From the IMG/VR virus record IMGVR_UViG_3300009431_000005: a stretch of 64,000 bases of DNA; one strand, written 5' to 3'. The notes under the pieces are model-generated. The model was not told the DNA's origin and ran no database searches. It saw only the letters and a list, made by a program, of their open reading frames with translations. Shown piece after piece: positions 1-64,000 of this stretch. A program made the translations under genes and the position numbers. Positions within the stretch are counted from its first letter, which is position 1; each line of letters starts with the position of its first letter. This stretch comes from an uncultured virus (IMG/VR IMGVR_UViG_3300009431_000005). Its lineage: Duplodnaviria > Heunggongvirae > Uroviricota > Caudoviricetes.

Positions 1-732
1 GAAGGACTCGCGGAACGGCTCCTTCGACACGAGCCGTGTGAAAGCCATGTCGGCGCGTTCCTCACCGAGCGCGTCGAGAGTCCCGACGGAGGTGATGCGT
101 CCGCACAGTAGCCGGTGCTCGCCAAGCTCGTACACGACGCCGTGCTTGGAGTTCGCGGACGAGCGCAGGAGCGTGGGCACGTAGTCGTCCTCGGAGAGAC
201 CGTGCCGCACCTCGTCGTCGATGCCAGGGCGGCTCTTGATGTCCTTGAGGACCTGACGGATGAGCGTGTCGAAGCGCAGCTTCCCGAGGAGCGCCGTACC
301 CTCCTCGCCCACGAGATCGGCGATGCGCGCGATCACGCTCTGCGTCAGCTCGGGGACGAAGGTGCCCTCGATCGCCGCATTGTTGAGCGTCAGGTTCGCG
401 CGGCGCTCGGTCGACTCGTCGAACTCGACGACGACGCAGTCGACGTGCGTCTCCTCCGCGTCCTGCAGCGCGCGGATGCGCTGGTGTCCCCCGACAAGTC
501 GCTTCGCCCCTCCGGCGACGTTCACCACAGGCGGGGCCAAGAGGCCGAAGGTCTCCAGGCTGGCAAGAAGGCCCTGTAGCGCAACGTCCGTGATGACGCG
601 GGGGTTGTACGGAGCAGCTTCCAGGTCGGCGATCTTGAATCGCCGCGTCTTCACTTGGACATACTTCTGGGTCGCAGCCTTCGCGGGGTTACGCCGCGTC
701 TTCTTCTTGCGACTCGCCTTCTTCTTCGCCAT
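1..732 (-). CDS. ParB-like N-terminal domain plus DNA methylase-like protein (3' end outside window)
   Basis: Not in the ORF track; hand-translated from ATG at 732: MAKKKASRKKK...APYNPRVI...LETFGLLAPPVVN...LVGGHQRIRAL...NLTLNN (ParB/Srx domain), then YELGEHRLLCG...ADMAFT, typical of phage ParB-MTase fusions. Confidence 0.75.
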   Translation of the reverse strand, partial: MAKKKASRKKKTRRNPAKAATQKYVQVKTRRFKIADLEAAPYNPRVITDVALQGLLASLETFGLLAPPVVNVAGGAKRLVGGHQRIRALQDAEETHVDCVVVEFDESTERRANLTLNNAAIEGTFVPELTQSVIARIADLVGEEGTALLGKLRFDTLIRQVLKDIKSRPGIDDEVRHGLSEDDYVPTLLRSSANSKHGVVYELGEHRLLCGRITSVGTLDALGEERADMAFTRLVSKEPFRESF

Positions 733-778
733 CGGTTGCTCTCCTGTGCAGCAGCCGATGGCTGCCGCTGTTCTCAGG

Positions 779-1117
779 TCAATGCACCGCCATTCGCTCC
801 TCGCTCACCTCCGGTTCCCAGCCCTCGGCGACGGCCTTCTTGAAGCACTCCCACCCCCCGAGGAGGAAGTCGCGGCAGGCGTGTGGTCGCCGCTCGTAGA
901 TCGTGCAACGCTTCGTCGTTCGGTCGAGCGCGACGCACACGTCGTCGACGCGCTTCATCCGGCCAACGTAGCAGTCGGCCGGGTCGGGCTCCGCCATCGC
1001 AGACGGGTCGGGCAGGATGCGCAGGTCGTCCTCGGTCAGTGGGACGTCCCACCCCTGACAGCACAACGCGCAGTCTTCGCAGCTCTCCTTCCGATCGTTG
1101 ATCTTGTAGACCGGCAT
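779..1117 (-). CDS. YkgJ-family cysteine cluster protein (CxxCxxCC)
   Basis: CEDCALCC...CVALD...CTIYERRPHACRDF; ATG at 1117 overlaps the upstream stop (TGATG). Confidence 0.8.
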   Translation of the reverse strand: MPVYKINDRKESCEDCALCCQGWDVPLTEDDLRILPDPSAMAEPDPADCYVGRMKRVDDVCVALDRTTKRCTIYERRPHACRDFLLGGWECFKKAVAEGWEPEVSEERMAVH

Positions 1118-2049
1118 CAGGTACCGCCCCCTGCGTGCGCGGGCAGGTCGGAGTCGAAGCGCACGCTGGTGGGCACCACGATCGTCGGGCGCTCGGCCGT
1201 TTCGACCTTCAGCGCGTCGATCTGCGCCTTGAGCCACTTCTGGCCGGTCTTGTTTTTGAGCGGGCGGCGCAGGAGCGCGTCTCCTGCGCGAGCAAGCTCG
1301 GGCGCGACGACCTGCTGCCAGTGCGTCGGATCGAGCGGCTCGTCGTTGTCGATGACGACGGTGTTCGCCTTCCCGAACAGCTTGATGTAGCGGGGGAGGT
1401 TCTTCTTCAAGCCGTGGTGCGCCGTCTGGATGTACGACTTGGGCACCTTGCGTCCGCCCGCCTCCGCGCGTGCGAGGTTGCGATCCAGTGCGGTCTGGAG
1501 CTTGGTGACGACGATCACCGCGTACACGTCGTACCCCAACCCGCGCAGAGACTGAACCGGCGTCGACACCCGTGCGAAGTCCCACCCGGTCATGTCGATG
1601 AGCAGGCCACGTCGACGCTTCGCGTGCCAGTCCCGCTCCTTGCGCGCGAGACCTTGCGCCTTCTTGAAGAGGCCGTAGTCGTCGCCGATTCGTGAGAGAG
1701 GCTTCCCGGCCTCCTTGTAGAACCGCTCCAGGTGCTTGTCCTGGTCGATGTGCTTGAGGCCGCGTCCGCCGAACATCTCGCGTCCGATCGACCCCTTGCC
1801 GGAGCCGCCGGAGCCGAGGACGAAGATGGCCTTGAGTGCGTGCGGGTCGTGCTCGATCGACTCGCCGAAGACGTAGCGCAGACCGATCACGCGGTGGTGC
1901 GTCTCGGGGTTGCCAGTCAGCACCGGGTCGAGCCAGAAGCCCTCGGTGTCGAGCATGTCGTCGTGCCCGCCCTCCTGCGGCCAGTCGAGGCGGCAGAGGT
2001 TGGCGGGCTCCGGCAACGCGGCGAAAGACTCAACTAGACGTGCGGTCAC
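1117..2049 (-). CDS. P-loop kinase, zeta-toxin/AAA_33-like
   Basis: KAIFVLGSGGSGKG Walker A, LLIDMTG, ALDRNLAR...GGRKVP lid motif, VVIDND. Confidence 0.75.
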   Translation of the reverse strand: MTARLVESFAALPEPANLCRLDWPQEGGHDDMLDTEGFWLDPVLTGNPETHHRVIGLRYVFGESIEHDPHALKAIFVLGSGGSGKGSIGREMFGGRGLKHIDQDKHLERFYKEAGKPLSRIGDDYGLFKKAQGLARKERDWHAKRRRGLLIDMTGWDFARVSTPVQSLRGLGYDVYAVIVVTKLQTALDRNLARAEAGGRKVPKSYIQTAHHGLKKNLPRYIKLFGKANTVVIDNDEPLDPTHWQQVVAPELARAGDALLRRPLKNKTGQKWLKAQIDALKVETAERPTIVVPTSVRFDSDLPAHAGGGT

Positions 2050-2300
2050 GGCGAAGCCTCCTCGGGCGGTATCTTCAAGCGGTCGGAGATCGACTGAGCC
2101 AGTCGTGCGAGATGCTCGTTGGAGAAGACGTACCCGTCGTGGTTGCCCTTCTCCAGTTCGTCGACCAACCCCAGCACCGTGCCGGGCTGCAGGTGGTCGC
2201 GGATGATCAGGTACAGGAACGCCGTCGAGAACCGAGTGTCCTCGACCTTTCCTGACACCGTCGCTTCGGTAGCAGCGTCACTTTCGGGGCTCGTTTCCAT
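2046..2300 (-). CDS. hypothetical protein
   Basis: Tightly packed minus-strand ORF. Confidence 0.5.
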   Translation of the reverse strand: METSPESDAATEATVSGKVEDTRFSTAFLYLIIRDHLQPGTVLGLVDELEKGNHDGYVFSNEHLARLAQSISDRLKIPPEEASP

Positions 2301-2790
2301 CGCGCATCTCACTGACCGTCAGCACCTCGACACCATCGAGGAGTTCTTCGGCGTCGGGCTCATCATTGAGCGTTTCCAGTGCGTAGGCAATGACGTGCGC
2401 AGGAAAACCTGCCCGCCGGGCCGCGAGAATCGCAACCTGGAGATCGAAGTCCCGGCCTTGGAACTGCGAACCCTCCGCCACGGCACGCTGCAGGACGGCC
2501 TCGGAGTCGGTTTCGTCCATCGGCGGCGTGCTCAGCGAGGCCGCCGTGCAGCGTTCCACGAGCCGCTCCTGCAGGTCCCATCGTTCGACGGCGGCCTTGA
2601 GCGACTCGCGTACGCTGGCGGGCACCTTCTTGAGCGGGAGGCTCTCGTTGGTCGCAATCCGTAGCGCGAACCACTCGCCGCACTCGTCCCCGTCCTTCGC
2701 GCGGGCGGGGTGCCAGCCGCCGTACTCCCCGAGGACCTCGACGCGCTCCACCGGGATCTGGCGGCGGGAGGTGGGGTCGTAGACCTGCAT
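2278..2790 (-). CDS. hypothetical protein
   Basis: 170 aa ORF translationally coupled to the upstream gene. Confidence 0.6.
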   Translation of the reverse strand: MQVYDPTSRRQIPVERVEVLGEYGGWHPARAKDGDECGEWFALRIATNESLPLKKVPASVRESLKAAVERWDLQERLVERCTAASLSTPPMDETDSEAVLQRAVAEGSQFQGRDFDLQVAILAARRAGFPAHVIAYALETLNDEPDAEELLDGVEVLTVSEMRDGNEPRK

Positions 2791-3215
2791 CAGCGGCCCC
2801 CCGCCTTCAGAGCCCCTGCCACGAGGGCGGACAGCCCCCCGGACGGGACGGTCGCAGGACGCGCTGGGAGCGCCTGTGCGGCCTCCTCCAGCGGAGGGGT
2901 CTGAGAGGGCGCGGGAGCGGGCGCGGGGGCAGGAGAGGGCCGCCTGGGCGGGGTCTCGACCCCCTCAAGCCGGGTGGCGGGGTCCCAAGCGCACTCGGGG
3001 GTCCCATCATCGCCCCCACCGCCCCCAGCGGCGGCCATCTGAGCCCGGATGCTCCCGAGCGTGACGCCCGCCGAGGGAGGCGCAGCCTCCTCGGATTCGT
3101 CGAGAGGTGTAGCCGGAGGTGTCGTCTCGCCCCTGTTGCACAGGGCAGCGAGCCCACCCGCGACACCCTCGCGGGTTCCTTCCACCCGTTCGGGCGGCAG
3201 TATCTGTCCGCTCAT
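2790..3215 (-). CDS. Pro/Ala-rich hypothetical protein
   Basis: ORF with AGGAG upstream, coupled to the next gene. Confidence 0.55.
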   Translation of the reverse strand: MSGQILPPERVEGTREGVAGGLAALCNRGETTPPATPLDESEEAAPPSAGVTLGSIRAQMAAAGGGGGDDGTPECAWDPATRLEGVETPPRRPSPAPAPAPAPSQTPPLEEAAQALPARPATVPSGGLSALVAGALKAGGR

Positions 3216-3231
3216 CGGCTCTCCTGATTTG

Positions 3232-3268
3232 AAAGCCGGGGGCCTACGCGCGTGGCGCAGACCCCCGG
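3232..3268 (-). terminator. putative intrinsic terminator
   Basis: Minus strand CCGGGGGTCTGCGC-loop-GCGTAGGCCCCCGG followed by CTTTC, just after the 3301..4338 gene; U-tract is weak. Confidence 0.45.
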
Positions 3269-3300
3269 TGGCGTCGAAGAAGGCAGGTAGCGGCGCGGGA

Positions 3301-4338
3301 CTAGGACTGCTCGTCGTCGCTGGAGGTCAGGCCACGCGACTCGAAGTTCCGGAGGATGCCTCCGGCGAGCTTGGCCCCCTCCTGCAGCGACGAACGCGGC
3401 TGGAAGGCCCCCTCTTCGGTGGCCTCACCGTCGCCCGTCTCGTCCTTGTTGGCGTCGTCGGTGTCGGTCTCGGGGGCCTTCTCGGAGAGCGCGAGAGCGT
3501 AGCCCTCGACCCCCGTCTTGCCGCCCATGCTCTCCTTGAAGGCGGCCAGCACCTCCTCGGCGTCCTCGCACACGGCGACGGCGAACAGCGCCTCGTCGAC
3601 CGGCACGGCGAGTCCGAAGACGGCGGCCTCCATGATGGCGTCCAGGCTGAGCGGCTCGGTGCTCGCAGCGAGAGCGCCCTTGGCGGCCTTCTTCAGCTTG
3701 GCCTTGTTCTTGCCCTTGTACAGCTCGTACTTCTTCTTCCCGGCCGGGGTGCCGCCCTTCTTGTACCCCTTGTCCTTGACGTAGCCGTCGCCCTTCCTCT
3801 TGATCACGCCCTTGTGGAGCATGGCGATCATCGAGCGCACGGCGCGGTTGCCCATCGCCTTGCCGCGCTTCCAGAGCTTCTTGAAGGTGCCCTTCTTGTA
3901 CGGCGGCTTGAAGGGGTTTTTCTTCTTGGCTTCCTCCAGGTCGAGGCCGAGCGCGTCGAACAGGGCGGCGACGCGGGCCTTCTCCTCCAGGGAGGTGCCT
4001 TCCTCCTCGATGGCCTCCGCCAGCATGTAGGCGTAGACCACGAGGCTGTGGCCGAGGTCGTCCTCGTCGATCAGGCGCGCGAGCAGCGAGCCGGGCAGGA
4101 CGTGGATCGTCTGCTCGTCGCCGATGGGCTCGCCGTCTTCGTCCAGCTCCCGCTCCTTCGTCTCGATGACGAACTCCTGGATGCCGGGCAGTTGCCAGAC
4201 GGGGTCGAAGTCGAGGTGAACGAGCAGGTCGTTGATGGTCTGCGCCTCCAACGTCAGCTCGCCGGTGTCTTCGCTGATGAGCGACACGACACCCGCGTCG
4301 GTCGAGGGTTCGTGCGCTTCTTTCAAGATCACGGGCAT
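3301..4338 (-). CDS. putative prohead core/internal protein: acidic flanks around a central Lys-rich module
   Basis: Very acidic N and C regions flank LDLEEA-KKKNPFKPPYKKG...KKAAKG, closed by IMEA. Confidence 0.65.
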   Translation of the reverse strand: MPVILKEAHEPSTDAGVVSLISEDTGELTLEAQTINDLLVHLDFDPVWQLPGIQEFVIETKERELDEDGEPIGDEQTIHVLPGSLLARLIDEDDLGHSLVVYAYMLAEAIEEEGTSLEEKARVAALFDALGLDLEEAKKKNPFKPPYKKGTFKKLWKRGKAMGNRAVRSMIAMLHKGVIKRKGDGYVKDKGYKKGGTPAGKKKYELYKGKNKAKLKKAAKGALAASTEPLSLDAIMEAAVFGLAVPVDEALFAVAVCEDAEEVLAAFKESMGGKTGVEGYALALSEKAPETDTDDANKDETGDGEATEEGAFQPRSSLQEGAKLAGGILRNFESRGLTSSDDEQS

Positions 4339-4395
4339 CGTTGTGCTCCTTGGTGTTCGAAGTGCGATGGTTCTCGCGGTGGTGAGCGTAGCCTC

Positions 4396-7300
4396 TCAGG
4401 CCACGGCGTCCGCGTCAAGGGCCTCCTGGACGCGACCCGCCTGTTCGGCAGGGAGGATGAGTGCGAAGGCGTCGCCTTCGGGCTGTAGCGGAAGGTCATC
4501 GGAGAGCTGCAGCTCGGCAGCGATCCGGACAAGCCGGTCGAGCTTGTCGCGCGGGACGAGGAGAGTCTCGGAGACGTTGCCGCCCCCGCGCTTCACGTCA
4601 CCGTCGTCTGCGGGGGGCTTCGGGGCGTTCTTCGCGCCGCCGACACCCTTCCCTCGATTCAGCGGGGGACCGCCCCCAGGGCCGCCCGACTGGAAGCCGT
4701 GCGGGTCAGGATCCCCGTGTCCTCGAAAGCCACCGGCCGTCGAGGAGGTGGTCCCCTCGTACACGTAGCCGTCGCCGTCCTTCTGGACGCCGCGCTTCTT
4801 CAGGTACCGGAGGACCGTCTTCATCTCCTTCTCGGAGGGGGGCCGACGGGAGACGATCGGGTCCTCGCTGATCCGGGCCATCAGGTCCGGCAGCGTGACG
4901 CGCCGCCCTCGGTGGTCCGAGAACCAGCGCATCGTCGCGCCCTTGATGGGGAGCAGGTCGGTCACCAGTTCGAGTAGCTCGTCCTCGGCAAGCGCGTCGA
5001 GGAACTCGTCGTCGACGAAGTCCTCGAAGGCCACGACCGCCTCGCCGATCTTCTCCTCGGCCTTCGCAGCGGCCTCCTCGGAGTCGTACTGCTTGGCCTT
5101 GGTGATGTCGGTCGTCCAGCCGTCGCCGGTCCAGTAGCGTTTCCCGTCGTCGTGGACGATGACGAACGTGTCCTCCTCGGACTCGCGCAGCTTGCGGAGG
5201 TTCTTCAACGCGGCCATCACGTCGGCGGGGGCCTCGTCGGGCGTAGCGAAGTCGAGCTTCGACCCGAGGCGCTGCTCAACGCTCTTCACCGCGCGCACGA
5301 GTCCGCGCTCGTCCCCCAGGGAAGAGACGCCGACGATCTTCAGCCCGGTCGGGATGTGCGTCACGACCCACGTCCCCTGCCCCCGGTTGTCCATGTGGAT
5401 GCCGAGGAACTCGCCGAAGGTGCGCCCCTGCACCGTCTTCTTCGCCGCGCTGCCCGGCTTCTTGCCCGGCACCGCGATCTTGAAGCGCAGGCTCTTCGAG
5501 CCCTTCCAGTGGACGTGCTGGTACCCCTCGTCGACGGACTCGCCGTAGTCCTCGAAGGACATGCCGGAGTCGAGCTTGCGTACGATGTTCGACTTGGCGG
5601 TGCCGTCGACGTCACGCGGATCGAGCTGCGCCGCGTCGCTGAGGTTGTACCCGTTGAAGGACGCCTTCCTGGACTTGTTCGTCGAGGCGTCGTAGTCGAT
5701 GCCCTTCGCCGTGCCGTTCCGCTGCTTGGCGGTCACGAAGAGGATGTGATCCCAGTCGCCGGGATCACCGCCCCCGGTCGTGCGCACCCCATAGAAGCGG
5801 CCGACCTTCAGCGACTTCGGAGTGAAGCCCTCGTCGAGTTCGTCCTCCGACTCGCGCAGGCGTCGCAGGGAGGGCTTCTCCGCGTCGAACGCGAAGGCCG
5901 TCGGCTTGCCTCGGGCGGGCGCATACTCGACCACGTTCAACGCGCCGTCGAGCCACGCGGGCTTGTGCTTCCCAACGTAGTGCAGCACGTCCTGAGCGGC
6001 GCGCTTGAGCGGCGTCCGCGTCGAGATCGAGAGCGCACCCGTCGCAGCCTGCCCCTTCGGCCAGACCTGCAGCGTGAGACTCTGCGCCTCGTCGAGATCG
6101 TCCTCGTCCTCGGGGATCACGTTGTTGGGGTGCGGGTGCAGGCCGTACGGGTCGTAGTGCGTCGCCTTCGGACCCATGCGGATGACCGTCTCGGTCGGGC
6201 GCACGCGGGAGGGGACGCCGCCGGGCTTGCCGGTCGTCGCCTTGATGAGCTTCGCCGCGCCCTTGGAGGTCTTCTCGTAGACCGCGTCGCGGTTGGGCTT
6301 GGCATAACGATCGCCGACGGCCAGCTCGCCGAACGTCGTGCGCTGCACTTCGTCGACGGACTCGCGTAGCCGCACCCACTCGTCGCACGTCAGCCCGTCG
6401 GGGTCTTTGATCTTCCGCCCCTTGTACTTCCGGCACGAGGCTCCCCGACCGCCCTTCTCGACGAGCGCGTTACACCCGTTGCAAACGCGGTTGCTCTCCT
6501 GCTCCCGAACGGAGGCGTCTCGAAGCGGAGCGAAAGCGGCCTCGTCCAGCTCCTCCTCGGACTCGCCGAGAGCCTTGACGACGTTGTTCGCAAAGCGCAG
6601 GACGGCCTTCGGGAACGGCTCGCTCGGGGGTTTCTTGGTCGTCTCGTGGTGCCACATCACCTCGCCGTGCTTCAGCGAGCCGTAGTAGCTGACCTTCGCC
6701 TTCTCGTCGTCGACGAAGACCACGCCGTTCGAAGTACGCCGCACGGTGAAGCCGGGGAACTTCCTGATCTTGCTCTGAGTGCGGAAGCCAGCCTCGTCGA
6801 CGGACTCGCTCAGGAGTCCCTTCGCGCGCTTCGACACGGCCAGGGGAATGCCCAGCTCCTTCGGGGGCTTCGGCTTGAAGAACGAAGACGGGTACTGCAC
6901 ACCCGGGATACCCCGGCGCGTCCACGTTCCGTCCTCGTAGTACATGAAGAGGCGACCGCCCCCGGGATCGCTCACCTCGACTCGGCGCAGCTTGCGCGTC
7001 GTGTTCAAGTGGCTCCCCGGAGACAGCGTCCGCAGCTTCCACCCACCCCCGGCCGTAGCGACGGCCTCGCGCAGACGGGAGCCGTTGCAGTCGGGGCACA
7101 GGACGAAGTGCCAGCCGTCGTCGGCGGGGTTCGCCTCTTCGGCCATGTGCCACAGCGTGATGAGACGCGGGTCGTCCTCGTCGGGGCCACTGACTCGCGC
7201 GAGCTTCGGATCGTCGCGCTTGTCGCCCTCGGCCATGTACACCGGGACCCAGCCCGTCCCTTCGCAATGGCCGTCGCACATCGTCTCGGGATCGGGGTGC

Positions 7301-10300
7301 GGGATGCCGAGCGCGGTGTAGCGGTCGCTCACCTCGAACTGCGCCTCTTCGAGAGGCACGCCGCGAGCGTCCGCGTACTGCTGCCAGCGGCTCTCGTGCT
7401 TGCGCCGGACCATGTGCTTCCCGGCCTTGCCGAGCAGCTTCGTGATCGCGTTGCGCGACTTCATCACGAGGGCCTCGAAGCCGAAGTGCCAGCGTCCCTT
7501 GATCTTCTCGGCCTGCCGCATCGTGAGCCACTCGGCCCGGGAGTTCTCCCAGTCGAGCTTCGGCACGAATTCGTCCTCCACGACCCCGAGGAAGTTGTGG
7601 TACACGAAGCCGCCGCCGGGCGAGGTGAAGACGAACGCCTTGTGGATCTTGACCGGGCCTCTGTAGCCCAGCTCCTCGATCAGCTCGCGGCGTGCGGCTT
7701 GCATCGGGTCTTCGCCCTTGTCCATCGCACCGCCGAAGAGGCCCCAGGTGTTCGGCTCGTTCACCGCGCGGGATCGCTTGCCGAGCAGGAAGCGCCCCGT
7801 CTTCGGGCAGATCGGGAGGATGCCCGCACCCGCAGCGCCCCAGAACTTCTCCCCAGAGGGGTTCGTATGCAGCGCGGCCTTGCCGGAGCCGATCTCCTTC
7901 CCAAGCTCCGGGTCCACCTCGCAGAGTCCGAACAGCTCGCAGTACGCGGGGACCTCGTCGTCCGCGATCTCCACGATCACGACCTCGATCTCGTCCTCGT
8001 CGTCGGACGTTGGCAGGCTGCCACTGTCCTCGGCCTCGTACCGCTTCAGTAGCGCCTTGACGCGCTTCCGGTCGTTCGGGTCGATCTTGGCCCACGCCTT
8101 CTCGGCGGCGCTCTCCTTGCCGTCCTTGTGCAGCCGCACGGCGTCCTGCACGGCCCGCTTGAGGCCCACGGCGAGCTTGCCGAGCACGCCTCCCGGGGCC
8201 ACCGAGCCGAGCGCCCCGAGCGCGACGATCACGTCCTCGTCGAGCGCCACCTCGTCGAGCATGTCGGCAGCCGCGTCGATCAGCTCCTCGACGGGCGTGC
8301 GCGTCTCCATCATGTACGCGCGCTTGCGCTCGTCGTACTTGATCTTGCCTGCGTTGGCGAGGCGGGCCAGGGAAGCCATCACGCCCGCGACCGAGCGCAG
8401 GCCGAGACCTCGCTGCACGTCCTTCGGCTTGAGGTAGCGGCCCTTGTTCTGCGTGAGGAAGTCCGCAACGGCGAACAGCGTGTCGCCCTTGAGCGCGGTC
8501 GACGAGGAGCTGCGACGGCCCATGCGCGCGTCGGTCTTGCCGGAGTCGGTGTAGTAGGTGAACTCGACACCGCGACCACCCGTGCCGGACACGATGGAGA
8601 CGGCGCGGTTGCGCGCGTCCCAGCGTGCGACGTACCCGCTCGTCGCCGTGCGGCCGACGGTGCCCTGCGTGCGCAGCCACTTATCGAAGGCGGCTGCGGC
8701 GTCCTTGCGGAAGGGCGCGGGGACTCGGCCCTTGTCGAACGCCGTGTCGAGCGGGGTCTCACGGCCCGCACCCTTCAGGCGCAGCGACGAGTCGCCGGGG
8801 AGCTTCAGCACCTTCGGCGGTTGGTAGCCCTCGACGAGTTTCGCGCGCCACTTCCCGGCCTTCACCTGCTTGATGAACTTGTCCACCGGGCCACGGTTCA
8901 CGTACCCGCTGCGGACCGCGTTCCAGACGACGCCGTCGATCTCCTTGAAGTCGCCCACGGTGCCGGGGATCGTCGGGCGCGCGATGAGCTTGCCCTTCTC
9001 CCACTGCTTGTCCGTAGGGGCGGCCTCTTCGACGGGCTCGCCGATCGACTCGGCCACGCCGTACTGACTGGCGACGCCGATGAACTCGTGCGCGGCGTCC
9101 ACGGTCGAGAAGTCGATGCAAGCGCGATGCGGAGGGAACGCCTCGACGTGCTCCACGCCGTCAGCGTCGCGTGCGAGGTGCAGCACGTCGTCGAGATCGC
9201 TCTCGCAGCGCATCCACACCCTCACGAGCGTCTCCTCGGATTCGTGGACGACGACGCCCCCACTCTTGCCCGTGCTGTAGCGTCCCATGAGTCCATCCTT
9301 GTCCGGCTTCTGGTACTGGAGGCCCAGTACCCCCATCAGCTTCTTCTGCATTGACTTGCTGCGGGGGTCCTTGGCCGGGATGACGCGCGCCGTCCCGTCC
9401 TTGCGAACCTCGACGCCGTACTCACCGACGGCCGCTTTGATCTCGGCGTCGCGCGCCTGGATCCGCTGCACCGCCTTGCTCTTCTCCGGCTCGGTCTCCG
9501 GAGGCGCAGGCGTCGTGGTCGTGACCTCCTTCCCGGCTCCGGTGGGCTTGACGGTCGTAGCCGCCCCCTTCCCGAGCTTCGAGAGGTCCATCGTCTTGAC
9601 GCCCTTCGTGTCCACACCCTTGTCCTTGGGCTTGGCCTTCTTCTTCGAGGGCTTCACGTCGTCGGCGGTCGCCTTGCCCGAGAGCACGTCGCGCAGGAAG
9701 TCGAAGACCTCCACGGAGATGCGCTCGCCCGGCCCGTACATCGCGTAGCCGATGCACTCCGCCCACCACTCCTCGACCTTCGTCGCGCCGTACGTGGTCG
9801 GGGTGGTCTTCGCAGCCTTGGCCGCCTTCTTGTCGGGGGCCACGTTGGCATTGAAGTACGCGGTGACCGCTGCGCGCTGCGCGCCCGACAGGACGGAGTA
9901 CCAGATCGTGTGCCCGTACTCGTGGACCATCGTGTGCGGAGAGCGCGGGGCCTTCCACGCGGCGAACTTGCTCGTAGCGACCGGCGAAGGCACGCGGTTG
10001 AGGTACACGACGGTCGACCCCTTCCACATCCACCCGCTCGGGCCGCTCTTGCTGCCACCTCCCAGGCCGCCCTTCGGAGCGCGGCTCATCACGAGCGCAC
10101 CCTCCAGGCTGGGGAGCTTCAGCGCGTTCATCGCCTTGTCGATCTTCTTCAGGAAGTGGCGCAGATCGAAGTCGTCGATGACCGGGTCCGGGTGCAGCTT
10201 GCCGTCGTCGTAGTCGCTCCTCGGATAGACCCACCCCGGCTTGGCCTTGCCGTTCTTCATCGGCAGGGCGCTGTACGCGGTGAAGCGTCCGATCCGAGGC

Positions 10301-11100
10301 GTGACCTGGACGATCTGGTCCTTCTTGTTGCGGGCGGAGACGGCGGACTTCGACACGGACTCGGCAAGCGCGTCCTCCACACCCCACTCGCAGTCAGCTC
10401 CGTAGCCGTCGAGGGGTGCCGCGTCGTCGAGGTCGTCGAACTCCTCGAAGTGCAGGGAGCCGAGCGCGGCAACGTCCTCGGTCGCACCCTTGAGCCCCAT
10501 CATCGTCTTGAAGATGGCGATCTTGAGCGCATACCAGCGGTCGCTCTCCTCGGGCACGTCCGGGTACTGGTCGGACACGCGCGCACCTGCACGCTTGTAT
10601 CGGGAGTACGCCTTCTGCACCGAGACGCCCGTCTTCTTGGCCCACGCCTTCACCACGGCGGGCATCGGCTTCTCTTCGAGCGTCGCCTCGGTCACGCCGT
10701 CGAGGAACTCGAAGACCTCCGCGATCTCTGCGTCGAACATGCCGCCCTCACCCTCCGAAGCCGTGCCCGGTGCCTTGCGTAGCCCGGCCTTCTTACGCTG
10801 CGCAGCTCGCGCCTCCCGGTCCTGCGTCGGGCCGTACTGACGATCCCCGAGCTTCACGCCGTACGTGCCGTTGCGAATCGCAGCGGTGAGCCCCGTCCAC
10901 TTCATCGAACGCGGACCCTGACGCTTCGCCCCGTCCTTGATGGCCCACTCCGACTGGCTGAGCTTCACGTTCCCGGCGTCGAGGTCCCGCCCCGTGATCG
11001 TCCACCACTGGTTGCGGATCAGGACGGACTTCCCCGGCACGAGGTACTGCCGTAGCAGCTTCTCGGACGGGCCGGATTCGTGCAAGTCGTGGACGGGCAT
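4396..11100 (-). CDS. 2234 aa modular polyprotein (zincin HExxH, winged-HTH, Nudix, Zn fingers, many small unknown modules), putative capsid-internal protein
   Basis: Long ORF with genome-typical codon use; HEYGH...EEWWAE; Nudix box GGAMDKGEDPMQAARRELIEELG; repeated ESVDE/ESEDELDE linkers. Confidence 0.85.
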   Translation of the reverse strand: MPVHDLHESGPSEKLLRQYLVPGKSVLIRNQWWTITGRDLDAGNVKLSQSEWAIKDGAKRQGPRSMKWTGLTAAIRNGTYGVKLGDRQYGPTQDREARAAQRKKAGLRKAPGTASEGEGGMFDAEIAEVFEFLDGVTEATLEEKPMPAVVKAWAKKTGVSVQKAYSRYKRAGARVSDQYPDVPEESDRWYALKIAIFKTMMGLKGATEDVAALGSLHFEEFDDLDDAAPLDGYGADCEWGVEDALAESVSKSAVSARNKKDQIVQVTPRIGRFTAYSALPMKNGKAKPGWVYPRSDYDDGKLHPDPVIDDFDLRHFLKKIDKAMNALKLPSLEGALVMSRAPKGGLGGGSKSGPSGWMWKGSTVVYLNRVPSPVATSKFAAWKAPRSPHTMVHEYGHTIWYSVLSGAQRAAVTAYFNANVAPDKKAAKAAKTTPTTYGATKVEEWWAECIGYAMYGPGERISVEVFDFLRDVLSGKATADDVKPSKKKAKPKDKGVDTKGVKTMDLSKLGKGAATTVKPTGAGKEVTTTTPAPPETEPEKSKAVQRIQARDAEIKAAVGEYGVEVRKDGTARVIPAKDPRSKSMQKKLMGVLGLQYQKPDKDGLMGRYSTGKSGGVVVHESEETLVRVWMRCESDLDDVLHLARDADGVEHVEAFPPHRACIDFSTVDAAHEFIGVASQYGVAESIGEPVEEAAPTDKQWEKGKLIARPTIPGTVGDFKEIDGVVWNAVRSGYVNRGPVDKFIKQVKAGKWRAKLVEGYQPPKVLKLPGDSSLRLKGAGRETPLDTAFDKGRVPAPFRKDAAAAFDKWLRTQGTVGRTATSGYVARWDARNRAVSIVSGTGGRGVEFTYYTDSGKTDARMGRRSSSSTALKGDTLFAVADFLTQNKGRYLKPKDVQRGLGLRSVAGVMASLARLANAGKIKYDERKRAYMMETRTPVEELIDAAADMLDEVALDEDVIVALGALGSVAPGGVLGKLAVGLKRAVQDAVRLHKDGKESAAEKAWAKIDPNDRKRVKALLKRYEAEDSGSLPTSDDEDEIEVVIVEIADDEVPAYCELFGLCEVDPELGKEIGSGKAALHTNPSGEKFWGAAGAGILPICPKTGRFLLGKRSRAVNEPNTWGLFGGAMDKGEDPMQAARRELIEELGYRGPVKIHKAFVFTSPGGGFVYHNFLGVVEDEFVPKLDWENSRAEWLTMRQAEKIKGRWHFGFEALVMKSRNAITKLLGKAGKHMVRRKHESRWQQYADARGVPLEEAQFEVSDRYTALGIPHPDPETMCDGHCEGTGWVPVYMAEGDKRDDPKLARVSGPDEDDPRLITLWHMAEEANPADDGWHFVLCPDCNGSRLREAVATAGGGWKLRTLSPGSHLNTTRKLRRVEVSDPGGGRLFMYYEDGTWTRRGIPGVQYPSSFFKPKPPKELGIPLAVSKRAKGLLSESVDEAGFRTQSKIRKFPGFTVRRTSNGVVFVDDEKAKVSYYGSLKHGEVMWHHETTKKPPSEPFPKAVLRFANNVVKALGESEEELDEAAFAPLRDASVREQESNRVCNGCNALVEKGGRGASCRKYKGRKIKDPDGLTCDEWVRLRESVDEVQRTTFGELAVGDRYAKPNRDAVYEKTSKGAAKLIKATTGKPGGVPSRVRPTETVIRMGPKATHYDPYGLHPHPNNVIPEDEDDLDEAQSLTLQVWPKGQAATGALSISTRTPLKRAAQDVLHYVGKHKPAWLDGALNVVEYAPARGKPTAFAFDAEKPSLRRLRESEDELDEGFTPKSLKVGRFYGVRTTGGGDPGDWDHILFVTAKQRNGTAKGIDYDASTNKSRKASFNGYNLSDAAQLDPRDVDGTAKSNIVRKLDSGMSFEDYGESVDEGYQHVHWKGSKSLRFKIAVPGKKPGSAAKKTVQGRTFGEFLGIHMDNRGQGTWVVTHIPTGLKIVGVSSLGDERGLVRAVKSVEQRLGSKLDFATPDEAPADVMAALKNLRKLRESEEDTFVIVHDDGKRYWTGDGWTTDITKAKQYDSEEAAAKAEEKIGEAVVAFEDFVDDEFLDALAEDELLELVTDLLPIKGATMRWFSDHRGRRVTLPDLMARISEDPIVSRRPPSEKEMKTVLRYLKKRGVQKDGDGYVYEGTTSSTAGGFRGHGDPDPHGFQSGGPGGGPPLNRGKGVGGAKNAPKPPADDGDVKRGGGNVSETLLVPRDKLDRLVRIAAELQLSDDLPLQPEGDAFALILPAEQAGRVQEALDADAVA
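8008..8026. repeat. dispersed palindrome, copy 1 of 5
   Basis: CGTTGGCAGGCTGCCACTG. Confidence 0.85.
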
Positions 11101-11103
11101 GGG

Positions 11104-11352
11104 TCAGTCTTTGAGTACTTCCGTACTCTTCGCACCCCACTTCTTTGCGAGCGCCTTGAGCTTTGCCAGGGCGGTCTTCGCGTCTGGCTTGTGAGGCTCA
11201 CCCGCTGTCTGGCTGCCCATCCGCATCGAAGAGGACCCTTTGCCCACAGTGATGACCGCGTGCGTACTCGCCTCGTCCACGTTGCGCATGACGTCGGTGA
11301 CAGAGAGAGCGCCCTCAACGAGTAGCGACTGTTTGTTGTGCGGTGCCTTCAT
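11104..11352 (-). CDS. small basic protein with conserved leader, putative internal head protein
   Basis: Leader LLVEGALSVTDVMRNVDEA; C-terminus (ALAKLKALAKKWGAKSTEV) resembles its two neighbours. Confidence 0.7.
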   Translation of the reverse strand: MKAPHNKQSLLVEGALSVTDVMRNVDEASTHAVITVGKGSSSMRMGSQTAGEPHKPDAKTALAKLKALAKKWGAKSTEVLKD

Positions 11353-11360
11353 GATTCGTC

Positions 11361-11648
11361 TCAGGGTTGGGTGTAGAGGATTCGTTTCCCGTCGGCTTTC
11401 GCCTTCGCCTGGGCCTGCTTCTTCGCATCAGCGTACGACATCTGACCCTTGATGAAGAAGGGCTTCCCGCCCTGGCTGTAGGCGAAGGCCCAAGAGCCCG
11501 CCCCCTTGGGCTCCTTGCCGTGCGACGCCACGTACGCGCTCGTGTTCACGAGGACCTGAGCCTCGTCGACGTTCTGCATGGCGTCCCCGATGGAGAGCGC
11601 ACTCTCCACGAGCCTCCGAGTCGTCGGAGTGTCCTTCATCCTGGTCAT
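11361..11648 (-). CDS. small basic protein with conserved leader, paralog of 11651..11911
   Basis: Leader RLVESALSIGDAMQNVDEA; mature part YVASHGKEPKGAGSWAF...FIKGQMSYADAKKQA. Confidence 0.75.
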   Translation of the reverse strand: MTRMKDTPTTRRLVESALSIGDAMQNVDEAQVLVNTSAYVASHGKEPKGAGSWAFAYSQGGKPFFIKGQMSYADAKKQAQAKAKADGKRILYTQP

Positions 11649-11650
11649 GG

Positions 11651-11911
11651 TCAGCTCTCGACGTACACGGTGCTCGCGCCCGCCTTCCGCGCACGCTTGA
11701 CGGCTTCCTTCTTCGCGGCCCCGTACTTGCCCTGGATGAAGACGGGGGCCGTCTCCTTCCCGGCGATCACGAACACGAAGGCCCAGCGTCCGTCACCCTT
11801 CGGGGACTTCCCGTGCGCCGCGATGTAGCGGGAGTCCCGTACGTCGACGGCCTCGTCGGTGCGATGCACCGCGAGGGCTCCTTCGGCCAGCGTCTCTAGT
11901 CTGTGCGGCAT
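11651..11911 (-). CDS. small basic protein with conserved leader, paralog of 11361..11648
   Basis: Leader TLAEGALAVHRTDEA; mature part YIAAHGKSPKGDGRWAF...FIQGKYGAAKKEA. Confidence 0.75.
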   Translation of the reverse strand: MPHRLETLAEGALAVHRTDEAVDVRDSRYIAAHGKSPKGDGRWAFVFVIAGKETAPVFIQGKYGAAKKEAVKRARKAGASTVYVES

Positions 11912-12010
11912 GAGCCACCTCGGGTCAGTGCAGGGCGAGAGTGGGAGGAACCCCCGCCCTGCGTCCGCATCGAATTGTCACCACAGCTTCGCAGCGGGAG
12001 CGGGAGGGTC

Positions 12011-14803
12011 CTACTCCTCGTCGCCCCCGTCCTGCTCGGATTCCAGCGCCGCGATCTCGTCCTCGATGGACTCGTTGGCGCTGTAGCCCTTGCCCTTCGC
12101 GTACTTGAGCGTGCCCTTGTTCACGAGGCGAGACAGGACCTTCATCATCTGCGCGTCGGTCGCGCCCTTCGCGCCGGTGTACCCGGCCGCCGCCATCGAC
12201 TTCTTGAGCGAGCCGAAGGTCGTCGACTTGCCCATCGTCTGCGCGAAGTACCCGAGGCAGGCGGAGATCAGCGCGGTGTCCGCACCCTTGCCGCCCTTCG
12301 CGGCCGTGGCAAGCGCGCCGCTCGCCCCGCCCTTCTTCTCGTCGAGAATGTCGAGCTGCTCGCCGGTCTCGTCCGGCTCCTCGCTGGTCCGGAGCTGCCG
12401 ACGGCGGGCCTTGTACTTCTTGGCGTAGCGGCGGGCCTGCGCCTTGGCCTTGCCGGTCTTCCGACGGCGTGCGGCCTTGCGTGCGGCCTTGCGCTCCTCG
12501 GGCGTCCGCTTCTTGGCGTTGCGCGCCCGCGCCTTCACGGCCCCACGGCTCATCCGCTTGATGGCCTCCAGGACCTCGTCGCCCAGGGAAGCGCCGATCA
12601 GCTCCGCGCGCCGGAGCGCGTTCTCGAAGTCGCACTCCTCGACGGCGGAGTCGAACGCGCGGATGTCGGCGAGGTGCTCGTTCGCACTCGCGCCCAGCAC
12701 GTCGCTCAGGAGGGAGGCGATCGCGTCGAGCGTGTCGTCCTCCAGCTCACCGATCGCGGCGGCGAGGGCTTCCTCGTCGTCCTCGTCGATGCCGGGGAAC
12801 TCGATCTCCTCTTCGTAGCCCAGCTCCTCGGCCTGCTCTTGCACGAGCACGGTCGCGGCGCGGACTTCCTCGGGAGCCTCGGTGTCGCAGTCCAGTTCGA
12901 TCAGAGCGTCGCCCTCGGCGTCGCCAGCGCGCAGCTCGATCTTGCCTTCGCCGAGCGTGAGCACGGCTTCGTCGATGACGGTCATGGAATCATCCTCCGG
13001 TTCGTGGGATTCGAGCGCGGCCTTCACCTTGCTCGTGAACTTCCTGTCCTTCTTGAGACCTGCGACGAGGACATCCTGCGCCGCTTTGTTCGCTTGCATC
13101 CAGAGCGGGCTGTTCCGGACCCACTTCATCACGCGCGTCCACGTCTGAGCGGGGATCGTGTCCCCGGGCTGCGTGATTCCAGTGAGGCGGAGCAAGTCCG
13201 GGACGTTGAACTCGAACTCGAAGTCGTCGCGGCCCTCGCAGATCCGTAGCGCGACCCCCTCGTCCGGCTCGCAGGATTCGAGTGCGTCGCTCACCATGCG
13301 AGCGAGCGCCCGGTCCTTCTTGACCTCTCTGACGAGCGCGGACTGCGTCGACTTGTTCACCTTCCACCAGTACGGCTGGTCGCTGATGTGACGCGCGATG
13401 TCCGTCCACGCGCCGCTCGCCATCTGCTGACCCTTCGTCGCCAACCCGGCCGCGAGGAGCAGGTCGCCGACGTTGAAGAACATCTGCATGTCCCCGTAGT
13501 CCTCGTCCAGCGTCGCGGTACCGTCGTCGGCTTCATACAGGCTCGGGTCCTTGCGGAACGCGGCGACCTCCTTCGCGGCGGTCTTATCGAGGTGCGGCGT
13601 GGTGAGGGCCTTCTTCGCCACCTCCGCAGGAGAACCCGTCTTCGCCAGCGCCCCCACGCGGTCCACCATGTAGCGGCCCAGCTTGGAGTCGAGCACGGCG
13701 CGGATCTCGTCGGGCGTGTACCCCTTGGACTTCCACCGCTTCTGGAGCGCCTTGAAGACGGCCTCCCAGTACGGCTCCACGTCCTCGGTACCCTGCGCGT
13801 TCATCTGGGTGTACAGCGACCCGAAGAAGCCGTACCCCTCGTTCTTGGTCTTGGGCACACGCGCTTCGTCGACGGACTCACGATAGCCGCGCGGGTTGCG
13901 GATGTTGTCCTTGCCGCAGTTGCCGCAGTACGCCTTCTTCGGGTTCTCCGTGTCCTTGCCGAGATTGTCGCCGCAGTTGGGGCAGCGCAGGTCGGTGCCT
14001 TCGTCGATCGGGTCGTCGACGGACTCCTCGTACCCCATCATCCCGTAGTACACGCTGTCGGGAATCTCGTCGCGGGCAGCGGTGTCCATGCTGGACGCGA
14101 GCTTGCGGGCCTCCTTGATCTTGCCCACCTTCAGGAGACGGAGGAGCTTCTCGTAGTCCTTGAGGTCGCCCGCGTACATCTTCTTCATGCCCGTGTCGCG
14201 CTCGTCGGCGACCAGCTTCTTGTACCGAGCGATCAGGTCTCCCATCGCCTTGACACCCGACGACCCGAGACGCTGCGAAGCCTCGTGGATGGCCTCGCCC
14301 AAGTGCTTCGCCACGAGGGCCAGGGCAGCCTTCATGTCGTTGGCCTTGCCGATGCGTCCGCCGACCGCGCGGCCCGTCTTGTCCTTGCCGACGCTCTCGA
14401 TGCGGAAGCCGGAGCCGTCGGGGCTGATGAGTGCGACGCCCTTCCCCCTGTAGCGGACGAGGTGTTGCTTCGGGGAACTCGGGTGCGGCTTCGCTTCGAG
14501 GTCGGAGACCTTCACCGCTTCGTCGAGATCGTCGCCGGGCGGGTCGTTCTCCAGGTCGCCCTCCTTGTGCTCGACGATCCGCACGCCGCCCTCGTCCTCG
14601 AACAGCACCGCGTGGTCTTCCCCGACCACGAGGAAGCCCTCGTCGACGGAGTACAGCTCCAGCGGTTCCTCACCGTAGTCGGCGAGCACAACTCTGCCGC
14701 TCTCGCGTGCGAGCAAGGCCGGAGTCTCGTCGTCCTCCAGCATTGCTCCCATGTCGATCGCTTCCAGCACAGTCACGCCGAAGAAGTCTGCTACTCGGGT
14801 CAT
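12011..14803 (-). CDS. 930 aa modular polyprotein, putative prohead core/internal protein
   Basis: Alternating acidic and basic blocks; linkers LDEA, LGEAIHEA, ESVDDPIDEG, RESVDEA, ALES; Zn ribbon CPNC...CGNC; GAGGA upstream of ATG. Confidence 0.85.
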   Translation of the reverse strand: MTRVADFFGVTVLEAIDMGAMLEDDETPALLARESGRVVLADYGEEPLELYSVDEGFLVVGEDHAVLFEDEGGVRIVEHKEGDLENDPPGDDLDEAVKVSDLEAKPHPSSPKQHLVRYRGKGVALISPDGSGFRIESVGKDKTGRAVGGRIGKANDMKAALALVAKHLGEAIHEASQRLGSSGVKAMGDLIARYKKLVADERDTGMKKMYAGDLKDYEKLLRLLKVGKIKEARKLASSMDTAARDEIPDSVYYGMMGYEESVDDPIDEGTDLRCPNCGDNLGKDTENPKKAYCGNCGKDNIRNPRGYRESVDEARVPKTKNEGYGFFGSLYTQMNAQGTEDVEPYWEAVFKALQKRWKSKGYTPDEIRAVLDSKLGRYMVDRVGALAKTGSPAEVAKKALTTPHLDKTAAKEVAAFRKDPSLYEADDGTATLDEDYGDMQMFFNVGDLLLAAGLATKGQQMASGAWTDIARHISDQPYWWKVNKSTQSALVREVKKDRALARMVSDALESCEPDEGVALRICEGRDDFEFEFNVPDLLRLTGITQPGDTIPAQTWTRVMKWVRNSPLWMQANKAAQDVLVAGLKKDRKFTSKVKAALESHEPEDDSMTVIDEAVLTLGEGKIELRAGDAEGDALIELDCDTEAPEEVRAATVLVQEQAEELGYEEEIEFPGIDEDDEEALAAAIGELEDDTLDAIASLLSDVLGASANEHLADIRAFDSAVEECDFENALRRAELIGASLGDEVLEAIKRMSRGAVKARARNAKKRTPEERKAARKAARRRKTGKAKAQARRYAKKYKARRRQLRTSEEPDETGEQLDILDEKKGGASGALATAAKGGKGADTALISACLGYFAQTMGKSTTFGSLKKSMAAAGYTGAKGATDAQMMKVLSRLVNKGTLKYAKGKGYSANESIEDEIAALESEQDGGDEE

Positions 14804-14842
14804 CGTGGTGTCCTCATCTCGGGGGCGGTGCGCATCAGGATC

Positions 14843-15268
14843 TCAAAGGGGGAGTAGCGCGTCAACGACGCGGGCGTCGGAGGACTGCACGAACAAACGG
14901 GGGCCGCCCTCCCGGTCTGCGTCGTTCCTACCCTCCGTCCAGGTCAGCGGGGGAGAGAGGCGGACGGTGGCAGGCTCGACCAGTGGCAGGCTGCCAACGG
15001 CACCGTCCCCGAGTGAGAGCCCCACTTCGTCGGGCCAGCCGTCTCCGGGTGTGTGTCCGATGTCTCTGGGATGTGTATCGACCGACCCCCGCTCCCAGGC
15101 CCGTGAGAGGCATTCGCTGGAACAGTATGGGCCATGTGTCTGGGATGTGCTCCCGTACCACCGCGTCGCCCAGAGTCTGATGACCGCGTCGCACTCGGCG
15201 CACCAGCCCAGGCTCGGGTGGAATCCTGAGCTGTCCTCGTCCGGGTGCCGGGGCCATCCGTAGCTCAT
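14843..15268 (-). CDS. hypothetical protein (uncertain)
   Basis: Coupled ATGA start; CAEC...YCSSEC motif; atypical composition. Confidence 0.35.
   Translation of the reverse strand: MSYGWPRHPDEDSSGFHPSLGWCAECDAVIRLWATRWYGSTSQTHGPYCSSECLSRAWERGSVDTHPRDIGHTPGDGWPDEVGLSLGDGAVGSLPLVEPATVRLSPPLTWTEGRNDADREGGPRLFVQSSDARVVDALLPL
14981..14999. repeat. dispersed palindrome, copy 2 of 5
   Basis: CAGTGGCAGGCTGCCAACG. Confidence 0.85.
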
Positions 15269-15429
15269 GACTGCGAGTACCTCCAGAACAGGAAGATCAG
15301 GAGGCCGATGCAGATGACGACCACGACCCCGACGGCGCGGTCGAGCTTCTGCTCCTGACGCTTCTTCGCTCGGGCCAGCTCGATCTCACGCTCCCTTCGG
15401 GACTGCGGCTTCGTCCGTGGCTTGGGCAC
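15265..15429 (-). CDS. small membrane protein
   Basis: GTG start; basic N-terminus then TM AVGVVVVICIGLLIFLFW. Confidence 0.5.
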   Translation of the reverse strand: MPKPRTKPQSRREREIELARAKKRQEQKLDRAVGVVVVICIGLLIFLFWRYSQS

Positions 15430-15644
15430 TAGAACTCCTCGCCCTTCTCCAGAGCTAGGCGACGGGCCACGTCGACGACGCGCTCGTCCTTGTACGGCGT
15501 GGAGTCGAGCAGCTCCCGGAGCTTCGCGGCTCCCGCTTCGTCGCTGGTCGCCTCCGCCGTCTTCAGGGCACGCCGGGCTTGCACGAGGGTGCGTGCGTAG
15601 CTGGGCACGTCTCGCTCGGAGATCGTGGTCTCGGCCTCGTTCAC
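15429..15644 (-). CDS. hypothetical protein
   Basis: GAGGAGG SD; coupled ORF. Confidence 0.55.
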   Translation of the reverse strand: MNEAETTISERDVPSYARTLVQARRALKTAEATSDEAGAAKLRELLDSTPYKDERVVDVARRLALEKGEEF

Positions 15645-15829
15645 GATCGCCCCTCCTCACCTCCCTCGTGGAGAGGTTGCCGGAGGCCCTTCGGTTTGCG
15701 GATCGCGGCGGCGAGGACCTCGACGGCTTCCTGCATGCGCAGGTGACCGGCGCGGTCGCTCTTCACTTGCGCGCAGATATCGTCCAGTAGCTTGAGAGCC
15801 TCCTCGGGGCTCATGCGTTCTTCCGTCAC
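15641..15829 (-). CDS. hypothetical protein
   Basis: GGAGGG SD; GTGA overlap. Confidence 0.55.
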   Translation of the reverse strand: MTEERMSPEEALKLLDDICAQVKSDRAGHLRMQEAVEVLAAAIRKPKGLRQPLHEGGEEGRS

Positions 15830-16251
15830 TTCTTGTCCCTCCGTTGGATGGGTGGTCGCTCCTTCATGGACGGGGGTACTCCGCGATCGCGGAGCATCGT
15901 CTCCAGGTCCATCTGCTCGACACGGAAGTCCCGGTACTCCTCGGGCGCAGGAGGGGCCTCCTCGGCAACGTCGACACCTTCCTCAGTTCCATCAGGTTCT
16001 TCGGGTGGTTGAGAAGCCGTCGTCACGCTCGGAGGCCCCAATTCCGTCTTGAGCATCATCACGATGTCGAAGACCGTAGCACGCAGCTCCGCCAGCTCGG
16101 CGTCCTGTCGTGCGTTTGCGTCGGAAGAGGTCTCCAGGGTCAGCACGCGGTCGCGCATCCCGAGATAGTCCGAAGCGAACCACCCCACGAGCGCCAGACC
16201 GAGCGCACTCGCAAGCCCCACCACCGTCTTCCCGCTGATCGTGATCTGCAT
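15826..16251 (-). CDS. membrane-anchored coiled-coil protein
   Basis: N-terminal TM VVGLASALGLALVGWF followed by a heptad-like segment. Confidence 0.6.
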   Translation of the reverse strand: MQITISGKTVVGLASALGLALVGWFASDYLGMRDRVLTLETSSDANARQDAELAELRATVFDIVMMLKTELGPPSVTTASQPPEEPDGTEEGVDVAEEAPPAPEEYRDFRVEQMDLETMLRDRGVPPSMKERPPIQRRDKK

Positions 16252-16253
16252 GG

Positions 16254-16742
16254 TCAGCCCGTCCTCACTGCGCCGTCGTCGTCCTCGTACTTCGCAAGCC
16301 GCTGGCGGAGACCTTCGATCATCTCCTCACGCTCGGCGAGTCGGGCCTCCAGCGTGGTGAGCTTACCGCGCAGCTCCTCGATCTCCGCCTGCAGTTCCTG
16401 CTCGCGGGTGATGTGCGTCGTGCGTACCGCATCGACCTCCGCCCTGAGCGTGCGGTTCTCTTCTTGCAGAACCTGGAAGCGTCCCGACCACCTCTCCTCG
16501 GACTCCGCAAGCCGCTCCCGTAGCTCGGCGGCGTGCGTCTTCAGCATCTCGGCGAACTCCATCGCCGACTTGCCGATGGCGAGGTCGCCGCTGATCTGAA
16601 TGCTGTGGGCCTCCGCCTCCGTCTTCTGACGGCGCAGGAGGCCCGTGATGAGTGCTGTTAGTGCTCCGCTGCCTACGACCGCGACGACGACCGGGATGAC
16701 CCAGTCAGGTAGCCCCCCTGTGCCTTCCGCGAGTCCTAGCAT
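16254..16742 (-). CDS. membrane-anchored coiled-coil protein (lysis-cluster type)
   Basis: Start reassigned to ATG 16742; TM WVIPVVVAVVGSGALTALI then long coiled coil. Confidence 0.65.
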   Translation of the reverse strand: MLGLAEGTGGLPDWVIPVVVAVVGSGALTALITGLLRRQKTEAEAHSIQISGDLAIGKSAMEFAEMLKTHAAELRERLAESEERWSGRFQVLQEENRTLRAEVDAVRTTHITREQELQAEIEELRGKLTTLEARLAEREEMIEGLRQRLAKYEDDDGAVRTG

Positions 16743-16744
16743 GC

Positions 16745-17389
16745 TCAACTCGTCAATTTCCGGGCCAACCCACACAGGGGTGCATAGGAAGCCAATTGCA
16801 GGAAGTGCGCCAGGATGCACGGTGCATCGTACAGCTCCTGACTGAAGGCCATCACGAAGGACGAGGCGGCCATCAAAAGCAACGTGGGGATGAGGAACAC
16901 GCTGCTCGCGTCGTTCTCCTGCAGGCCGTACCGACGGCGCAGCAAGCGCCACATCGTGAACAGGGCTCCCACCACCACGAGGAACTCCTCCGGTCGGCCA
17001 ACCGGCAGCGTCACCTCGTAGTAGCTTGAGTGAGACGACAGCCATCCGAATGCGACCGCGACGCCCCCGAGCAGAGCGAGCGACCCGACCGCCGCGTTGT
17101 TGAGCCTCTTCGCGGCAAACAAAAACAAGATCGGCAGGGCGATCAGCTTCTCGGTCAGCCACGAGATAGGGACGAAGAGGTCGCCCTGCCCGTTCGTCAC
17201 GGTCGGCAGTAGCAGATGCACCGTTTTGACGATGCTGACCACCAAGCCGAATCCGAACAGAGCCCGACATTCAATCCGCCCTCGCTGGTGCTTCATGAGC
17301 CCGAAGCCCAGGCCCCCGAGGTACATGACTACCCCGAGGGCCACAGCTTCGAGGACGAAGTGGGCCTCGAAAGAAAAGAGCCAGCTCAC
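16745..17389 (-). CDS. multi-pass membrane protein, MASE3-like
   Basis: 6-7 hydrophobic segments; HFVLE, GRPEEF, FSQELYD...AHFLQLASY resemble the MASE3 pattern as I recall it. Confidence 0.55.
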   Translation of the reverse strand: MSWLFSFEAHFVLEAVALGVVMYLGGLGFGLMKHQRGRIECRALFGFGLVVSIVKTVHLLLPTVTNGQGDLFVPISWLTEKLIALPILFLFAAKRLNNAAVGSLALLGGVAVAFGWLSSHSSYYEVTLPVGRPEEFLVVVGALFTMWRLLRRRYGLQENDASSVFLIPTLLLMAASSFVMAFSQELYDAPCILAHFLQLASYAPLCGLARKLTS

Positions 17390-17406
17390 AGTGACGCTGC
17401 CTCCCT

Positions 17407-17646
17407 CTATCCGCCCGCTCCGGGGGTGCCGTCCTGACCGCGCGTCTCATTCTTGGCGAGTCCGCGAGAGATCACGAACGCGCAGATGACTGCGGTAGCA
17501 CAGATGACCAGTGTCATCTGAAGTTGCGGGGACAGACCGGCCTCCTCGCCGCCCCGAATCGTGTCGAGGAGAACAGGCAGGATGGCGACGAGGGAGAATC
17601 CCCCCGCCGCCTTTGCCTCGATGGTTTTCAGACCCGTGGACTTCAT
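17407..17646 (-). CDS. holin-like protein
   Basis: 79 aa, two hydrophobic segments, charged C-terminus (ISRGLAK); AAGGA SD. Confidence 0.5.
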   Translation of the reverse strand: MKSTGLKTIEAKAAGGFSLVAILPVLLDTIRGGEEAGLSPQLQMTLVICATAVICAFVISRGLAKNETRGQDGTPGAGG

Positions 17647-17725
17647 TCCTTCGTCTCCGTGTCCAGAGATCCTCGGGGCCTCCGACGGTCGACGGAGGAG
17701 AAGCCCGAACGGTAGTGGGTGAGGT

Positions 17726-18220
17726 TCAGACGACTCCCAGGACCTTCGACAGACCCTGGAAGATGATGGAGGACATGCTCAGCGTCAGGCGATCCTTCGC
17801 CATCCGCATGAGCCCGGCCTCCCGCGCACGTCCCTCGGCCAGCTCTTCGATGTCGGCGGCGTTCGCCTCCACCACGGCCAACAGCTCGTCCGGTTCCATC
17901 TCGGCGTAGAGCGCCTGCAGGTACTCGTCCGAGCGGCGTTCGGTGTGCGCGCGGATCAGGTCGACGAAGACGTGCGTGCCCAGGGACGCGATCGGGGCGC
18001 GGAACTCATTGAGCCACGTCTTCGCCTTCTCCCGGTCGAGGTCGATGATCGGGGCACCCATGATCTGGCCTTCCAGATCGTCGAGGACCTCCTCCATCGT
18101 CTCCGGCTGCGGCGGGGGCTCGGGAGTCGCTTCGGTAGCGCCCGCCTCGTCTCCTTCGAGCGGGGTGTTCGGGCTGACGCCCTCGTGCTCTTCGCCAGGG
18201 TTGGTGGTTTCGTCGGGCAC
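17726..18220 (-). CDS. acidic hypothetical protein
   Basis: GGAGGAG SD before GTG at 18220. Confidence 0.6.
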   Translation of the reverse strand: MPDETTNPGEEHEGVSPNTPLEGDEAGATEATPEPPPQPETMEEVLDDLEGQIMGAPIIDLDREKAKTWLNEFRAPIASLGTHVFVDLIRAHTERRSDEYLQALYAEMEPDELLAVVEANAADIEELAEGRAREAGLMRMAKDRLTLSMSSIIFQGLSKVLGVV

Positions 18221-18221
18221 G

Positions 18222-18638
18222 TCACTCCTCCGTCGGGTTGTAGTATTTCGAGAGGGAATCCCAAGCCTTGCGCAGAGCCTGGACCAGAGAGAGCTTTTGC
18301 TCATTGGTGAACTCGCCGCGCCGGACCTTCTCTGCGGCGACCTTGACGGCGATCTTCTGTGATTGAACGACCGCCTTCAAGTCCGCAGGCGTGGTGAAGC
18401 CAGTGGCTTCCTCCAGGTATGCCCACGCGGCAGCGTCCTCCATGAGAGCGTTCGCAAGCTGCTCGTCGTCGTACGACGGTAGCTGCAGTTCCAGTTGCGC
18501 GAGCGCGGCTCCGCGCGTCGCAGTCGTCTGCACGACCTCGGGCGGTGTGGTCACCGCGTCGAGTGTCCTACAGGCAGGCGCGCTGAATGCGACCACGCAG
18601 GCCAGGATCAGCGCGAGCAGGATCGGGGTTCGCTTCAT
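18222..18638 (-). CDS. putative lipoprotein
   Basis: MKRTPILLALILACVVAFSAPA-C lipoprotein-like signal; AAGGA SD. Confidence 0.65.
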   Translation of the reverse strand: MKRTPILLALILACVVAFSAPACRTLDAVTTPPEVVQTTATRGAALAQLELQLPSYDDEQLANALMEDAAAWAYLEEATGFTTPADLKAVVQSQKIAVKVAAEKVRRGEFTNEQKLSLVQALRKAWDSLSKYYNPTEE

Positions 18639-18652
18639 CGGTTCCTTGAGGG

Positions 18653-21574
18653 TTACGCGGTCGACTTGATGAAATCGTGGTAGCGCCCGATCGCGCCCTT
18701 GCACGACGGACAGACGTTATACGCACGGTGCGTGTTCGTCACGTACCACGGCTTCCCACCGACGACGGCCTTCCAGACGGCGGGAGTTTCCGCGCCGTTC
18801 GGACCGTGATGCCAGACCGCTTTCCTGCGCATCACCTCATCCCGTTCTCCGTCGGTGAGCTTGACCTGATTCTTCTTGAGGACCTTCCAGCGCGGACCCT
18901 TCCTCCCGTCGTACTCCTCGACCGAACCGATGTAGTGCGGGGCTGCGCCAGGAAGGGAGTCGATCACGCGGTGCGCGCGTGCGGGGTCCGTCTGCAAGAG
19001 GCCGACGATCTCCTCCTCGGAGAGCCGCCCCTCTGCACCTGCGTCGTGACCCCACGCCTTCAGCACGAGGTACTTCCGCGTCAGCTTGCCGTCCTCCACG
19101 AGCGGCGTGCCGGTGTGCCGCAGGCGTTCGATGAGCTTCACCTGACGGCCGCACCAATTCCACTCCGTCCCCGTCCACCGCTCCGGCGGAGTCGCGCGCA
19201 TGCGGAAGAGGTGCCGGGCCGACTCCACCGCGAGGTCGAAGTCCGAACGCTTCGCTCGCGGCGCGCTCTCCTGTGCCTCACGGAAGACGTCGGAGCGGAG
19301 GAAGGTCAGTAGCGCAGACGAGCGGACGTTCGTCAGCCTGCGCCACTTGTCGTACAGCGCCTGCTTCTCCTCGGACATCGTCCGCGAGCAGCGGCGGTCG
19401 TGCTTCTTCGGCGCACCCTTCCGTCGCTTGGCCGTTCGCTGACCCGTGCCCTTCCCGCCCGCGATGAGCGCGCGGTACATCTCCCGGTCATCCAACCGCG
19501 ACTCGTGCAGCGGTTCGTCGACCGGACTCCACGCCTCCAGCGTGTCGGCGAGGTGCGGGCAGCGCGAGGCGACCCACTCGGGGAACTCGTCGGCGGACGC
19601 CTCGTCCTCATAGGTCAGGAACCAGAGGAAGGCGTCGTCCAGACTCGGGAAGGGGAGCTGGGTGCCCCGGGCCGGTTCGGACTCGCGCAGGGGGAGGGTA
19701 GCGCCCTTCACCTGAGCGGCGGCCCCCAGATAGGGCTCCAGACCCCCGGCCGCCGTGAGGCCCTGTGTGGCCGTCTCCCAGCTCCTCCGGACCTCAGCCT
19801 CCGGGACGCCGGACAGGCGGCTCCAGGAGCGCAGGAGGCGCGGAGGGCCGCCCGTGGGGCCTCCGGAGCGCATCCACGCCCCCAGGCAGGCGGCCTCCAG
19901 CCCGGACAGGGGCGCGGCGGCCTCCTGGGCGGCCTGTCCGCCCCCCTCAGCGCCTTTCTCCCCAGGGGCCGCCCCAGCGGGCGGGGGCTCCTCCTCGGGC
20001 GGAAGAGGGGCCTCGGAGCCCGCAGGAGCGGCGGGCATCGGCGGCGGGGGGTTGGGGCGATCCACGACCCCGGGTGCGCGGACCTCCCCGGCGGGGGTGA
20101 TCACGATGCCCTTGACCTTGAACTTCTGGCGGAGCTTGGCCTTCGCCTCCGCCTCCGTCGCGCCCGTCGTCACGAGGAGGTCGTAGTACGCCTGCAGGTC
20201 GTCCCGATAGAACTCGGGCTCGTCCATGCGGTCGGTCGTCTCCGGCTCCTCTTCCTCCTCGCCGTTCGTCGGCGGGGCCTCCTCGACGAAGCCGTACTCG
20301 GACGCGAGGTATGCGTTCCGCTCGACCGCCTCCGCAGCGCGGCTCTCCAGGAGCAAGGCCACGGACTCGGGATTGCGGACCGGCCAGCCTTCGCCCTGTG
20401 CGTACTCGCGCAACGCCGTCTCGACGAGCAGGTCGCCTTCGCGCGGGTGCCCTTCGTACAACGCGAGGAGAGTGTGCGCAGCTTCGACGACCTCAGCCTC
20501 CTCACCGGGGACGACGAATGCGCCCTCCGACAGACCGATCACCGTTCCCGGGTGCGCACCCTCGATCGGTGCGGTCAGCACGACCCATGTCCCGAAGAGA
20601 GAGCGCACCGCGCCGGAGTCCGACACCTCGTACAGCGGCTCAGCCGCCGTAGCGGGTCCAGGATCGGGTTCACTGACGGAGGGTTGAGGATCGGGTTCGT
20701 CCGACTCCAGCGCGGGCGCTTCTTCTCGCAGGTTCTCGTCGACGGACTGCAGGGACGGTCGCCAGTGCCGTGCGCCGTCGTCGGTGATCCAATGGACGCC
20801 GTTCGGGTCGACGATCGAGAGACGACTCTCACGCACGGTCGTCTCGTTGAACGGGCTCTCGCCGAAGACCACCACGATCGCTTCGGACGTGAGCCCACGT
20901 CCGCTCGCCACCGCCGCGTACGCTGCGCGCGTGCTCGGGAGCAGCGACTCGCCAAACGTCGGCGCGTCCCGTTGGAGGCCGACGGTACTCGGACCGCGAC
21001 GCTTGCCCTTCTTCGGATCGAGCAGCTCGGCCGCCTGCTTGGCCGCACCGCCCGTAGCGTTGCAGCGCAGGATCGTCACGTCGGAGATGATGCCGCGTGC
21101 GTGGTCCTTGTCGCCCGCCCGCACCTCGACCTGGAACCTGACAAACGCCGTCGTCCGCTGCTCCAGAGTCTCCAGCTCACGATCGGTCAGCTTGCCGGTG
21201 AAGACCGCTCGGTACTGCGTCGGGCTCTCCAGCACCGTCTCGACGAATCGCTCGAACAGTCCCCCACCCTTCTCGACGAGCCACGTCTCGAACAGGAGAG
21301 CCGACTTCCCTGCGAGCGTGCGCGAGTAGGCGGGCGGCTTGCCGATGAAGTACGAGGCGAACGTCTTGACGTCGACACTCGTCTCGTTGCCCTCGGTGCT
21401 CCGCGCCGCCGTCTCCAGCACGAGCTGCGTGAACCCCGAAGTGTGACGCGAGACCTTGACCTCCGCCTCGTCCACCGAGAGCAGCTCGAACAAGCCCTCC
21501 CGGAAGAACGCGAAGTCAACGGCCTCGCGGTTCAAAAGCGCCAACGCGCCCGAAGCTGTAGTGGTGTGCGCCAT
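18653..21574 (-). CDS. 973 aa mosaic protein with DUF3140-like domain, putative virion-associated
   Basis: Long ORF; LYDKWRRLTNV...WCGRQVKLIERL...LVLKAWGHD resembles DUF3140; multiple LxE-S/A motifs. Confidence 0.7.
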   Translation of the reverse strand: MAHTTTASGALALLNREAVDFAFFREGLFELLSVDEAEVKVSRHTSGFTQLVLETAARSTEGNETSVDVKTFASYFIGKPPAYSRTLAGKSALLFETWLVEKGGGLFERFVETVLESPTQYRAVFTGKLTDRELETLEQRTTAFVRFQVEVRAGDKDHARGIISDVTILRCNATGGAAKQAAELLDPKKGKRRGPSTVGLQRDAPTFGESLLPSTRAAYAAVASGRGLTSEAIVVVFGESPFNETTVRESRLSIVDPNGVHWITDDGARHWRPSLQSVDENLREEAPALESDEPDPQPSVSEPDPGPATAAEPLYEVSDSGAVRSLFGTWVVLTAPIEGAHPGTVIGLSEGAFVVPGEEAEVVEAAHTLLALYEGHPREGDLLVETALREYAQGEGWPVRNPESVALLLESRAAEAVERNAYLASEYGFVEEAPPTNGEEEEEPETTDRMDEPEFYRDDLQAYYDLLVTTGATEAEAKAKLRQKFKVKGIVITPAGEVRAPGVVDRPNPPPPMPAAPAGSEAPLPPEEEPPPAGAAPGEKGAEGGGQAAQEAAAPLSGLEAACLGAWMRSGGPTGGPPRLLRSWSRLSGVPEAEVRRSWETATQGLTAAGGLEPYLGAAAQVKGATLPLRESEPARGTQLPFPSLDDAFLWFLTYEDEASADEFPEWVASRCPHLADTLEAWSPVDEPLHESRLDDREMYRALIAGGKGTGQRTAKRRKGAPKKHDRRCSRTMSEEKQALYDKWRRLTNVRSSALLTFLRSDVFREAQESAPRAKRSDFDLAVESARHLFRMRATPPERWTGTEWNWCGRQVKLIERLRHTGTPLVEDGKLTRKYLVLKAWGHDAGAEGRLSEEEIVGLLQTDPARAHRVIDSLPGAAPHYIGSVEEYDGRKGPRWKVLKKNQVKLTDGERDEVMRRKAVWHHGPNGAETPAVWKAVVGGKPWYVTNTHRAYNVCPSCKGAIGRYHDFIKSTA

Positions 21575-21633
21575 GATCGACCCCGTATGGAGCCTCGATC
21601 ATAGCCAGCCCCGAGCGTCGAGGCTAGAGCGAG

Positions 21634-22233
21634 TCAAGGCAGCTCGATCCGCGACTGTCCAGGCGGGGGGTCGGGGAGCTTCGCACCGGGCGGCGGCACG
21701 ACGATGCCGGGCTCCTGCGCTTGCCGCACCTGATCCTCCAGTTGCCGCGCGTGGATCTCGCCGTACTTCCGCGCGCACTCCTCCCACTTCTCGAACGCCT
21801 CGTCCAGCGTCGTCGCACCCTCGATCGGGAAGCGGTACGGAGCCTTCGCCGCGCCCTGGAAGAAAGCCGCGAGGTGCGGCGGGATGTTGACGGTGTGACG
21901 GCTCACGTAGCGGGAGAAGTTCCCAGGAGCCTCGCCCTTCACGACCTCACGCTCGGCGACCAGTCGGCCGAAGTTGTCCGCGTACTCGGTCGTCGTGAAG
22001 ATGAACTCCGACGGGGGAACAGGGCCGCCCGGTCCGGGCGGCGGTGTCGCCCCGGACGCGCGGGCAGCGACAGCCGCCTCTTGACGTCGGATCTGCGCCT
22101 GGATCTCCGGCGGGTGCTCCGCCATCGCGGGGATCGGGGGACCATCACGTCCGTCGCTCAGGCGGAAGTCGCGCCCGCCCTCTTCGTTCTCCACACCCTC
22201 GATCGGGTTGGTCTCACCGTTCTCATTCACCAT
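21634..22233 (-). CDS. hypothetical protein
   Basis: 199 aa ORF with AGGAGG SD. Confidence 0.65.
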   Translation of the reverse strand: MVNENGETNPIEGVENEEGGRDFRLSDGRDGPPIPAMAEHPPEIQAQIRRQEAAVAARASGATPPPGPGGPVPPSEFIFTTTEYADNFGRLVAEREVVKGEAPGNFSRYVSRHTVNIPPHLAAFFQGAAKAPYRFPIEGATTLDEAFEKWEECARKYGEIHARQLEDQVRQAQEPGIVVPPPGAKLPDPPPGQSRIELP

Positions 22234-23407
22234 CGCTGGCCTCCTGGGGTGATCGTTCGATCTTCTCTTGTCCCGGTTCGAGCGCGCGTCGCTCGACCAT
22301 GATCTGTCCGATGCCGTCCGGCGACTCGACGAGTACGAAGTCGTCGAACCGCTCTCCGTAGCGCGAGCCCCACAGTGCGGGGAGGACTTGCGCGTACAGC
22401 GCGCGGATCTCCGCGTCCGCCGCTTCCGAGCAACGCTGCCTGAGCATGTTCCGCCACTGGCGCACGTTCGCCGAGAAGATCATCTCGGTGTACAGCGCGT
22501 TCCCGAGGAAGCCGCGTGCAGCGCCGCGTGCTTGCTTTCGTGCGGTGAGTCGATCAACGCCCCGCTCTTCGAGCCACGGGTGCAGAAGATCGACAGCGCG
22601 CAGATACGCGCCCTGCCCACACTCCTCAACCGGGACGCTGCGATCGTCGTCCGGGTGCGGCCAGCACTCGCGGAGGTCCGTGCCCGTCTCCTCGCGGTAC
22701 AGGGTGAGCAGAGGGTGCTCGACCCACGGCGACGCCGACTCGTCCACGTAGCGAGTGCTGCGCTGCGAGATCGCGGTGAAGTCTCCATGCCGCACCTGCT
22801 CGTGCGAGAAGCCGCGCGAGCCGGAGACGAAGAGGGAGACCCACTGCTCGTCCGGCGTCCCGGGGTCGATGATCGAGGCCGACAGAGGGATCCGTCCGGG
22901 CGGTTCGCTGAAGTCCTCCAGGCGCACCCTCGGCATCAGCATCTGCAAGAGGCCCCGCAGCGTGTTCCGGAAGTACAGGTTGAGCGGGTCCTCACCCCAA
23001 CCTCGCTCCGTCCACTCGTCCCACTCGATCACGGCGCGCGGGTTGAGTGTCACCCGTAGCGCACCGGCTCCGTCGACACGAATCCACACGCCGGGGCGGT
23101 TGGCAAACGAGCGAAAGAGCATGTCGACCGGCCAGTCCGCTCGCCCATCCGGCACGGTGGCGAAGCACACGGTGAAGGGACAGTGCTCGTACACCGACAG
23201 GTGTCGCACAGACTGGATGTGCGCGTGGAAGCCGTCCGAGGAACGGCCCTGACCGAGCGAGTCGTAACAGATCCGCCCGGCCAGCTCCGACAGCCGCTCC
23301 AACGCCTCGCCTTGAAGCTGGTCGTCTCGCGGCGTCCCCATCTGCGCGGGGATCAGGAAGGTAGCGCCGTCGTACACGAGAGCGGCGCAGATGTTGGGGT
23401 CAGACAC
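22223..23407 (-). CDS. thyX: FAD-dependent thymidylate synthase
   Basis: ELAGRICYDS, HLSVYEH, SRGFSHEQVRH...SQRSTRYV, ARGAARGFL, NVRQWRNML..R...ADAEIR. Confidence 0.9.
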   Translation of the reverse strand: MSDPNICAALVYDGATFLIPAQMGTPRDDQLQGEALERLSELAGRICYDSLGQGRSSDGFHAHIQSVRHLSVYEHCPFTVCFATVPDGRADWPVDMLFRSFANRPGVWIRVDGAGALRVTLNPRAVIEWDEWTERGWGEDPLNLYFRNTLRGLLQMLMPRVRLEDFSEPPGRIPLSASIIDPGTPDEQWVSLFVSGSRGFSHEQVRHGDFTAISQRSTRYVDESASPWVEHPLLTLYREETGTDLRECWPHPDDDRSVPVEECGQGAYLRAVDLLHPWLEERGVDRLTARKQARGAARGFLGNALYTEMIFSANVRQWRNMLRQRCSEAADAEIRALYAQVLPALWGSRYGERFDDFVLVESPDGIGQIMVERRALEPGQEKIERSPQEASDGE

Positions 23408-23465
23408 GGCGTGCCTCCTTCTTGCTCAGGGATAACCCGTCGGTCGACGGGAGTGGGGACGCGGC

Positions 23466-23639
23466 TCAGCCGCGCGAGAGGTAGAAGGTGTAGTCGTCGA
23501 CCTGCTCCACCTTCGGGGCTTCCAGGACCGCCGCAATCTTCTGCGTCATGTCCGGCAGCGCCTCCTGCGGATACGGGACATCTTCGTCCCACACGAGGGT
23601 CAGGTGATCTCCATCCTTCGTCACGGTCAGGAAGTCCAT
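23466..23639 (-). CDS. hypothetical protein
   Basis: Short ORF MDFLTVTKDG with SD-like sequence. Confidence 0.45.
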   Translation of the reverse strand: MDFLTVTKDGDHLTLVWDEDVPYPQEALPDMTQKIAAVLEAPKVEQVDDYTFYLSRG

Positions 23640-24067
23640 CCGGGCTCTTCTCCTTCTTCTTCGTACTCCTCCTCGACCTCCTCCTCTTCCTCGTCCGGCG
23701 CGAGACCAAGCCACGACACCACGTCGATCACCACGTCGAGCGGCCGAAACCGAACCGCCTGCGGATGGGCGCTGACAGCACCCGGGGGCAGCGGCGTGTT
23801 CGATTGGCACGGCTGCGAGATGAGGTAGCCGTTGGTGATCTTGCTGACGATGATGCTCGCGCCCGTCGGACAGTCCCGTCTGCGCCCGAAGCGCATGGTC
23901 GGAGAGTCCTCGGACACTCCCAGGAAGGTCCCGACGTGCTGCAGGACGTGCGAAGCCGTCTCACACGCGATCGGGACCTCCCCGGACGGCAAGAGGATGA
24001 GCCACCCACCCTCGACCCGGTGGATGTTGAGGCTCGGGGATTCGGCGAGTAGTTCGACTGAGGACAT
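23627..24067 (-). CDS. hypothetical protein with acidic tail
   Basis: ORF with two similar internal units (IHRVEGGWLI / VSKITNGYLI). Confidence 0.55.
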   Translation of the reverse strand: MSSVELLAESPSLNIHRVEGGWLILLPSGEVPIACETASHVLQHVGTFLGVSEDSPTMRFGRRRDCPTGASIIVSKITNGYLISQPCQSNTPLPPGAVSAHPQAVRFRPLDVVIDVVSWLGLAPDEEEEEVEEEYEEEGEEPGWTS

Positions 24068-24127
24068 CGTGGGTGAAAGTGTGGGGCGGCCGAGGCGCGG
24101 CATACTACCACGCCCCTTCCCCATCCC

Positions 24128-24472
24128 CTAAGAATCGTGGGAGCCGCCCCGTTCTGGTGCCAGTGGCAGGCTGCCACTGGCGATCTCGTCTGCGGCCTGC
24201 GCCTTGATCTGCCCGTCGAGGTCCTCCTCTCCCTCGGCGTCCGTCGGGGGCCGGATCGTAGCGCGGATCGCATTGTACGGATTCACGAAGCGGCGGCCCA
24301 GTCGTCGACGGATGGGACCCGGCCGCCACACGAGGAAGGCAAGGGTGCGCTTCCACCACGGGAAGGTCCGAACCAGGACCTCCGCGTACTCGATCACGTA
24401 CCCCCGCTCCTCCAGAGCTTGCAGCTCTCGGGCGAAGGCGACCACCGAACGTCGTCCCAGCTCGGCAGGCAT
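24128..24472 (-). CDS. hypothetical protein
   Basis: TGATG-coupled ORF. Confidence 0.55.
   Translation of the reverse strand: MPAELGRRSVVAFARELQALEERGYVIEYAEVLVRTFPWWKRTLAFLVWRPGPIRRRLGRRFVNPYNAIRATIRPPTDAEGEEDLDGQIKAQAADEIASGSLPLAPERGGSHDS
24159..24181. repeat. dispersed palindrome, copy 3 of 5 (perfect 11+1+11)
   Basis: GCCAGTGGCAG-G-CTGCCACTGGC. Confidence 0.85.
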
Positions 24473-24894
24473 CAGCCCAGGTGAATCCGAACCGTGGACG
24501 GGAGGCGGATGTGGTTCGCTTCCAGGTCCGCCGCGTTCTCGATCCCCGAGACGCGCGCAAGCGTGTCAGAGACCTCGCCGTGGCAGAGGAAGCCCTCGGC
24601 GCGCTCGAACTCCATCGCGCGCATACGCAGCCAGAGGCGGCCACACTTGATGCAGTAGGCGTGCGTCTTCGCGGTGCGCCCGCTGCCCTTCTTCACCGCG
24701 AGACGCCGACCGACCGGCACGTCGCCGCACTCCCGACACGGGAGCTTCATCCGGCCGGAGACGGTCTGCACCTCGACGGCCTGCAGGCTGTGCAAGAGGC
24801 CCGGCTTCAGGACGCGCTTCGGACGCTCGCGTTCCTCGGGCTCGCCGCCCTTCGCCTTCAGCCGCTTCTTGATCCTACCGCTTGCTCGCGTCAT
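24472..24894 (-). CDS. zinc-ribbon hypothetical protein
   Basis: CREC...CIKC; GGAGG SD. Confidence 0.55.
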   Translation of the reverse strand: MTRASGRIKKRLKAKGGEPEERERPKRVLKPGLLHSLQAVEVQTVSGRMKLPCRECGDVPVGRRLAVKKGSGRTAKTHAYCIKCGRLWLRMRAMEFERAEGFLCHGEVSDTLARVSGIENAADLEANHIRLPSTVRIHLG

Positions 24895-25165
24895 GCCGCT
24901 CCGCCTCCGCCCGCTCGATGTTCTTCGTGTAGACGAGATAGACCCCGCGCCCCAGCGTGACGCAGAAGCTCTCGTCGCGCGGGTACTGGTACCCGCCGTC
25001 CCCGGGGAACGCCGGGGCGTAGTTCGCGTGCGTGACCGGGCGATCGTCGCCCTGCGCTCGGAGCTGCTCGATGAGCTTGTGGTACAGCCTGCGAACACGC
25101 GGGCTCCAGTCCGTCTCCTCGATGGACGCCACCTCGCCCTTCGCCTTCGTGGTGAAGCGCGTCAC
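24875..25165 (-). CDS. hypothetical protein
   Basis: GTGA-coupled ORF. Confidence 0.5.
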   Translation of the reverse strand: MTRFTTKAKGEVASIEETDWSPRVRRLYHKLIEQLRAQGDDRPVTHANYAPAFPGDGGYQYPRDESFCVTLGRGVYLVYTKNIERAEAERHDASKR

Positions 25166-25971
25166 GAGAGCTTCGGCACCGTCACGATGACGGTCTCCAC
25201 GTCGGTACCCGAGGAGCGAAACGCCCTCGGCGGGATCGGGGAGATGCTCGCGCACCGCTCCGCAAGCCACTCCTCGCGGAAGGTCTTGTACGGGTCCGTC
25301 TCGCGGAACTCGACCGCCTTCGACATCACCGCCACGAGACGACCGCCTTCGCGCAGGAGCTTGAACGCAGCGCGAACGTGCGCAATCTCCTGGGCCTCCG
25401 CAAAGGGCGGGTTCATGACCACCGCGTCGAACTTCCCGAGTCCCGCACCGCGCGCCGTAGCGAGCTTGAGGAAGTCGCCCTCGACCACGCGCACGCGGCT
25501 CTGGAAGTCCTCCTCGATCCCGCGCAGGTCCTTGATCCCCTCGGGGTCGTTCTCGACGGCCACGACCTCGATCACCCCCCGGTTGATCGCAGCGACGACG
25601 AGCGCACCGCGTCCGGCCGAGGGCTCCAGGACGCGCAGCGTGCTCTCGTTGATCTTGCCTGCGTCCATCACCATCGCGGCGACCTCGGGCGGCGTGTAGA
25701 ACGTCTGCCGAACCTGCTGCTCGTTCTCGATCGCCCCCGTCTCGACGGCCATGCCGAGGACCTCACGCGGATCGCGCTCGAACAGGTGCAGACCCTGGCC
25801 CCGGTTCCACTTCCCCCCGGCAGCCTTGAGCACCTTGTCCACCTTCAGATAGAGCACCCGTTCGAGCTGCTGCGGTAGCTGAAGCGTGAACGTGCCGCGC
25901 GCCCCCGCCGTGATCTCCGAGCGTTGCAGGACAGCCCGAACCTCCGTGTCCAGTTTGATCGTCTTCGCCAT
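25162..25971 (-). CDS. SAM-dependent methyltransferase, probably N6-adenine DNA MTase
   Basis: FYTPPEVA, VLEPSAGRGAL (motif I), GDFL, VVMNPPF (motif IV), LREGGRLVAVM. Confidence 0.85.
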   Translation of the reverse strand: MAKTIKLDTEVRAVLQRSEITAGARGTFTLQLPQQLERVLYLKVDKVLKAAGGKWNRGQGLHLFERDPREVLGMAVETGAIENEQQVRQTFYTPPEVAAMVMDAGKINESTLRVLEPSAGRGALVVAAINRGVIEVVAVENDPEGIKDLRGIEEDFQSRVRVVEGDFLKLATARGAGLGKFDAVVMNPPFAEAQEIAHVRAAFKLLREGGRLVAVMSKAVEFRETDPYKTFREEWLAERCASISPIPPRAFRSSGTDVETVIVTVPKLS

Positions 25972-26276
25972 CAGATGTCGCCCTCGTTATACCAGCCTTT
26001 GATTTCGCGCACGCACCGAGTGCAGTGCGTGTCGTAGAAGTGGTTGCGGTGCTCGTGCTCGACCCACCCCAAGGGCGTGCCGCACTCGCCGCAGTTCACG
26101 TCGACGCGCCACGCGCCGTCGATCTTCCTCACCGGGCGGCCGTGCTCGTCGCGCCGAAGCGTTCGGTGAATGAATGCGCGCACCGGACGCCGAATCCTCC
26201 AGGTCCAGATGAACTCCAGCTTCCGCTTGATGCGCCACCCCAGCGGCGCGACGTACACGTCTTCTCGCTGACCCAT
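25971..26276 (-). CDS. zinc-finger hypothetical protein
   Basis: CGEC...CTRC. Confidence 0.5.
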   Translation of the reverse strand: MGQREDVYVAPLGWRIKRKLEFIWTWRIRRPVRAFIHRTLRRDEHGRPVRKIDGAWRVDVNCGECGTPLGWVEHEHRNHFYDTHCTRCVREIKGWYNEGDI

Positions 26277-26555
26277 TCAGACCTCCCCGGTCGTAGCCGG
26301 ACCGCTCTCCTCCCAGCCTCGGCGTTCCATCTCCAGGCCGTCACAGCGCCCACAGCGCATCTCAGTGCGCGGGCGCATGATCGCCTGACCGTTCGTGCGG
26401 TCGATCTCGTGGAGCCCGCACAGGCTCTGCCAGAGCGGCTGTCCGGGACCCTCCAGCTTCTTGAAGCAATGCCAGACGTGGAAGCCGCCGCCAGCGATGA
26501 ACCGCCAGTACAGCTTGTCGCTGAACCCGCAGCCTTGCCCGGCGGTCTTCCGCAT
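26277..26555 (-). CDS. Cys/His-rich hypothetical protein
   Basis: WHCF...SLCG...CGRC; TGATG coupling. Confidence 0.5.
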   Translation of the reverse strand: MRKTAGQGCGFSDKLYWRFIAGGGFHVWHCFKKLEGPGQPLWQSLCGLHEIDRTNGQAIMRPRTEMRCGRCDGLEMERRGWEESGPATTGEV

Positions 26556-26851
26556 CAGACAACTCCCTCCTCCACGGGCGTCGCGTTCTCGATGGCCTTC
26601 GCCACGAGCCGCTTGCAGCGTTGGCATTCGAGGTAGCCCGTCTGAACGCCGTGCGCACACCACTGGAACTGCGAGCCGAGAGCGAGCCGCGTCCCGCACA
26701 GAGGCCGACCGGCGACAGCGACGTGGACGAGGCCGCCGAAGCTGCCGGGCACGCCGTAGTAGCCGGTCGCCACGCTGGCTCCCTCCGGGCCTCGGAACTC
26801 GTACCGAGCCCAGCCGTGCAGCTTCACCTTGCCTGCCTTGAGACGGCTCAC
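26555..26851 (-). CDS. Cys/His-rich hypothetical protein
   Basis: VHVA...PLCG...CQRC, same H..LCG..CxxC pattern as its neighbour. Confidence 0.5.
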   Translation of the reverse strand: MSRLKAGKVKLHGWARYEFRGPEGASVATGYYGVPGSFGGLVHVAVAGRPLCGTRLALGSQFQWCAHGVQTGYLECQRCKRLVAKAIENATPVEEGVV

Positions 26852-27147
26852 GACGCGGTCTGGTTCCAGGGCCGATTCGGATTCCAAAGGCTCAGGCGCG
26901 CACGCGAGCCCAGGAGGATGAACACGGCGCACGTCCCGAGGATGACCGGGAACGCACAGAGGAGCGCAGCGACCGACCGCTGCGTCACGTACTCCTCGAA
27001 GAGTGGGCCAGACGGTGGGACGTGCGCTCCGAGGCCGTTCGCCTCCAGGAACCCCACACCGAGGGTGCTGGCCGACGCACCCGCGAGGAGAGCGAGAGCG
27101 ACGCAGGACAGGACGATGATCGAGTCGAGAATGATGTAGCGAATCAT
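26848..27147 (-). CDS. membrane protein
   Basis: Two hydrophobic segments. Confidence 0.45.
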   Translation of the reverse strand: MIRYIILDSIIVLSCVALALLAGASASTLGVGFLEANGLGAHVPPSGPLFEEYVTQRSVAALLCAFPVILGTCAVFILLGSRARLSLWNPNRPWNQTAS

Positions 27148-27392
27148 GATGCAACCCTCTTCTCCTCCCGGTTTTGCACGGCGCTCTGCCATGCGGTCCA
27201 CAGGTCCTCCTCCGACGTTCCGTGACTCTGCATCGCCTCGGCAACTGCGCGGACATGCCGCACCGGACGCTTCCGGTGCTTGCCCGCAGCGAGGCGATAC
27301 AGCGCGTGCGTGCTGACGCCCGTCGCGCCAGACAACGCAGCAATCCCCCCGGGGTAGCTGTTGAGCAGATCGAGCAGAGTCAGATCAGGCAT
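27144..27392 (-). CDS. Cro/XRE-like HTH protein
   Basis: GIAALSGATGVSTHALYRLAAG helix-turn-helix. Confidence 0.65.
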   Translation of the reverse strand: MPDLTLLDLLNSYPGGIAALSGATGVSTHALYRLAAGKHRKRPVRHVRAVAEAMQSHGTSEEDLWTAWQSAVQNREEKRVAS

Positions 27393-28342
27393 CACATGCC
27401 TCCAGGCTTCCGAAGCCACGTCCATGCGGACGAGGGCGAGTACGGATACGAGCTTCCCGCCGCAATGGCGATCACGCCCGCCTCCGGGTAGTCGAGGTTC
27501 TTCGCGGTGCGCACCGGCTCAACGGCACCGGGGTCGTCGACCTCCATGAAGTCGACGAGCCGGAAGCGCGCGTCCAGGTGCGGCTTCATCTGGAGCAGGC
27601 GACCCACGCGCACCTCAAAGGGCTTCGTGGCCTTCTGCTCCTTGAAGCGAGAGAGCGGCACAATGTCGGCCGCGAAAAAGAGCTGCCGGTCGTCGCACAG
27701 GAAGCCGTCGAGCACGAGCCCGGGGCCGTACACCGACGGCAGCTCGCAGTCCCCGTAGGGGAAGGTGTTGGCGCGCACGACCAGCTCGTGAGCCACCGTG
27801 TCGGAGATGCAATCGCCGCCGGTGTCGAGGAAGTGCGCGATCGGGCTCTCCAGCGGGTCGCGCACCACGAGCAGCACGCGATCGTACGACGGCTGGATGA
27901 GACCGAAGAAGAGGGGCTCGGGCGGGTCGTGGTCTTCGGAGACAGCGCCGGGCCGCACGAGCGGGAGCGTCCCCCACACGTTGACGGAACCGAAGCCGAC
28001 TCCCTCGAAGCCCTTGCGTAGCACGCGCGAGAACACGGGCCACGCTTTCGAGTCCGCCCAGCGGTCGAGCTGCGACTGCAGGTCTCCGCGAGCCTCCAGC
28101 GCCGCGTCGGCGAAGTACGCCCACTCCTCCTGCAGCGCACCATTGATCTCCTCTTCGCCCGAGAGCGGCGCAGGGACGACGTGCGGATGCCCGTCGAGTC
28201 CGAAGCGCACAAACGGGTCATAGGCCAGCTCCAGCACCTGCCGGAAGATGGCGTCGGTCGGATGCCGCGAGACGATCGCCGACTGCACGGTCGGCTCTTT
28301 CTCCGCCTCCAGCATCCGGATGATCGTGGCGGTTTCGGTCAT
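27392..28342 (-). CDS. ATP-dependent DNA ligase-like protein with degenerate catalytic motifs
   Basis: VLELAYDPFVRFG N-terminus as in phage ligases; IQPSYD, VLDGFL, FFAADIVP, EAGVIAI...Y in ligase motif order. Confidence 0.6.
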   Translation of the reverse strand: MTETATIIRMLEAEKEPTVQSAIVSRHPTDAIFRQVLELAYDPFVRFGLDGHPHVVPAPLSGEEEINGALQEEWAYFADAALEARGDLQSQLDRWADSKAWPVFSRVLRKGFEGVGFGSVNVWGTLPLVRPGAVSEDHDPPEPLFFGLIQPSYDRVLLVVRDPLESPIAHFLDTGGDCISDTVAHELVVRANTFPYGDCELPSVYGPGLVLDGFLCDDRQLFFAADIVPLSRFKEQKATKPFEVRVGRLLQMKPHLDARFRLVDFMEVDDPGAVEPVRTAKNLDYPEAGVIAIAAGSSYPYSPSSAWTWLRKPGGM

Positions 28343-28434
28343 AGGTCTCTCAGATTGAAGGGCCGGTCGCGGGTGTGAGCCCCACCGGCATCTACCGCAC
28401 CGCGCACCATGTAGCAGCGTGGCAGCACTCTCAG

Positions 28435-28875
28435 TCAGTCGGCGAACGTGACGCTGATGGCGTCGCTCAGGTTGAAGCCGAAGCCCTCAACGGGATCGCG
28501 GTACCAATACTGGAAGTGCCACGTCTCGCCAGGGAGGAAGGGGTGACCCGGGGGCATCTCGGCTCGCACGGTCCCATCCCCCGCGAAGAGGACAGGGCCG
28601 AAGCGATACCACGCGCCCATCGGGTTGATGCAGGAGAAGCCGTTACCGAACGGGATCTCCCAGGCGACCGTCCCGGCGACGAACTGCCCGAAGTTCGTGG
28701 GCAGCGCCGAGGCGGTCAGAGCGAAGTCCCCACTCGACAGGTCGAGGCTGCCCTCGCAGTCGATCACGGCCGCCTCGCCGGTCGAGTTGGGGTTGGTGGA
28801 ACAGTAGCGAGTGACCGACCCATCGCTTGCGAAGGCCGGTACCAAGAGGATGCAGAGTCCGAACAGGAGTCGCAT
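28435..28875 (-). CDS. secreted protein consisting of one Planctomycetota-type C-terminal domain
   Basis: Signal peptide then YCSTNPNSTG...PFGNGFSC...GETWHFQYWYRDP...FNLSDAISVTF. Confidence 0.7.
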   Translation of the reverse strand: MRLLFGLCILLVPAFASDGSVTRYCSTNPNSTGEAAVIDCEGSLDLSSGDFALTASALPTNFGQFVAGTVAWEIPFGNGFSCINPMGAWYRFGPVLFAGDGTVRAEMPPGHPFLPGETWHFQYWYRDPVEGFGFNLSDAISVTFAD

Positions 28876-28910
28876 GACACTCGGGGCTGAAGAAACGGAA
28901 CGGGCAGCAT

Positions 28911-29435
28911 TCACTCCGCGAACGTGAACGCGACCTTCTCGGAGTCCTTGCCCCGGGTGGTCGCCTTCTTGACGCCCGCGATGTACACCTCCTCGTCGAA
29001 CGCCTCCCCCTTCGCTTCAGCGAGCGCCTGCGCAGCCTCAACGGCCTTCTCCTGCCACTTCGGGCGCAGTTGACCCTTGGTGACGGGGAAGGCGACAACG
29101 CCGAGCCCGTGGCCGGGAACGGGCGTCTTGTCGAAGCCGTCGCCGAGGCGAGCTTTGCGCGCGGCGAGGCCGGACGACTCGCCCACCTGCTTGAGCAGGT
29201 CCGCGAGTTCGGGGAAGTAGCAGGCCGCAGCGATCATGTCCTGCGGCATCTCGTCGCCGTCCCCCATCTCATCCGCCTCTTCGACGAACCGCTCCGCCGT
29301 GGTGCGGAGCGCGTCGCGCAGGAGCTTGATGGAGTCGGCGAAGCCCGTGCCCGCAGGGAGCAGTCCCTCGGGGCGCGCGGCTTTGGTGGTGGTCTTCTTC
29401 TTCTTGACGACCTTCTTCTTGGGCGTGGTAGGCAT
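28911..29435 (-). CDS. hypothetical protein with Lys-rich N-terminus
   Basis: MPTTPKKKVVKKKKTT. Confidence 0.7.
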   Translation of the reverse strand: MPTTPKKKVVKKKKTTTKAARPEGLLPAGTGFADSIKLLRDALRTTAERFVEEADEMGDGDEMPQDMIAAACYFPELADLLKQVGESSGLAARKARLGDGFDKTPVPGHGLGVVAFPVTKGQLRPKWQEKAVEAAQALAEAKGEAFDEEVYIAGVKKATTRGKDSEKVAFTFAE

Positions 29436-29560
29436 CGGTGGTCTCGGTCAGGTTGCGACGATGGACGCAACGACTAGGAAAACGAGAGCGAGGGCGAGCG
29501 ACACGATGATGATGTCGCCAGCCCTCGAACCCTCTCTGCGAACGGGAACAGGCCAGGGCA

Positions 29561-30064
29561 TCAGACCCCCGGCTTGGTGTAGGTGGCTTCGAGGAACCGC
29601 TCGAACGCGAAGAGGTACGCCTTCTTGCGCTGCTCCAGACCCGGCTTCTTGCCAGAGCCCTTCGGGCAGCCCTCGTACTTGATCGCGGCGTACTTCTTGT
29701 AGCTCGCGTGGTCGAGCTTCTTCAGGACCTGCACGACGGTCTGGCGGACCTGCGAGGAGATCAGGTCGAGCTGGGACGCCTGCACGGTGTTCCCCGCCTC
29801 GTCCTGCACCTCGACGTTCTCCTCCTTCACGACCGCCGCCGCTTCGTCGTCGGCCTTGCTGCTCTGCGCCTCCTTCTTCGCCTTGGCCTTCGCCTCCTCG
29901 GGCGACAGCTCGGAGGGCGGGACGGCACCCGGGGCGAGTTCGCCCAGGCTGCTCATGTCGATCCCCGCGAGGGGGTCCTCCTCTTTCGCGGGCTCGGGCT
30001 GCGAGGGCTGCTCGGGCTCTTCGGAGTCGGGCATGTCTTCGAACGGCTTGTCCTTCTTGCTCAT
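29561..30064 (-). CDS. hypothetical protein
   Basis: ATG at 30064 (MSKKDKPFED), genome-typical codon use. Confidence 0.65.
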   Translation of the reverse strand: MSKKDKPFEDMPDSEEPEQPSQPEPAKEEDPLAGIDMSSLGELAPGAVPPSELSPEEAKAKAKKEAQSSKADDEAAAVVKEENVEVQDEAGNTVQASQLDLISSQVRQTVVQVLKKLDHASYKKYAAIKYEGCPKGSGKKPGLEQRKKAYLFAFERFLEATYTKPGV

Positions 30065-30167
30065 GGTGCTTCTCACATTGCTAGGGCCTTGCGGCCGGTT
30101 CTGGAATCGTCCCCTCCTTCTTCGACAGGACGACGGGCAGGGCTGGAGCCCTTCTCGCGCACGGCGC

Positions 30168-30410
30168 TCATTCGCCGGACGACTTCTCGCGCGGGTCCGT
30201 AGGCGACACGTTCTCCTGAACGGTGCCATCGACGCGCTTCGGGACGATCACGGGCGCACCGTGCTCGTCGGTTCCGCCCACGACCGACTCGTCCTCGACG
30301 ATCGGGCCGGGCTTCTTCTTCTTCTTCTTCCGGCTGGCAAAGCCAGCGGCGGAGGCTTCGGCGGTCATCCCAGCCTCGATGATGCGGCGGGACTTCTCGG
30401 ACTCGGTCAT
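30168..30410 (-). CDS. hypothetical protein
   Basis: GAGGAG SD; RKKKKKKP tract. Confidence 0.55.
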   Translation of the reverse strand: MTESEKSRRIIEAGMTAEASAAGFASRKKKKKKPGPIVEDESVVGGTDEHGAPVIVPKRVDGTVQENVSPTDPREKSSGE

Positions 30411-30422
30411 GGTTGGATCTCC

Positions 30423-31370
30423 TCAAGCGTTGGACAGATCGAACACGGGAACGGACAGACTGCGGTCGCGGTCCTTCCACCGCAACCGCGTGAGCTTCTG
30501 GCGGGAGGTCGGGATGCGCTCGATCATCCGCGCGTCGACGGCCTCGCGCACGGCGTCCCGACCGGGGTGGTCACCGCGATCCCCAACGGGCAGCGACATC
30601 AGGTAGCAGACCGGCGTGGCCGGGCCTTGTTTCTCGCGGCGGCTCACGAGGAGCACCTCCTCGTCACGCGACACGTCATCCTCGGGCACGCCTCCGGCGG
30701 GCTCCTCCTCGGACAGCTCGGGCGGCAGGTCGCGGCAGGTGTCGCACCGCTGGCAACCGCGAGGCGTCTCGGCTCCGCAGTCGACGCACGGCTGGTTGAC
30801 CCCGCAGATCGAGCACTCGGTGTCGTCCTCGTCGAGACCCATCCCGCAGTTCTCGCAGGTGCGATCCTCGGGCGGGTCGTCGAACAGCGGCGCAGCTTGG
30901 GAGAGGACCTCCGACTGACCTCGACGCGAGGGGTGGTCCTCGTCGGTGCCGAACAGGCGGCGGTAGCCTCGGCGCGATCGCGGCGCGACCTTCTCCTGGA
31001 AGCCGAAGCCCGCGCTCCAGACGCGGTGCAGCATGTCCAGGTACGCGGGCTCGGTCGCTTGCGAGGCCCGCTGCTCCTTGCCGACCGCGCTCTTGAAGTT
31101 GTCGTAGTTGAGGTCCCCGAAGAGTTGCGCGACGACCGGGACCACGTTCGCCTTCGGCGCGAAGATGCGGAAGCCATAGTCGGTCCCTGCGTTCTCGGCG
31201 ATCTCGAAGCTGCCGAGCTGCTCCGGGAACAGCCGCTGCAGGTTCTCCAGGTGCCGACGCGAGCGAGCGCGGACCATCAGGCGGTCGGGGTCGGGCGGGT
31301 TGGTCGAGCGACCATCACCCGTGCGAGCGCAGACGATCGAGAACTGCCCGTACTTCGTGAACAGCCACAT
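30423..31370 (-). CDS. hypothetical protein with C-terminal multi-zinc ribbon
   Basis: MWLFTKYGQFSIV...LMVRAR...TDYGFR...YDNFKSAV, then CENC..CSIC..CVDC..CQRCDTC. Confidence 0.7.
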   Translation of the reverse strand: MWLFTKYGQFSIVCARTGDGRSTNPPDPDRLMVRARSRRHLENLQRLFPEQLGSFEIAENAGTDYGFRIFAPKANVVPVVAQLFGDLNYDNFKSAVGKEQRASQATEPAYLDMLHRVWSAGFGFQEKVAPRSRRGYRRLFGTDEDHPSRRGQSEVLSQAAPLFDDPPEDRTCENCGMGLDEDDTECSICGVNQPCVDCGAETPRGCQRCDTCRDLPPELSEEEPAGGVPEDDVSRDEEVLLVSRREKQGPATPVCYLMSLPVGDRGDHPGRDAVREAVDARMIERIPTSRQKLTRLRWKDRDRSLSVPVFDLSNA

Positions 31371-31600
31371 CAGCGCACCTCCTCGACACGGACCTCGTAG
31401 CACTCGGCGATGTGCTCGACGTCGACCCGAGAGCCGGGGGTCTCCACGTCGACGAGCGCGATGGTGATGAGGTCGTCATCCTCCACCACCACGACGGTGG
31501 CATCAGGCACGTCCTCGTCGATGAGGCTCAAGGCGGCGGTGAGATACCCCTCGTGCTCTGGGCGAGGCGAGGCGGTGAGATTCAGGCGGGTAGCAGACAT
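31370..31600 (-). CDS. acidic hypothetical protein
   Basis: GGAGA SD; TGATG coupling. Confidence 0.6.
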   Translation of the reverse strand: MSATRLNLTASPRPEHEGYLTAALSLIDEDVPDATVVVVEDDDLITIALVDVETPGSRVDVEHIAECYEVRVEEVR

Positions 31601-31682
31601 TCGATTCTCCGGGCTGGGGGGCCGCCGGGGCAGCCCCAGTTGTGAATACTACCCCCTTCGACCCCCCACCGCCCCATCCTGA

Positions 31683-31708
31683 GCGCAAAAACGCGCAAAA
31701 ACGCGCAA
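31683..31708. repeat. 10-bp tandem repeat (GCGCAAAAAC x2.6)
   Basis: gcgcaaaaac gcgcaaaaac gcgcaa; phased A-tracts upstream of a TAGTAT -10-like hexamer on the minus strand. Confidence 0.8.
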
Positions 31709-31984
31709 CGGCCTCCAGGCCCCCCGAGGCCCCGCCAGGAGGCCCCCCAGGAGGCCCTGTGCGCGCTCCCCCAGGCCGAGGCCCCGAGAGCCGCACCCGA
31801 GACGAAAGACGCCCCTGCAGCCGGGTGGCGACCGCAGGGGCGCGAGGGAGCCATCCCCCAGGGAGGAGGGATGAGCGGCGGCCCGGACGGCGGGCGGGAC
31901 AGCGCCCCTCCGTAGGGGGAGGGAGGCGGCCCACCGCCGGGCCTACTGGATCGATTCGATTCGAGTCAGGAGAACAGGAGAGGA

Positions 31985-32119
31985 GGCACCGACGAATCAG
32001 CGCGGAGACCCGTGAGGACTGTTGCTCTACCAGTTGAGCTACCTACCGGCGAGGCCGGAGGACGGGGCTCGAACCCGCAACACACAGTTTTGATGTAGTC
32101 CCAGCAGGCATTCGGTGCC
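31985..32119 (-). ncRNA. YrlA-like Y RNA with permuted tRNA-like domain
   Basis: GGCACCGA...UCGGUGCC terminal helix; T arm GCGGGUUCGAGCCCCGU; closed acceptor-like hairpin CCGGC-CUC-GCCGG; D arm UAGCUCAACUGGUAGAGCA; downstream of Ro60. Confidence 0.9.
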
Positions 32120-32159
32120 AAGACCTCGTCGTCCGAAGAGACGCGGTCTGCACGAGAAG

Positions 32160-32273
32160 CGCCCTGACGAGCGGTTGCGAAGACCGTCCGGGCTTGCGCC
32201 CGAGCGCGGGGTTTGAACCCGCTCGCGCAATTGCTCACGCTTATCCATGTAGTCCCCACAGGCATTCAGGGCG
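32160..32273 (-). ncRNA. Y RNA-like, T-arm-containing
   Basis: CGCCCUGA...UCAGGGCG helix; GAAUGCC-N9-CUACAU motif; GCGGGUUCAAACCCCGC T arm; GCAA-capped hairpin. Confidence 0.8.
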
Positions 32274-32389
32274 TGTCCGAGAGAGCGAGGCCGGGAGGGA
32301 GGAGCCGGGGGTCAGCCGGTCATCTCCCGAACCCGCCAGCACGGACTCCCACGACCGCGCAGGTTGCTCTACACGGCGTGGTGAGAGAA

Positions 32390-32461
32390 GGCGCGACGAA
32401 GAAGTGAGGGAGGCGGCGTTGCCATCAGTTGAAGATGTAGCCCCCCTCTGGCATTCGCGCC
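32390..32461 (-). ncRNA. short Y RNA-like
   Basis: GGCGCGAAUGCC...CUACAUC...UUCGUCGCGCC. Confidence 0.75.
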
Positions 32462-32513
32462 AGTACGGGCGTCAGCGTGGGGCTGACGTGATCTGAGAAA
32501 GAGCGGGGAAGGT

Positions 32514-32584
32514 GGCCCCGACGAAGAGGCGCTGAGAGTGGGGTATCGTTAACAGCGATGTACTCCCAGCAGGCATTCGGAGCC
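32514..32584 (-). ncRNA. short Y RNA-like
   Basis: GGCUCCGAAUGCC...GUACAUC...UUCGUCGGGGCC, 14 nt after the Ro60 stop. Confidence 0.75.
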
Positions 32585-32598
32585 GTTCTCGTTTCCCC

Positions 32599-34200
32599 CT
32601 ACAGCTCGACCGCTTCGATGATGCCCAGCCAGTGACCGGGGGTCAAGGAGCCGTCGAGCATCCTTGCAGTCACGCGGAAGACCTCGTCGGAGAAGCCCCC
32701 CACGTTCAGGATGCCAGCGTTGTTCGGAGCCTGCACCTCGCGGTTGGGCTCCAGGTCGATGCAGACCATCTTCGCCTGCGGGCAGCGGTCGCGTAGGCGA
32801 CACCACTGCTCGAACAGGCCAGTCCCCCGGCGGAAGGTACGCCCGTGGCTGTCCATCCACGACTCGTCGTCGGAGACGAAGACCACGGCCGCGACATCGG
32901 CGCGGGTGCGGTTGAGCCGCTCCAGCGGAGCGGAGCAGTTGGTACCACCGCCGCACAGATCGGAGAGCCGACCGGCGGTGGTCATGACGGTGTCGCGCGG
33001 CTCGACACGGACATCGACCACGCTGTTGTTGAACGGCCAGACGGTGACGTTCTCCGGGTTCCTCCGCGCAAGCGCGGCGGCGATGAGACCGGCAACGTCC
33101 ACACGGCGCATCTTGGTGGTCCCACCCGTCCGCAGTCCGGTGATCGCGTGGTTCATCGACCAGGACACGTCGGGGAAGACGTACACCGGGCCGTCGAGCT
33201 TCGGGATGTTCTCAAGCGCGACCTCCATCGCGTCGTGCAGCGCCTGCATCAGCGCGCCCGGCATGTCGTGACGGACGTGCTTGTAGGCGGCCAGGAGCTG
33301 GTACGGGAACGCGCGGGCCTTCCGCACCTCCTCCGGATTCGCAAGACGCGAGGCGAGCTTGCGAGTCAGAGCGTCGTCCGCGAGGACGCCGTGACGGAGG
33401 AGGGTATTCAGGTTCATGCGGGTCCAGTGCCAGTTGCCACGCTCGGCCAGACGCGCCCAGTGCTCCCGGGTGAGCGGGAAGCGGTCCAGCGCGCGGAAGT
33501 CGAGGTTCGGCATCTGCTCCACGTCCAGCGACTCGCCGAACGCGAGGTACTGACGGACGATCTCCGGCAGCACCTCCTGATCGACGGCGTGCGCCTCCGG
33601 GTTGCGACCGGAGATGTAGCCGAACAGGGCACGGCGCGAGTCGGTACCCGGCTTCGGGTGCGCAAGGCGCAGCACGTCCGCGAGGTTCGGCTGCTGGCCG
33701 AACGAAGCACGGAAGACGCCCTCGTCGTCACGCGCGTCGAACCAGCCCTGCACGAGCCGCTTCAGACGGGCGCTCATCGCACGCCGACCCAGGACACCGG
33801 AGCGCAGGATCTGCACGAAGGTGCTGAGCATCTTCCCGTTGTCGATGACCTTCGGGAAGACGGCCTCCAGGATCCCGGGCTTGCCGTTGCTCTCGTCCAT
33901 CACGGACAGAGCGCCGACGAGCAGCGCGGGCGCGTCCTTCATGTACCCGTTCCTGCGGGCGTAGACCGCGAGCTTCCCGACGAAGGTCGCGTCGACACCC
34001 TCGGCTTCGAGCAGGTCGAGGAGCTGATCGAGTTCCTGCTCTGCGGAGGCGTAGAACGTGCCTCCGAGGAACCCGGTCATCACGACCTGCGCGAGCGCCT
34101 CACGGGGCGGAAGATTGTAGGCGAGACCCCCCGCGCGGTTGCGGGTGTCCGCAGCCGAAACGCGGCGGGATCCCGAGCGGAAAAGGGTCTTGTGGGCCAT
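32599..34200 (-). CDS. rsr: Ro60/Rsr TROVE-domain RNA-binding protein with vWA domain
   Basis: Start reassigned to ATG 34200; NRAGGLAY, GTFYASAEQ, YMKDAPALL, WTRMNLNTLLRHGV, KARAFPYQLLAAY, MIDAS-like DVSWSM, GGGTNCSAPL, VSDDESW, VGGFSDEVF. Confidence 0.92.
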   Translation of the reverse strand: MAHKTLFRSGSRRVSAADTRNRAGGLAYNLPPREALAQVVMTGFLGGTFYASAEQELDQLLDLLEAEGVDATFVGKLAVYARRNGYMKDAPALLVGALSVMDESNGKPGILEAVFPKVIDNGKMLSTFVQILRSGVLGRRAMSARLKRLVQGWFDARDDEGVFRASFGQQPNLADVLRLAHPKPGTDSRRALFGYISGRNPEAHAVDQEVLPEIVRQYLAFGESLDVEQMPNLDFRALDRFPLTREHWARLAERGNWHWTRMNLNTLLRHGVLADDALTRKLASRLANPEEVRKARAFPYQLLAAYKHVRHDMPGALMQALHDAMEVALENIPKLDGPVYVFPDVSWSMNHAITGLRTGGTTKMRRVDVAGLIAAALARRNPENVTVWPFNNSVVDVRVEPRDTVMTTAGRLSDLCGGGTNCSAPLERLNRTRADVAAVVFVSDDESWMDSHGRTFRRGTGLFEQWCRLRDRCPQAKMVCIDLEPNREVQAPNNAGILNVGGFSDEVFRVTARMLDGSLTPGHWLGIIEAVEL

Positions 34201-34316
34201 CGAATCACTCCTGAAAGACGCCTCCGGGGCGGAGGCGAGCTGGGAAACGGTACAGCGACCCCCCAGGAGTGCCAGCCCTTTGTCCGATTTTCCCCGGCCC
34301 GGCGGGCGGGTCCGAG

Positions 34317-35306
34317 TCAGACAGCCTCCAGGAGCCCGGCCCTCGACTCCAGCGGATCCCCGCAGGAGCAGCACGTTCCTGCCCCTTCCAAGAGGTTCTC
34401 GGGCAGGATCCCGTGGGCGTGGCCCTGCTGCTTGATCTTGCGGAGCTTCTTGATGTGCGTCCCCCGCGTCGGGGAGGACTGGTGCAGGGCGATCGCCGTC
34501 TCCTGGTCCGCCATCCGCACGAGCAGCCGGTCGCGGCAGTTCGTCAGGCACAGCGTCAGGCCGGAGCGCGGGACGGTCGGTAGCGTCTTCTTCGAGTACG
34601 GCGAGTGGTGCGCGAGATACCGGCACGAGTGGCACACCGTCTTCCGGTCCTTCTTCTTCGCGCCGATCATCCAATGGATCTTCACAGCCGCCGGGAGTCC
34701 GATCACGCGAGCCGAGTCATAGAACGACTCCAGCGCGTCGACGTACATCCGCACCCGTCGCGGCAACGGCATCACCCAGGTCTCGTCGATCACGGCCTGG
34801 ATCATCCCGTTGAGGAACTGCGTCTCGTGCCGCATCGCACCCTTGATCCACTTCTCGTCGTTCGGATCGGTGAGCTGCACGAGCTGCTTCCCAGGCAAGC
34901 CGCCCGTCCCCGTCCCCTGGATACCGGCAGAGCGCACGCCCGCGAGGAAGACCTCCTTCCACGCGACCTTCATCGTCTTGTGCATCCGCTGCCGAAACTC
35001 CTTCTCGTCGATCCCCCCGCCCAGGTAGCCGTTGATGTGCTTGTTGAGTTCGGGCTCGACGCGCTGCTGGACCTTCTTCAGCCGACGCTTGCCGACGGTC
35101 ACGCCGGACTTGCGCTCCTTGGCAAAGCCCTCTGGGTCGAGGAAGGACTGCATCGTCTTGTCGAGGTCGAGCAGGACGAGGTCGGTCTCCTTCGCGGTGC
35201 CGAGGGCCTTCCCCTCCCACAGCTCGCCCCCGAGCACCGCGTCTTCCCACGAGAGGAAGGACGGTGCGTACACGAACAGGTCGTCGTACTCGACGCGGAG
35301 GTTCAT
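34317..35306 (-). CDS. putative head morphogenesis protein (MuF/SPP1 gp7-like)
   Basis: Downstream of portal; IHW...VCHSC...LPTVP...CLTNCRDRL C-terminal Cys motif; start at ATG 35306. Confidence 0.55.
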   Translation of the reverse strand: MNLRVEYDDLFVYAPSFLSWEDAVLGGELWEGKALGTAKETDLVLLDLDKTMQSFLDPEGFAKERKSGVTVGKRRLKKVQQRVEPELNKHINGYLGGGIDEKEFRQRMHKTMKVAWKEVFLAGVRSAGIQGTGTGGLPGKQLVQLTDPNDEKWIKGAMRHETQFLNGMIQAVIDETWVMPLPRRVRMYVDALESFYDSARVIGLPAAVKIHWMIGAKKKDRKTVCHSCRYLAHHSPYSKKTLPTVPRSGLTLCLTNCRDRLLVRMADQETAIALHQSSPTRGTHIKKLRKIKQQGHAHGILPENLLEGAGTCCSCGDPLESRAGLLEAV

Positions 35307-35764
35307 TCTCGTGCGCGGGAGAGCTGGGAGGAGATCCGGTCGCGCATCCCCTGCATGGCGGTGAACACGCGCTGGTGCTCCTTCGTCGGGTCGGAGGACG
35401 GGTGGTGGTTCTGCGAGTGCTTGCGGTGCCGTCGGTTGTTGTCGTCGACGGGGGGCGCACCGTAGCGGACCTGATTCCGGAGCGGGCGTGAGGCACTGAA
35501 GCGCACGACGCAGAAAGGCGGCGCGTCCTTCGGGATGCGGCGCACGCGGTTCGGCCGCACGACGCACGGCGAGAAGAGACCGAAGCCGGGGATCGAGACG
35601 CAGCGGCCCTTCGTCAGCTCGTCCGCCGAAGCCTCCAGGAAGTGGGTGAGCCAGATGGTCGCGGTGTACTCATCCACCCCCGTCCGCGCGCATGCACGCT
35701 CGATCGCGTCCTTGAGGGACTGCACCTCCGCCTGCGTCGTCGCGTGGGGAATCTGGATCTGCAT
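35303..35764 (-). CDS. HU/IHF-family DNA-binding protein
   Basis: FLEASADELTKGRCVSIPGFGLF...VVRFSASRPLRNQV. Confidence 0.7.
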   Translation of the reverse strand: MQIQIPHATTQAEVQSLKDAIERACARTGVDEYTATIWLTHFLEASADELTKGRCVSIPGFGLFSPCVVRPNRVRRIPKDAPPFCVVRFSASRPLRNQVRYGAPPVDDNNRRHRKHSQNHHPSSDPTKEHQRVFTAMQGMRDRISSQLSRARE

Positions 35765-35770
35765 CGCGCA

Positions 35771-37567
35771 TCAGCCCTCGGCCAGCTCGACCTCTCGTCC
35801 GTCTCCGGCCTCCCGCAGAGCCTCCAGGTCCTCGTGTAGCTGCTTCACCACGGCGTTGTCCTCGACACCGTCGGAGATCGTGATGCCGTTCGAGACCGGC
35901 GGGAGCAGAGACGGATCGGTCTGCCGGAGTCCCGCAGTCATCGGGTCGGGTTCTGCGCCGTACTCGGCCCAGCTCGCAATGCTGCGCCGGAGCATCGGGG
36001 AGTCGTGGACGCACTTCGCAATCGCAAGCTGCTCGTCCTCGGAGAGCGACACGTACCCGAGCCGCGCCTTGCCGTCGTTGTCGAGGATCGCGTCCCGGGT
36101 CTCCGCGTCCTGCGCCTCGAACCCCACGCCTCCGCCGGTCGCCACCTGATCGGGCGTCTTCTTGATGAGCTTGAGCACGAGGTCCTCGGGGAGCTTCGCG
36201 TAGTTGAGCAGCACGTACGTCGCCCACACGCGCGGGTCGAGCTGCATGTCCTGCGCGAGACGGCTCATCGCCTCGACGATCTGGTACCGGAGCTGGATCA
36301 GCTCCAGCCGCTCGAACTCGTCCAGGTACGAGATCGGCGACATCTGCACCATGTATGCGTTCTCGGCGAGCGTCGGGTCAAACTCGTTCTTCCCTGCGCC
36401 CGGCTTCTGGAGCAGCACGTAGTGAACGTCGCAGAGCTGCCGCAGGCCGAAGATCGCCGCGCGCTGGATGCGCTTGCACGTCCGCGCGAAGCGCACGTCC
36501 TGCTGCATCAGCGTCGCCTTCGCGTTGATGTCGCCCTCGAACCCGAAGTACGCCTTCGGCACCTTGGCCGAGCCGAAGAACTCGTCGCGGAAGTGGTCGA
36601 GGTCGTACACCTCGCCGATCGTCCCCGAACCCGCCAGCAACTCGACGCGCGATTCGCGCCCCTCGATGAGCGGCACGAAGATGTCCTCCAGCGGCGTCAG
36701 CGGGTTGTACTGCTTCTTGTACTCGGGCGTCGCGGGGTCGACCAGCTCGTGCTTGCGGAACCGCTTTCTCCAGCGGTTCACAAAGGCCATCGCCTCGTGC
36801 TCCTCCATATTCCCGACGTTGACCATGATGAGGTTCCGGTCGGGGACGCGGCGTAGGCGGTACATCAGGATCGACTCCTCGGTCAGAGTCATCCGTCGCC
36901 ACGAGCGGAAGAGGCCGTCCAGGAGCGAGGTGCCGTACGTGCTCTCCTCACGCTTGCCGAGCAGCCGGAAGTGGATGAAGTCCCACGGCCACGAGACGTC
37001 ACGCTTGCCCGCGCGGAACTTCGTCTTCTCCTGCTTGAAGCCGACGAGCCGCTGGTACTTGTCCTCCTCGCGCGAGACCGCGAGCGTCGGGGAGAAGCGC
37101 CAGCCCAGCACGCCCTTCTCGGTCGCATAGAGCAGTCGCTGGAAGGCGTCGCCGTACTTGAGCATTCGGCGGACGATGGCAGCGATGCGGTCCTCGACCT
37201 GACAGTTGCGGAAGCACTCCTCGCCCGCGCGCACCATCGCGGCGTTCTTCGACTCGACCCACGCCGACACGCCTCGGTCGTAGTCGCGCTGCGTGCTCTC
37301 CTCCGCGTACACGTCGAGGATCCCGGACACGAGGCCGTACGTGTCCATCTCGTCGTAGATTTCGTACCGACGCCTGCGGTCGGCCGCGAGCGTGAAGAGA
37401 CGCTCGTACGCAGACTCCGCCAACGCTCGTGAGGTCTGATCCTCCGCGTCGAGGTCGTCGAAGTACGTCGCCATCGGCCTGGACTGCCGGTCGTACAGGC
37501 CGAGCAGATTCCAGTACCACGGCGTCCGATGGGGCTGCCCTCTGAGCGGTCGATCGGTTTCAGGCAT
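35771..37567 (-). CDS. portal protein, T4 gp20-like
   Basis: YDEMD...LDVYAEEST, YGTSLLD, LTEESILMYRLRRVPDR, EDIFVP, FFGSAKVPKAY, QDVRFARTCKRIQ. Confidence 0.9.
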   Translation of the reverse strand: MPETDRPLRGQPHRTPWYWNLLGLYDRQSRPMATYFDDLDAEDQTSRALAESAYERLFTLAADRRRRYEIYDEMDTYGLVSGILDVYAEESTQRDYDRGVSAWVESKNAAMVRAGEECFRNCQVEDRIAAIVRRMLKYGDAFQRLLYATEKGVLGWRFSPTLAVSREEDKYQRLVGFKQEKTKFRAGKRDVSWPWDFIHFRLLGKREESTYGTSLLDGLFRSWRRMTLTEESILMYRLRRVPDRNLIMVNVGNMEEHEAMAFVNRWRKRFRKHELVDPATPEYKKQYNPLTPLEDIFVPLIEGRESRVELLAGSGTIGEVYDLDHFRDEFFGSAKVPKAYFGFEGDINAKATLMQQDVRFARTCKRIQRAAIFGLRQLCDVHYVLLQKPGAGKNEFDPTLAENAYMVQMSPISYLDEFERLELIQLRYQIVEAMSRLAQDMQLDPRVWATYVLLNYAKLPEDLVLKLIKKTPDQVATGGGVGFEAQDAETRDAILDNDGKARLGYVSLSEDEQLAIAKCVHDSPMLRRSIASWAEYGAEPDPMTAGLRQTDPSLLPPVSNGITISDGVEDNAVVKQLHEDLEALREAGDGREVELAEG

Positions 37568-37605
37568 GGGAGGTGTCCGCGTTCGTAGTGCTGAGCGTCA
37601 GAGTA

Positions 37606-39717
37606 TCACGGCTGGAGGTTCCTGCGAAGCGCCTCCCACTTCGGCCCCTTGCGGCCGACCCGTCGTGTATCCGATTGTCGCACCTGCGAGGGTGCCACGG
37701 CAACCGTCTCCCGGTCCACAGAGCCGGGTCTCCCATTCTGACCGTTCCTCCGCACGGCGACCATCTCGGCCACGTCCTCCATGTCGAAGTCCGGGAGCGT
37801 CGGCACCGACGCGGCGCGCGGATCGTTCGTGAGATGCCAGACGACTCCGGCCACCGCGTCGCTCACGTCCTTGGACCCATTGCCTCCCTTCGACGAGCGC
37901 GTGGGGTGGTCGACCTTGCGCTTCTTGATGTCCCGCTCCAAGTCGAGGACCTCGTCGATGAACGGCGGGTACTCGTAGTAGGAGATCCGCCGGTCGAACA
38001 TCGCCGAGCGCAGGGAGAGGTACGCCTCGTCGTCCCGGTCGACGGAGAGCTTCCCGGCCTCGATGTTGAAGCGTCGGAGGATCTGGATGGAGTCGGCGGA
38101 CTGGAAGCCGTCGAACGTCACCCGCTCGACGTGAAAGAGTTTGGAGAGGAAGACCACGAAGGCGCGCATCTTCGCCAGCTCCACCTCTTCCCCCGGCGGC
38201 GGCACCACCCGAGCCATCAGGTCGATAATGGCGAAGGGGTTGGAGACCTCGGACTCCGTGCCGTCCGGGTTCACGCGGCGGTTCCGCACCATCCCCGCGA
38301 CGTGCCCCATTGCGAAGCCGAGGGCGTCGCCGGTCAGGCCGATGTCGACGTGGATGAAGCGCGGGCAGTTCGGATTGAGTAGCGGGACCCACTTCGACCG
38401 CCGCGTCCGACACACCTCTCGGACGTCGAAATAGTCGTCGAGGCGGATATCGTCGTCGCACGAGATGGTCAGCGCCTCGCGGTTGAACGGGTGCTGCATC
38501 TTCGGGTGGATGCCGTCGAACACCGACTGCCGATCGCGGACGAGCGGTGAGAGGTTGAAGGTCGCCACGCCCGCGATGTCGCGCAGGGCTTGGTCGATGT
38601 CCTCCGTGAAGGGCTTACGGAACTCGCCCGGCACCTCGACGATCTTCGCGTGCTTCCGGCACCGCTCCCCGTCCTTGAGCAGACGCGATCGGCTGATGCG
38701 GTCGCCCACCTCCACGCGGAACGTCGGGAGCGTAAACTTCTTCTTCGACTTCACCTCCCACAGCGCGTAGTCGGAGATGTGCGTCGAGGCGTTGCCCTTC
38801 ACCTTGCGGAGATGCTCCTCCAGGAAGGAGGTCTGAGCGTTCCGCGAGGAGAGCAGCATCATGATCCCCGGGAGGCTGCCGCCCGGTCGGATGAAGCGAG
38901 ACTGCAAGCGCGTGTACGTCGCGTTGTAGAGGTCGTACGCCTGACCCGTCTGGACACCCGCCTCTCGGTTGTCCTTCACGCGCATGAAGTTGACCTCGTC
39001 CATCAGGAACGAGAACAGGTCGAGTCCGAGAGCGTGCAGCTCCTGCGAACCCGGGATCACCATGAACTTGCGTCCCGTCGATCGCTCGAAGTCGATCTTG
39101 CTGTCGATCTTCGTCGAGCGCGGGAACTCCTGGCGGAAGTACGGGCTGGAGTCGAGGAAACCCCGGAGCTTGTAGTAGCCCGCGTCCGCAACCTGCCGCT
39201 TGGTGATCGAGTACACCCCGAAGACGATCAGCGACCCAGGGAGCAGTCCATAATAGGCCGAGGCGTCGCGCAGACACGAGAGATAGTACAGCTTGTACGC
39301 GAGGCCGACGCAGGCGAGCGTCGTCTTGCCGATGCCGATCGCGCCGGTCATCACCCACTCAAAGACCGACGAGCCCGGGGCGAAGACGTAGTACAGGTCC
39401 TCCTTCCACGCCGGGTGCAGCTCGCTGGCCGCGCGTCCGAGGTAGTAGTCGTCGTGGATGAACTCCTCGATGCCGACCGGCTTCGTGTGGAAGTCCGCCT
39501 CCCACAGCACGTCATGGATCGCGCTCCACCCTTCGTCGTCGACGATCGCCTCCGAGAGCCAGCGGATGACCAGCTCGCGCTCGTACGGAGTCAGCCGGTC
39601 GAAGAGGTTGCGATCCTGATGCAGCACCTCCTCCGCAACGCGCTCGAAGAGTCCGACCTGCTCGGACCCCTGCACACTGGATGGCTTCAGGATCTTACCG
39701 CGCCCGGCCATTGCCAC
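37606..39717 (-). CDS. terL: terminase large subunit
   Basis: TGAIGIGKT Walker A, FLMDEVNF Walker B, nuclease HVDIGLTGD, VTFDGFQS, KVDHP...SKDVSDAVAG; directly upstream of portal. Confidence 0.9.
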   Translation of the reverse strand: MAMAGRGKILKPSSVQGSEQVGLFERVAEEVLHQDRNLFDRLTPYERELVIRWLSEAIVDDEGWSAIHDVLWEADFHTKPVGIEEFIHDDYYLGRAASELHPAWKEDLYYVFAPGSSVFEWVMTGAIGIGKTTLACVGLAYKLYYLSCLRDASAYYGLLPGSLIVFGVYSITKRQVADAGYYKLRGFLDSSPYFRQEFPRSTKIDSKIDFERSTGRKFMVIPGSQELHALGLDLFSFLMDEVNFMRVKDNREAGVQTGQAYDLYNATYTRLQSRFIRPGGSLPGIMMLLSSRNAQTSFLEEHLRKVKGNASTHISDYALWEVKSKKKFTLPTFRVEVGDRISRSRLLKDGERCRKHAKIVEVPGEFRKPFTEDIDQALRDIAGVATFNLSPLVRDRQSVFDGIHPKMQHPFNREALTISCDDDIRLDDYFDVREVCRTRRSKWVPLLNPNCPRFIHVDIGLTGDALGFAMGHVAGMVRNRRVNPDGTESEVSNPFAIIDLMARVVPPPGEEVELAKMRAFVVFLSKLFHVERVTFDGFQSADSIQILRRFNIEAGKLSVDRDDEAYLSLRSAMFDRRISYYEYPPFIDEVLDLERDIKKRKVDHPTRSSKGGNGSKDVSDAVAGVVWHLTNDPRAASVPTLPDFDMEDVAEMVAVRRNGQNGRPGSVDRETVAVAPSQVRQSDTRRVGRKGPKWEALRRNLQP

Positions 39718-40426
39718 CCCCTGAGCGCGTCCGCTTCGTGACCTTCTTCTTGCCTCGCTTCTTCTTCGTGACCTTCTTCTTGCCTCGCTTCTTCTTCGTG
39801 ACCTTCTTCTTGGCCGCCTTCAGGCCCAGACCGACGAGTGCCTTCTCCTTGATGTCCGGTAGCTGCAGGAGAAGTTCCTCGATCGTGTTCCGCACGCGCT
39901 CGCGCGAGAGGGCGCGCTCCTCCTCCGTCGTGTGCTTCGGGTCAGCGCCGAGATCCGGAGCTTCGTCCGCGCTCTCGATGAGCAGGTTGATCTGGAAGTC
40001 GCCGACGTGCTGCTCCGCGTGAACGCGCGTATCCCCGACGCCGAGCGCACCGAGCACCGAGGTCGCCGCGCGGATCTGGTTCGCCGAGGTCTCGGCTTCG
40101 CGGAGGATCGGGTTCCCCCGTGCATCCGTCAGGATCGCCTTAGTCTCGGGATGCCGGTCGAAGACAGGCCCGGCCATCGCGCGAGCGAGGACCGCAGCCG
40201 CACCCTCGGAGAGCTTCGCCAAGTTCCGTGTGGTGACGTAGCGCGTGCGGGCGCTGATGACCTTGGAGTGGCGGAACTCCTCCTCCAAGAGCGCCATCTC
40301 GGCCACGACCTCGGGCCGCGCGATGAACTTCCGCATCGCGGCGGTCGTGTACCCCTCGTCCAAGAGAACGCTGGGTCCCTGCGACCACAGCCGCCGGACA
40401 AGGCCCCTCTCCGGTTCGGTCAGCAT
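39695..40426 (-). CDS. putative terminase small subunit with repetitive basic tail
   Basis: Immediately upstream of and overlapping terL; helical; function by position only. Confidence 0.5.
   Translation of the reverse strand: MLTEPERGLVRRLWSQGPSVLLDEGYTTAAMRKFIARPEVVAEMALLEEEFRHSKVISARTRYVTTRNLAKLSEGAAAVLARAMAGPVFDRHPETKAILTDARGNPILREAETSANQIRAATSVLGALGVGDTRVHAEQHVGDFQINLLIESADEAPDLGADPKHTTEEERALSRERVRNTIEELLLQLPDIKEKALVGLGLKAAKKKVTKKKRGKKKVTKKKRGKKKVTKRTRSGGGNGRAR
39734..39812. repeat. 30-bp tandem repeat x2.6 encoding KKKVTKKKRG
   Basis: cttcgtgaccttcttcttgcctcgcttctt repeated exactly. Confidence 0.9.
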
Positions 40427-40758
40427 GCGGACCCCCCTGCCGTTGGCAGGCTGCCACTGTCCAACCGCTTGAGCCGCATCAGCTCCGGCTGCACGTCTCG
40501 CATGGCCCGTGCGTACCCCGCGTCCCCCGCCTGCTGAACCTCACGCTGGGCTTGAGCGTGCAGCGCCTGCGCGTCCTGAAGCGCCCCCTGCAGCCGCGCG
40601 ATCTCCAAGTCCTTCGCGTCCGGGTCCGGGACGCGGTACGTGCGTAGCAGTTCGATCAGTTGCGTCGGGTCGATACCGACGCGCTTCCACCCCTGCCCGA
40701 CGGCCTGCGCCGCTCGCTGCTGAAGTTCCCGACGGACCAACGGGTGCAGCACGGTCAC
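40420..40758 (-). CDS. coiled-coil hypothetical protein
   Basis: GGAGG SD, GTGA coupling with HU gene. Confidence 0.55.
   Translation of the reverse strand: MTVLHPLVRRELQQRAAQAVGQGWKRVGIDPTQLIELLRTYRVPDPDAKDLEIARLQGALQDAQALHAQAQREVQQAGDAGYARAMRDVQPELMRLKRLDSGSLPTAGGSAC
40441..40459. repeat. dispersed palindrome, copy 4 of 5
   Basis: CGTTGGCAGGCTGCCACTG. Confidence 0.85.
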
Positions 40759-41111
40759 AGCTCGCCCTCCAGGGTTGGGGAGATTCGGAATCGGACGCGC
40801 GGCCGATCCGCCGTCTGAATCGGCTCCCGCGTCGTCGGGTGGTAGTACCTCCGACCGCGCGCCTGATACGGCGAGAGCGTCCCCACGTTGTGGAGAGAGA
40901 CCTCGCGGCCTTCCGACAGCGCCTCTCGAACCGCGTCGAGAGCCGTCTGCCAGACCGCGTGAGCTTCTCGAACGGTCAGCCCGCACTCTTCCGCGAGCGC
41001 CTGCTGGATCTGCGCGCTCGTGAGTTTCGTCGGGCGTCCGTTAGACCGAGAGCCGTTCGCAGAGCCGTCACCTTCCGTGGCGGCACCTGAACGAGATCGT
41101 CTAGGAGGCAT
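40755..41111 (-). CDS. HU/IHF-family DNA-binding protein
   Basis: ALAEECGLT...VREALSEGREVSLHNVGTL...RRYYHPTTREPI...VRFRISPTL; start uncertain. Confidence 0.8.
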   Translation of the reverse strand: MPPRRSRSGAATEGDGSANGSRSNGRPTKLTSAQIQQALAEECGLTVREAHAVWQTALDAVREALSEGREVSLHNVGTLSPYQARGRRYYHPTTREPIQTADRPRVRFRISPTLEGEL

Positions 41112-41578
41112 AAAGTCAGCTCCTCGCCATCAGGACGCGCAACCTGTAGCACCGGAGCTTCGTGGGGTCGGATGTCCAAGTGGTCTGCCGCCCGACGGGA
41201 GAGCAGGGCATAGTCCTTCCGTCGGTTACGAGTGAAGAGGAGCAGGGGTACGTGCCGCGTCTTCTTGGCCTGGGCCTTCGCCTGCCGCCACCAAGCCCAC
41301 ACCGGCCAGTTCGGGGCTTCCAGGATCGAATCCATCTGCCCCTTCTCCTGCTTCTTGCACTCCACGCTGAACGGGAACTCGGGCCGCAGGTCCGGGCGGT
41401 GCAGGATGTCACCTGCGCCTTCCCAGTGCCCCTCAACGGGTTGGATGGCCGTCGACCGCATTCGGAATGGCAAGTCGTCGGCCCGCAGCCCGTCGGGAGT
41501 GTCGCACCACCACGCAGACAGCACGCGGCAGATGCTCACCATGTAGCGGTTGCCCTTGATCCGCTCTCCAGCGCCCAT
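40976..41578 (-). CDS. PD-(D/E)xK nuclease, putative Holliday junction resolvase
   Basis: KGNRY, AGDIL...FPFSVECK, WWRQAKAQA...PLLLFTRNR. Confidence 0.7.
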   Translation of the reverse strand: MGAGERIKGNRYMVSICRVLSAWWCDTPDGLRADDLPFRMRSTAIQPVEGHWEGAGDILHRPDLRPEFPFSVECKKQEKGQMDSILEAPNWPVWAWWRQAKAQAKKTRHVPLLLFTRNRRKDYALLSRRAADHLDIRPHEAPVLQVARPDGEELTLCLLDDLVQVPPRKVTALRTALGLTDARRNSRARRSSRRSRKSAG

Positions 41579-41590
41579 GCCGCCAGGGAA

Positions 41591-43948
41591 TCACCCTTCG
41601 GTCTTCGGCGCTAGTTTCTTCTTGAGTTTTTTCTTCAGGCCGGACGGGGACTTTTGCGGCACGAGGGTCGCGCGGAACTCTTCGAGGTGCCTCACAGTGA
41701 CCGTGCGGTCCACCGCAGACTTCAGCCAAGGGCTGTGCGTCACGAGAGTTACGGGGCATTCCGCTGCGATCTCCTGCAGGAGCGAGACCACGGATTCGCA
41801 CCCCGCCTTGTCGAGTCCGTCGAACAGCTCGTCCGCCATGAATTGCCTGAAGGACTTTGCGGAGCGTTGCCCCACGATCTCCCGGAAGGCCAGTAGCAGC
41901 GCGAGGTCGAGGCGTCGCTTCTGCCCCTTCGACGCGCCCGCGTACGAGGAGCAGCACCCGGGAATCCCACCCTCGACGGTCAGCTTCTCGCGCGTCACGT
42001 CCTTGGACTTCAGCTTCGTCGTCGCCTGCAGGCGAACCTTCGCACCCGCACCAAGCAGGACCTGCGCATACGCAGTCGCCCGCTTGTTGATCGCGGGGAT
42101 CTCCGCTTCGATCAGGAAGGACTTGAGCCCTGCGTGGCCGAAGCCCTCAACCCAAAACTCCAGACGGGCCGCTCCGTCCTTCAGCACGCCCAGCTTCTCG
42201 TCGGCCTTCTCGATCGCGGCCTCCTTCTCCTCGACCTGCGCGTCGATCGTCCCCTGCTGCTGTTGGAACACGGCCCAGCGATCGTCCGCCGTCTTCGCCT
42301 CCGCCTTCGCCGTGGCGAGCTTCACCTCCAATGCCTGTAGCGCGGCCTGCTCCGCCTCCACGTCGGCCTCCGCCAGCGCCACCGCCGGGGACTGCGGCTC
42401 CAACGGCTGCTCCAGGTCGTCCCGTTGACTTTCGAGCTTCTCCGCCGACCCCAGCGCCTCGTCCCGCGAAGACTCATGCTGGTCGATCTCCGCCCCGAGT
42501 ACGCCGCGCGCCTTGTGCTTCAGCTCGTCAGTCACGGGCTGGGTGCAGGTGGGGCACTCGCCCTCCAAACCCTCCAACGCCGTCAGCCGCTTCTTGAGCT
42601 GCTGCGCGTTCGCGTTCGTCGCCACGGCGTGCTGCTTCGCCGCCTGCGCCTCCGAGTCCAGCGAGGCGAACAGCTCCTCGTACTCCACGAGCAGCGCCTC
42701 GAACGCTTCCTGGTCCGCCTGCGCGTTCGCCTGCGCCACGAGCAGGTCGTCCTCAGCCTTCCCCACGCGGCCCTTGCGCGTCGCCACGGCAGCCGACAGC
42801 CGCTTGTATCGTAGCGCAGTCACGTCCCGCTCCAGCTCCAACGCCTCCGGGTCGCTGCCCGCCTGCAGGACCTGCCAGTCGTGCTGAATCTGCTCCAGTG
42901 CGGTCTGCGCCTTGCCGCGCGTCACCTCCAGCTCGCCGATCTCCTTGAGGAAGATCCCAAGGCGTACCTTCGCAACCGACTGCGCCTGCGCGTACAGCTC
43001 CAGCCCGAGGATGCGCTCAAGGATCTGCTTCCGCTCCGCGTCCGGCGCAGCGAAGAACGATCGGATGTCCTCACGGGCACCGAAGGCCACCGAGTTGCAG
43101 AAGGTGTGGAAGTCGATCCCGAGCATCGTCTCGACCGCCTGCTGCGTCTCCGCGTCGGTGCCGCGCGTCACGTCCTCGGTGCCGACCTGCAGATAGAGGT
43201 GGTTCTTGTGCTGCGGGTGCCGCCGGTAGCGGGTGACGGTGATCGGCTCGGGGCCGCCGTCGATGCAGACGCGGACGAAGGTGCCGCTCTTGGAGCCGAT
43301 GCGCACCACGTCGTCGCCCTTGAAGTCCGAGCGGATGCCTCGTCCGAACAGGCACCACGAGACGCCGTCGTACAGCATCGACTTCCCCGAGCCGTTCGAG
43401 TTGCTGCCGGGCTTCCAGACGATCACGCCGTCGATGCCCGTCAAGCCCGACAGGGAGAAGTCGAATTCCTCCGTGTCGAACGGCCCGAAGTTCCGGTACA
43501 GCACCTTCCCGATCCGCAAGCTGGGCAGCTCCGCCTTCTTCTTCACAGGCCCCTCATCTTCGAAGTTGTGGGTGTGCCCCAACGCCTCCGGTTCGAACAC
43601 GTCCGCGAGATTCAGTAGCCCATCCCGCAGCCAATCCAGGCCGGGGATCTCCACCGACAGGTTGATGCTGATGGAGTCCCCGGGGGAGAGGTACGCGGCA
43701 GACGAAGTGAACGACCCCCACGGCGTCTCCGTGACGACGTTCCCCTTCGGGGTGAGAATCCGAACCACCGTCGGCGATCCCGTCGAGTCGACTTCGAGAA
43801 TGCCGTGCAGTTCGAGGGAGTTTGAGACCTTGCCCTGCGTCCCGACCAAGGTCCCCGGAATCACACCCTCTGCGAGAATGCACTCCGACCCGTCGAGGAC
43901 CTGGACGATCGCCCCGGGTCCCTTGGGTTCTTTCCCGACGAGGGCCAC
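41591..43948 (-). CDS. sbcC: SbcC/Rad50/gp46-like ATPase
   Basis: RNFGPF, NGSGKS, CPTC hook, ASKGQKRR signature, FMADELFDGLD, LVTHS; true start may be near 43546. Confidence 0.9.
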   Translation of the reverse strand: MALVGKEPKGPGAIVQVLDGSECILAEGVIPGTLVGTQGKVSNSLELHGILEVDSTGSPTVVRILTPKGNVVTETPWGSFTSSAAYLSPGDSISINLSVEIPGLDWLRDGLLNLADVFEPEALGHTHNFEDEGPVKKKAELPSLRIGKVLYRNFGPFDTEEFDFSLSGLTGIDGVIVWKPGSNSNGSGKSMLYDGVSWCLFGRGIRSDFKGDDVVRIGSKSGTFVRVCIDGGPEPITVTRYRRHPQHKNHLYLQVGTEDVTRGTDAETQQAVETMLGIDFHTFCNSVAFGAREDIRSFFAAPDAERKQILERILGLELYAQAQSVAKVRLGIFLKEIGELEVTRGKAQTALEQIQHDWQVLQAGSDPEALELERDVTALRYKRLSAAVATRKGRVGKAEDDLLVAQANAQADQEAFEALLVEYEELFASLDSEAQAAKQHAVATNANAQQLKKRLTALEGLEGECPTCTQPVTDELKHKARGVLGAEIDQHESSRDEALGSAEKLESQRDDLEQPLEPQSPAVALAEADVEAEQAALQALEVKLATAKAEAKTADDRWAVFQQQQGTIDAQVEEKEAAIEKADEKLGVLKDGAARLEFWVEGFGHAGLKSFLIEAEIPAINKRATAYAQVLLGAGAKVRLQATTKLKSKDVTREKLTVEGGIPGCCSSYAGASKGQKRRLDLALLLAFREIVGQRSAKSFRQFMADELFDGLDKAGCESVVSLLQEIAAECPVTLVTHSPWLKSAVDRTVTVRHLEEFRATLVPQKSPSGLKKKLKKKLAPKTEG

Positions 43949-44407
43949 TTACCGCGCGGCAGGAAGGGCCTTGCCGAAGACCTCGCGCTCCCACTTCCGC
44001 CTTTCGACGATGCAGAGGCGCAGAGCCTCCTGGTAGCCGTACACGGCGATCGAGCGCGTCAGCGTGCGCCTCACGCCGCTCGCGTTGATCCGCGCCTGGA
44101 AGGCCGGAGAGTTCGTCTCGCCGCCCGGCAAGTACCCGATCCCGGTCGGCAACCCCCGGGAGGACTTGTCGCTGCGCGGCTGCACGTAGACCTTGCCCGC
44201 GTACGTCGCGGGCGGGAGGCCCAGCTCCCGGCGCGTCCTGTTGATCCAACGGATCGCCGCCTTCTTGGCTTTCGCCATCCCACCGTGCGTCGCCGCACCG
44301 TGCCACTTCGAGAAGTTCGTCCCGAACGCGCACACTCGTCCGAGATACCCGCGATGCCGACATCGCTGGCTCGGGAAGTGCGTGTCCACTCTTGAAAGGC
44401 CCTTCAT
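43949..44407 (-). CDS. AP2-like DNA-binding protein
   Basis: HGGMAKAKKAAIRW and TGIGY...FQARIN...SIAVYGYQEALRLCIVERR. Confidence 0.55.
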   Translation of the reverse strand: MKGLSRVDTHFPSQRCRHRGYLGRVCAFGTNFSKWHGAATHGGMAKAKKAAIRWINRTRRELGLPPATYAGKVYVQPRSDKSSRGLPTGIGYLPGGETNSPAFQARINASGVRRTLTRSIAVYGYQEALRLCIVERRKWEREVFGKALPAAR

Positions 44408-44686
44408 GCCAGCACCCCCATCAAAGCGGCTCCGAGAGCCAAGCCCGTGAGAGCGCAGACAGAGGCGACCACCCACCACGGCAATCGGCGGCGGGGAACC
44501 TCGCCCGCGATCCGCGCCGCCATCTCCGGCGAGGCGTAGCGCAGGCTGTCCAGTGTCTGCGGTTTCATAGTTTCGCTTTCCTCATGGCGTCAAGCCGAGT
44601 CGGACGGGAACGCGGCCGACGCCCTACCGCGATCCCCACAATGAAAGCCACGAGGCAAAGCCACGCGACCTCGATCCAATGGAAGG

Positions 44687-45091
44687 TCAGCTCCTCGCAC
44701 CCCATACGTCGACCTTGTGACGTTCGAGCGAGTCGATCAACTGGTCGACGGCCCGGCGGCTCTTCATCCGCAGGCCGACGGTGGGCACCTCGTCGATGAT
44801 GAGCATGAGGACCACGGCCTCGGGAGGCGTGCGGTCCGGCACCGGGTCCGACGACCATGAGAGCACGTCGTAGCCGACCAGCGCCATGTCGGGCAGCGGC
44901 GGCATCACTCCCGAGCCGTGCGGTTCCGGGAGAGGTCTGCGCTTCCCGCACGGGAGCCCGCCGATGAACTCCGCCGCGTCCTGCGTCGCCTCGTCGTACC
45001 CGTGCCGTTCGCGCAGCACCTTGATGATCGCGGCCAGCTTGTTCCCCAACCGCTCCGCGACCGCGCTGTCAGGTTCTCTCGTCTCACTCAT
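44687..45091 (-). CDS. hypothetical protein
   Basis: ORF overlapping the end of sbcD; genome-typical codon use. Confidence 0.55.
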   Translation of the reverse strand: MSETREPDSAVAERLGNKLAAIIKVLRERHGYDEATQDAAEFIGGLPCGKRRPLPEPHGSGVMPPLPDMALVGYDVLSWSSDPVPDRTPPEAVVLMLIIDEVPTVGLRMKSRRAVDQLIDSLERHKVDVWGARS

Positions 45092-46110
45092 AGCTTCGCT
45101 TGCTCCAGTAGCTCCAGGCCGAGATCCACAAGGCTCGCGGCGACCAGCTCATCCTTCTCCGTGATCCCTTGGTACTCGACGTATGCCGCCAGCGCCTCCT
45201 CGTGCGAGTCGCTGCTGTGAACATCGAGGCGCGGGTCGTCGTCGTCGAACTCGACGACGGTGGACTCGACCTTCTGCGTCTGCGCCACAGCCTCCTCGAA
45301 CTTGGCGCTCGCGTCCGCCGGGTCTTCGAGTTGCACGCGCACGAAGTCACACTCGCGCACGCCGGACAGATCGGCATCCGCATCGTTGACGATGATGAAG
45401 CGCGGGGACTCCGTGTTCTCGACCAGCGTCACGGGCGGAGAGTCCGCAGCGTCATAGATCAGGAAGCCCCGCAGCCCCCCCGCGTCGCCGTAGTGCCACT
45501 GCATCGGCGCACCGCAGTACCGGATCTTGCCGTCCAGGAGCGAGATCGGTTCGTGAACGTCGCCGAGGATGATCCGGTGCCAGTGGTCCGGCATCAGGTC
45601 TGCGATCGCGCGGCCCTTGCCGGTCGGCACCGCGCCCTCCACGAGACAGTGAGAGAGCAGTACCTGCGCACCGCCGTGCTGCACGAGCTTCTTCACGCCC
45701 GCGCGGAACGCAGCGTCGTCCTCGACCCACGGCATGAACGCGAAGCCCTCCGAGACGGCGGGCTCGTCGTACACGTCGGCCATCCCGCCGAACACCTGCA
45801 GGCTCGTGTACTGAGGCGTGCGCAGGTAGCTGTCGTGGTTCCCGGCGAGGATCTTGACCGGCATCTCAGCCGCCGCAGCCGCCACGGTGCGACAGACCTG
45901 ATCGAGCACCGACACGTCGATCTCCGTGCGCGAGTCGAACACGTCGCCGAGGATGATGAGTCCGTCACACCCCTCCTCCTGCGCCTTCTCGACGACCCAC
46001 TCGAAGCAACGCACCGCGTCGACGAGGCGCGTCGAGAGCCCCGTCGAGTTGATGGTGGCGTAGCGGAGCTGCTGGTCGAACTGCGTGTCACCCGTGATCG
46101 CCCAACGCAT
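45088..46110 (-). CDS. sbcD: SbcD/Mre11/gp47-like metallophosphoesterase nuclease
   Basis: TGDTQF, LGDVFD, AGNHD, LLSH, LGDVHEP, YCGAPMQWHYGD. Confidence 0.9.
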   Translation of the reverse strand: MRWAITGDTQFDQQLRYATINSTGLSTRLVDAVRCFEWVVEKAQEEGCDGLIILGDVFDSRTEIDVSVLDQVCRTVAAAAAEMPVKILAGNHDSYLRTPQYTSLQVFGGMADVYDEPAVSEGFAFMPWVEDDAAFRAGVKKLVQHGGAQVLLSHCLVEGAVPTGKGRAIADLMPDHWHRIILGDVHEPISLLDGKIRYCGAPMQWHYGDAGGLRGFLIYDAADSPPVTLVENTESPRFIIVNDADADLSGVRECDFVRVQLEDPADASAKFEEAVAQTQKVESTVVEFDDDDPRLDVHSSDSHEEALAAYVEYQGITEKDELVAASLVDLGLELLEQAKL

Positions 46111-46502
46111 CAGCCCTCCCCCACGTTCCGCGCCGCCATGTCACGCGCCCAGGACATGAGGTGATCGGCCTCGGACTCGCTGGGGTCGCCACCCTTGAGA
46201 CGCCGGAAGACGATCGGCCTCTGCGACTCCCGCGCGTGCTGGATGTCCTCGCACACTCCCTGCGAAAGCCCGTTGTCGACGTACACCGCGACCAAGTCGC
46301 TCCGGTCGATCCACGCCCACCCGGCCTCCATACCCCACCGCCGCTGCGTCTCGATGCTGTCGTCGAGAACCTGGGGGTACAGGAGATGCGACGCGAAGGG
46401 AGCCTCCCCTCGGAACAAACAGTCGCGGAGCGCAGCCCGCGCGTAGTCGAGGTTCGCCTCCACGTCCCCGGAGAACGGCGACAAGACTGCGACGTGCCTC
46501 AT
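46110..46502 (-). CDS. DUF4406/nucleoside deoxyribosyltransferase-fold-like phage protein
   Basis: SPFSGDVEANLDYAR...GEAPFASHLLYPQVLDD...GLSQG..EDI. Confidence 0.6.
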   Translation of the reverse strand: MRHVAVLSPFSGDVEANLDYARAALRDCLFRGEAPFASHLLYPQVLDDSIETQRRWGMEAGWAWIDRSDLVAVYVDNGLSQGVCEDIQHARESQRPIVFRRLKGGDPSESEADHLMSWARDMAARNVGEG

Positions 46503-46705
46503 GCCTTCGCCTCCGCTGCGCGAGCCGCGTCGACCTCGGACTCGTCCACATAGAAGCGGTCGGTGTCCATCTTGCGGAGCAGGCCAGAGATCACCTTCTC
46601 CGTTCGACGTTCCCCGAGGGAGGTCAGCGCGATCCGCCGGACCTCCTCGTCCGTCTCAATCTCCCGCACGATCAGGTGCGCCTTCGCCTTTTGCTTCTTC
46701 GCCAT
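46499..46705 (-). CDS. hypothetical protein
   Basis: GGAAGG SD; coupled ORF. Confidence 0.55.
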   Translation of the reverse strand: MAKKQKAKAHLIVREIETDEEVRRIALTSLGERRTEKVISGLLRKMDTDRFYVDESEVDAARAAEAKA

Positions 46706-46916
46706 CGCCTTCCTCTTCAGGGTCGTGCCCGGGGAGCCACTCGACGCGAGTGCGATCCTCGTACACGTCGATGAATCCGATCTGAGTACCGCCCCGCAGA
46801 ATGGGGAGGTTGCCCGTGTTCGCCTTGGTCCTCGTTCCGATCACGTCGTCCGGCTGCAAGCCCATCAGGACTCGCTGCAGGTGCGCGACGGTCACGAATG
46901 GATGCGTAGTGCTCAC
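46656..46916 (-). CDS. hypothetical protein
   Basis: GGAGGAG SD. Confidence 0.5.
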   Translation of the reverse strand: MSTTHPFVTVAHLQRVLMGLQPDDVIGTRTKANTGNLPILRGGTQIGFIDVYEDRTRVEWLPGHDPEEEGDGEEAKGEGAPDRAGD

Positions 46917-47104
46917 TCAGGCTCCTCCCGCGTCAGGCGACGAGGACCCGCCGTGCGTGCGCGCTGGTTGGTCTCGTGCATCACCGCAACGCAGACGACC
47001 AGCATCGGGAAGATCGCCCACCACACGCGCAGGCCCGGAGCCCAGCACACGATGGCGGCGAAAGAGAGGAGGCCGCTCGTGGCGGCGAGAGCGTTCGTCA
47101 GCAT
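46913..47104 (-). CDS. small membrane protein
   Basis: Two hydrophobic segments; GGAGGA SD. Confidence 0.5.
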   Translation of the reverse strand: MLTNALAATSGLLSFAAIVCWAPGLRVWWAIFPMLVVCVAVMHETNQRARTAGPRRLTREEPE

Positions 47105-47322
47105 TTCCGTTCCTCCTTGAAGACGGGGGTTCCCTCACGAATCAGACTGCCACAGCGTCGGACGTTCAACGCGCGCTGTCGACCTCGACCGAGGGAAAGC
47201 AGCGAGTGCCCACACACCGGGCACTGCGCAAGCCGCAGAGGTCCACGACCCGGGCCGCGAACCCAACGGTACCAGTCCATGCAACGCGGGCAGTAGGCGT
47301 CGACGGTTTTGTTCGTCGGCAC
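47098..47322 (-). CDS. zinc-ribbon hypothetical protein
   Basis: CPRC...CPVC. Confidence 0.45.
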   Translation of the reverse strand: MPTNKTVDAYCPRCMDWYRWVRGPGRGPLRLAQCPVCGHSLLSLGRGRQRALNVRRCGSLIREGTPVFKEERKC

Positions 47323-47325
47323 GCC

Positions 47326-47688
47326 TCACTCCGATCGGGCCTCACGCTTCTGCCGCGCCCTCTCCTCCTTCGACATCAGGAGGTACACATCGGGGTCCTT
47401 GCCGTACACCGCACGCAGCGCCGGGTCTTCCACGCCGCTGCTCAGGTCGATCACGAACTGCTCGCCGCGCCTCTCCGCCGCGAGGATCGCGTCGCGCGGA
47501 GGCATCCTCCACGCGATCCCCTCGGGAGGGATGACATCCGGGGTGATGATATGCACGTCGGCTTCGGCGTCCTCGGAGACGAGAGGACGGGGCTGCGTCA
47601 GGGAAAGACGAGTCCCCACGACGCAAGCAAGCCACACGAGAACGAGAACGCCGCAGATGGCGGCGAAGAGAGTGATGTAGGGATTCAT
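47326..47688 (-). CDS. membrane-anchored hypothetical protein
   Basis: N-terminal TM; ATGA coupling. Confidence 0.5.
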   Translation of the reverse strand: MNPYITLFAAICGVLVLVWLACVVGTRLSLTQPRPLVSEDAEADVHIITPDVIPPEGIAWRMPPRDAILAAERRGEQFVIDLSSGVEDPALRAVYGKDPDVYLLMSKEERARQKREARSE

Positions 47689-48608
47689 AGGTCGAGACGG
47701 ACTTTGTAGTGATGCTTGCCCAGTTGAGCCTCGGAGGGTCCGACCCACTTCGCGGGGATGCGGATGATCTTCCCGGCCGCCTTGGGCCATCGTTCATGGT
47801 CTTCAGGGTACCTGCGGTAGTGAGCCCGGCGGTGGTGCGCCGTCGGGCTCTTTCGTTGGCGACCCGGAGCCTCTTCGACAGGCTCGGGCAGAGGGAGCAT
47901 CGTGCGGATCTCCGTCACGGTGCGAAGGTGGAAGCGCGGACGTGCGTCCGAGCGAGCGATGCGCCCCTTCCGCTTCTCGGTTCGCGGTGGTATCTGCTCG
48001 ACCACGAAGCGGTGAGGGGTATTGAAGTACATGATCTCCTCGATCGCCGCCCGCGCATTCCGTACGCCGCTGCGAGTGACCATCTCAGCGTCGTGCTTCG
48101 CCACGGCAGGCGGGACGATCATCGCATTCTTCGTAGCGGTGAAGTTGAGGTCGACCCAGCCCCGGAACTGCGCGCCGAGCTTGGACGCGCGCCCCGGCGT
48201 GAGTTCCTCTCCTTCGATCCAACCCATCGACACCATGATCGCACCCTTCGGGATGCTGCTGGGGTCCCTGGGTGGGCCGTACTGCTGAACCAGCTTCTCC
48301 CAGTCCTCGAAGGCTTCGTTCCGTCCGGGCAGCGGCATCCCCTCGATGAAGTACCGACGAGCGGCGCAGCCTTGCTGGTCGCGCTCCGCATCCCACAGCA
48401 CGATGCACGAGCCTGGGTCCTCGATCGCAACGTAGGGGAAGGGAAGGAAGAACGAGTCCCACACGAACTGCACGTCGTCCTCGTCAAACTCCTTCGGCAG
48501 CACCTCGTGCGCGACGCCGGGGAACTCAAACAGCTTCGCCTGACGCATGACGGGCCTCGCCTGCGGAAGCCACTTCTCGATCACGCCTGCGAGCTTGTCG
48601 AAGATCAC
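47685..48608 (-). CDS. hypothetical protein
   Basis: 307 aa; C-terminal SPTAHHRRAHYRR...WVGP motif. Confidence 0.7.
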   Translation of the reverse strand: MIFDKLAGVIEKWLPQARPVMRQAKLFEFPGVAHEVLPKEFDEDDVQFVWDSFFLPFPYVAIEDPGSCIVLWDAERDQQGCAARRYFIEGMPLPGRNEAFEDWEKLVQQYGPPRDPSSIPKGAIMVSMGWIEGEELTPGRASKLGAQFRGWVDLNFTATKNAMIVPPAVAKHDAEMVTRSGVRNARAAIEEIMYFNTPHRFVVEQIPPRTEKRKGRIARSDARPRFHLRTVTEIRTMLPLPEPVEEAPGRQRKSPTAHHRRAHYRRYPEDHERWPKAAGKIIRIPAKWVGPSEAQLGKHHYKVRLDL

Positions 48609-48841
48609 GCGACGACCTCTCCTAGAAACCGGAGGACCTGCTGCGCGCAGCGGTGGCGAACCTTCAGCGCCACCTGCTCCAGCGCCAGCGGCGCGTTGAT
48701 GTGTACGTCGGCGGGCTTGTAGTGGAAGCGCGGGTCCGCCTCCACCTCAGTGATCTCGACACGCGCCCACCCGCGCACAGAGCGCACGCGCTCCGCGTCG
48801 GTCTCGAAGACGAAGGTGGGCTGTTCTCCCTGTCCGGTCAT
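48605..48841 (-). CDS. hypothetical protein
   Basis: GAGGTAGGA SD; coupled ORF. Confidence 0.55.
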   Translation of the reverse strand: MTGQGEQPTFVFETDAERVRSVRGWARVEITEVEADPRFHYKPADVHINAPLALEQVALKVRHRCAQQVLRFLGEVVA

Positions 48842-48859
48842 TGGTCCTACCTCACTCGG

Positions 48860-49222
48860 TCAGATGCTGATCTCCCGCCAGTCCGGCTCGATGCGGTCGA
48901 GCCACGCAAGGTGCTCCTCGAAGTCGCCCTCGGCACTCGGACGCATGAGTCCGGCCTTCACGAGCCCGAGCGGCGCACCCGGGAGTCGCATCTGCTCCTG
49001 GCGGCAGTTGCCGGTGGCGATTCGAGCGGCGGCGAAGCCCAGCTTCCCGTCCATCAAACCCTCGGCAGCCGCGCAGTCGTCGCAGCACTTCCCCGAGCCG
49101 TCCCGCGCGAGCGGGGCACCCGCCCCCTTCGGTAGCGGCATCACAGTCTCGAACCGGATCTCCCCTGCCCGCGCGAGCGCGAGACAGCGGGGACACGGAT
49201 CTTCGGTCATCGGCTTAGTCAT
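48860..49222 (-). CDS. Cys-containing hypothetical protein
   Basis: CPRC...CCDDC. Confidence 0.5.
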   Translation of the reverse strand: MTKPMTEDPCPRCLALARAGEIRFETVMPLPKGAGAPLARDGSGKCCDDCAAAEGLMDGKLGFAAARIATGNCRQEQMRLPGAPLGLVKAGLMRPSAEGDFEEHLAWLDRIEPDWREISI

Positions 49223-49274
49223 GCCAGGAAAGTACCTGCCTAAGAGGAGAATCTCCCGACCCGACCGGAGATTT

Positions 49275-50255
49275 TCAGACGGTCGCCTCGGAAACGCGCC
49301 TCTCGGCCTCACGGAAGGGGGTTAGATACCGCTCCGGGTCCCCGAGGATCGAGCCCATCTCCAGGGCAGCACAGGCGCGGAGGAAGTCCTTGGGCCGCAG
49401 CGCAGGCGCGTCCTCCAGGGCCGCTGAGAGGCCCTGTGTGGGGCCGAAGGAAGCCCGGAGGTCGATGCCCGGGATCACCCGACGCAGCCGCAGGTGCGCA
49501 GCGAGGAGCGCCTCCTCGTACTTCCTGCAAGCCCCACGGGTCCGGATGTAGCCGCAGAGCATGTCGAGCTGCTGCGTGGGCTCGCGGAGGCCCATCACGC
49601 CGGGGTACTCGTCCTCCAGCTCGTTGATGAGTCCGAGCGCGCGTTTCTCCCCGCAGCCCGGCACGCCCTCGACCGAGTCCGACTTATCGCCGACCAGGGT
49701 GCGGTACAGGATGTAGTGCTTGGGATGGACGCCGGTCACATCGACGAAGCCGTCGGCGGTGACCCAGCACTTCGCGCCGAGGTCCCAGACCTCCGCTCCG
49801 AAGAGAACGGTCTGGTACAGGTCGCGGTCGCTCGTGATGACGGCCGGTGCTTCGTCGCCCCACAGCCGCGCGGTCGCAGCCACGCCGTCGTCGGCCTCGC
49901 GGTCCTTGTACGCTAGACAGGTCACACCGAGCAGAGGGAACAGCTCCCAGCATCGGTCGATCTGAGCAAACGCCTTCTCCTTCTCCTCCTCGGGGAGCAG
50001 CTCGCGTCGTTCCTTGCGCTCGCCCTTGTAGCCGGGGAGCAGGCGCAGCCGTCGCGCCGGAACACCGCAGTCGAAGAAAGCGACGATGCGCCCCGCGTCC
50101 ATCTCCGGCATGAGCAGGAGGGAGCGGAGCATGTTGAGCGAGCCGTAGATCCCGCCGGTGTACGTCCCGTCGGCTTTCAGGTCGCTCAAGGCGGACGCCA
50201 TCACGTTCCTGATGATCAGGCTGTTGGCGTCGATGATGACAGGTCGTGCGCGCAT
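49275..50255 (-). CDS. 5'-3' exonuclease/flap endonuclease (PolI N-terminal / T4 RNase H family)
   Basis: IIDANSL, FFD, YKGER, EADD, TSDRDLYQ, LVGDKSDSVEGVPGCGEKRA. Confidence 0.92.
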   Translation of the reverse strand: MRARPVIIDANSLIIRNVMASALSDLKADGTYTGGIYGSLNMLRSLLLMPEMDAGRIVAFFDCGVPARRLRLLPGYKGERKERRELLPEEEKEKAFAQIDRCWELFPLLGVTCLAYKDREADDGVAATARLWGDEAPAVITSDRDLYQTVLFGAEVWDLGAKCWVTADGFVDVTGVHPKHYILYRTLVGDKSDSVEGVPGCGEKRALGLINELEDEYPGVMGLREPTQQLDMLCGYIRTRGACRKYEEALLAAHLRLRRVIPGIDLRASFGPTQGLSAALEDAPALRPKDFLRACAALEMGSILGDPERYLTPFREAERRVSEATV

Positions 50256-50334
50256 ATCAGTCCCCGTCGAAAGTGAGAGGGGGTGCAGGTTGCCCCACAC
50301 CCCCTCAGCTCGACACAGGTGGGATGAGGGGAAC

Positions 50335-51570
50335 CTAGTCGAGATCCGCGTCGGGCGTGTGCTTGGCGGCTTCCGCCTTGACCACGGCCATGAACGCAGC
50401 CAGCTCCTTCTGCAGCTTCGCGTACGACGGGTCGCCCTTGTCCGGAGTCAGCTCCGGAGCCACCGGGTCGTCCAGGTCGCCGCGATCCCACAGCGAGTAG
50501 GCGATCGCCCCGAGCAGCTCGTGGTACTCGGTCGAGCCCACGTCGCTCGCGTCGGTGTGCCCCAGCTCGTAGCACATGCGCTGGAGCATCGTCTGCTTCT
50601 CGGTCGAGGAGCGCCACGCGGTGAGGGACCGCTTCGGGTCCTTGCCCTTGGCCGTCTTCTGCGGCTCACCCTTCGCGGCGGCCTTCGCCTTCGTCTCCGT
50701 CTCGGCCGCCTTGCGCAGCTTGCGGATCTCGGGCGCGGTCGTGCTCGCGCTGATCTCACCCGCGAGCTTCTTCCGCATGGCCGGAGTGAGCTTGGCGACC
50801 TCCAGCCCGGCGTCGACGGACATCGTGCCCTTCGAGATGCGCTCCCGCACGTCGGTAGGCGTCTCCATCAGCTTGAGCGCACGGCGGACGCGGGCGATGT
50901 TGAGGCCGGTCTCCCGAGCGATGTGCGCAGGGAGCCACTCCTTCTTCGTGAGCTTCGCCACGACCCCGCCGATCTCCAGCATCGTGAGATTCGTGCGGCC
51001 GTCCTCGGAGTTCTCCGCAACGGCCACGGCGAGGGAACGCTCGTTGTCGCCCACGAGGTCGGTGCGCACCGTGCAGAGCACCGGGTCCTTGTAGCCGAGC
51101 TTCTTCAGCGCGAGATACCGACGCTCACCCGCGACGATCTCGTACTTCCCGGCGGCCTTCGCCGGTCGCACCACGAGCGAGGAGAGCAGACCCTCAGCCT
51201 TGATCGAGGCCATCAGGTCGTCGATGTCCCCCGGCGTCCCGCGCGGGTTGAACCCGGGGATGACAGCGAGCTGCTTCAGGTCGAGCGCAGCGGCGGTGCC
51301 TCGCTTCTTCGACGCGCCCAGGCGCAGCTCGGGATCGCCGGGCTTGCCCTTCGGCATCGAAGGCGGAGCGGCGGCAGTCCGCGCGGCGGCACCGGCCTTC
51401 TTCGTGACCTTCTTCTTGGTGCTCGCCTTCTTGCGCGTCGCGCCGGTCTTCTTCGTGACCTTCTTCTTGCGCGTCGTAGTCCCCCCGGTCTTCCGGGAGG
51501 TGGTCTTCTTCTTGCCGACCTTCTTCTTGGTCGTCCGCTTTTTGCGGTTGGCGGTTGCGGTTGCAGACAC
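50335..51570 (-). CDS. parB: ParB/Spo0J/KorB-family protein with long basic N-terminal tail
   Basis: FNPR, SIKAEGLLSSLVVR, YEIVAGERRYLA, AENS..RTNL, HTH AHIARETGLNIARVRRAL; AGGAGG SD. Confidence 0.88.
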   Translation of the reverse strand: MSATATANRKKRTTKKKVGKKKTTSRKTGGTTTRKKKVTKKTGATRKKASTKKKVTKKAGAAARTAAAPPSMPKGKPGDPELRLGASKKRGTAAALDLKQLAVIPGFNPRGTPGDIDDLMASIKAEGLLSSLVVRPAKAAGKYEIVAGERRYLALKKLGYKDPVLCTVRTDLVGDNERSLAVAVAENSEDGRTNLTMLEIGGVVAKLTKKEWLPAHIARETGLNIARVRRALKLMETPTDVRERISKGTMSVDAGLEVAKLTPAMRKKLAGEISASTTAPEIRKLRKAAETETKAKAAAKGEPQKTAKGKDPKRSLTAWRSSTEKQTMLQRMCYELGHTDASDVGSTEYHELLGAIAYSLWDRGDLDDPVAPELTPDKGDPSYAKLQKELAAFMAVVKAEAAKHTPDADLD

Positions 51571-51634
51571 GGGGGCCTCCTGGGGCTATCGGTTCCTAGT
51601 CGTAGCGAGGGCCGGGCGGCCCCCGGTGCCGCTG

Positions 51635-51663
51635 AAGTTACCTCCAGCGGCGAGAGCGGTCAA
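51635..51663 (-). promoter_or_regulatory. putative sigma70-type promoter for parB
   Basis: TTGACC-17 bp-TAACTT in the recA-parB gap. Confidence 0.55.
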
Positions 51664-51669
51664 CGCGGG

Positions 51670-52863
51670 TCAGGGCTCTTCGTCGTCCCCTTCCTCCATC
51701 TCCAGGAGCGCCCTCGCGCCCCCGGCCTTGACGACCTCCAAATACGCGCCCTGGGCGGCCTCCCGGAACTCCGGGTCCTCCTCCCACAGCGCGATCCAGG
51801 CGTCGCCCTTCTCGAACTTCCGGCCCCCGGCCCAGGATCCGGTGTACTTCCCCCCGCCCGTCGATCGGATCCGGTTCGCGTCCTTGAGGACGTGCCAGAC
51901 CGTCAGGATCGGCGAGGGGCCGTGCTTGAAGTCCAAGTACCACGTCGCCTTCTGATGCGGCGGCGCGCACTTGTTCTTCTTCGTCGTCGTCAGGATCAGG
52001 TAGCCGCACGCCGGGCCGGACGTGCCGCCCTTCTTGACGGTCGAGACGCGGACGCAACGGACGCGCAGGGAGAAGGCGTACTTCGCCGCCTTGCCTCCGG
52101 TCGTCTGCAGCTCGGGTCCTCCGAAGCCGCCGAAGCCCCCGAGCTTCATCCTCTCCTGATTCACGAGGATGACGTGCGCGCGGGCGCGAGCGATCTTCTT
52201 GAACAGCTTACCGCACTGAGAGGACAGCACGCGGGCCTTCGCCGCGACGTGCGAGTCCTCCGAGGACTTCTCATCGACCTCCACCTTCGCGGGGGACGCT
52301 CCAACGGAGTCCCACACGATCAGCGTCGGGTGCTCGGGCGGCTTCTCGATCAGCCGGTCGAGCATCTTGAAGACGACGTCGAACCCTTGCTCCATGTGGT
52401 CCGGACAGACGTACACGAGCTTCTCAGGGTCGATGCCAAGCTGCAGTAGCGTCTTCTTCTCCAGCGCGTGCTCATAGTCGAGGTACACCGCTGTCCCACC
52501 CATCCGCTGACACTCGCGGATCGCAACGTGAGTCAGGGCGGACTTCCCCGAGCCCTCTGCGCCGAAGACCTCGCTGACCCGTCCGACAGGCCAGCCGTTG
52601 CCGAAGACCTCGTCGATGCCAGCGAAGCCCGTCGGGATCCACTCCACGACATCCGCCAGCGTCTCCGCGTCCTCGGCTCGAAAGACCTCCGCGCCCTTCA
52701 CGGACCCGGCGGCCTCGATCAACTCCATCGTGAAGTCGGGGCTGCCCCCCGCCTTCTTCCGGCGGGAGGCACCCTTCTTCCTGGTGACCTTCTTCTTGGT
52801 CTTACGCTTTGCCCTTTTTGCGGCGGACTTTTTTCTTCCGCGCAGGCTGTCCTTGAGACCCAC
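51670..52863 (-). CDS. recA: RecA/UvsX recombinase
   Basis: IPTGFAGID, GRVSEVFGAEGSGKS, DYEHAL, IVWDSV, NQER, TTGGKAAKYAFSLRV; GTG at 52863 with GGAGG SD. Confidence 0.93.
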   Translation of the reverse strand: MGLKDSLRGRKKSAAKRAKRKTKKKVTRKKGASRRKKAGGSPDFTMELIEAAGSVKGAEVFRAEDAETLADVVEWIPTGFAGIDEVFGNGWPVGRVSEVFGAEGSGKSALTHVAIRECQRMGGTAVYLDYEHALEKKTLLQLGIDPEKLVYVCPDHMEQGFDVVFKMLDRLIEKPPEHPTLIVWDSVGASPAKVEVDEKSSEDSHVAAKARVLSSQCGKLFKKIARARAHVILVNQERMKLGGFGGFGGPELQTTGGKAAKYAFSLRVRCVRVSTVKKGGTSGPACGYLILTTTKKNKCAPPHQKATWYLDFKHGPSPILTVWHVLKDANRIRSTGGGKYTGSWAGGRKFEKGDAWIALWEEDPEFREAAQGAYLEVVKAGGARALLEMEEGDDEEP

Positions 52864-53131
52864 TGGAGCCCTCCAGGTACGCAACCAAGGCTTCTACGTC
52901 ACCATCAGACCCGAGTGCGTCGTAGCACTCGTTCGTCGCTTGCAGGTTCCGGAGCATGGACTCGCGGAACATCACGTCGAGGTCGGCCTGCATCTGCTCG
53001 ATGTCCGCCTCGGGGTCGTCGCCGACCACTCGCGTCAGGGACACGAAGCCAGCGACCGAGGAGAACTGCGTCAGAAAGACCTTGCCCTCGCGGGACAGGC
53101 TCACCGAGTCGCCGGGTTTCAGCGTAGGCAT
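52802..53131 (-). CDS. hypothetical protein
   Basis: 109 aa ORF between ssb and recA, basic C-terminus. Confidence 0.65.
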   Translation of the reverse strand: MPTLKPGDSVSLSREGKVFLTQFSSVAGFVSLTRVVGDDPEADIEQMQADLDVMFRESMLRNLQATNECYDALGSDGDVEALVAYLEGSSGSQGQPARKKKVRRKKGKA

Positions 53132-53147
53132 CGCTCACCCCCAGGGG

Positions 53148-54323
53148 TTACTTACCCTTGCCGGAGACCCGACTCTTGATCGAGGCTGCCGCACCCTTCG
53201 GCTTGCGAGGGGTCGTCTTCTTGGCCGTCTTCTTCGCGGTCTTCTTGGCCGTCTTCTTCTTGGAGGTCTTCTTGCGCGCGGGGGCAGGAGCCGGTTCGGG
53301 CTCCTCTTCCTCCTCGTCCTCCTCCTCGACGACCTCACACTCGCTGATCGGGATGCACCACGGCTCGTCCGGGTCCTCACCCTCCTCAACGATCAGGAGG
53401 CACGAGTCGTCTTCGTCGTCGTAGCCAGTGACCTCGCCGACGACCTCGTTCTCATCGTCGTCCTTGAACGTCACGACCTTGCCGACCCACTCGTCCTCCT
53501 CGGCTTCCTCCTCTCCTTCTTCAGCCTCGGCGTCGGGGTCGGGCTCCTCTTCCTCCCCGGTCTCGGCCGCCGGTTCTTCGGCAGCGTCGTCGGACGAGGT
53601 TCCGAGATCGCCAGCCTTCACGGCCTCGACCATCTTCTTGTAGCGCGCGGGGAACTTGGTCTCGCCCGTCAGCCCTTCATAGATGGCGAGCAGAGCCTCC
53701 AGATCCACGGCGAAGAAGTGGTCGCGCACCGAGAAGCGGCCCGCGAGGTCGACCCACGCTTCGGCCAGCTCGTCGTCTTCCGAGATCGGACAGGGGTCGA
53801 GCTTGTGGACGTCCCAAACCGTGTCGAGTTGGGCGCCCGTCTTCTTGACGAGGAGATCCCGACCCTCCAGGGGATCGGTGATGTCCTCGCCCACGTCGTC
53901 GTCGAGCATCATCTTGACGACGGCTTGGTACACGGAGTGCTTGCCCCGCAGGATCCGGACGTTCGGCGTCTCGGCCGTCCCTTCTTCGGCGCGGTCGATC
54001 ACCGGGATCCAGTATTCCACGGAGCGACGGACGAAGGACTTGGCGAAGTCCTTGTCCTCCTTGCTGCCCTCCCGGTACAGGCGATCGAGGTAGTCGAACA
54101 CCGGGCAGGGAAGGCCGAACGCTCGGGGCGAAGTCGTGCCCTTGTTGAGCGGCTTGCTGAACATCGCCGGGTACTCGATCCCCGGCAGCTCGTCCTCGGG
54201 CGGCGGCAGGATGCGAATCTGCATCTTGCTGAAGGTCTTGTTGTTGATCCTCAGCCCGCCACGTTCCATGCGCTTCTGCTGGCCGAGCAGCTTGTCCCGC
54301 ATGGCCTGGGAGATTTTCGGCAT
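53148..54323 (-). CDS. single-stranded DNA-binding protein, gp32-like
   Basis: IRILPP, CPVFDY, YWIPVIDR, DITDPLEGRDLLVKKTG; acidic region then KKTAKK tail; next to recA. Confidence 0.75.
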   Translation of the reverse strand: MPKISQAMRDKLLGQQKRMERGGLRINNKTFSKMQIRILPPPEDELPGIEYPAMFSKPLNKGTTSPRAFGLPCPVFDYLDRLYREGSKEDKDFAKSFVRRSVEYWIPVIDRAEEGTAETPNVRILRGKHSVYQAVVKMMLDDDVGEDITDPLEGRDLLVKKTGAQLDTVWDVHKLDPCPISEDDELAEAWVDLAGRFSVRDHFFAVDLEALLAIYEGLTGETKFPARYKKMVEAVKAGDLGTSSDDAAEEPAAETGEEEEPDPDAEAEEGEEEAEEDEWVGKVVTFKDDDENEVVGEVTGYDDEDDSCLLIVEEGEDPDEPWCIPISECEVVEEEDEEEEEPEPAPAPARKKTSKKKTAKKTAKKTAKKTTPRKPKGAAASIKSRVSGKGK

Positions 54324-54393
54324 GTCAATCAGTCCTCAGCTCGTCTTGGTTTTCAGGTTTCGGATTGCGCCTTCGTCGGGGCGGTGGTGCGGC

Positions 54394-54891
54394 TCAGCCG
54401 CTAGGTGCCCACTGCTTCGGCGCGAGCAGCCGCTGCAGGATGCGTGCCCTGTGGTCCAGGGCATCCCGTAGCGACCGCAGCACAGCATACTGCCTGCGCA
54501 GTCGGTCCAGCCTCTCTTTCTCGGAATTCAGCTCCGGGAGGATGTCCAGCCGCGCCCGGATATTGGCCTCCGTGGGAACGTCGGTGGTGTGCTCGTCGAT
54601 GTAGCGCCTCTGGAGGACGTACGCCTCGCCTTCTTGCGTCGCCACGACCCGCTCTCCGACCCTCAGCGCGTGCAGCGCACGCTCCGTCTGGTACGACCAA
54701 AACGCGAGACGGGCAGGCGCGGTCCGGGCCTGCTTCCGCAGGATGTCCGGGTCATCGCTGATCGCCAGCTCGTCCGCCATTCGCGCCTTGACGGTTCGCC
54801 CGTCCTCCAGCACGACCTTGATCGCCTCGATGCCCGCGAGGTGGTTCTCGCCGTGCTCGATGCGCTTCTTCCGTCTGACCTTCTTCGCCAT
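54394..54891 (-). CDS. UvsY-like recombination mediator (tentative)
   Basis: All-helical ~165 aa; DELAI...PTEANIRARL...ALDHRARILQ; position next to ssb/recA. Confidence 0.5.
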   Translation of the reverse strand: MAKKVRRKKRIEHGENHLAGIEAIKVVLEDGRTVKARMADELAISDDPDILRKQARTAPARLAFWSYQTERALHALRVGERVVATQEGEAYVLQRRYIDEHTTDVPTEANIRARLDILPELNSEKERLDRLRRQYAVLRSLRDALDHRARILQRLLAPKQWAPSG

Positions 54892-55412
54892 CAGAAAGGC
54901 GTCTCCCCGGTCAGGAAGGGATCAGGTTTGTGCGAGGGGAGTCCATCCCACCCCTCGCGTTTCGCTTGCGCGTCGACCTCGGCCTCTACTCGCAGCCACT
55001 CCTCCGGGTCGTACCCGCAGTAGCCCTGGACGCGGTTCCGGTCGAGGTTGTTCTCCTCGTGCGTCCCCCAGCGCAGGTTACACACGCGGTTGTCCTCCGG
55101 GTCGTGGTTCGGACCGTGCAGCACCTCCGCACCCACGAAGGGCGGCGGCCCAACGTGCGCGAGGAGCACCGCGAGATGCACCGACATCGAAGTCTGCTTC
55201 CCTTCCGCGCGCAGGTTCACGTACGGATAGAGCCCCCGGTACCCGCGACGCGACTGCTTCAGGACGCGCCCCTTGTACCGACGCGGCGCGACCTTCCCGC
55301 TCCTCGAACGCACCATCTCCGTGCGGTCGACAGAGCGAACGCGGCCGAGCGAGGACGCCTCGTAGCGTCCCGCGAATCCGGGGATGGGCTTCCACAGCTC
55401 CTTGTCGGTCAC
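54891..55412 (-). mobile_element. free-standing NUMOD4-HNH homing endonuclease
   Basis: WKPIPGFAGRYEASSLGRVRS (NUMOD4); VHLAVL..H...EVLHG...DNRVCNLRWGTHEENN. Confidence 0.88.
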
Positions 55413-55597
55413 TTCGAGTCGGTCAGCTTCTCCACCGCAGCCTCGAACCGCTGCAGCTTCTCCTCCAGGATGTGCTCCAGACGCTGCACCTCGCCCGAGA
55501 TGGTCTGCGCCGCTCTGTCGATCTGCTCCGCCGCCGACGAGATCGTGCTCGCCGCGCGTCGCACGTCCTCGGACCCCTGCAGGTACACGGACTCCAT
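55409..55597 (-). CDS. small coiled-coil hypothetical protein
   Basis: AGGAGG SD; MESVYLQGSEDV. Confidence 0.55.
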   Translation of the reverse strand: MESVYLQGSEDVRRAASTISSAAEQIDRAAQTISGEVQRLEHILEEKLQRFEAAVEKLTDSK

Positions 55598-55605
55598 CAC
55601 GCCTC

Positions 55606-55896
55606 CTATTCGAGCACCCACCGACGGATGCGTCTCGCCGCCCGAACCCACCAACGTCGACGCGGAGCGTGCGTGACCTTCCAACGCAACTGCGTGGCGG
55701 TCGGCCCCTGCATCGGCTGAAGCGGGATCAGGTCCTCGATGAGATTCCCCGGACTCGGGGCCTGGATAATCGGCATCTGGAACTCGCGGAACCCGTCCGC
55801 GAGCTGACGCCGCGCCTTGCGCCGTAGCCGCCACCGCCTCCAACGGGCTCGTACCCGCCAGATCGGAATGCGCTCGGGCTCTGGACAGAGCGTCAT
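55606..55896 (-). CDS. small basic protein containing a gp23 capsid-like motif
   Basis: ATGA-coupled to polA; MPIIQAPSPGNLIEDLIPLQPMQGPT. Confidence 0.5.
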   Translation of the reverse strand: MTLCPEPERIPIWRVRARWRRWRLRRKARRQLADGFREFQMPIIQAPSPGNLIEDLIPLQPMQGPTATQLRWKVTHAPRRRWWVRAARRIRRWVLE

Positions 55897-58772
55897 GCCG
55901 CCTCCGCCATGCGCTCCCACAGCTCGTCGATGTCAAGGTGATCGAGGTCGAGGCCGACGAGCGTCCCCCACGTCGAGCCGACCTCACAGTCGGCGATGAT
56001 CGGCACCTGCAGCCAGGACCAGTCGAGGCCCGGCAGCACTTCGTCGGAGAGCTGCGGCAGGTTCTCCATGATCCCCCTCGCCAGCGTCGCCACCTCGATG
56101 AACTCGTCGACATGGCAGTCGAAGATGATCGAGTCGTGGACGGTGAGGATGATCTTGGAGCGCAGGCCGCGCTTCCGCATCTCCCGCCAGATCAGCACGA
56201 GGGACATGAGCGTCATGTCCGACGCGGTGGACTGGATCGGGAAGTTGATCGCCTGCCGTAGCGCACGGGAGACGATCTGGTCGTCGACGGAGCGCACCTC
56301 GGGCACACGGCGGCGTCGTCCGGTGAAGGTCTCCAGGAAGCCCACGCGCTTGACGTGCCGCTCCAGCTTGGCGATCCCCGTCCGCAGCGCCGGGCGAACC
56401 TTGAAGTACCGCTCGATGAGCTTCTGCGCTTCCTCGACGGTGAGGAAGACGCCGTCCTTCTTGAGCGTGTTGACGAGCGCCGGAGGACCACCGCCGTACA
56501 GGATCCCGAAGTTCACCCGCTTGGAGCGTGTGCGCCACGCCTTCTGGTCCTTCGGGTCCAGCGCCTCGTACCCCTCCTTGCCGAGCCCGCTCACGTCGAT
56601 CGCCGTCTGCGTGTGAACGTCCGCGCCCGCCTTGTACGCGCGGATCATGCTGGGCTCTTTGAAGACCGAGGCCGCAACGCGCAGCTCGATCTGGCTGTAG
56701 TCGGCCTGAAGGATCAGGCCCTCGTCCCCGAAGCGCGAGACGTATGCGCGCTTCACGCGCCCGCCGTCCTTGTTCGGGATGTTCTGCAGGTTGGGGTTCG
56801 CCGACGCGAGCCGTCCGGTCACGGTGCCGTGCAGGAGGAACTCGCCGTGGAGCAGGCCGAAGGGATCGAGGCGCTCGGACAACGGGCGCACGAAGGTCCC
56901 GAGGAGCGTCTGCGCAGCGCGGTACTCCAGGATCGTGCTCGCCAGCTCGTTCCCGCGACGGTCCAGCTCCTGCAGCACCTCGGCGTCGGTCGAGAAGTGC
57001 TGCCACTCCGCCTTCTCCACCGCGTCGCGCACCACGTCCATGAACTCGGGCGGCTTGCCCTTGCGCTTCTTCGTGTGCGCAGTCTTCCACCGCTTGTACC
57101 TGAGCCCCAAACGATCGAGCCCGCCCTTCGTCAGATGGACGGGCTGCTCGCCGTAGTAGCCTCGGTCGAACAGGACGACTTGAAGCTGCGGCGTGCTGCC
57201 GGGGTTGAATGAGTCGCCCTTCCCAGCCGCCTCGCGGGCCTTGATGAACTTCCGGACCGTCGGCAACTCCTGGATCGCCGTCGCTGCCGCGTCCTGCTCG
57301 CCCTGGAAGTGCTCCTCCAAGTCGGCAGCGACCTCCTGGTCGACCTTCGCACCCTGGAACTCCATATCCGCGAGAACGTCGGAGAGGGCGGGCAGGAACG
57401 AGTCCGCGAGCAGCTCACACTTCTCCGTGAACTCGGGTGACTCGCGCATCGCGCGGTCGACGCGGCAGGTGCAGTCTGCGTCCATCCCCGCGTACCTGAA
57501 GATCAGCTCGCCCGGGATGTTGGAGTACGAGCCGCCGCGATCCGGGTCGCAGTCCGCGTGCGCAGCGATCCAGTCCTCCAACGGCTTCTCGTACCCGCCC
57601 ATGCCGGTGTAGGCATACGCGAGCGTCTTCAGCCCGTGGGTGCCGCGCTTCTCGTCGAGGGTCAGGTGCGTCGTCATCGTGTCGCGCACGTTGAGGACCT
57701 CGACCTTGAGCGCAGCGCGGATGTGCTTCGCGTCGAACTTGCTGTTCTGCGCGCGTTTGTCGATCTCGGGGTCAGCGAAGAACTCCGCCAGGGCCGCGAT
57801 CAGCGCGGGCCGCTCGTGCTCCTTCTCCCCGCCGATGCGCCACGGCGAGTCCGGGTGGTCGAACGGGACGGTGAAGCCATACCCCTCCTCGTCCGAGAAG
57901 CTGAAGCACGCGAGCGGGGGGAATTGGTCCTGCCACCAATCGAGAGCGCCCGTCTCCGTGTCGAAGTACACCGGGCGGCCGTTCTCCCTGAACGCCTGTA
58001 GCAGCGCCAGGACATCGTCCAGCTCGGTGAGGGTGAAATACTCCCCGAGCCCGAGCAGCTCCTCGTGCTCGCCCTTCAGGAAGGCGTCAGCGGTGCGCAG
58101 CGCCTCGGCGAAGCGGTCCAGCTCGTGATCGAAGCGGAGGATGTACGCCGGGTGCAGGCAACCGAGCACGCGCAGGTCCGGGAACTCGGGTCGAACGCAG
58201 TCGAGCAGCTTCCCGGTGAAAGAGGTGATCCCCGTCTGCCCGGCCAGGAACTCCAGGCTCCCGTTCCCGAGCGCGACGATCAGGCGCGGCTTCCGTGCGG
58301 CGATCTCGCGTATCAGCTCCGGCGAGCAGGACTTGATCTCGGTCTTGTTGGGGTTCCGATTCCTCGGCGGTCGGCAGCGCACGAGGTTCGTGATTCCCAC
58401 GCGCCACTCGCCGTCCATGAAGGACTCGATCGAGTTCCGTAGCAGCGTCCCCGATCGTCCAACGAAGGGCGTCGCCTTCCGGTCTTCGTCCGCGCCCGGT
58501 GCTTCCCCAACGAAGAGTACGTCGCACTCCGTCCATTCCTCCGAGACGCAGCGCGAAACGACCGTGTGTCCGTCCGGCTCCTTCGCCAGAATCTTGTCGG
58601 CGGTGCGGTGATACTCCCCGCCGCCTAGACAGTCGGGGAAGTCAGCACTCCACGGCAGGAGCGAGCACCAAAAGCAACCGGACTTCGGCTCGACCGTGCC
58701 CGGCTCCACGAAGGGCCGTGCCGTTGGCAGGCTGCCACTGGCAGACCGCAGTCGAGCTTTGATACCGCTCAC
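55893..58772 (-). CDS. polA: family A DNA polymerase with N-terminal uracil-DNA glycosylase-like domain
   Basis: UDG: VGEAPG, NLVRCRPP..RNP...EIKSC, HPAYILR; exo: FDTET, NSKFD, YAGMD; pol: TGRLAS..PNLQNIP, ADYSQIELRV, KRVNFGILYG, TVHDS. Confidence 0.95.
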   Translation of the reverse strand: MSGIKARLRSASGSLPTARPFVEPGTVEPKSGCFWCSLLPWSADFPDCLGGGEYHRTADKILAKEPDGHTVVSRCVSEEWTECDVLFVGEAPGADEDRKATPFVGRSGTLLRNSIESFMDGEWRVGITNLVRCRPPRNRNPNKTEIKSCSPELIREIAARKPRLIVALGNGSLEFLAGQTGITSFTGKLLDCVRPEFPDLRVLGCLHPAYILRFDHELDRFAEALRTADAFLKGEHEELLGLGEYFTLTELDDVLALLQAFRENGRPVYFDTETGALDWWQDQFPPLACFSFSDEEGYGFTVPFDHPDSPWRIGGEKEHERPALIAALAEFFADPEIDKRAQNSKFDAKHIRAALKVEVLNVRDTMTTHLTLDEKRGTHGLKTLAYAYTGMGGYEKPLEDWIAAHADCDPDRGGSYSNIPGELIFRYAGMDADCTCRVDRAMRESPEFTEKCELLADSFLPALSDVLADMEFQGAKVDQEVAADLEEHFQGEQDAAATAIQELPTVRKFIKAREAAGKGDSFNPGSTPQLQVVLFDRGYYGEQPVHLTKGGLDRLGLRYKRWKTAHTKKRKGKPPEFMDVVRDAVEKAEWQHFSTDAEVLQELDRRGNELASTILEYRAAQTLLGTFVRPLSERLDPFGLLHGEFLLHGTVTGRLASANPNLQNIPNKDGGRVKRAYVSRFGDEGLILQADYSQIELRVAASVFKEPSMIRAYKAGADVHTQTAIDVSGLGKEGYEALDPKDQKAWRTRSKRVNFGILYGGGPPALVNTLKKDGVFLTVEEAQKLIERYFKVRPALRTGIAKLERHVKRVGFLETFTGRRRRVPEVRSVDDQIVSRALRQAINFPIQSTASDMTLMSLVLIWREMRKRGLRSKIILTVHDSIIFDCHVDEFIEVATLARGIMENLPQLSDEVLPGLDWSWLQVPIIADCEVGSTWGTLVGLDLDHLDIDELWERMAEAA
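58722..58740. repeat. dispersed palindrome, copy 5 of 5
   Basis: CGTTGGCAGGCTGCCACTG. Confidence 0.85.
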
Positions 58773-59002
58773 CCGACGACCTCTGCCGACTCACGTCTGC
58801 GCCAGGGTTGCTCGTACTCTTCTACGAACGGGGACCCGTGCTGCTTCGGACGTGGTGGCGCGAGGCGATCGAACGGCAAAAGGAACACTCGGTGGGTAGC
58901 CGCATACGAGTCCCAGCACGCGACGCGAACGTCACAGCTAGAGCACTCTTCGCAGCGTTCCGGTGTTCCGAAGCATTGAGGGAGTCGCGTCTTCCGAGTC
59001 AT
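58769..59002 (-). CDS. small Cys-rich hypothetical protein
   Basis: CFG...CEECSSCDVRVAC; GTGA coupling to polA. Confidence 0.5.
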   Translation of the reverse strand: MTRKTRLPQCFGTPERCEECSSCDVRVACWDSYAATHRVFLLPFDRLAPPRPKQHGSPFVEEYEQPWRRRESAEVVG

Positions 59003-59082
59003 GAGCAGACAAGCAGGCAGGCCACCCCGGTATGTTTCCGAGGTGGCCTGCGCAGGTCAAGGATGACCCAAAAAAGTCCCGC

Positions 59083-60804
59083 TCAGGGATTGGGTTCGAT
59101 GCCGTAGGCGTCGATCTCCGGGTTCGTGAGGTTGCGAGTGCCCTTCGACATCTTCACACCGGACTGGAAGCCCGAGTGGCCGGAGAGCGGAGCACCCGCC
59201 GTCTCGCGTTCGATCTCGACCGTGCCGTTGTCGATGCCGCCACCCCACGGCGTGTCGAGACAGATCGCGGTGCGATTTCCCTTGATCTCGAAGCCGTCCA
59301 GGATCTCCAGCTTCTCGACGCCGGAGAAGGCCGCATGGTTGCGGTTCGCGTTGGGGTGGTCGCACTTGAAGCCCGAGACGATGACGTGCCGATGGCTGTA
59401 GCCGGTCGGCGTCAGGTACGCGCCGTGACCCTTGTCGGTCCAGGCGACGATCGCGCCGTTCGAGCGGAGCTGTCCGTGCTGCGCACCGTGGCTCTCGCAG
59501 TCGACGAACGCGGCGAGTCCCCTGCAGCCGACCAGCGTGAAGTCCGAGCCGCCGCCGGAACCCTCGTGGATGCCGCGTGCGATGCAGCGCAGCACGAGGA
59601 TGTCGCCGAACTGGCTGGGACCGGACTGCTGCCGGTTGGTCATCTGCAGGAACGTCCGTCCGTTCGAGAGGCCGTCCGCATACGGGAGCACCTCCAGGTC
59701 GACGAAGACGGAGTCGCCCTGGAAGTTGTCGCCATAGAACGAGTGCTCCTGCGCGGGCTCGAAGGTGACGCGGCGGAGGTCCCACTGCGCGGGTCCGTGC
59801 GCGCGACACGCCCACTTCATCCCGTAGCCGCCGTACCCGTTCCGCGACTGCACACCCAGGTGCAGGTCGTACCCGGTGATGAGTCCGACGACGTTGTTCA
59901 TCGCGGTCATCAAGGGCGCGTATGCGTGCTGGTTGTTGAAGATCCCGAGACCCTCCAGGCGGAAGCCGTCGACTCCGCCCAGGTTGCCCCAGAAGCTGTA
60001 CCCGCCGTGAACGCGAGTCGTGTCCTTGCCTTCGCCGAGCAGCGCGACGTCGCGGATCACGTCCGAGTCGTTCCACGTCGCCGTGAACTGCTTGCCGAGC
60101 GAACCCCCGCCGATCGAGCAGCCGGGATACGGGCGGTCGCCTTTGAGCAGGATCACGTCACCCGGGCGAGCACGTCGAATCGCCTCGGCCTCGGGGTACA
60201 CGAGCGGCAGGTGCCACTGGCCGTAGGTGCTGATGACCTGTCCCGTCTCCAGCATCGTGATCTTCCAGTCGCCGGGGCCGTCGCCGGTCGGCTCGATCTC
60301 GATGGTCGGAGTACCGATCGACACCTCCGGCGGAGGCTCGAAGCCGGAGTTTCCGCCGCCGGGCGGGTCGTACGGTCGCCACGGGACGCAACGGCGGTGC
60401 TTGCGAGCCCACCGGATCATCCGCGTGCGAATCTCCGGCGTGACGGTGATCGGACCGCGTCCGGCGATCAGGATCTCCTGGTCGACGCGCGGGAACTTGC
60501 AGCCGCCACGCGGGCGGATCTCCGTCACCTCCCCGAGCGGTTCGACTTCGTAGTCGACGATGAGACCGCGATCCGTGCGGCCGACTCCGCCTCTCCCGTC
60601 CCCCGTGTCGCTTCCGCGATCGACTTCGCCCTCCTCGCCGCGAGCAGGCTCCGTTTCCGGATCGGGGTCAGTCTCGGGGTCTTCCTCGTGGCCGCCTGGA
60701 CGACGGCCCCTGATGAGCTTCTTCAGACTTCGGGCCGACACGCCGATCGAGTCCGCATCCGCAGCGATCTCGTCGAGCGCCTCCCGCACTTCGCGTAGTT
60801 GCAT
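59083..60804 (-). CDS. putative right-handed beta-helix (pectin-lyase-fold) protein
   Basis: AIRRARPGDVILLKG cap motif, VALLGEGKDTTRV, repetitive short beta strands; AAGGAG SD; start uncertain. Confidence 0.55.
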   Translation of the reverse strand: MQLREVREALDEIAADADSIGVSARSLKKLIRGRRPGGHEEDPETDPDPETEPARGEEGEVDRGSDTGDGRGGVGRTDRGLIVDYEVEPLGEVTEIRPRGGCKFPRVDQEILIAGRGPITVTPEIRTRMIRWARKHRRCVPWRPYDPPGGGNSGFEPPPEVSIGTPTIEIEPTGDGPGDWKITMLETGQVISTYGQWHLPLVYPEAEAIRRARPGDVILLKGDRPYPGCSIGGGSLGKQFTATWNDSDVIRDVALLGEGKDTTRVHGGYSFWGNLGGVDGFRLEGLGIFNNQHAYAPLMTAMNNVVGLITGYDLHLGVQSRNGYGGYGMKWACRAHGPAQWDLRRVTFEPAQEHSFYGDNFQGDSVFVDLEVLPYADGLSNGRTFLQMTNRQQSGPSQFGDILVLRCIARGIHEGSGGGSDFTLVGCRGLAAFVDCESHGAQHGQLRSNGAIVAWTDKGHGAYLTPTGYSHRHVIVSGFKCDHPNANRNHAAFSGVEKLEILDGFEIKGNRTAICLDTPWGGGIDNGTVEIERETAGAPLSGHSGFQSGVKMSKGTRNLTNPEIDAYGIEPNP

Positions 60805-61334
60805 GGCAATGTTCTCCTTGGGAAAGAGGCCAAGGAGGCAGCCTATCAACACGAACGTGCGGCGAGGAAGCACGCGATCGCCAAAAGCGTGACGAGCGTG
60901 CCCACGTACAGGCGTAGGCGATCCTGGGGCGTCCGGGTCATCGGGGGCGCGGGGGGTCAGATTCCCAAAATAGGGGACCGACGGCTCTGCGGGGCCGCCG
61001 GTCCAGGCCCACCCCAGCGGGGGCCGAGAGACAAGGGAACCGTCCTACCTCGGCCGCCCCGGGGCCGCAAGCCCCTCTTTTTGCTTTCCCCGGGATCGGT
61101 GGTACTGTGAGGATACCTACGGGGGACTGAAGCGACCCCGCATGGTTGTGAGGAGCTGAGAGAACCTCCTCTCGTCTTCCTAGACGACGGCCCCCGGGAC
61201 GACCTCCTGACGCCCCGGGGGCCACTTTGGTTCCGCCCTTCCCCGGTCTTCCGACCCCTCTGTTCGCCCGGGGTCCGCACACCTACAATGCGCCCCTCAA
61301 TGTTCCGAGGCGCGTAGCGTCTCTCAAATAGATA

Positions 61335-61478
61335 ATGGATCACCACTGGAACCTGGAGCCGTCCGAAGCGGTCGCCCAGGAGGAGGTCATCGAGGCGGGT
61401 AGCCTGAACGACGCCACGCTGGCGGCCATCAACGCGGCCGTCGCTGCGGCCGTCGCGGAGGCCCTGGCTGCCAAGTAG
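61335..61478 (+). CDS. 47 aa Ala-rich peptide (only plausible plus-strand gene)
   Basis: MDHHWNLEPSEAVAQEEVIEAGSLNDATLAAINAAVAAAVAEALAAK, high GC3, followed by a terminator. Confidence 0.4.
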   Translation: MDHHWNLEPSEAVAQEEVIEAGSLNDATLAAINAAVAAAVAEALAAK

Positions 61479-61499
61479 CCGGACCTCAATCTCATCCCG

Positions 61500-61535
61500 A
61501 GCCCGGTCGCCCGACGCGGCGGCCGGGCTTTCTTC
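61500..61535 (+). terminator. putative intrinsic terminator
   Basis: AGCCCGGTCGCC-loop-GGCGGCCGGGCT followed by TTCTT; also lies right after the convergent primase stop. Confidence 0.6.
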
Positions 61536-61538
61536 GTG

Positions 61539-62555
61539 TCAGCGTCCCAGTCGTTGACGAATGCGATCGGCGGTGGACGGGACGCCGCGTCCTTCGAGCA
61601 GCATCTCCAGCTCGTCCCGACGTTCCCACGGGTCGCCCTGGTCGAGTCCGAGCACCGTCACCTCCGGCACGACAGGGAGCAGCGCAGAGTACAGCGCGTC
61701 GATCTCCTTCCCCGCCATGTGGTCGAGTGCGATCACGACCTCCTGCAGTCCCGCCGCGCGCAGGTGCGCGAACAGCCTGACCTGCTCCGGTGAGGCGAAC
61801 TTCCCGAGCAGCGCGACCGCGTGCTCGAAGGCCATCATGTCGAACGGTCCCTCGACCACCGCGATGCGTTCGACGCCGAGGCAGTTGTCGTAGTTGAGCA
61901 GACACGTCCCGCGTTGGTGGAAGCCTTCCTCGTTCGGCTCGTTGAGCGACTTCGGGATGCGTTCGTCGTCCGGGTCGTCGCACAGGCGCGTCGTGAAGTA
62001 CACCTGCGCGTTCTCCTGGATCACCGGGAACACGAGCCGGTTCCGATACCGCCCCTGCGTGCAGTACCCGATCTGGAAGCGTTCGACGAACTCCCAGGGC
62101 ACGCCTCGATCCTCCAGGTACTCCAAGCCCGGACGGAGGCTCGGGGCCTTCAACGTCTTCTTCTCCGCGTCCGCGAGGATCAGGCACGGCAGCGGCAGCT
62201 CGCGCGGCTTCAGATCCGGGAGTGGCTCAGGCGGAGCGAAGACCTCGCGCACCGCACGCGCGACGCTCGTGCGCGGGGGCGTCGTCTCGTCGCGGAGGAG
62301 AGCCAGCTCCTCCATCCGCACGAAGCCACCGTTGAGGTAGCGAAAGAGCTGTCCGAAGCTACCGAAGGCGAAGCCACAGCGGAAGCATCCGCCGACGCGC
62401 TTCTGCACGTTGATCCCGAGCTTGCGTCCTCGGCTCTCCGTCCCGATGCGGTCGATGCACGCCGGGCAGTTGAACTGGTACTCCGGTCCGCGCCCCGAGT
62501 GCGCGCCCATCCGCTCGTCGAGGTACGCGAGCAGGTTGGTGAGCTTGCGGACCAC
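61539..62555 (-). CDS. DNA primase (Zn finger + TOPRIM)
   Basis: CPAC...CFRC; EYLEDRG, RNRLVFPV, VVEGPFD, VIALD. Confidence 0.88.
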   Translation of the reverse strand: MVRKLTNLLAYLDERMGAHSGRGPEYQFNCPACIDRIGTESRGRKLGINVQKRVGGCFRCGFAFGSFGQLFRYLNGGFVRMEELALLRDETTPPRTSVARAVREVFAPPEPLPDLKPRELPLPCLILADAEKKTLKAPSLRPGLEYLEDRGVPWEFVERFQIGYCTQGRYRNRLVFPVIQENAQVYFTTRLCDDPDDERIPKSLNEPNEEGFHQRGTCLLNYDNCLGVERIAVVEGPFDMMAFEHAVALLGKFASPEQVRLFAHLRAAGLQEVVIALDHMAGKEIDALYSALLPVVPEVTVLGLDQGDPWERRDELEMLLEGRGVPSTADRIRQRLGR

Positions 62556-62558
62556 GAA

Positions 62559-64000
62559 TCACCCCTCGAAGTCCAGCTCCTTCTTGGGCCGGGTGAGCTT
62601 CTTCTTCTTGACCTTCTTCTTGCCCTTCTTCGTGACCTTCTTCTTGCGCGTCAGCCCGACCGACTCCTTGACCGCGTCGACCTTCATCGCGTGCGCCTCG
62701 ATGTCGCCGCCGATCCGCGTACCCGCCACGTCGAGAACTCCAGTCGAGGAGATCAGGCAGCAATCCCGTCGGATGTCGCACTCGATCGTCCGGCCGTCCT
62801 CAACGTCCCGTAGCCCGGCAGCAAACAGACGCGCACGACCGTCGATGCGTTCGTCGTCCGTCTGGCAAAAGGCGAAGGCCGCGTCCACGATGGCCGCCTT
62901 CTCGAAGGCTTCCGCGAAGTCCTCGATGGTGATGACCTCCTTCTGCAGCGCGGCCTGCTTCGCCTGCGAGCCCGTCCACACCGCAGCGTCGAACTCGCCA
63001 GCGATCGCGCGCAGGTCCTCGTAGATCCCCGCCTGCTCGTGCCGCATCTCACCGAGCCGCCGCTCCGGCTTCATGATGTCGGCGTAGTCGACGATGATGA
63101 CGTCGGGATAGAACTCGCGCGAGGCCAGGAGTGCGAGGTGCGAGCGCACCGTCGAGATCGTCGCCGAGCGCGTCGGGTACGACTTCACGAAGAGGCGGCC
63201 AGGGAGGAGCTTCGTCGCGCGAGCCTTCAGCTCCTGCACGTACCGTATCGGGTCGCTGCGCTTGTACTTCACGCGCAGCCCCATCAGGCGGTCGTCGTAC
63301 CGCTGCGTCACCTTCTGGTCGTTCATCTCCAGCGAGTAGTGGGCGACGTTGAGACCGGACACGTCGCTCAGCGCACCGAAGCCGATGTTGATGAGCGTCG
63401 TGCTCTTGCCGCGCTTCGGCGGTGCCAGGATCACTCCCAGCTCGCCGCGTCCGAGACCTCCCGCGAGAACCGCGTCCAGGTGCTCGATGCCCGTGCGGAC
63501 GCCGGTAAACACCTTCTGCGGATCGGTGTACCACACGGCGCGGTCGTCGATGTCGGCCCGGTAGTCAATCCCGATCTCCAGGAGATCCTCACCGACGAGC
63601 AGCGCGTCGTCGATCAGCGGGCGCACGTCGCGGTTGCCCTTATCCAGTCGTCCGGCTGCTTCGACGATCGCGTTGACGAGTGCCTGCTGCTTGCCGAAGG
63701 CCACCGCCTTCTGCATCACGGCGTGCGCGTCCTGAACGTCGTGCCCGTACAGCTCGCCGAGCGCCGACTCGACAGGAGCGAAGTCGTCCTTCCCGACGAG
63801 CGGGCGGATGTCCTCGATCAGAGTCGGGTGCGTCGGGAGGCGACGCTCTTCGTCGATGTGCGCGAGGAGCGCGCGTGCGATGATCCGGTTCGCGTCAGAG
63901 ACGAAGAACGTGTGGTCGAGTGCCGTGCGGTACCGGATGCAGAATCCCGGCACGCGGCACATCACCGCCAGGATGTGATCCTGGAAGGGAGCGCCGAAGT
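62559..64000 (-). CDS. replicative helicase, DnaB/gp41-like (5' end outside window)
   Basis: TGIEHLD...GGLGRGEL..ILAPPKRGKST, YSLEM, IIVDYADIM, WTGSQ; frame stays open to position 64000. Confidence 0.9.
   Translation of the reverse strand, partial: FGAPFQDHILAVMCRVPGFCIRYRTALDHTFFVSDANRIIARALLAHIDEERRLPTHPTLIEDIRPLVGKDDFAPVESALGELYGHDVQDAHAVMQKAVAFGKQQALVNAIVEAAGRLDKGNRDVRPLIDDALLVGEDLLEIGIDYRADIDDRAVWYTDPQKVFTGVRTGIEHLDAVLAGGLGRGELGVILAPPKRGKSTTLINIGFGALSDVSGLNVAHYSLEMNDQKVTQRYDDRLMGLRVKYKRSDPIRYVQELKARATKLLPGRLFVKSYPTRSATISTVRSHLALLASREFYPDVIIVDYADIMKPERRLGEMRHEQAGIYEDLRAIAGEFDAAVWTGSQAKQAALQKEVITIEDFAEAFEKAAIVDAAFAFCQTDDERIDGRARLFAAGLRDVEDGRTIECDIRRDCCLISSTGVLDVAGTRIGGDIEAHAMKVDAVKESVGLTRKKKVTKKGKKKVKKKKLTRPKKELDFEG

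Follow-up and report, generated by a model that had tools for sequence, protein, structure and literature searches.

Background

The known kinds nearest to the protein analyzed here are the internal proteins of phage T4 and the polyvalent proteins. In T4, the prohead protease gp21 cuts after Glu at L/I-x-E, and internal proteins are loaded via a 10-residue CTS (PMC9026906). The internal proteins of T-even phages are diverse and defence-countering, the CTS being their sole common feature (PMC3012670). From T4, IPI, IPII, IPIII and Alt, which carry the CTS and are processed by gp21, and the multiply cut core proteins gp22, gp67 and gp68 form our comparison set. Polyvalent proteins, as described by Iyer, Burroughs, Anand, de Souza and Aravind (2017), are predicted to accompany the DNA and to be freed proteolytically, and were likened to RNA-virus polyproteins (PMC5512222).

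In SPN3US, a propeptide with the sequence ...ARESVE has been interpreted as containing two adjacent sites (PMC5694885). Processed ejection or inner-body proteins are found in phiKZ, 201phi2-1 and SPN3US, with prohead proteases (gp175, gp245) of the motif S/A/G-x-E; in phages of this type, cleavage after Glu affects many head proteins, several of them at more than one site. MARTX toxins, secreted by bacteria, are arrays of effector domains that are freed by an embedded cysteine protease (CPD), which cuts between the domains at Leu-specific sites.

A giant mosaic polyprotein and its modules

The window, a 64,000-nucleotide stretch of an uncultured T4-related phage (IMG/VR record IMGVR_UViG_3300009431_000005), encodes the giant protein P0001, in which about 17 unrelated small proteins are fused via a short acidic peptide (Table 1). 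The GC3 of the gene, 0.91, is the same as that of the adjoining genes. Cuts after Glu at hydrophobic-x-E-[SAG] are predicted to yield two large pieces, 373 and 495 aa long, and otherwise pieces of 39-130 aa. The modules are mutually unrelated: self-BLAST produced no off-diagonal matches at E<=10. The earlier note had described this gene as beads on a string, with 15 linkers, and translation of the coordinates placed all 15 where it had located them. This anatomy was borne out, and (L/V/I)xE-type motifs are enriched: compared with 2000 composition-preserving shuffles of the protein, we observed 9 [LIV]xES sites against 1.53±1.21 expected, 7 [LIV]DE[AGV] sites against 0.56±0.74 and 22 [LIV]xE[AGS] sites against 6.96±2.59, none of the three counts being reached in any shuffle. 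The note's description of the modules as mostly basic holds for residues 1346-1973, where the majority of the pieces have a pI of 8.2-10.5 (the exception, 1581-1671, has a pI of 5.9) and are separated by acidic spacers of 4-7 residues (SVDE, SEEELDE, SEDELDE), but not for the Cys-rich module or the pieces beyond residue 1974, which are acidic.

Among the fused proteins are a NUDIX hydrolase and a zincin peptidase, together with a DnaJ-type zinc finger, which is how we read the Cys-rich module, and about a dozen function-unassigned modules, several of them basic. The only activities recognizable from the sequence are those of the NUDIX hydrolase and the zincin, and the modules would be effectors only by inference. 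The Cys-rich module is widespread, both as a stand-alone gene and as part of giant proteins, and the hydrophobic-stretch module recurs in P0056 and P0004, where it follows an ESVDEA linker. The E-G that precedes YQHVH at the YGESVDEG linker is invariant in 7/7 aligned homologues.

Table 1. Features of the polyprotein locus and head genes in the window. The linkers and the N-terminal octapeptide were checked by translating the coordinates given; ↓ follows the Glu of a predicted site.
Feature	Position	Strand	Details
345-aa gene directly downstream of P0001	3301..4338	-	N-terminus MPVILKE↓A
P0001, giant mosaic polyprotein gene	4396..11100	-	2234 aa, ATG start; modules common to metagenomic relatives
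Linker LRESEED	5170..5190	-	
GYQHVHW module	5182..5526	-	residues 1859-1973; most widely shared family module, 12 relatives
Linker YGESVDEG	5524..5547	-	family consensus
Linker LRESEDELDEG	5827..5859	-	
Linker IPEDEDDLDEA	6085..6117	-	
Linker LRESVDEV	6346..6369	-	
Linker LGESEEELDEA	6538..6570	-	
Linker LSESVDEA	6790..6813	-	family consensus
Linker RLREA	7063..7077	-	
Cys-rich CxxCxGxG zinc-finger module	7066..7344	-	residues 1253-1345
Linker PLEEA	7342..7356	-	
NUDIX hydrolase module	7501..7833	-	residues 1090-1200; Pfam PF00293 E 1.7e-16; phrog_1198; PDB NUDIX chains
Transmembrane-like hydrophobic-stretch module	8041..8301	-	residues 934-1020; common to P0056 226-305, P0004 871-950
Linker LVEG	8827..8838	-	
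Linker VAESIGEPVEEA	9022..9057	-	
Linker VHES	9238..9249	-	downstream border of zincin module
Zincin module	9241..10356	-	residues 249-620; HEYGH and downstream EEWWAE
Linker LAES	10357..10368	-	upstream border of zincin module
Linker VTEATLEE	10672..10695	-	
N-terminal octapeptide MPVHDLHE	11077..11100	-	ends in L-x-E; candidate capsid-targeting peptide or propeptide
Three small genes (82, 95, 86 aa) just upstream of P0001	11104..11911	-	
P0002, second polyprotein	12011..14803	-	930 aa; YRESVDEA, YEESVDDPIDEG, DDLDEA, YSVDEG; N-terminal MTRVADFFGVTVLE↓A
P0003, third polyprotein-like gene	18653..21574	-	973 aa; 5 [LIV]xES sites; N-terminal FFRE↓G, SVDE↓A
T4 gp20-type portal	35771..37567	-	Pfam PF07230 (Portal_T4) E 4.1e-42; phrog_213
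Large terminase	37606..39717	-	34% identical to that of G002, 33% to Maribacter phage Molly/Colly

Linker conservation and module exchange

Among 19 giant metagenomic relatives (33,711 aa), the motif ES[VIL][DE]E occurs 99 times against 0.29±0.59 expected (maximum over 300 shuffles, 5), a count that is partly circular because these proteins were selected for at least three loose linkers; 17 of the 41 proteins of at least 700 aa have no loose linker, and those share only the widespread Cys module. The residue that follows the motif is Ala at 47 sites, Gly at 16 and Ser at 13, and the family consensus in these sequences reads E-S-(V/I/L)-(D/E)-E then A/G/S. In P0001, a hydrophobic-x-E-S site often lies upstream of it. 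The two sites per linker noted earlier are, however, a property of P0001 only, because the residues preceding E-S are not conserved in the relatives, where conservation is limited to the second site, [VIL]-[DE]-E then A/G/S. The N-terminal octapeptide of P0001 can be aligned gap-free, residue for residue, with an internal ESLDE linker of P0056, its L-H-E falling opposite the L-D-E of that linker.

Module order differs across relatives, blocks of P0001 being found at different positions in P0004, P0005, P0017, P0019, P0056, P0090 and P0104. The modules are mosaic units that are exchanged at the linkers, where homology stops. In 743 HSPs from 21 family proteins, 23.7% of the ends lie within 8 aa of a linker compared with 7.7% under random placement (200 trials, maximum 9.6%), and 19.9% of the HSPs span a linker compared with 36.6%. 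Moreover, 71 stand-alone proteins (<=140 aa) match a single P0001 module end to end; projected on P0001, their median start and end are residues 1250 and 1347, and the predicted cuts flanking the Cys-rich module fall after E1252 and E1345. Modelled alone, this module gives a pLDDT of 90.9.

Genomic context

P0002 and P0003 are built like P0001. P0002 has modules in common with P0017, P0092, P0004, P0026 and P0104, and residues 43-287 of P0003 have matches in the N-terminal regions of both P0090 and the giant ORF in the related locus L003. Several neighbours of P0001 begin with T4-CTS-like peptides of 7-15 residues ending in hydrophobic-x-Glu. All three small upstream genes have an N-terminal peptide ending in L-x-E↓ before Ser or Gly; two of the three have a second site, NVDE↓A, and the peptides of the 82- and 95-aa products look alike. 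At 0.94, the GC3 of the 345-aa gene exceeds that of every other gene in the window; a family search with it returned none. Across the 18 genes at 1.1-22.2 kb, hydrophobic-x-E-[SAG] sites occur at 12.2 per 1000 aa (80 sites against 35.3±6.0 expected), compared with 5.6 per 1000 aa in 19 replication genes (37 against 33.6±5.6). Sites that end by residue 16 are present in 8/18, 1/16 and 0/19 genes of three blocks, the last being the replication genes. Judged by these sites, the block at 1.1-22.2 kb looks like a set of protease substrates. The neighbourhood is nevertheless of mixed content, with ThyX, methyltransferases and a Ro60-like product, rather than a clean head module.

The portal that the earlier note called gp20-like matches Pfam Portal_T4 (E 4e-42). 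As the note also reported, the head protease gene is absent from the window; no head protease or major capsid gene was found there or in the 6.4 kb beyond, out of the roughly 62 kb by which the 126 kb contig exceeds the window, so that a gp21-type protease of this genome is a prediction. Its two nearest complete relatives carry an S77 (gp21-type) protease. One is G002, the record of a complete phage of 241 kb, which has in common with the window six replication or recombination genes as well as the terminase (34% identity, E 3e-105) and the portal (31%, 1e-64), and which gives a Peptidase_S77 match above the Pfam cut-off (E 2.9e-13). The other is Maribacter phage Molly_1 (terminase 33% identical), in whose annotation a "prohead core scaffolding protein and protease" appears. 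In the 369 ORFs of G002, the one relative whose S77 gene is proven, we found only two strict linkers and no giant linker-rich protein, which counts against the gp21-type reading below.

Comparison with described systems

Like T4 internal proteins, P0001 has a short N-terminal peptide ending in L/I-x-E, predicted cuts after Glu ahead of a small residue, basic cargo, and a diversity of cargo with only the targeting and cleavage signal in common, and its genome encodes a T4-type portal. T4, however, devotes one gene with its own CTS to each cargo, whereas about 17 cargos share the single 2234-aa P0001, and the joints are longer, a near-invariant ES-[VIL]-[DE]-E in place of the three-residue T4 rule. 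With the polyvalent proteins of phages and conjugative elements, P0001 shares the assembly of numerous unrelated domains into a single giant polypeptide encoded by a phage (PMC5512222). Unlike them, it matches none of the signature Pfam families, MPTase-PolyVal and LPD domains included (the sole Pfam find in this comparison was NUDIX, in P0001 and 3/19 relatives), and a peptidase is embedded in only one of the 21 P0001-family proteins checked. The stereotyped joint also falls outside the description of polyvalent proteins, because the word "linker" is absent from the main text of that source (PMC5512222). The adjacent double sites ...ARE-SVE of SPN3US gp53 and gp54 resemble LRE-SVDE in P0001, although phiKZ-type proteins lose a propeptide or are cut into a few pieces and are not swapped chains of independently folding, unrelated modules. 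The likeness to MARTX toxins is one of design only, namely, a single vehicle, exchangeable effector modules and release at inter-domain linkers; Pfam detected no MARTX-type CPD in P0001.

Proposed processing of the polyproteins and alternative explanations

Because the linker is conserved across the family of giant genes, a phage protease probably divides P0001 into its individual proteins. We lean towards the view that P0001, P0002 and P0003 are polyproteins loaded into the head, where a gp21-type protease cleaves them after Glu; the linkers fit, as had been proposed, the T4 gp21 L/I-x-E rule (PMC9026906). The precursor would enter the assembling prohead, perhaps via the short N-terminal peptide, and a gp21-type (MEROPS S77) serine protease encoded outside the window would cut after the Glu of each (V/I/L)-x-E, releasing about 17 proteins along with the small, acidic peptides that had served as spacers. 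The released proteins would remain with the phage DNA and enter the host along with it. This scheme, in which the cut, the enzyme, packaging and ejection would all follow the T4 model, builds on observed features: the linkers and their conservation across the family, the exchange of modules at these joints, the existence of modules as stand-alone proteins and the T4-type portal.

The earlier note missed a conserved HExxH zincin module in P0001 (residues 249-620), a rival candidate for the processing enzyme. It comprises the HEYGH/EEWWAE part, a Lys-rich disordered stretch and a small alpha/beta domain. The main rival reading, possible albeit doubtful, is that P0001 is a self-processing polyvalent protein in which this zincin (residues ~249-480) cuts the linkers in cis, and P0002, P0003 and other substrates in trans, as Iyer et al. 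proposed for the MPTase of polyvalent proteins, an embedded peptidase predicted to cut them (PMC5512222). The module is strongly conserved, with HEY[AG]H and E-x-WAE invariant in 5/5 sequences; x-E-S borders lie on both flanks in all homologues (at the LAES position, in 4/4), and it recurs in other family polyproteins, such as P0154, which carries both the zincin module and the C-terminal module of the P0008 clade. The modelled fold of the zincin module weakly resembles M34 endopeptidases (lethal-factor catalytic domain, Z 6.0, 149 aligned, rmsd 4.3; PPEP-3, Z 5.8, 154 aligned, rmsd 3.9), with both matches below the tool's reliability level of Z 8, and neither Foldseek (E<=0.001) nor Pfam MPTase-PolyVal (E<=5) gave a match. 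A zincin P1' preference would likewise be compatible with the V/I/L conserved in the linker, which counts against the gp21-type reading. However, HExxH is found in 1/21 family proteins checked, P0001 only, and the module is absent from 20 kb loci around two relatives with 10 linkers each, so that a trans-acting enzyme is favoured. Moreover, the zincin leaves the neighbours' N-terminal hydrophobic-x-Glu peptides unexplained and could equally be cargo targeting host proteins.

That P0001 acts whole, the linker being a conserved spacer or a non-protease recognition motif (for example, a docking site or, in an acidic context, a Ser phospho-acceptor, S-x-x-E), is unlikely. The L/I-x-E rule has no need of the invariant Ser, and phage N4 packages its virion RNA polymerase (vRNAP), a polyvalent protein, without processing it (PMC5512222); but a five-residue motif kept at 99 joints exceeds the needs of a flexible spacer, stand-alone versions and free reordering show that modules work apart, and hydrophobic-x-Glu also occurs at N-termini, where it has no spacer role. 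It is more improbable still that the polyprotein is never packaged and is cut in the infected cell by a phage or host protease, like RNA-virus polyproteins. Neighbouring metabolic and DNA-modification functions, and head genes that do not adjoin P0001, would fit such a cytoplasmic role, whereas the T4-CTS-like peptides and the agreement of the linkers with the gp21 rule suggest the prohead as destination, and the polyprotein genes of L003 immediately precede, on their upstream side, a gene for a collagen-like tail fibre. Furthermore, because a phage can express genes separately, fusing them would make little sense unless their products shared a delivery step. Least credible, and very improbable, is a linker that serves mainly as a DNA-level recombination joint, its 15-17 nt word providing microhomology for cassette swaps and the peptide being a by-product. 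Modules are indeed exchanged exactly at linkers, and Ser is encoded by TCN at 19/19 linkers although AGY accounts for 30-38% of the Ser codons of these genes. Against this, the Glu, Asp, Ser and Ala codons at these linkers vary synonymously and V, I and L interchange, so that selection acts on the peptide; the exact 17-mer recurs in one other family relative only (45 matching IMG/VR stretches plus the phage's own record). Such a joint may coexist with cleavage rather than replace it. The linker is the marker of a family of giant genes, and its family-wide conservation, its recurrence together with CTS-like peptides in neighbouring genes and the exchange of modules are new here.

Linkers and modules of the giant polyprotein

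The G+C content of the window is 64-68% throughout, and its minus strand holds almost all plausible genes, among them the giant ORF P0001, in which third-position GC (0.91) is similar to that of its neighbors. The earlier note described this protein as a string of unrelated modules parted by short acidic linkers. Every linker on its list was found in place, and there are no internal repeats among the ~17 modules. Hydrophobic-x-E motifs are far above chance as well: in 2000 shuffles of the protein, none reached the observed counts of [LIV]xES (9, compared with 1.53 expected), [LIV]DE[AGV] (7 and 0.56, respectively) or [LIV]xE[AGS] (22 and 6.96). Cleavage after each hydrophobic-x-Glu that precedes Ser, Ala or Gly would yield ~17 pieces; those predicted within residues 1346-1973 are parted by acidic spacers of 4-7 residues and are mostly basic (pI 8.2-10.5), with the exception of 1581-1671 (pI 5.9). 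The beads-on-a-string organization is confirmed, on evidence stronger than was available when it was first noticed.

Outside the NUDIX hydrolase, which has relatives in PDB, no family was assigned to any part of P0001 by Pfam, PHROGs or PADLOC, and this region was all that PADLOC marked when run on the three polyproteins (P0001 and the neighboring P0002 and P0003). The zincin module is flanked on both sides by an x-E-S border in all four homologs. Its predicted structure, of middling quality (mean pLDDT 60.2), shows a weak likeness to M34-type zincin endopeptidases (best Foldseek E-value 0.23; VIA Z-scores of 6.0 to lethal-factor and 5.8 to PPEP chains, both short of 8, the value under which this tool advises caution). 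The Pfam family MPTase-PolyVal matched neither P0001 at E<=0.1 nor the zincin module and its four homologs at E<=5. The Cys module alone has a confident predicted fold (pLDDT 90.9), for which the PDB fold search gave no match at E<=0.001, only weak rows for the zinc fingers of DnaJ, BSD2 and UvrA.

The module at residues 934-1020 includes a hydrophobic, transmembrane-like stretch, odd for a protein meant for the capsid interior; by eye, this module is also present in the C-terminal parts of the relatives P0005 and P0026. For the GYQHVHW module, with its invariant H, S, H, H and D, the ESM Atlas returned only leads below 0.9, to small viral hypothetical proteins; the idea that this module is itself a protease was dropped, with no match supporting it. 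A C-terminal module seemed by eye to be shared with P0005, P0026 and P0056, which BLAST did not support, its single match being to the C-terminus of P0133 (E = 0.005, small database). Among the relatives, P0153, which has a zincin module, carries a terminal Peptidase_C39 domain, and P0156 contains two HExxH modules; thus, the family uses peptidases as modules more than once.

Features of the window and of related loci
Feature	Location	Observation
P0001	window 4396-11100 (-)	2234 aa, giant mosaic polyprotein
P0001 block	residues 3-118	matches P0056 1758-1872
Zincin module	P0001 residues 249-620	conserved unit; HEY[AG]H and downstream E-x-WAE invariant in 5 of 5 sequences
P0001 block	residues 621-695	matches P0004 89-159
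Transmembrane-like module	window 8041-8301 (-), P0001 residues 934-1020	VIVALGALGSVAPGGVLGKLAVGL; conserved, matches P0056 226-305 and P0004 871-950
NUDIX hydrolase	P0001 residues 1090-1200	Pfam and PHROGs
Cys module	P0001 residues 1253-1345	CxxCxGxG zinc-finger domain
P0001 block	residues 1580-1668	matches P0056 1141-1228 and P0017 85-167
P0001 block	residues 1748-1860	matches eight proteins
P0001 block	residues 1854-1970	matches twelve proteins
GYQHVHW module	P0001 residues 1859-1973
P0002	window 12011-14803	930 aa
P0003	window 18653-21574	973 aa
Zeta-toxin/AAA_33-like P-loop kinase	window 1117-2049 (-)	Pfam E 2e-11
Ro60/TROVE-like protein with vWA domain	window 32599-34674 (-)	Pfam vWA_Ro60 E 8e-10, TROVE E 4e-5; phrog_850
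ParB-like and DNA methyltransferase genes, some fused	window 1-732, 25162-25971, 50335-51570; L002 20369-21625, 24160-25662
ThyX	window 22223-23407
Nucleoside 2-deoxyribosyltransferase-like protein	window 46110-46502
RusA-like resolvase	window 40976-41578
Linker ORFs of metagenome locus L003		2793-aa ORF with 10 linkers, adjoining 1103-aa ORF with 4
Metagenome locus L004	129 kb contig	encodes P0008; ParB-methyltransferase genes downstream, as in the window
S77 ORF and candidate capsid gene	G002:C1 34684-37860	536 aa and 508 aa
Peptidase_C39 domain	P0153 residues 519-604	Pfam E 1.8e-7

A linker family among metagenomic relatives

At the nucleotide level, the P0001 gene matched no GenBank phage, and tblastn with the protein reached 95 GenBank phage records through the NUDIX part only (4-7% of the query among the 30 matches listed). 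Full-length P0001 matched only itself in a word-index protein search, IMG/VR scans with P0001, the relatives P0056, P0005 and P0007, or alignment A1 returned the record of the same phage or nothing, and a GTDB genome scan with A1 produced no match. Overall, similarity in GenBank phages and IMG/VR was confined to the NUDIX part and to the 48 kb record of the same phage. With residues 1245-2234 as the query, an exhaustive phmmer search retrieved 296 proteins at E<=0.001. Among the 41 retained proteins of at least 700 aa, P0001-P0003 included, at least three loose linkers (E[SG][VILF][DEAGQ]E) are present in 18, one in 6 and none in 17, the common ground of the last group being the widespread Cys module only.

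The strict core ES[VIL][DE]E was counted in 19 proteins with linkers, 33,711 aa in all (P0009 was omitted as a near-duplicate, and an ORF of L003 was added), where 99 copies were found compared with 0.29 expected, an excess of several hundred-fold that is partly circular because the set was picked for linkers. These cores are spaced at a median of 137 aa, and the next residue is Ala at 47 of the 99 sites, Gly at 16 and Ser at 13, so that [VIL]-[DE]-E followed by A, G or S is found at 76. The eight residues ahead of the core show no conservation. Thus, of the two sites that the earlier note saw in most linkers, one closing a module and one opening the next, only the second is family-wide.

Synonymous codon changes among 19 linkers suggest that it is the peptide that is under selection. 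The linker serine is encoded by TCN at all 19 strict linkers in nucleotides 4396-14803 of the window, L003 and L004, where AGY accounts for 30-38% of the serine codons; therefore, every linker spells GAGTC, a GANTC site. The whole window contains 236 GANTC sites compared with ~196 expected, with no notable enrichment.

An IMG/VR scan with a linker 17-mer gave 45 single-match stretches, in which the sole family relative besides the phage's own record was locus L027 in the complete phage record G002; most of the remaining matches were to one unrelated recurring gene. Pfam at E<=1e-4 recognized NUDIX in 3 of the 19 relatives and gave three weak, sub-threshold or marginal matches, and nothing in the other 13. 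In L003, a collagen-like tail-fiber gene lies ~1.9 kb downstream of the two linker ORFs.

When module order was compared across the relatives, as the earlier note had advised, modules proved to be swapped at the linkers, and blocks of P0001 were found to recur at quite different positions. For 743 HSPs among 21 family proteins, 23.7% of the ends fall no more than 8 aa from a linker, where random placement gives 7.7% (at most 9.6% over 200 trials), whereas linker-spanning HSPs make up 19.9% compared with 36.6% under random placement. The Cys module also occurs as a stand-alone gene: 71 proteins of at most 140 aa cover it, and their projected ends (median 1250 and 1347) adjoin the predicted cuts after E1252 and E1345. 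The N-terminal module of P0001 is internal in P0056, where it is preceded by ESLDE, the L-D-E of which aligns with L-H-E within the first eight residues of P0001.

Neighboring genes and N-terminal peptides

P0002 and P0003 have the same build as P0001, with YRESVDEA, YEESVDDPIDEG, DDLDEA and several [LIV]xES sites, and have modules in common with its family. The density of hydrophobic-x-E-[SAG] sites is 12.2 per 1000 aa in the 18 genes at 1.1-22.2 kb (80 sites compared with 35.3+-6.0 expected), 6.7 in the 16 genes at 22.2-40.4 kb, and 5.6 in 19 replication genes (37 sites compared with 33.6+-5.6 expected). In these three sets, a site ends within the first 16 residues of 8, 1 and 0 genes, respectively, although two of the 8 have GTG longest-ORF starts that are uncertain. 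P0001 itself has the N-terminal site MPVHDLHE↓S, and in its vicinity six more genes that start with ATG contain a site at residues 7-15. Other examples of such N-terminal sites are MPVILKE↓A, MPHRLETLAE↓G and MTRVADFFGVTVLE↓A. At the level of sequence, these N-terminal peptides resemble the capsid-targeting sequence (CTS) of T4, which comprises 10 residues and the processing of which is described as hinging on positions 8 and 10, with Asp at position 10 reported to block it (PMC9026906).

Several other genes in the vicinity merit mention. The 345-aa gene downstream of P0001 gave no usable match in the ESM Atlas. The Zeta-toxin-like kinase has a possible N-terminal ...LVE↓S site, with an uncertain GTG longest-ORF start. 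The gene for the Ro60-like protein is located in the interval that separates the portal from the polyprotein cluster; when the window was scanned for Rfam families and tRNAs, nothing was detected, including any Y-RNA-like family. A ParB-methyltransferase pair is located downstream of the giant gene in both the window and L004. ThyX and the nucleoside 2-deoxyribosyltransferase-like protein hint at nucleotide or DNA modification.

Head machinery and the candidate protease

The T4 gp20-type portal reported in the earlier note was recovered by Pfam (Portal_T4, E = 4.1e-42), and the large terminase gene adjoins it. The reported absence of the protease gene from the window held in PHROGs, Pfam and tblastn searches. 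Neither a head protease nor a major capsid protein was detected by PHROGs and Pfam (sets of 36, 30 and 24 ORFs) in the window or the 6.4 kb by which the phage's own record (G001, L002) extends past the window start, which together cover about half of the 126 kb contig. A PF03420 search of G001 gave no match, and tblastn of the protease and capsid proteins of G002 and Maribacter phage Molly_1 against the window and L002-L004 was negative (best E-values 0.025 to 3).

Both of the nearest complete genomes examined, G002 and (by annotation) Molly_1, encode a gp21-type enzyme. G002 is an IMG/VR record of 241 kb that has terminal repeats. Its terminase and portal are related to those of the window (34% and 31% identity, respectively), as are six of its genes for replication or recombination, and its Peptidase_S77 match, above the Pfam cut-off, is ~135 kb from the portal. 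The S77 domain forms the N-terminal part of an ORF that is probably a protease-scaffold fusion and is followed by the candidate capsid gene, both at this same distance from the terminase as well. In Molly_1, the terminase of which is 33% identical, an annotated protease-scaffold fusion adjoins the capsid gene. In G002, the S77 gene is accompanied by just two strict linkers, with no giant polyprotein present.

Proposed processing of the polyprotein

Judged by their sequence, the sites in P0001 fit the gp21 rule, that is, L/I-x-E followed by a small residue. The most likely mechanism, which we consider somewhat probable, is that P0001 would be loaded into the head, where a gp21-type protease, whose gene would lie in another part of the genome, would cut it after the linker Glu. 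The main rival is self-processing of the polyprotein by the embedded zincin. This appears unlikely given that the zincin is present in only 1 of the 21 family proteins and that none is found in the 20 kb surrounding each of two ten-linker relatives, although a second polyprotein of a phage could still carry it, as illustrated by P0154, which joins a zincin module with a C-terminal module of the P0008 clade. The possibility that P0001 is not processed at all seems to us more doubtful again, and processing in the cytoplasm is the most improbable of these readings.

The design of P0001 joins two ideas that have been described separately. The internal proteins of T4 are a diverse cargo that, as described, have in common only the CTS and processing by gp21 (PMC3012670, PMC9026906), whereas P0001 fuses ~17 candidate cargos in one gene and has a longer, near-invariant joint. 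Polyvalent proteins (Iyer et al. 2017) combine many domains per polypeptide, with release predicted to occur through an embedded MPTase (PMC5512222). Like these, P0001 unites several unrelated domains in one phage polypeptide (NUDIX, zincin and zinc finger can be named); unlike these, its family lacks their signature domains, and 20 of the 21 members are without any embedded peptidase. By Pfam, P0001 contains NUDIX only and none of the polyvalent signature domains (LPD families, methylase, ParB, ART and others), and it carries a different, HExxH zincin in place of an MPTase-PolyVal or HINT peptidase. In phiKZ-like phages, head proteins are reported to be cut at multiple sites, for example, at the adjacent ...ARE-SVE in gp53 and gp54 of SPN3US (PMC5694885). 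We found no description of linker-joined head polyproteins in the searchable full-text literature, a coverage outside which most subscription journals fall.

Implications

It is possible, and we propose this tentatively, that uncultured T4-related phages have a widespread, new delivery design, in which a single signal for head loading brings into the capsid a freely reshuffled magazine of 10-20 small proteins that the head protease separates at a universal E-S-(V/I/L)-D-E↓A joint, which also serves as the seam for module swapping. In that case, the cargo would amount to a large reservoir, almost wholly uncharacterized, of early-acting, probably anti-defense proteins. Provided that the cuts do take place, a single gene supplies the virion with an entire set of proteins, and phage 'giant hypothetical proteins' call for annotation as several separate products in a string. 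The conserved linker provides a simple sequence rule to split such genes into working units. Packaging of foreign proteins, for which the T4 CTS is already used, could also employ the linker as a portable cut site. Nearly no module of the P0001 family has an assigned function (by Pfam, NUDIX only, in P0001 and the three relatives); therefore, a search for new host-takeover or anti-defense proteins could draw on these modules as a defined pool.
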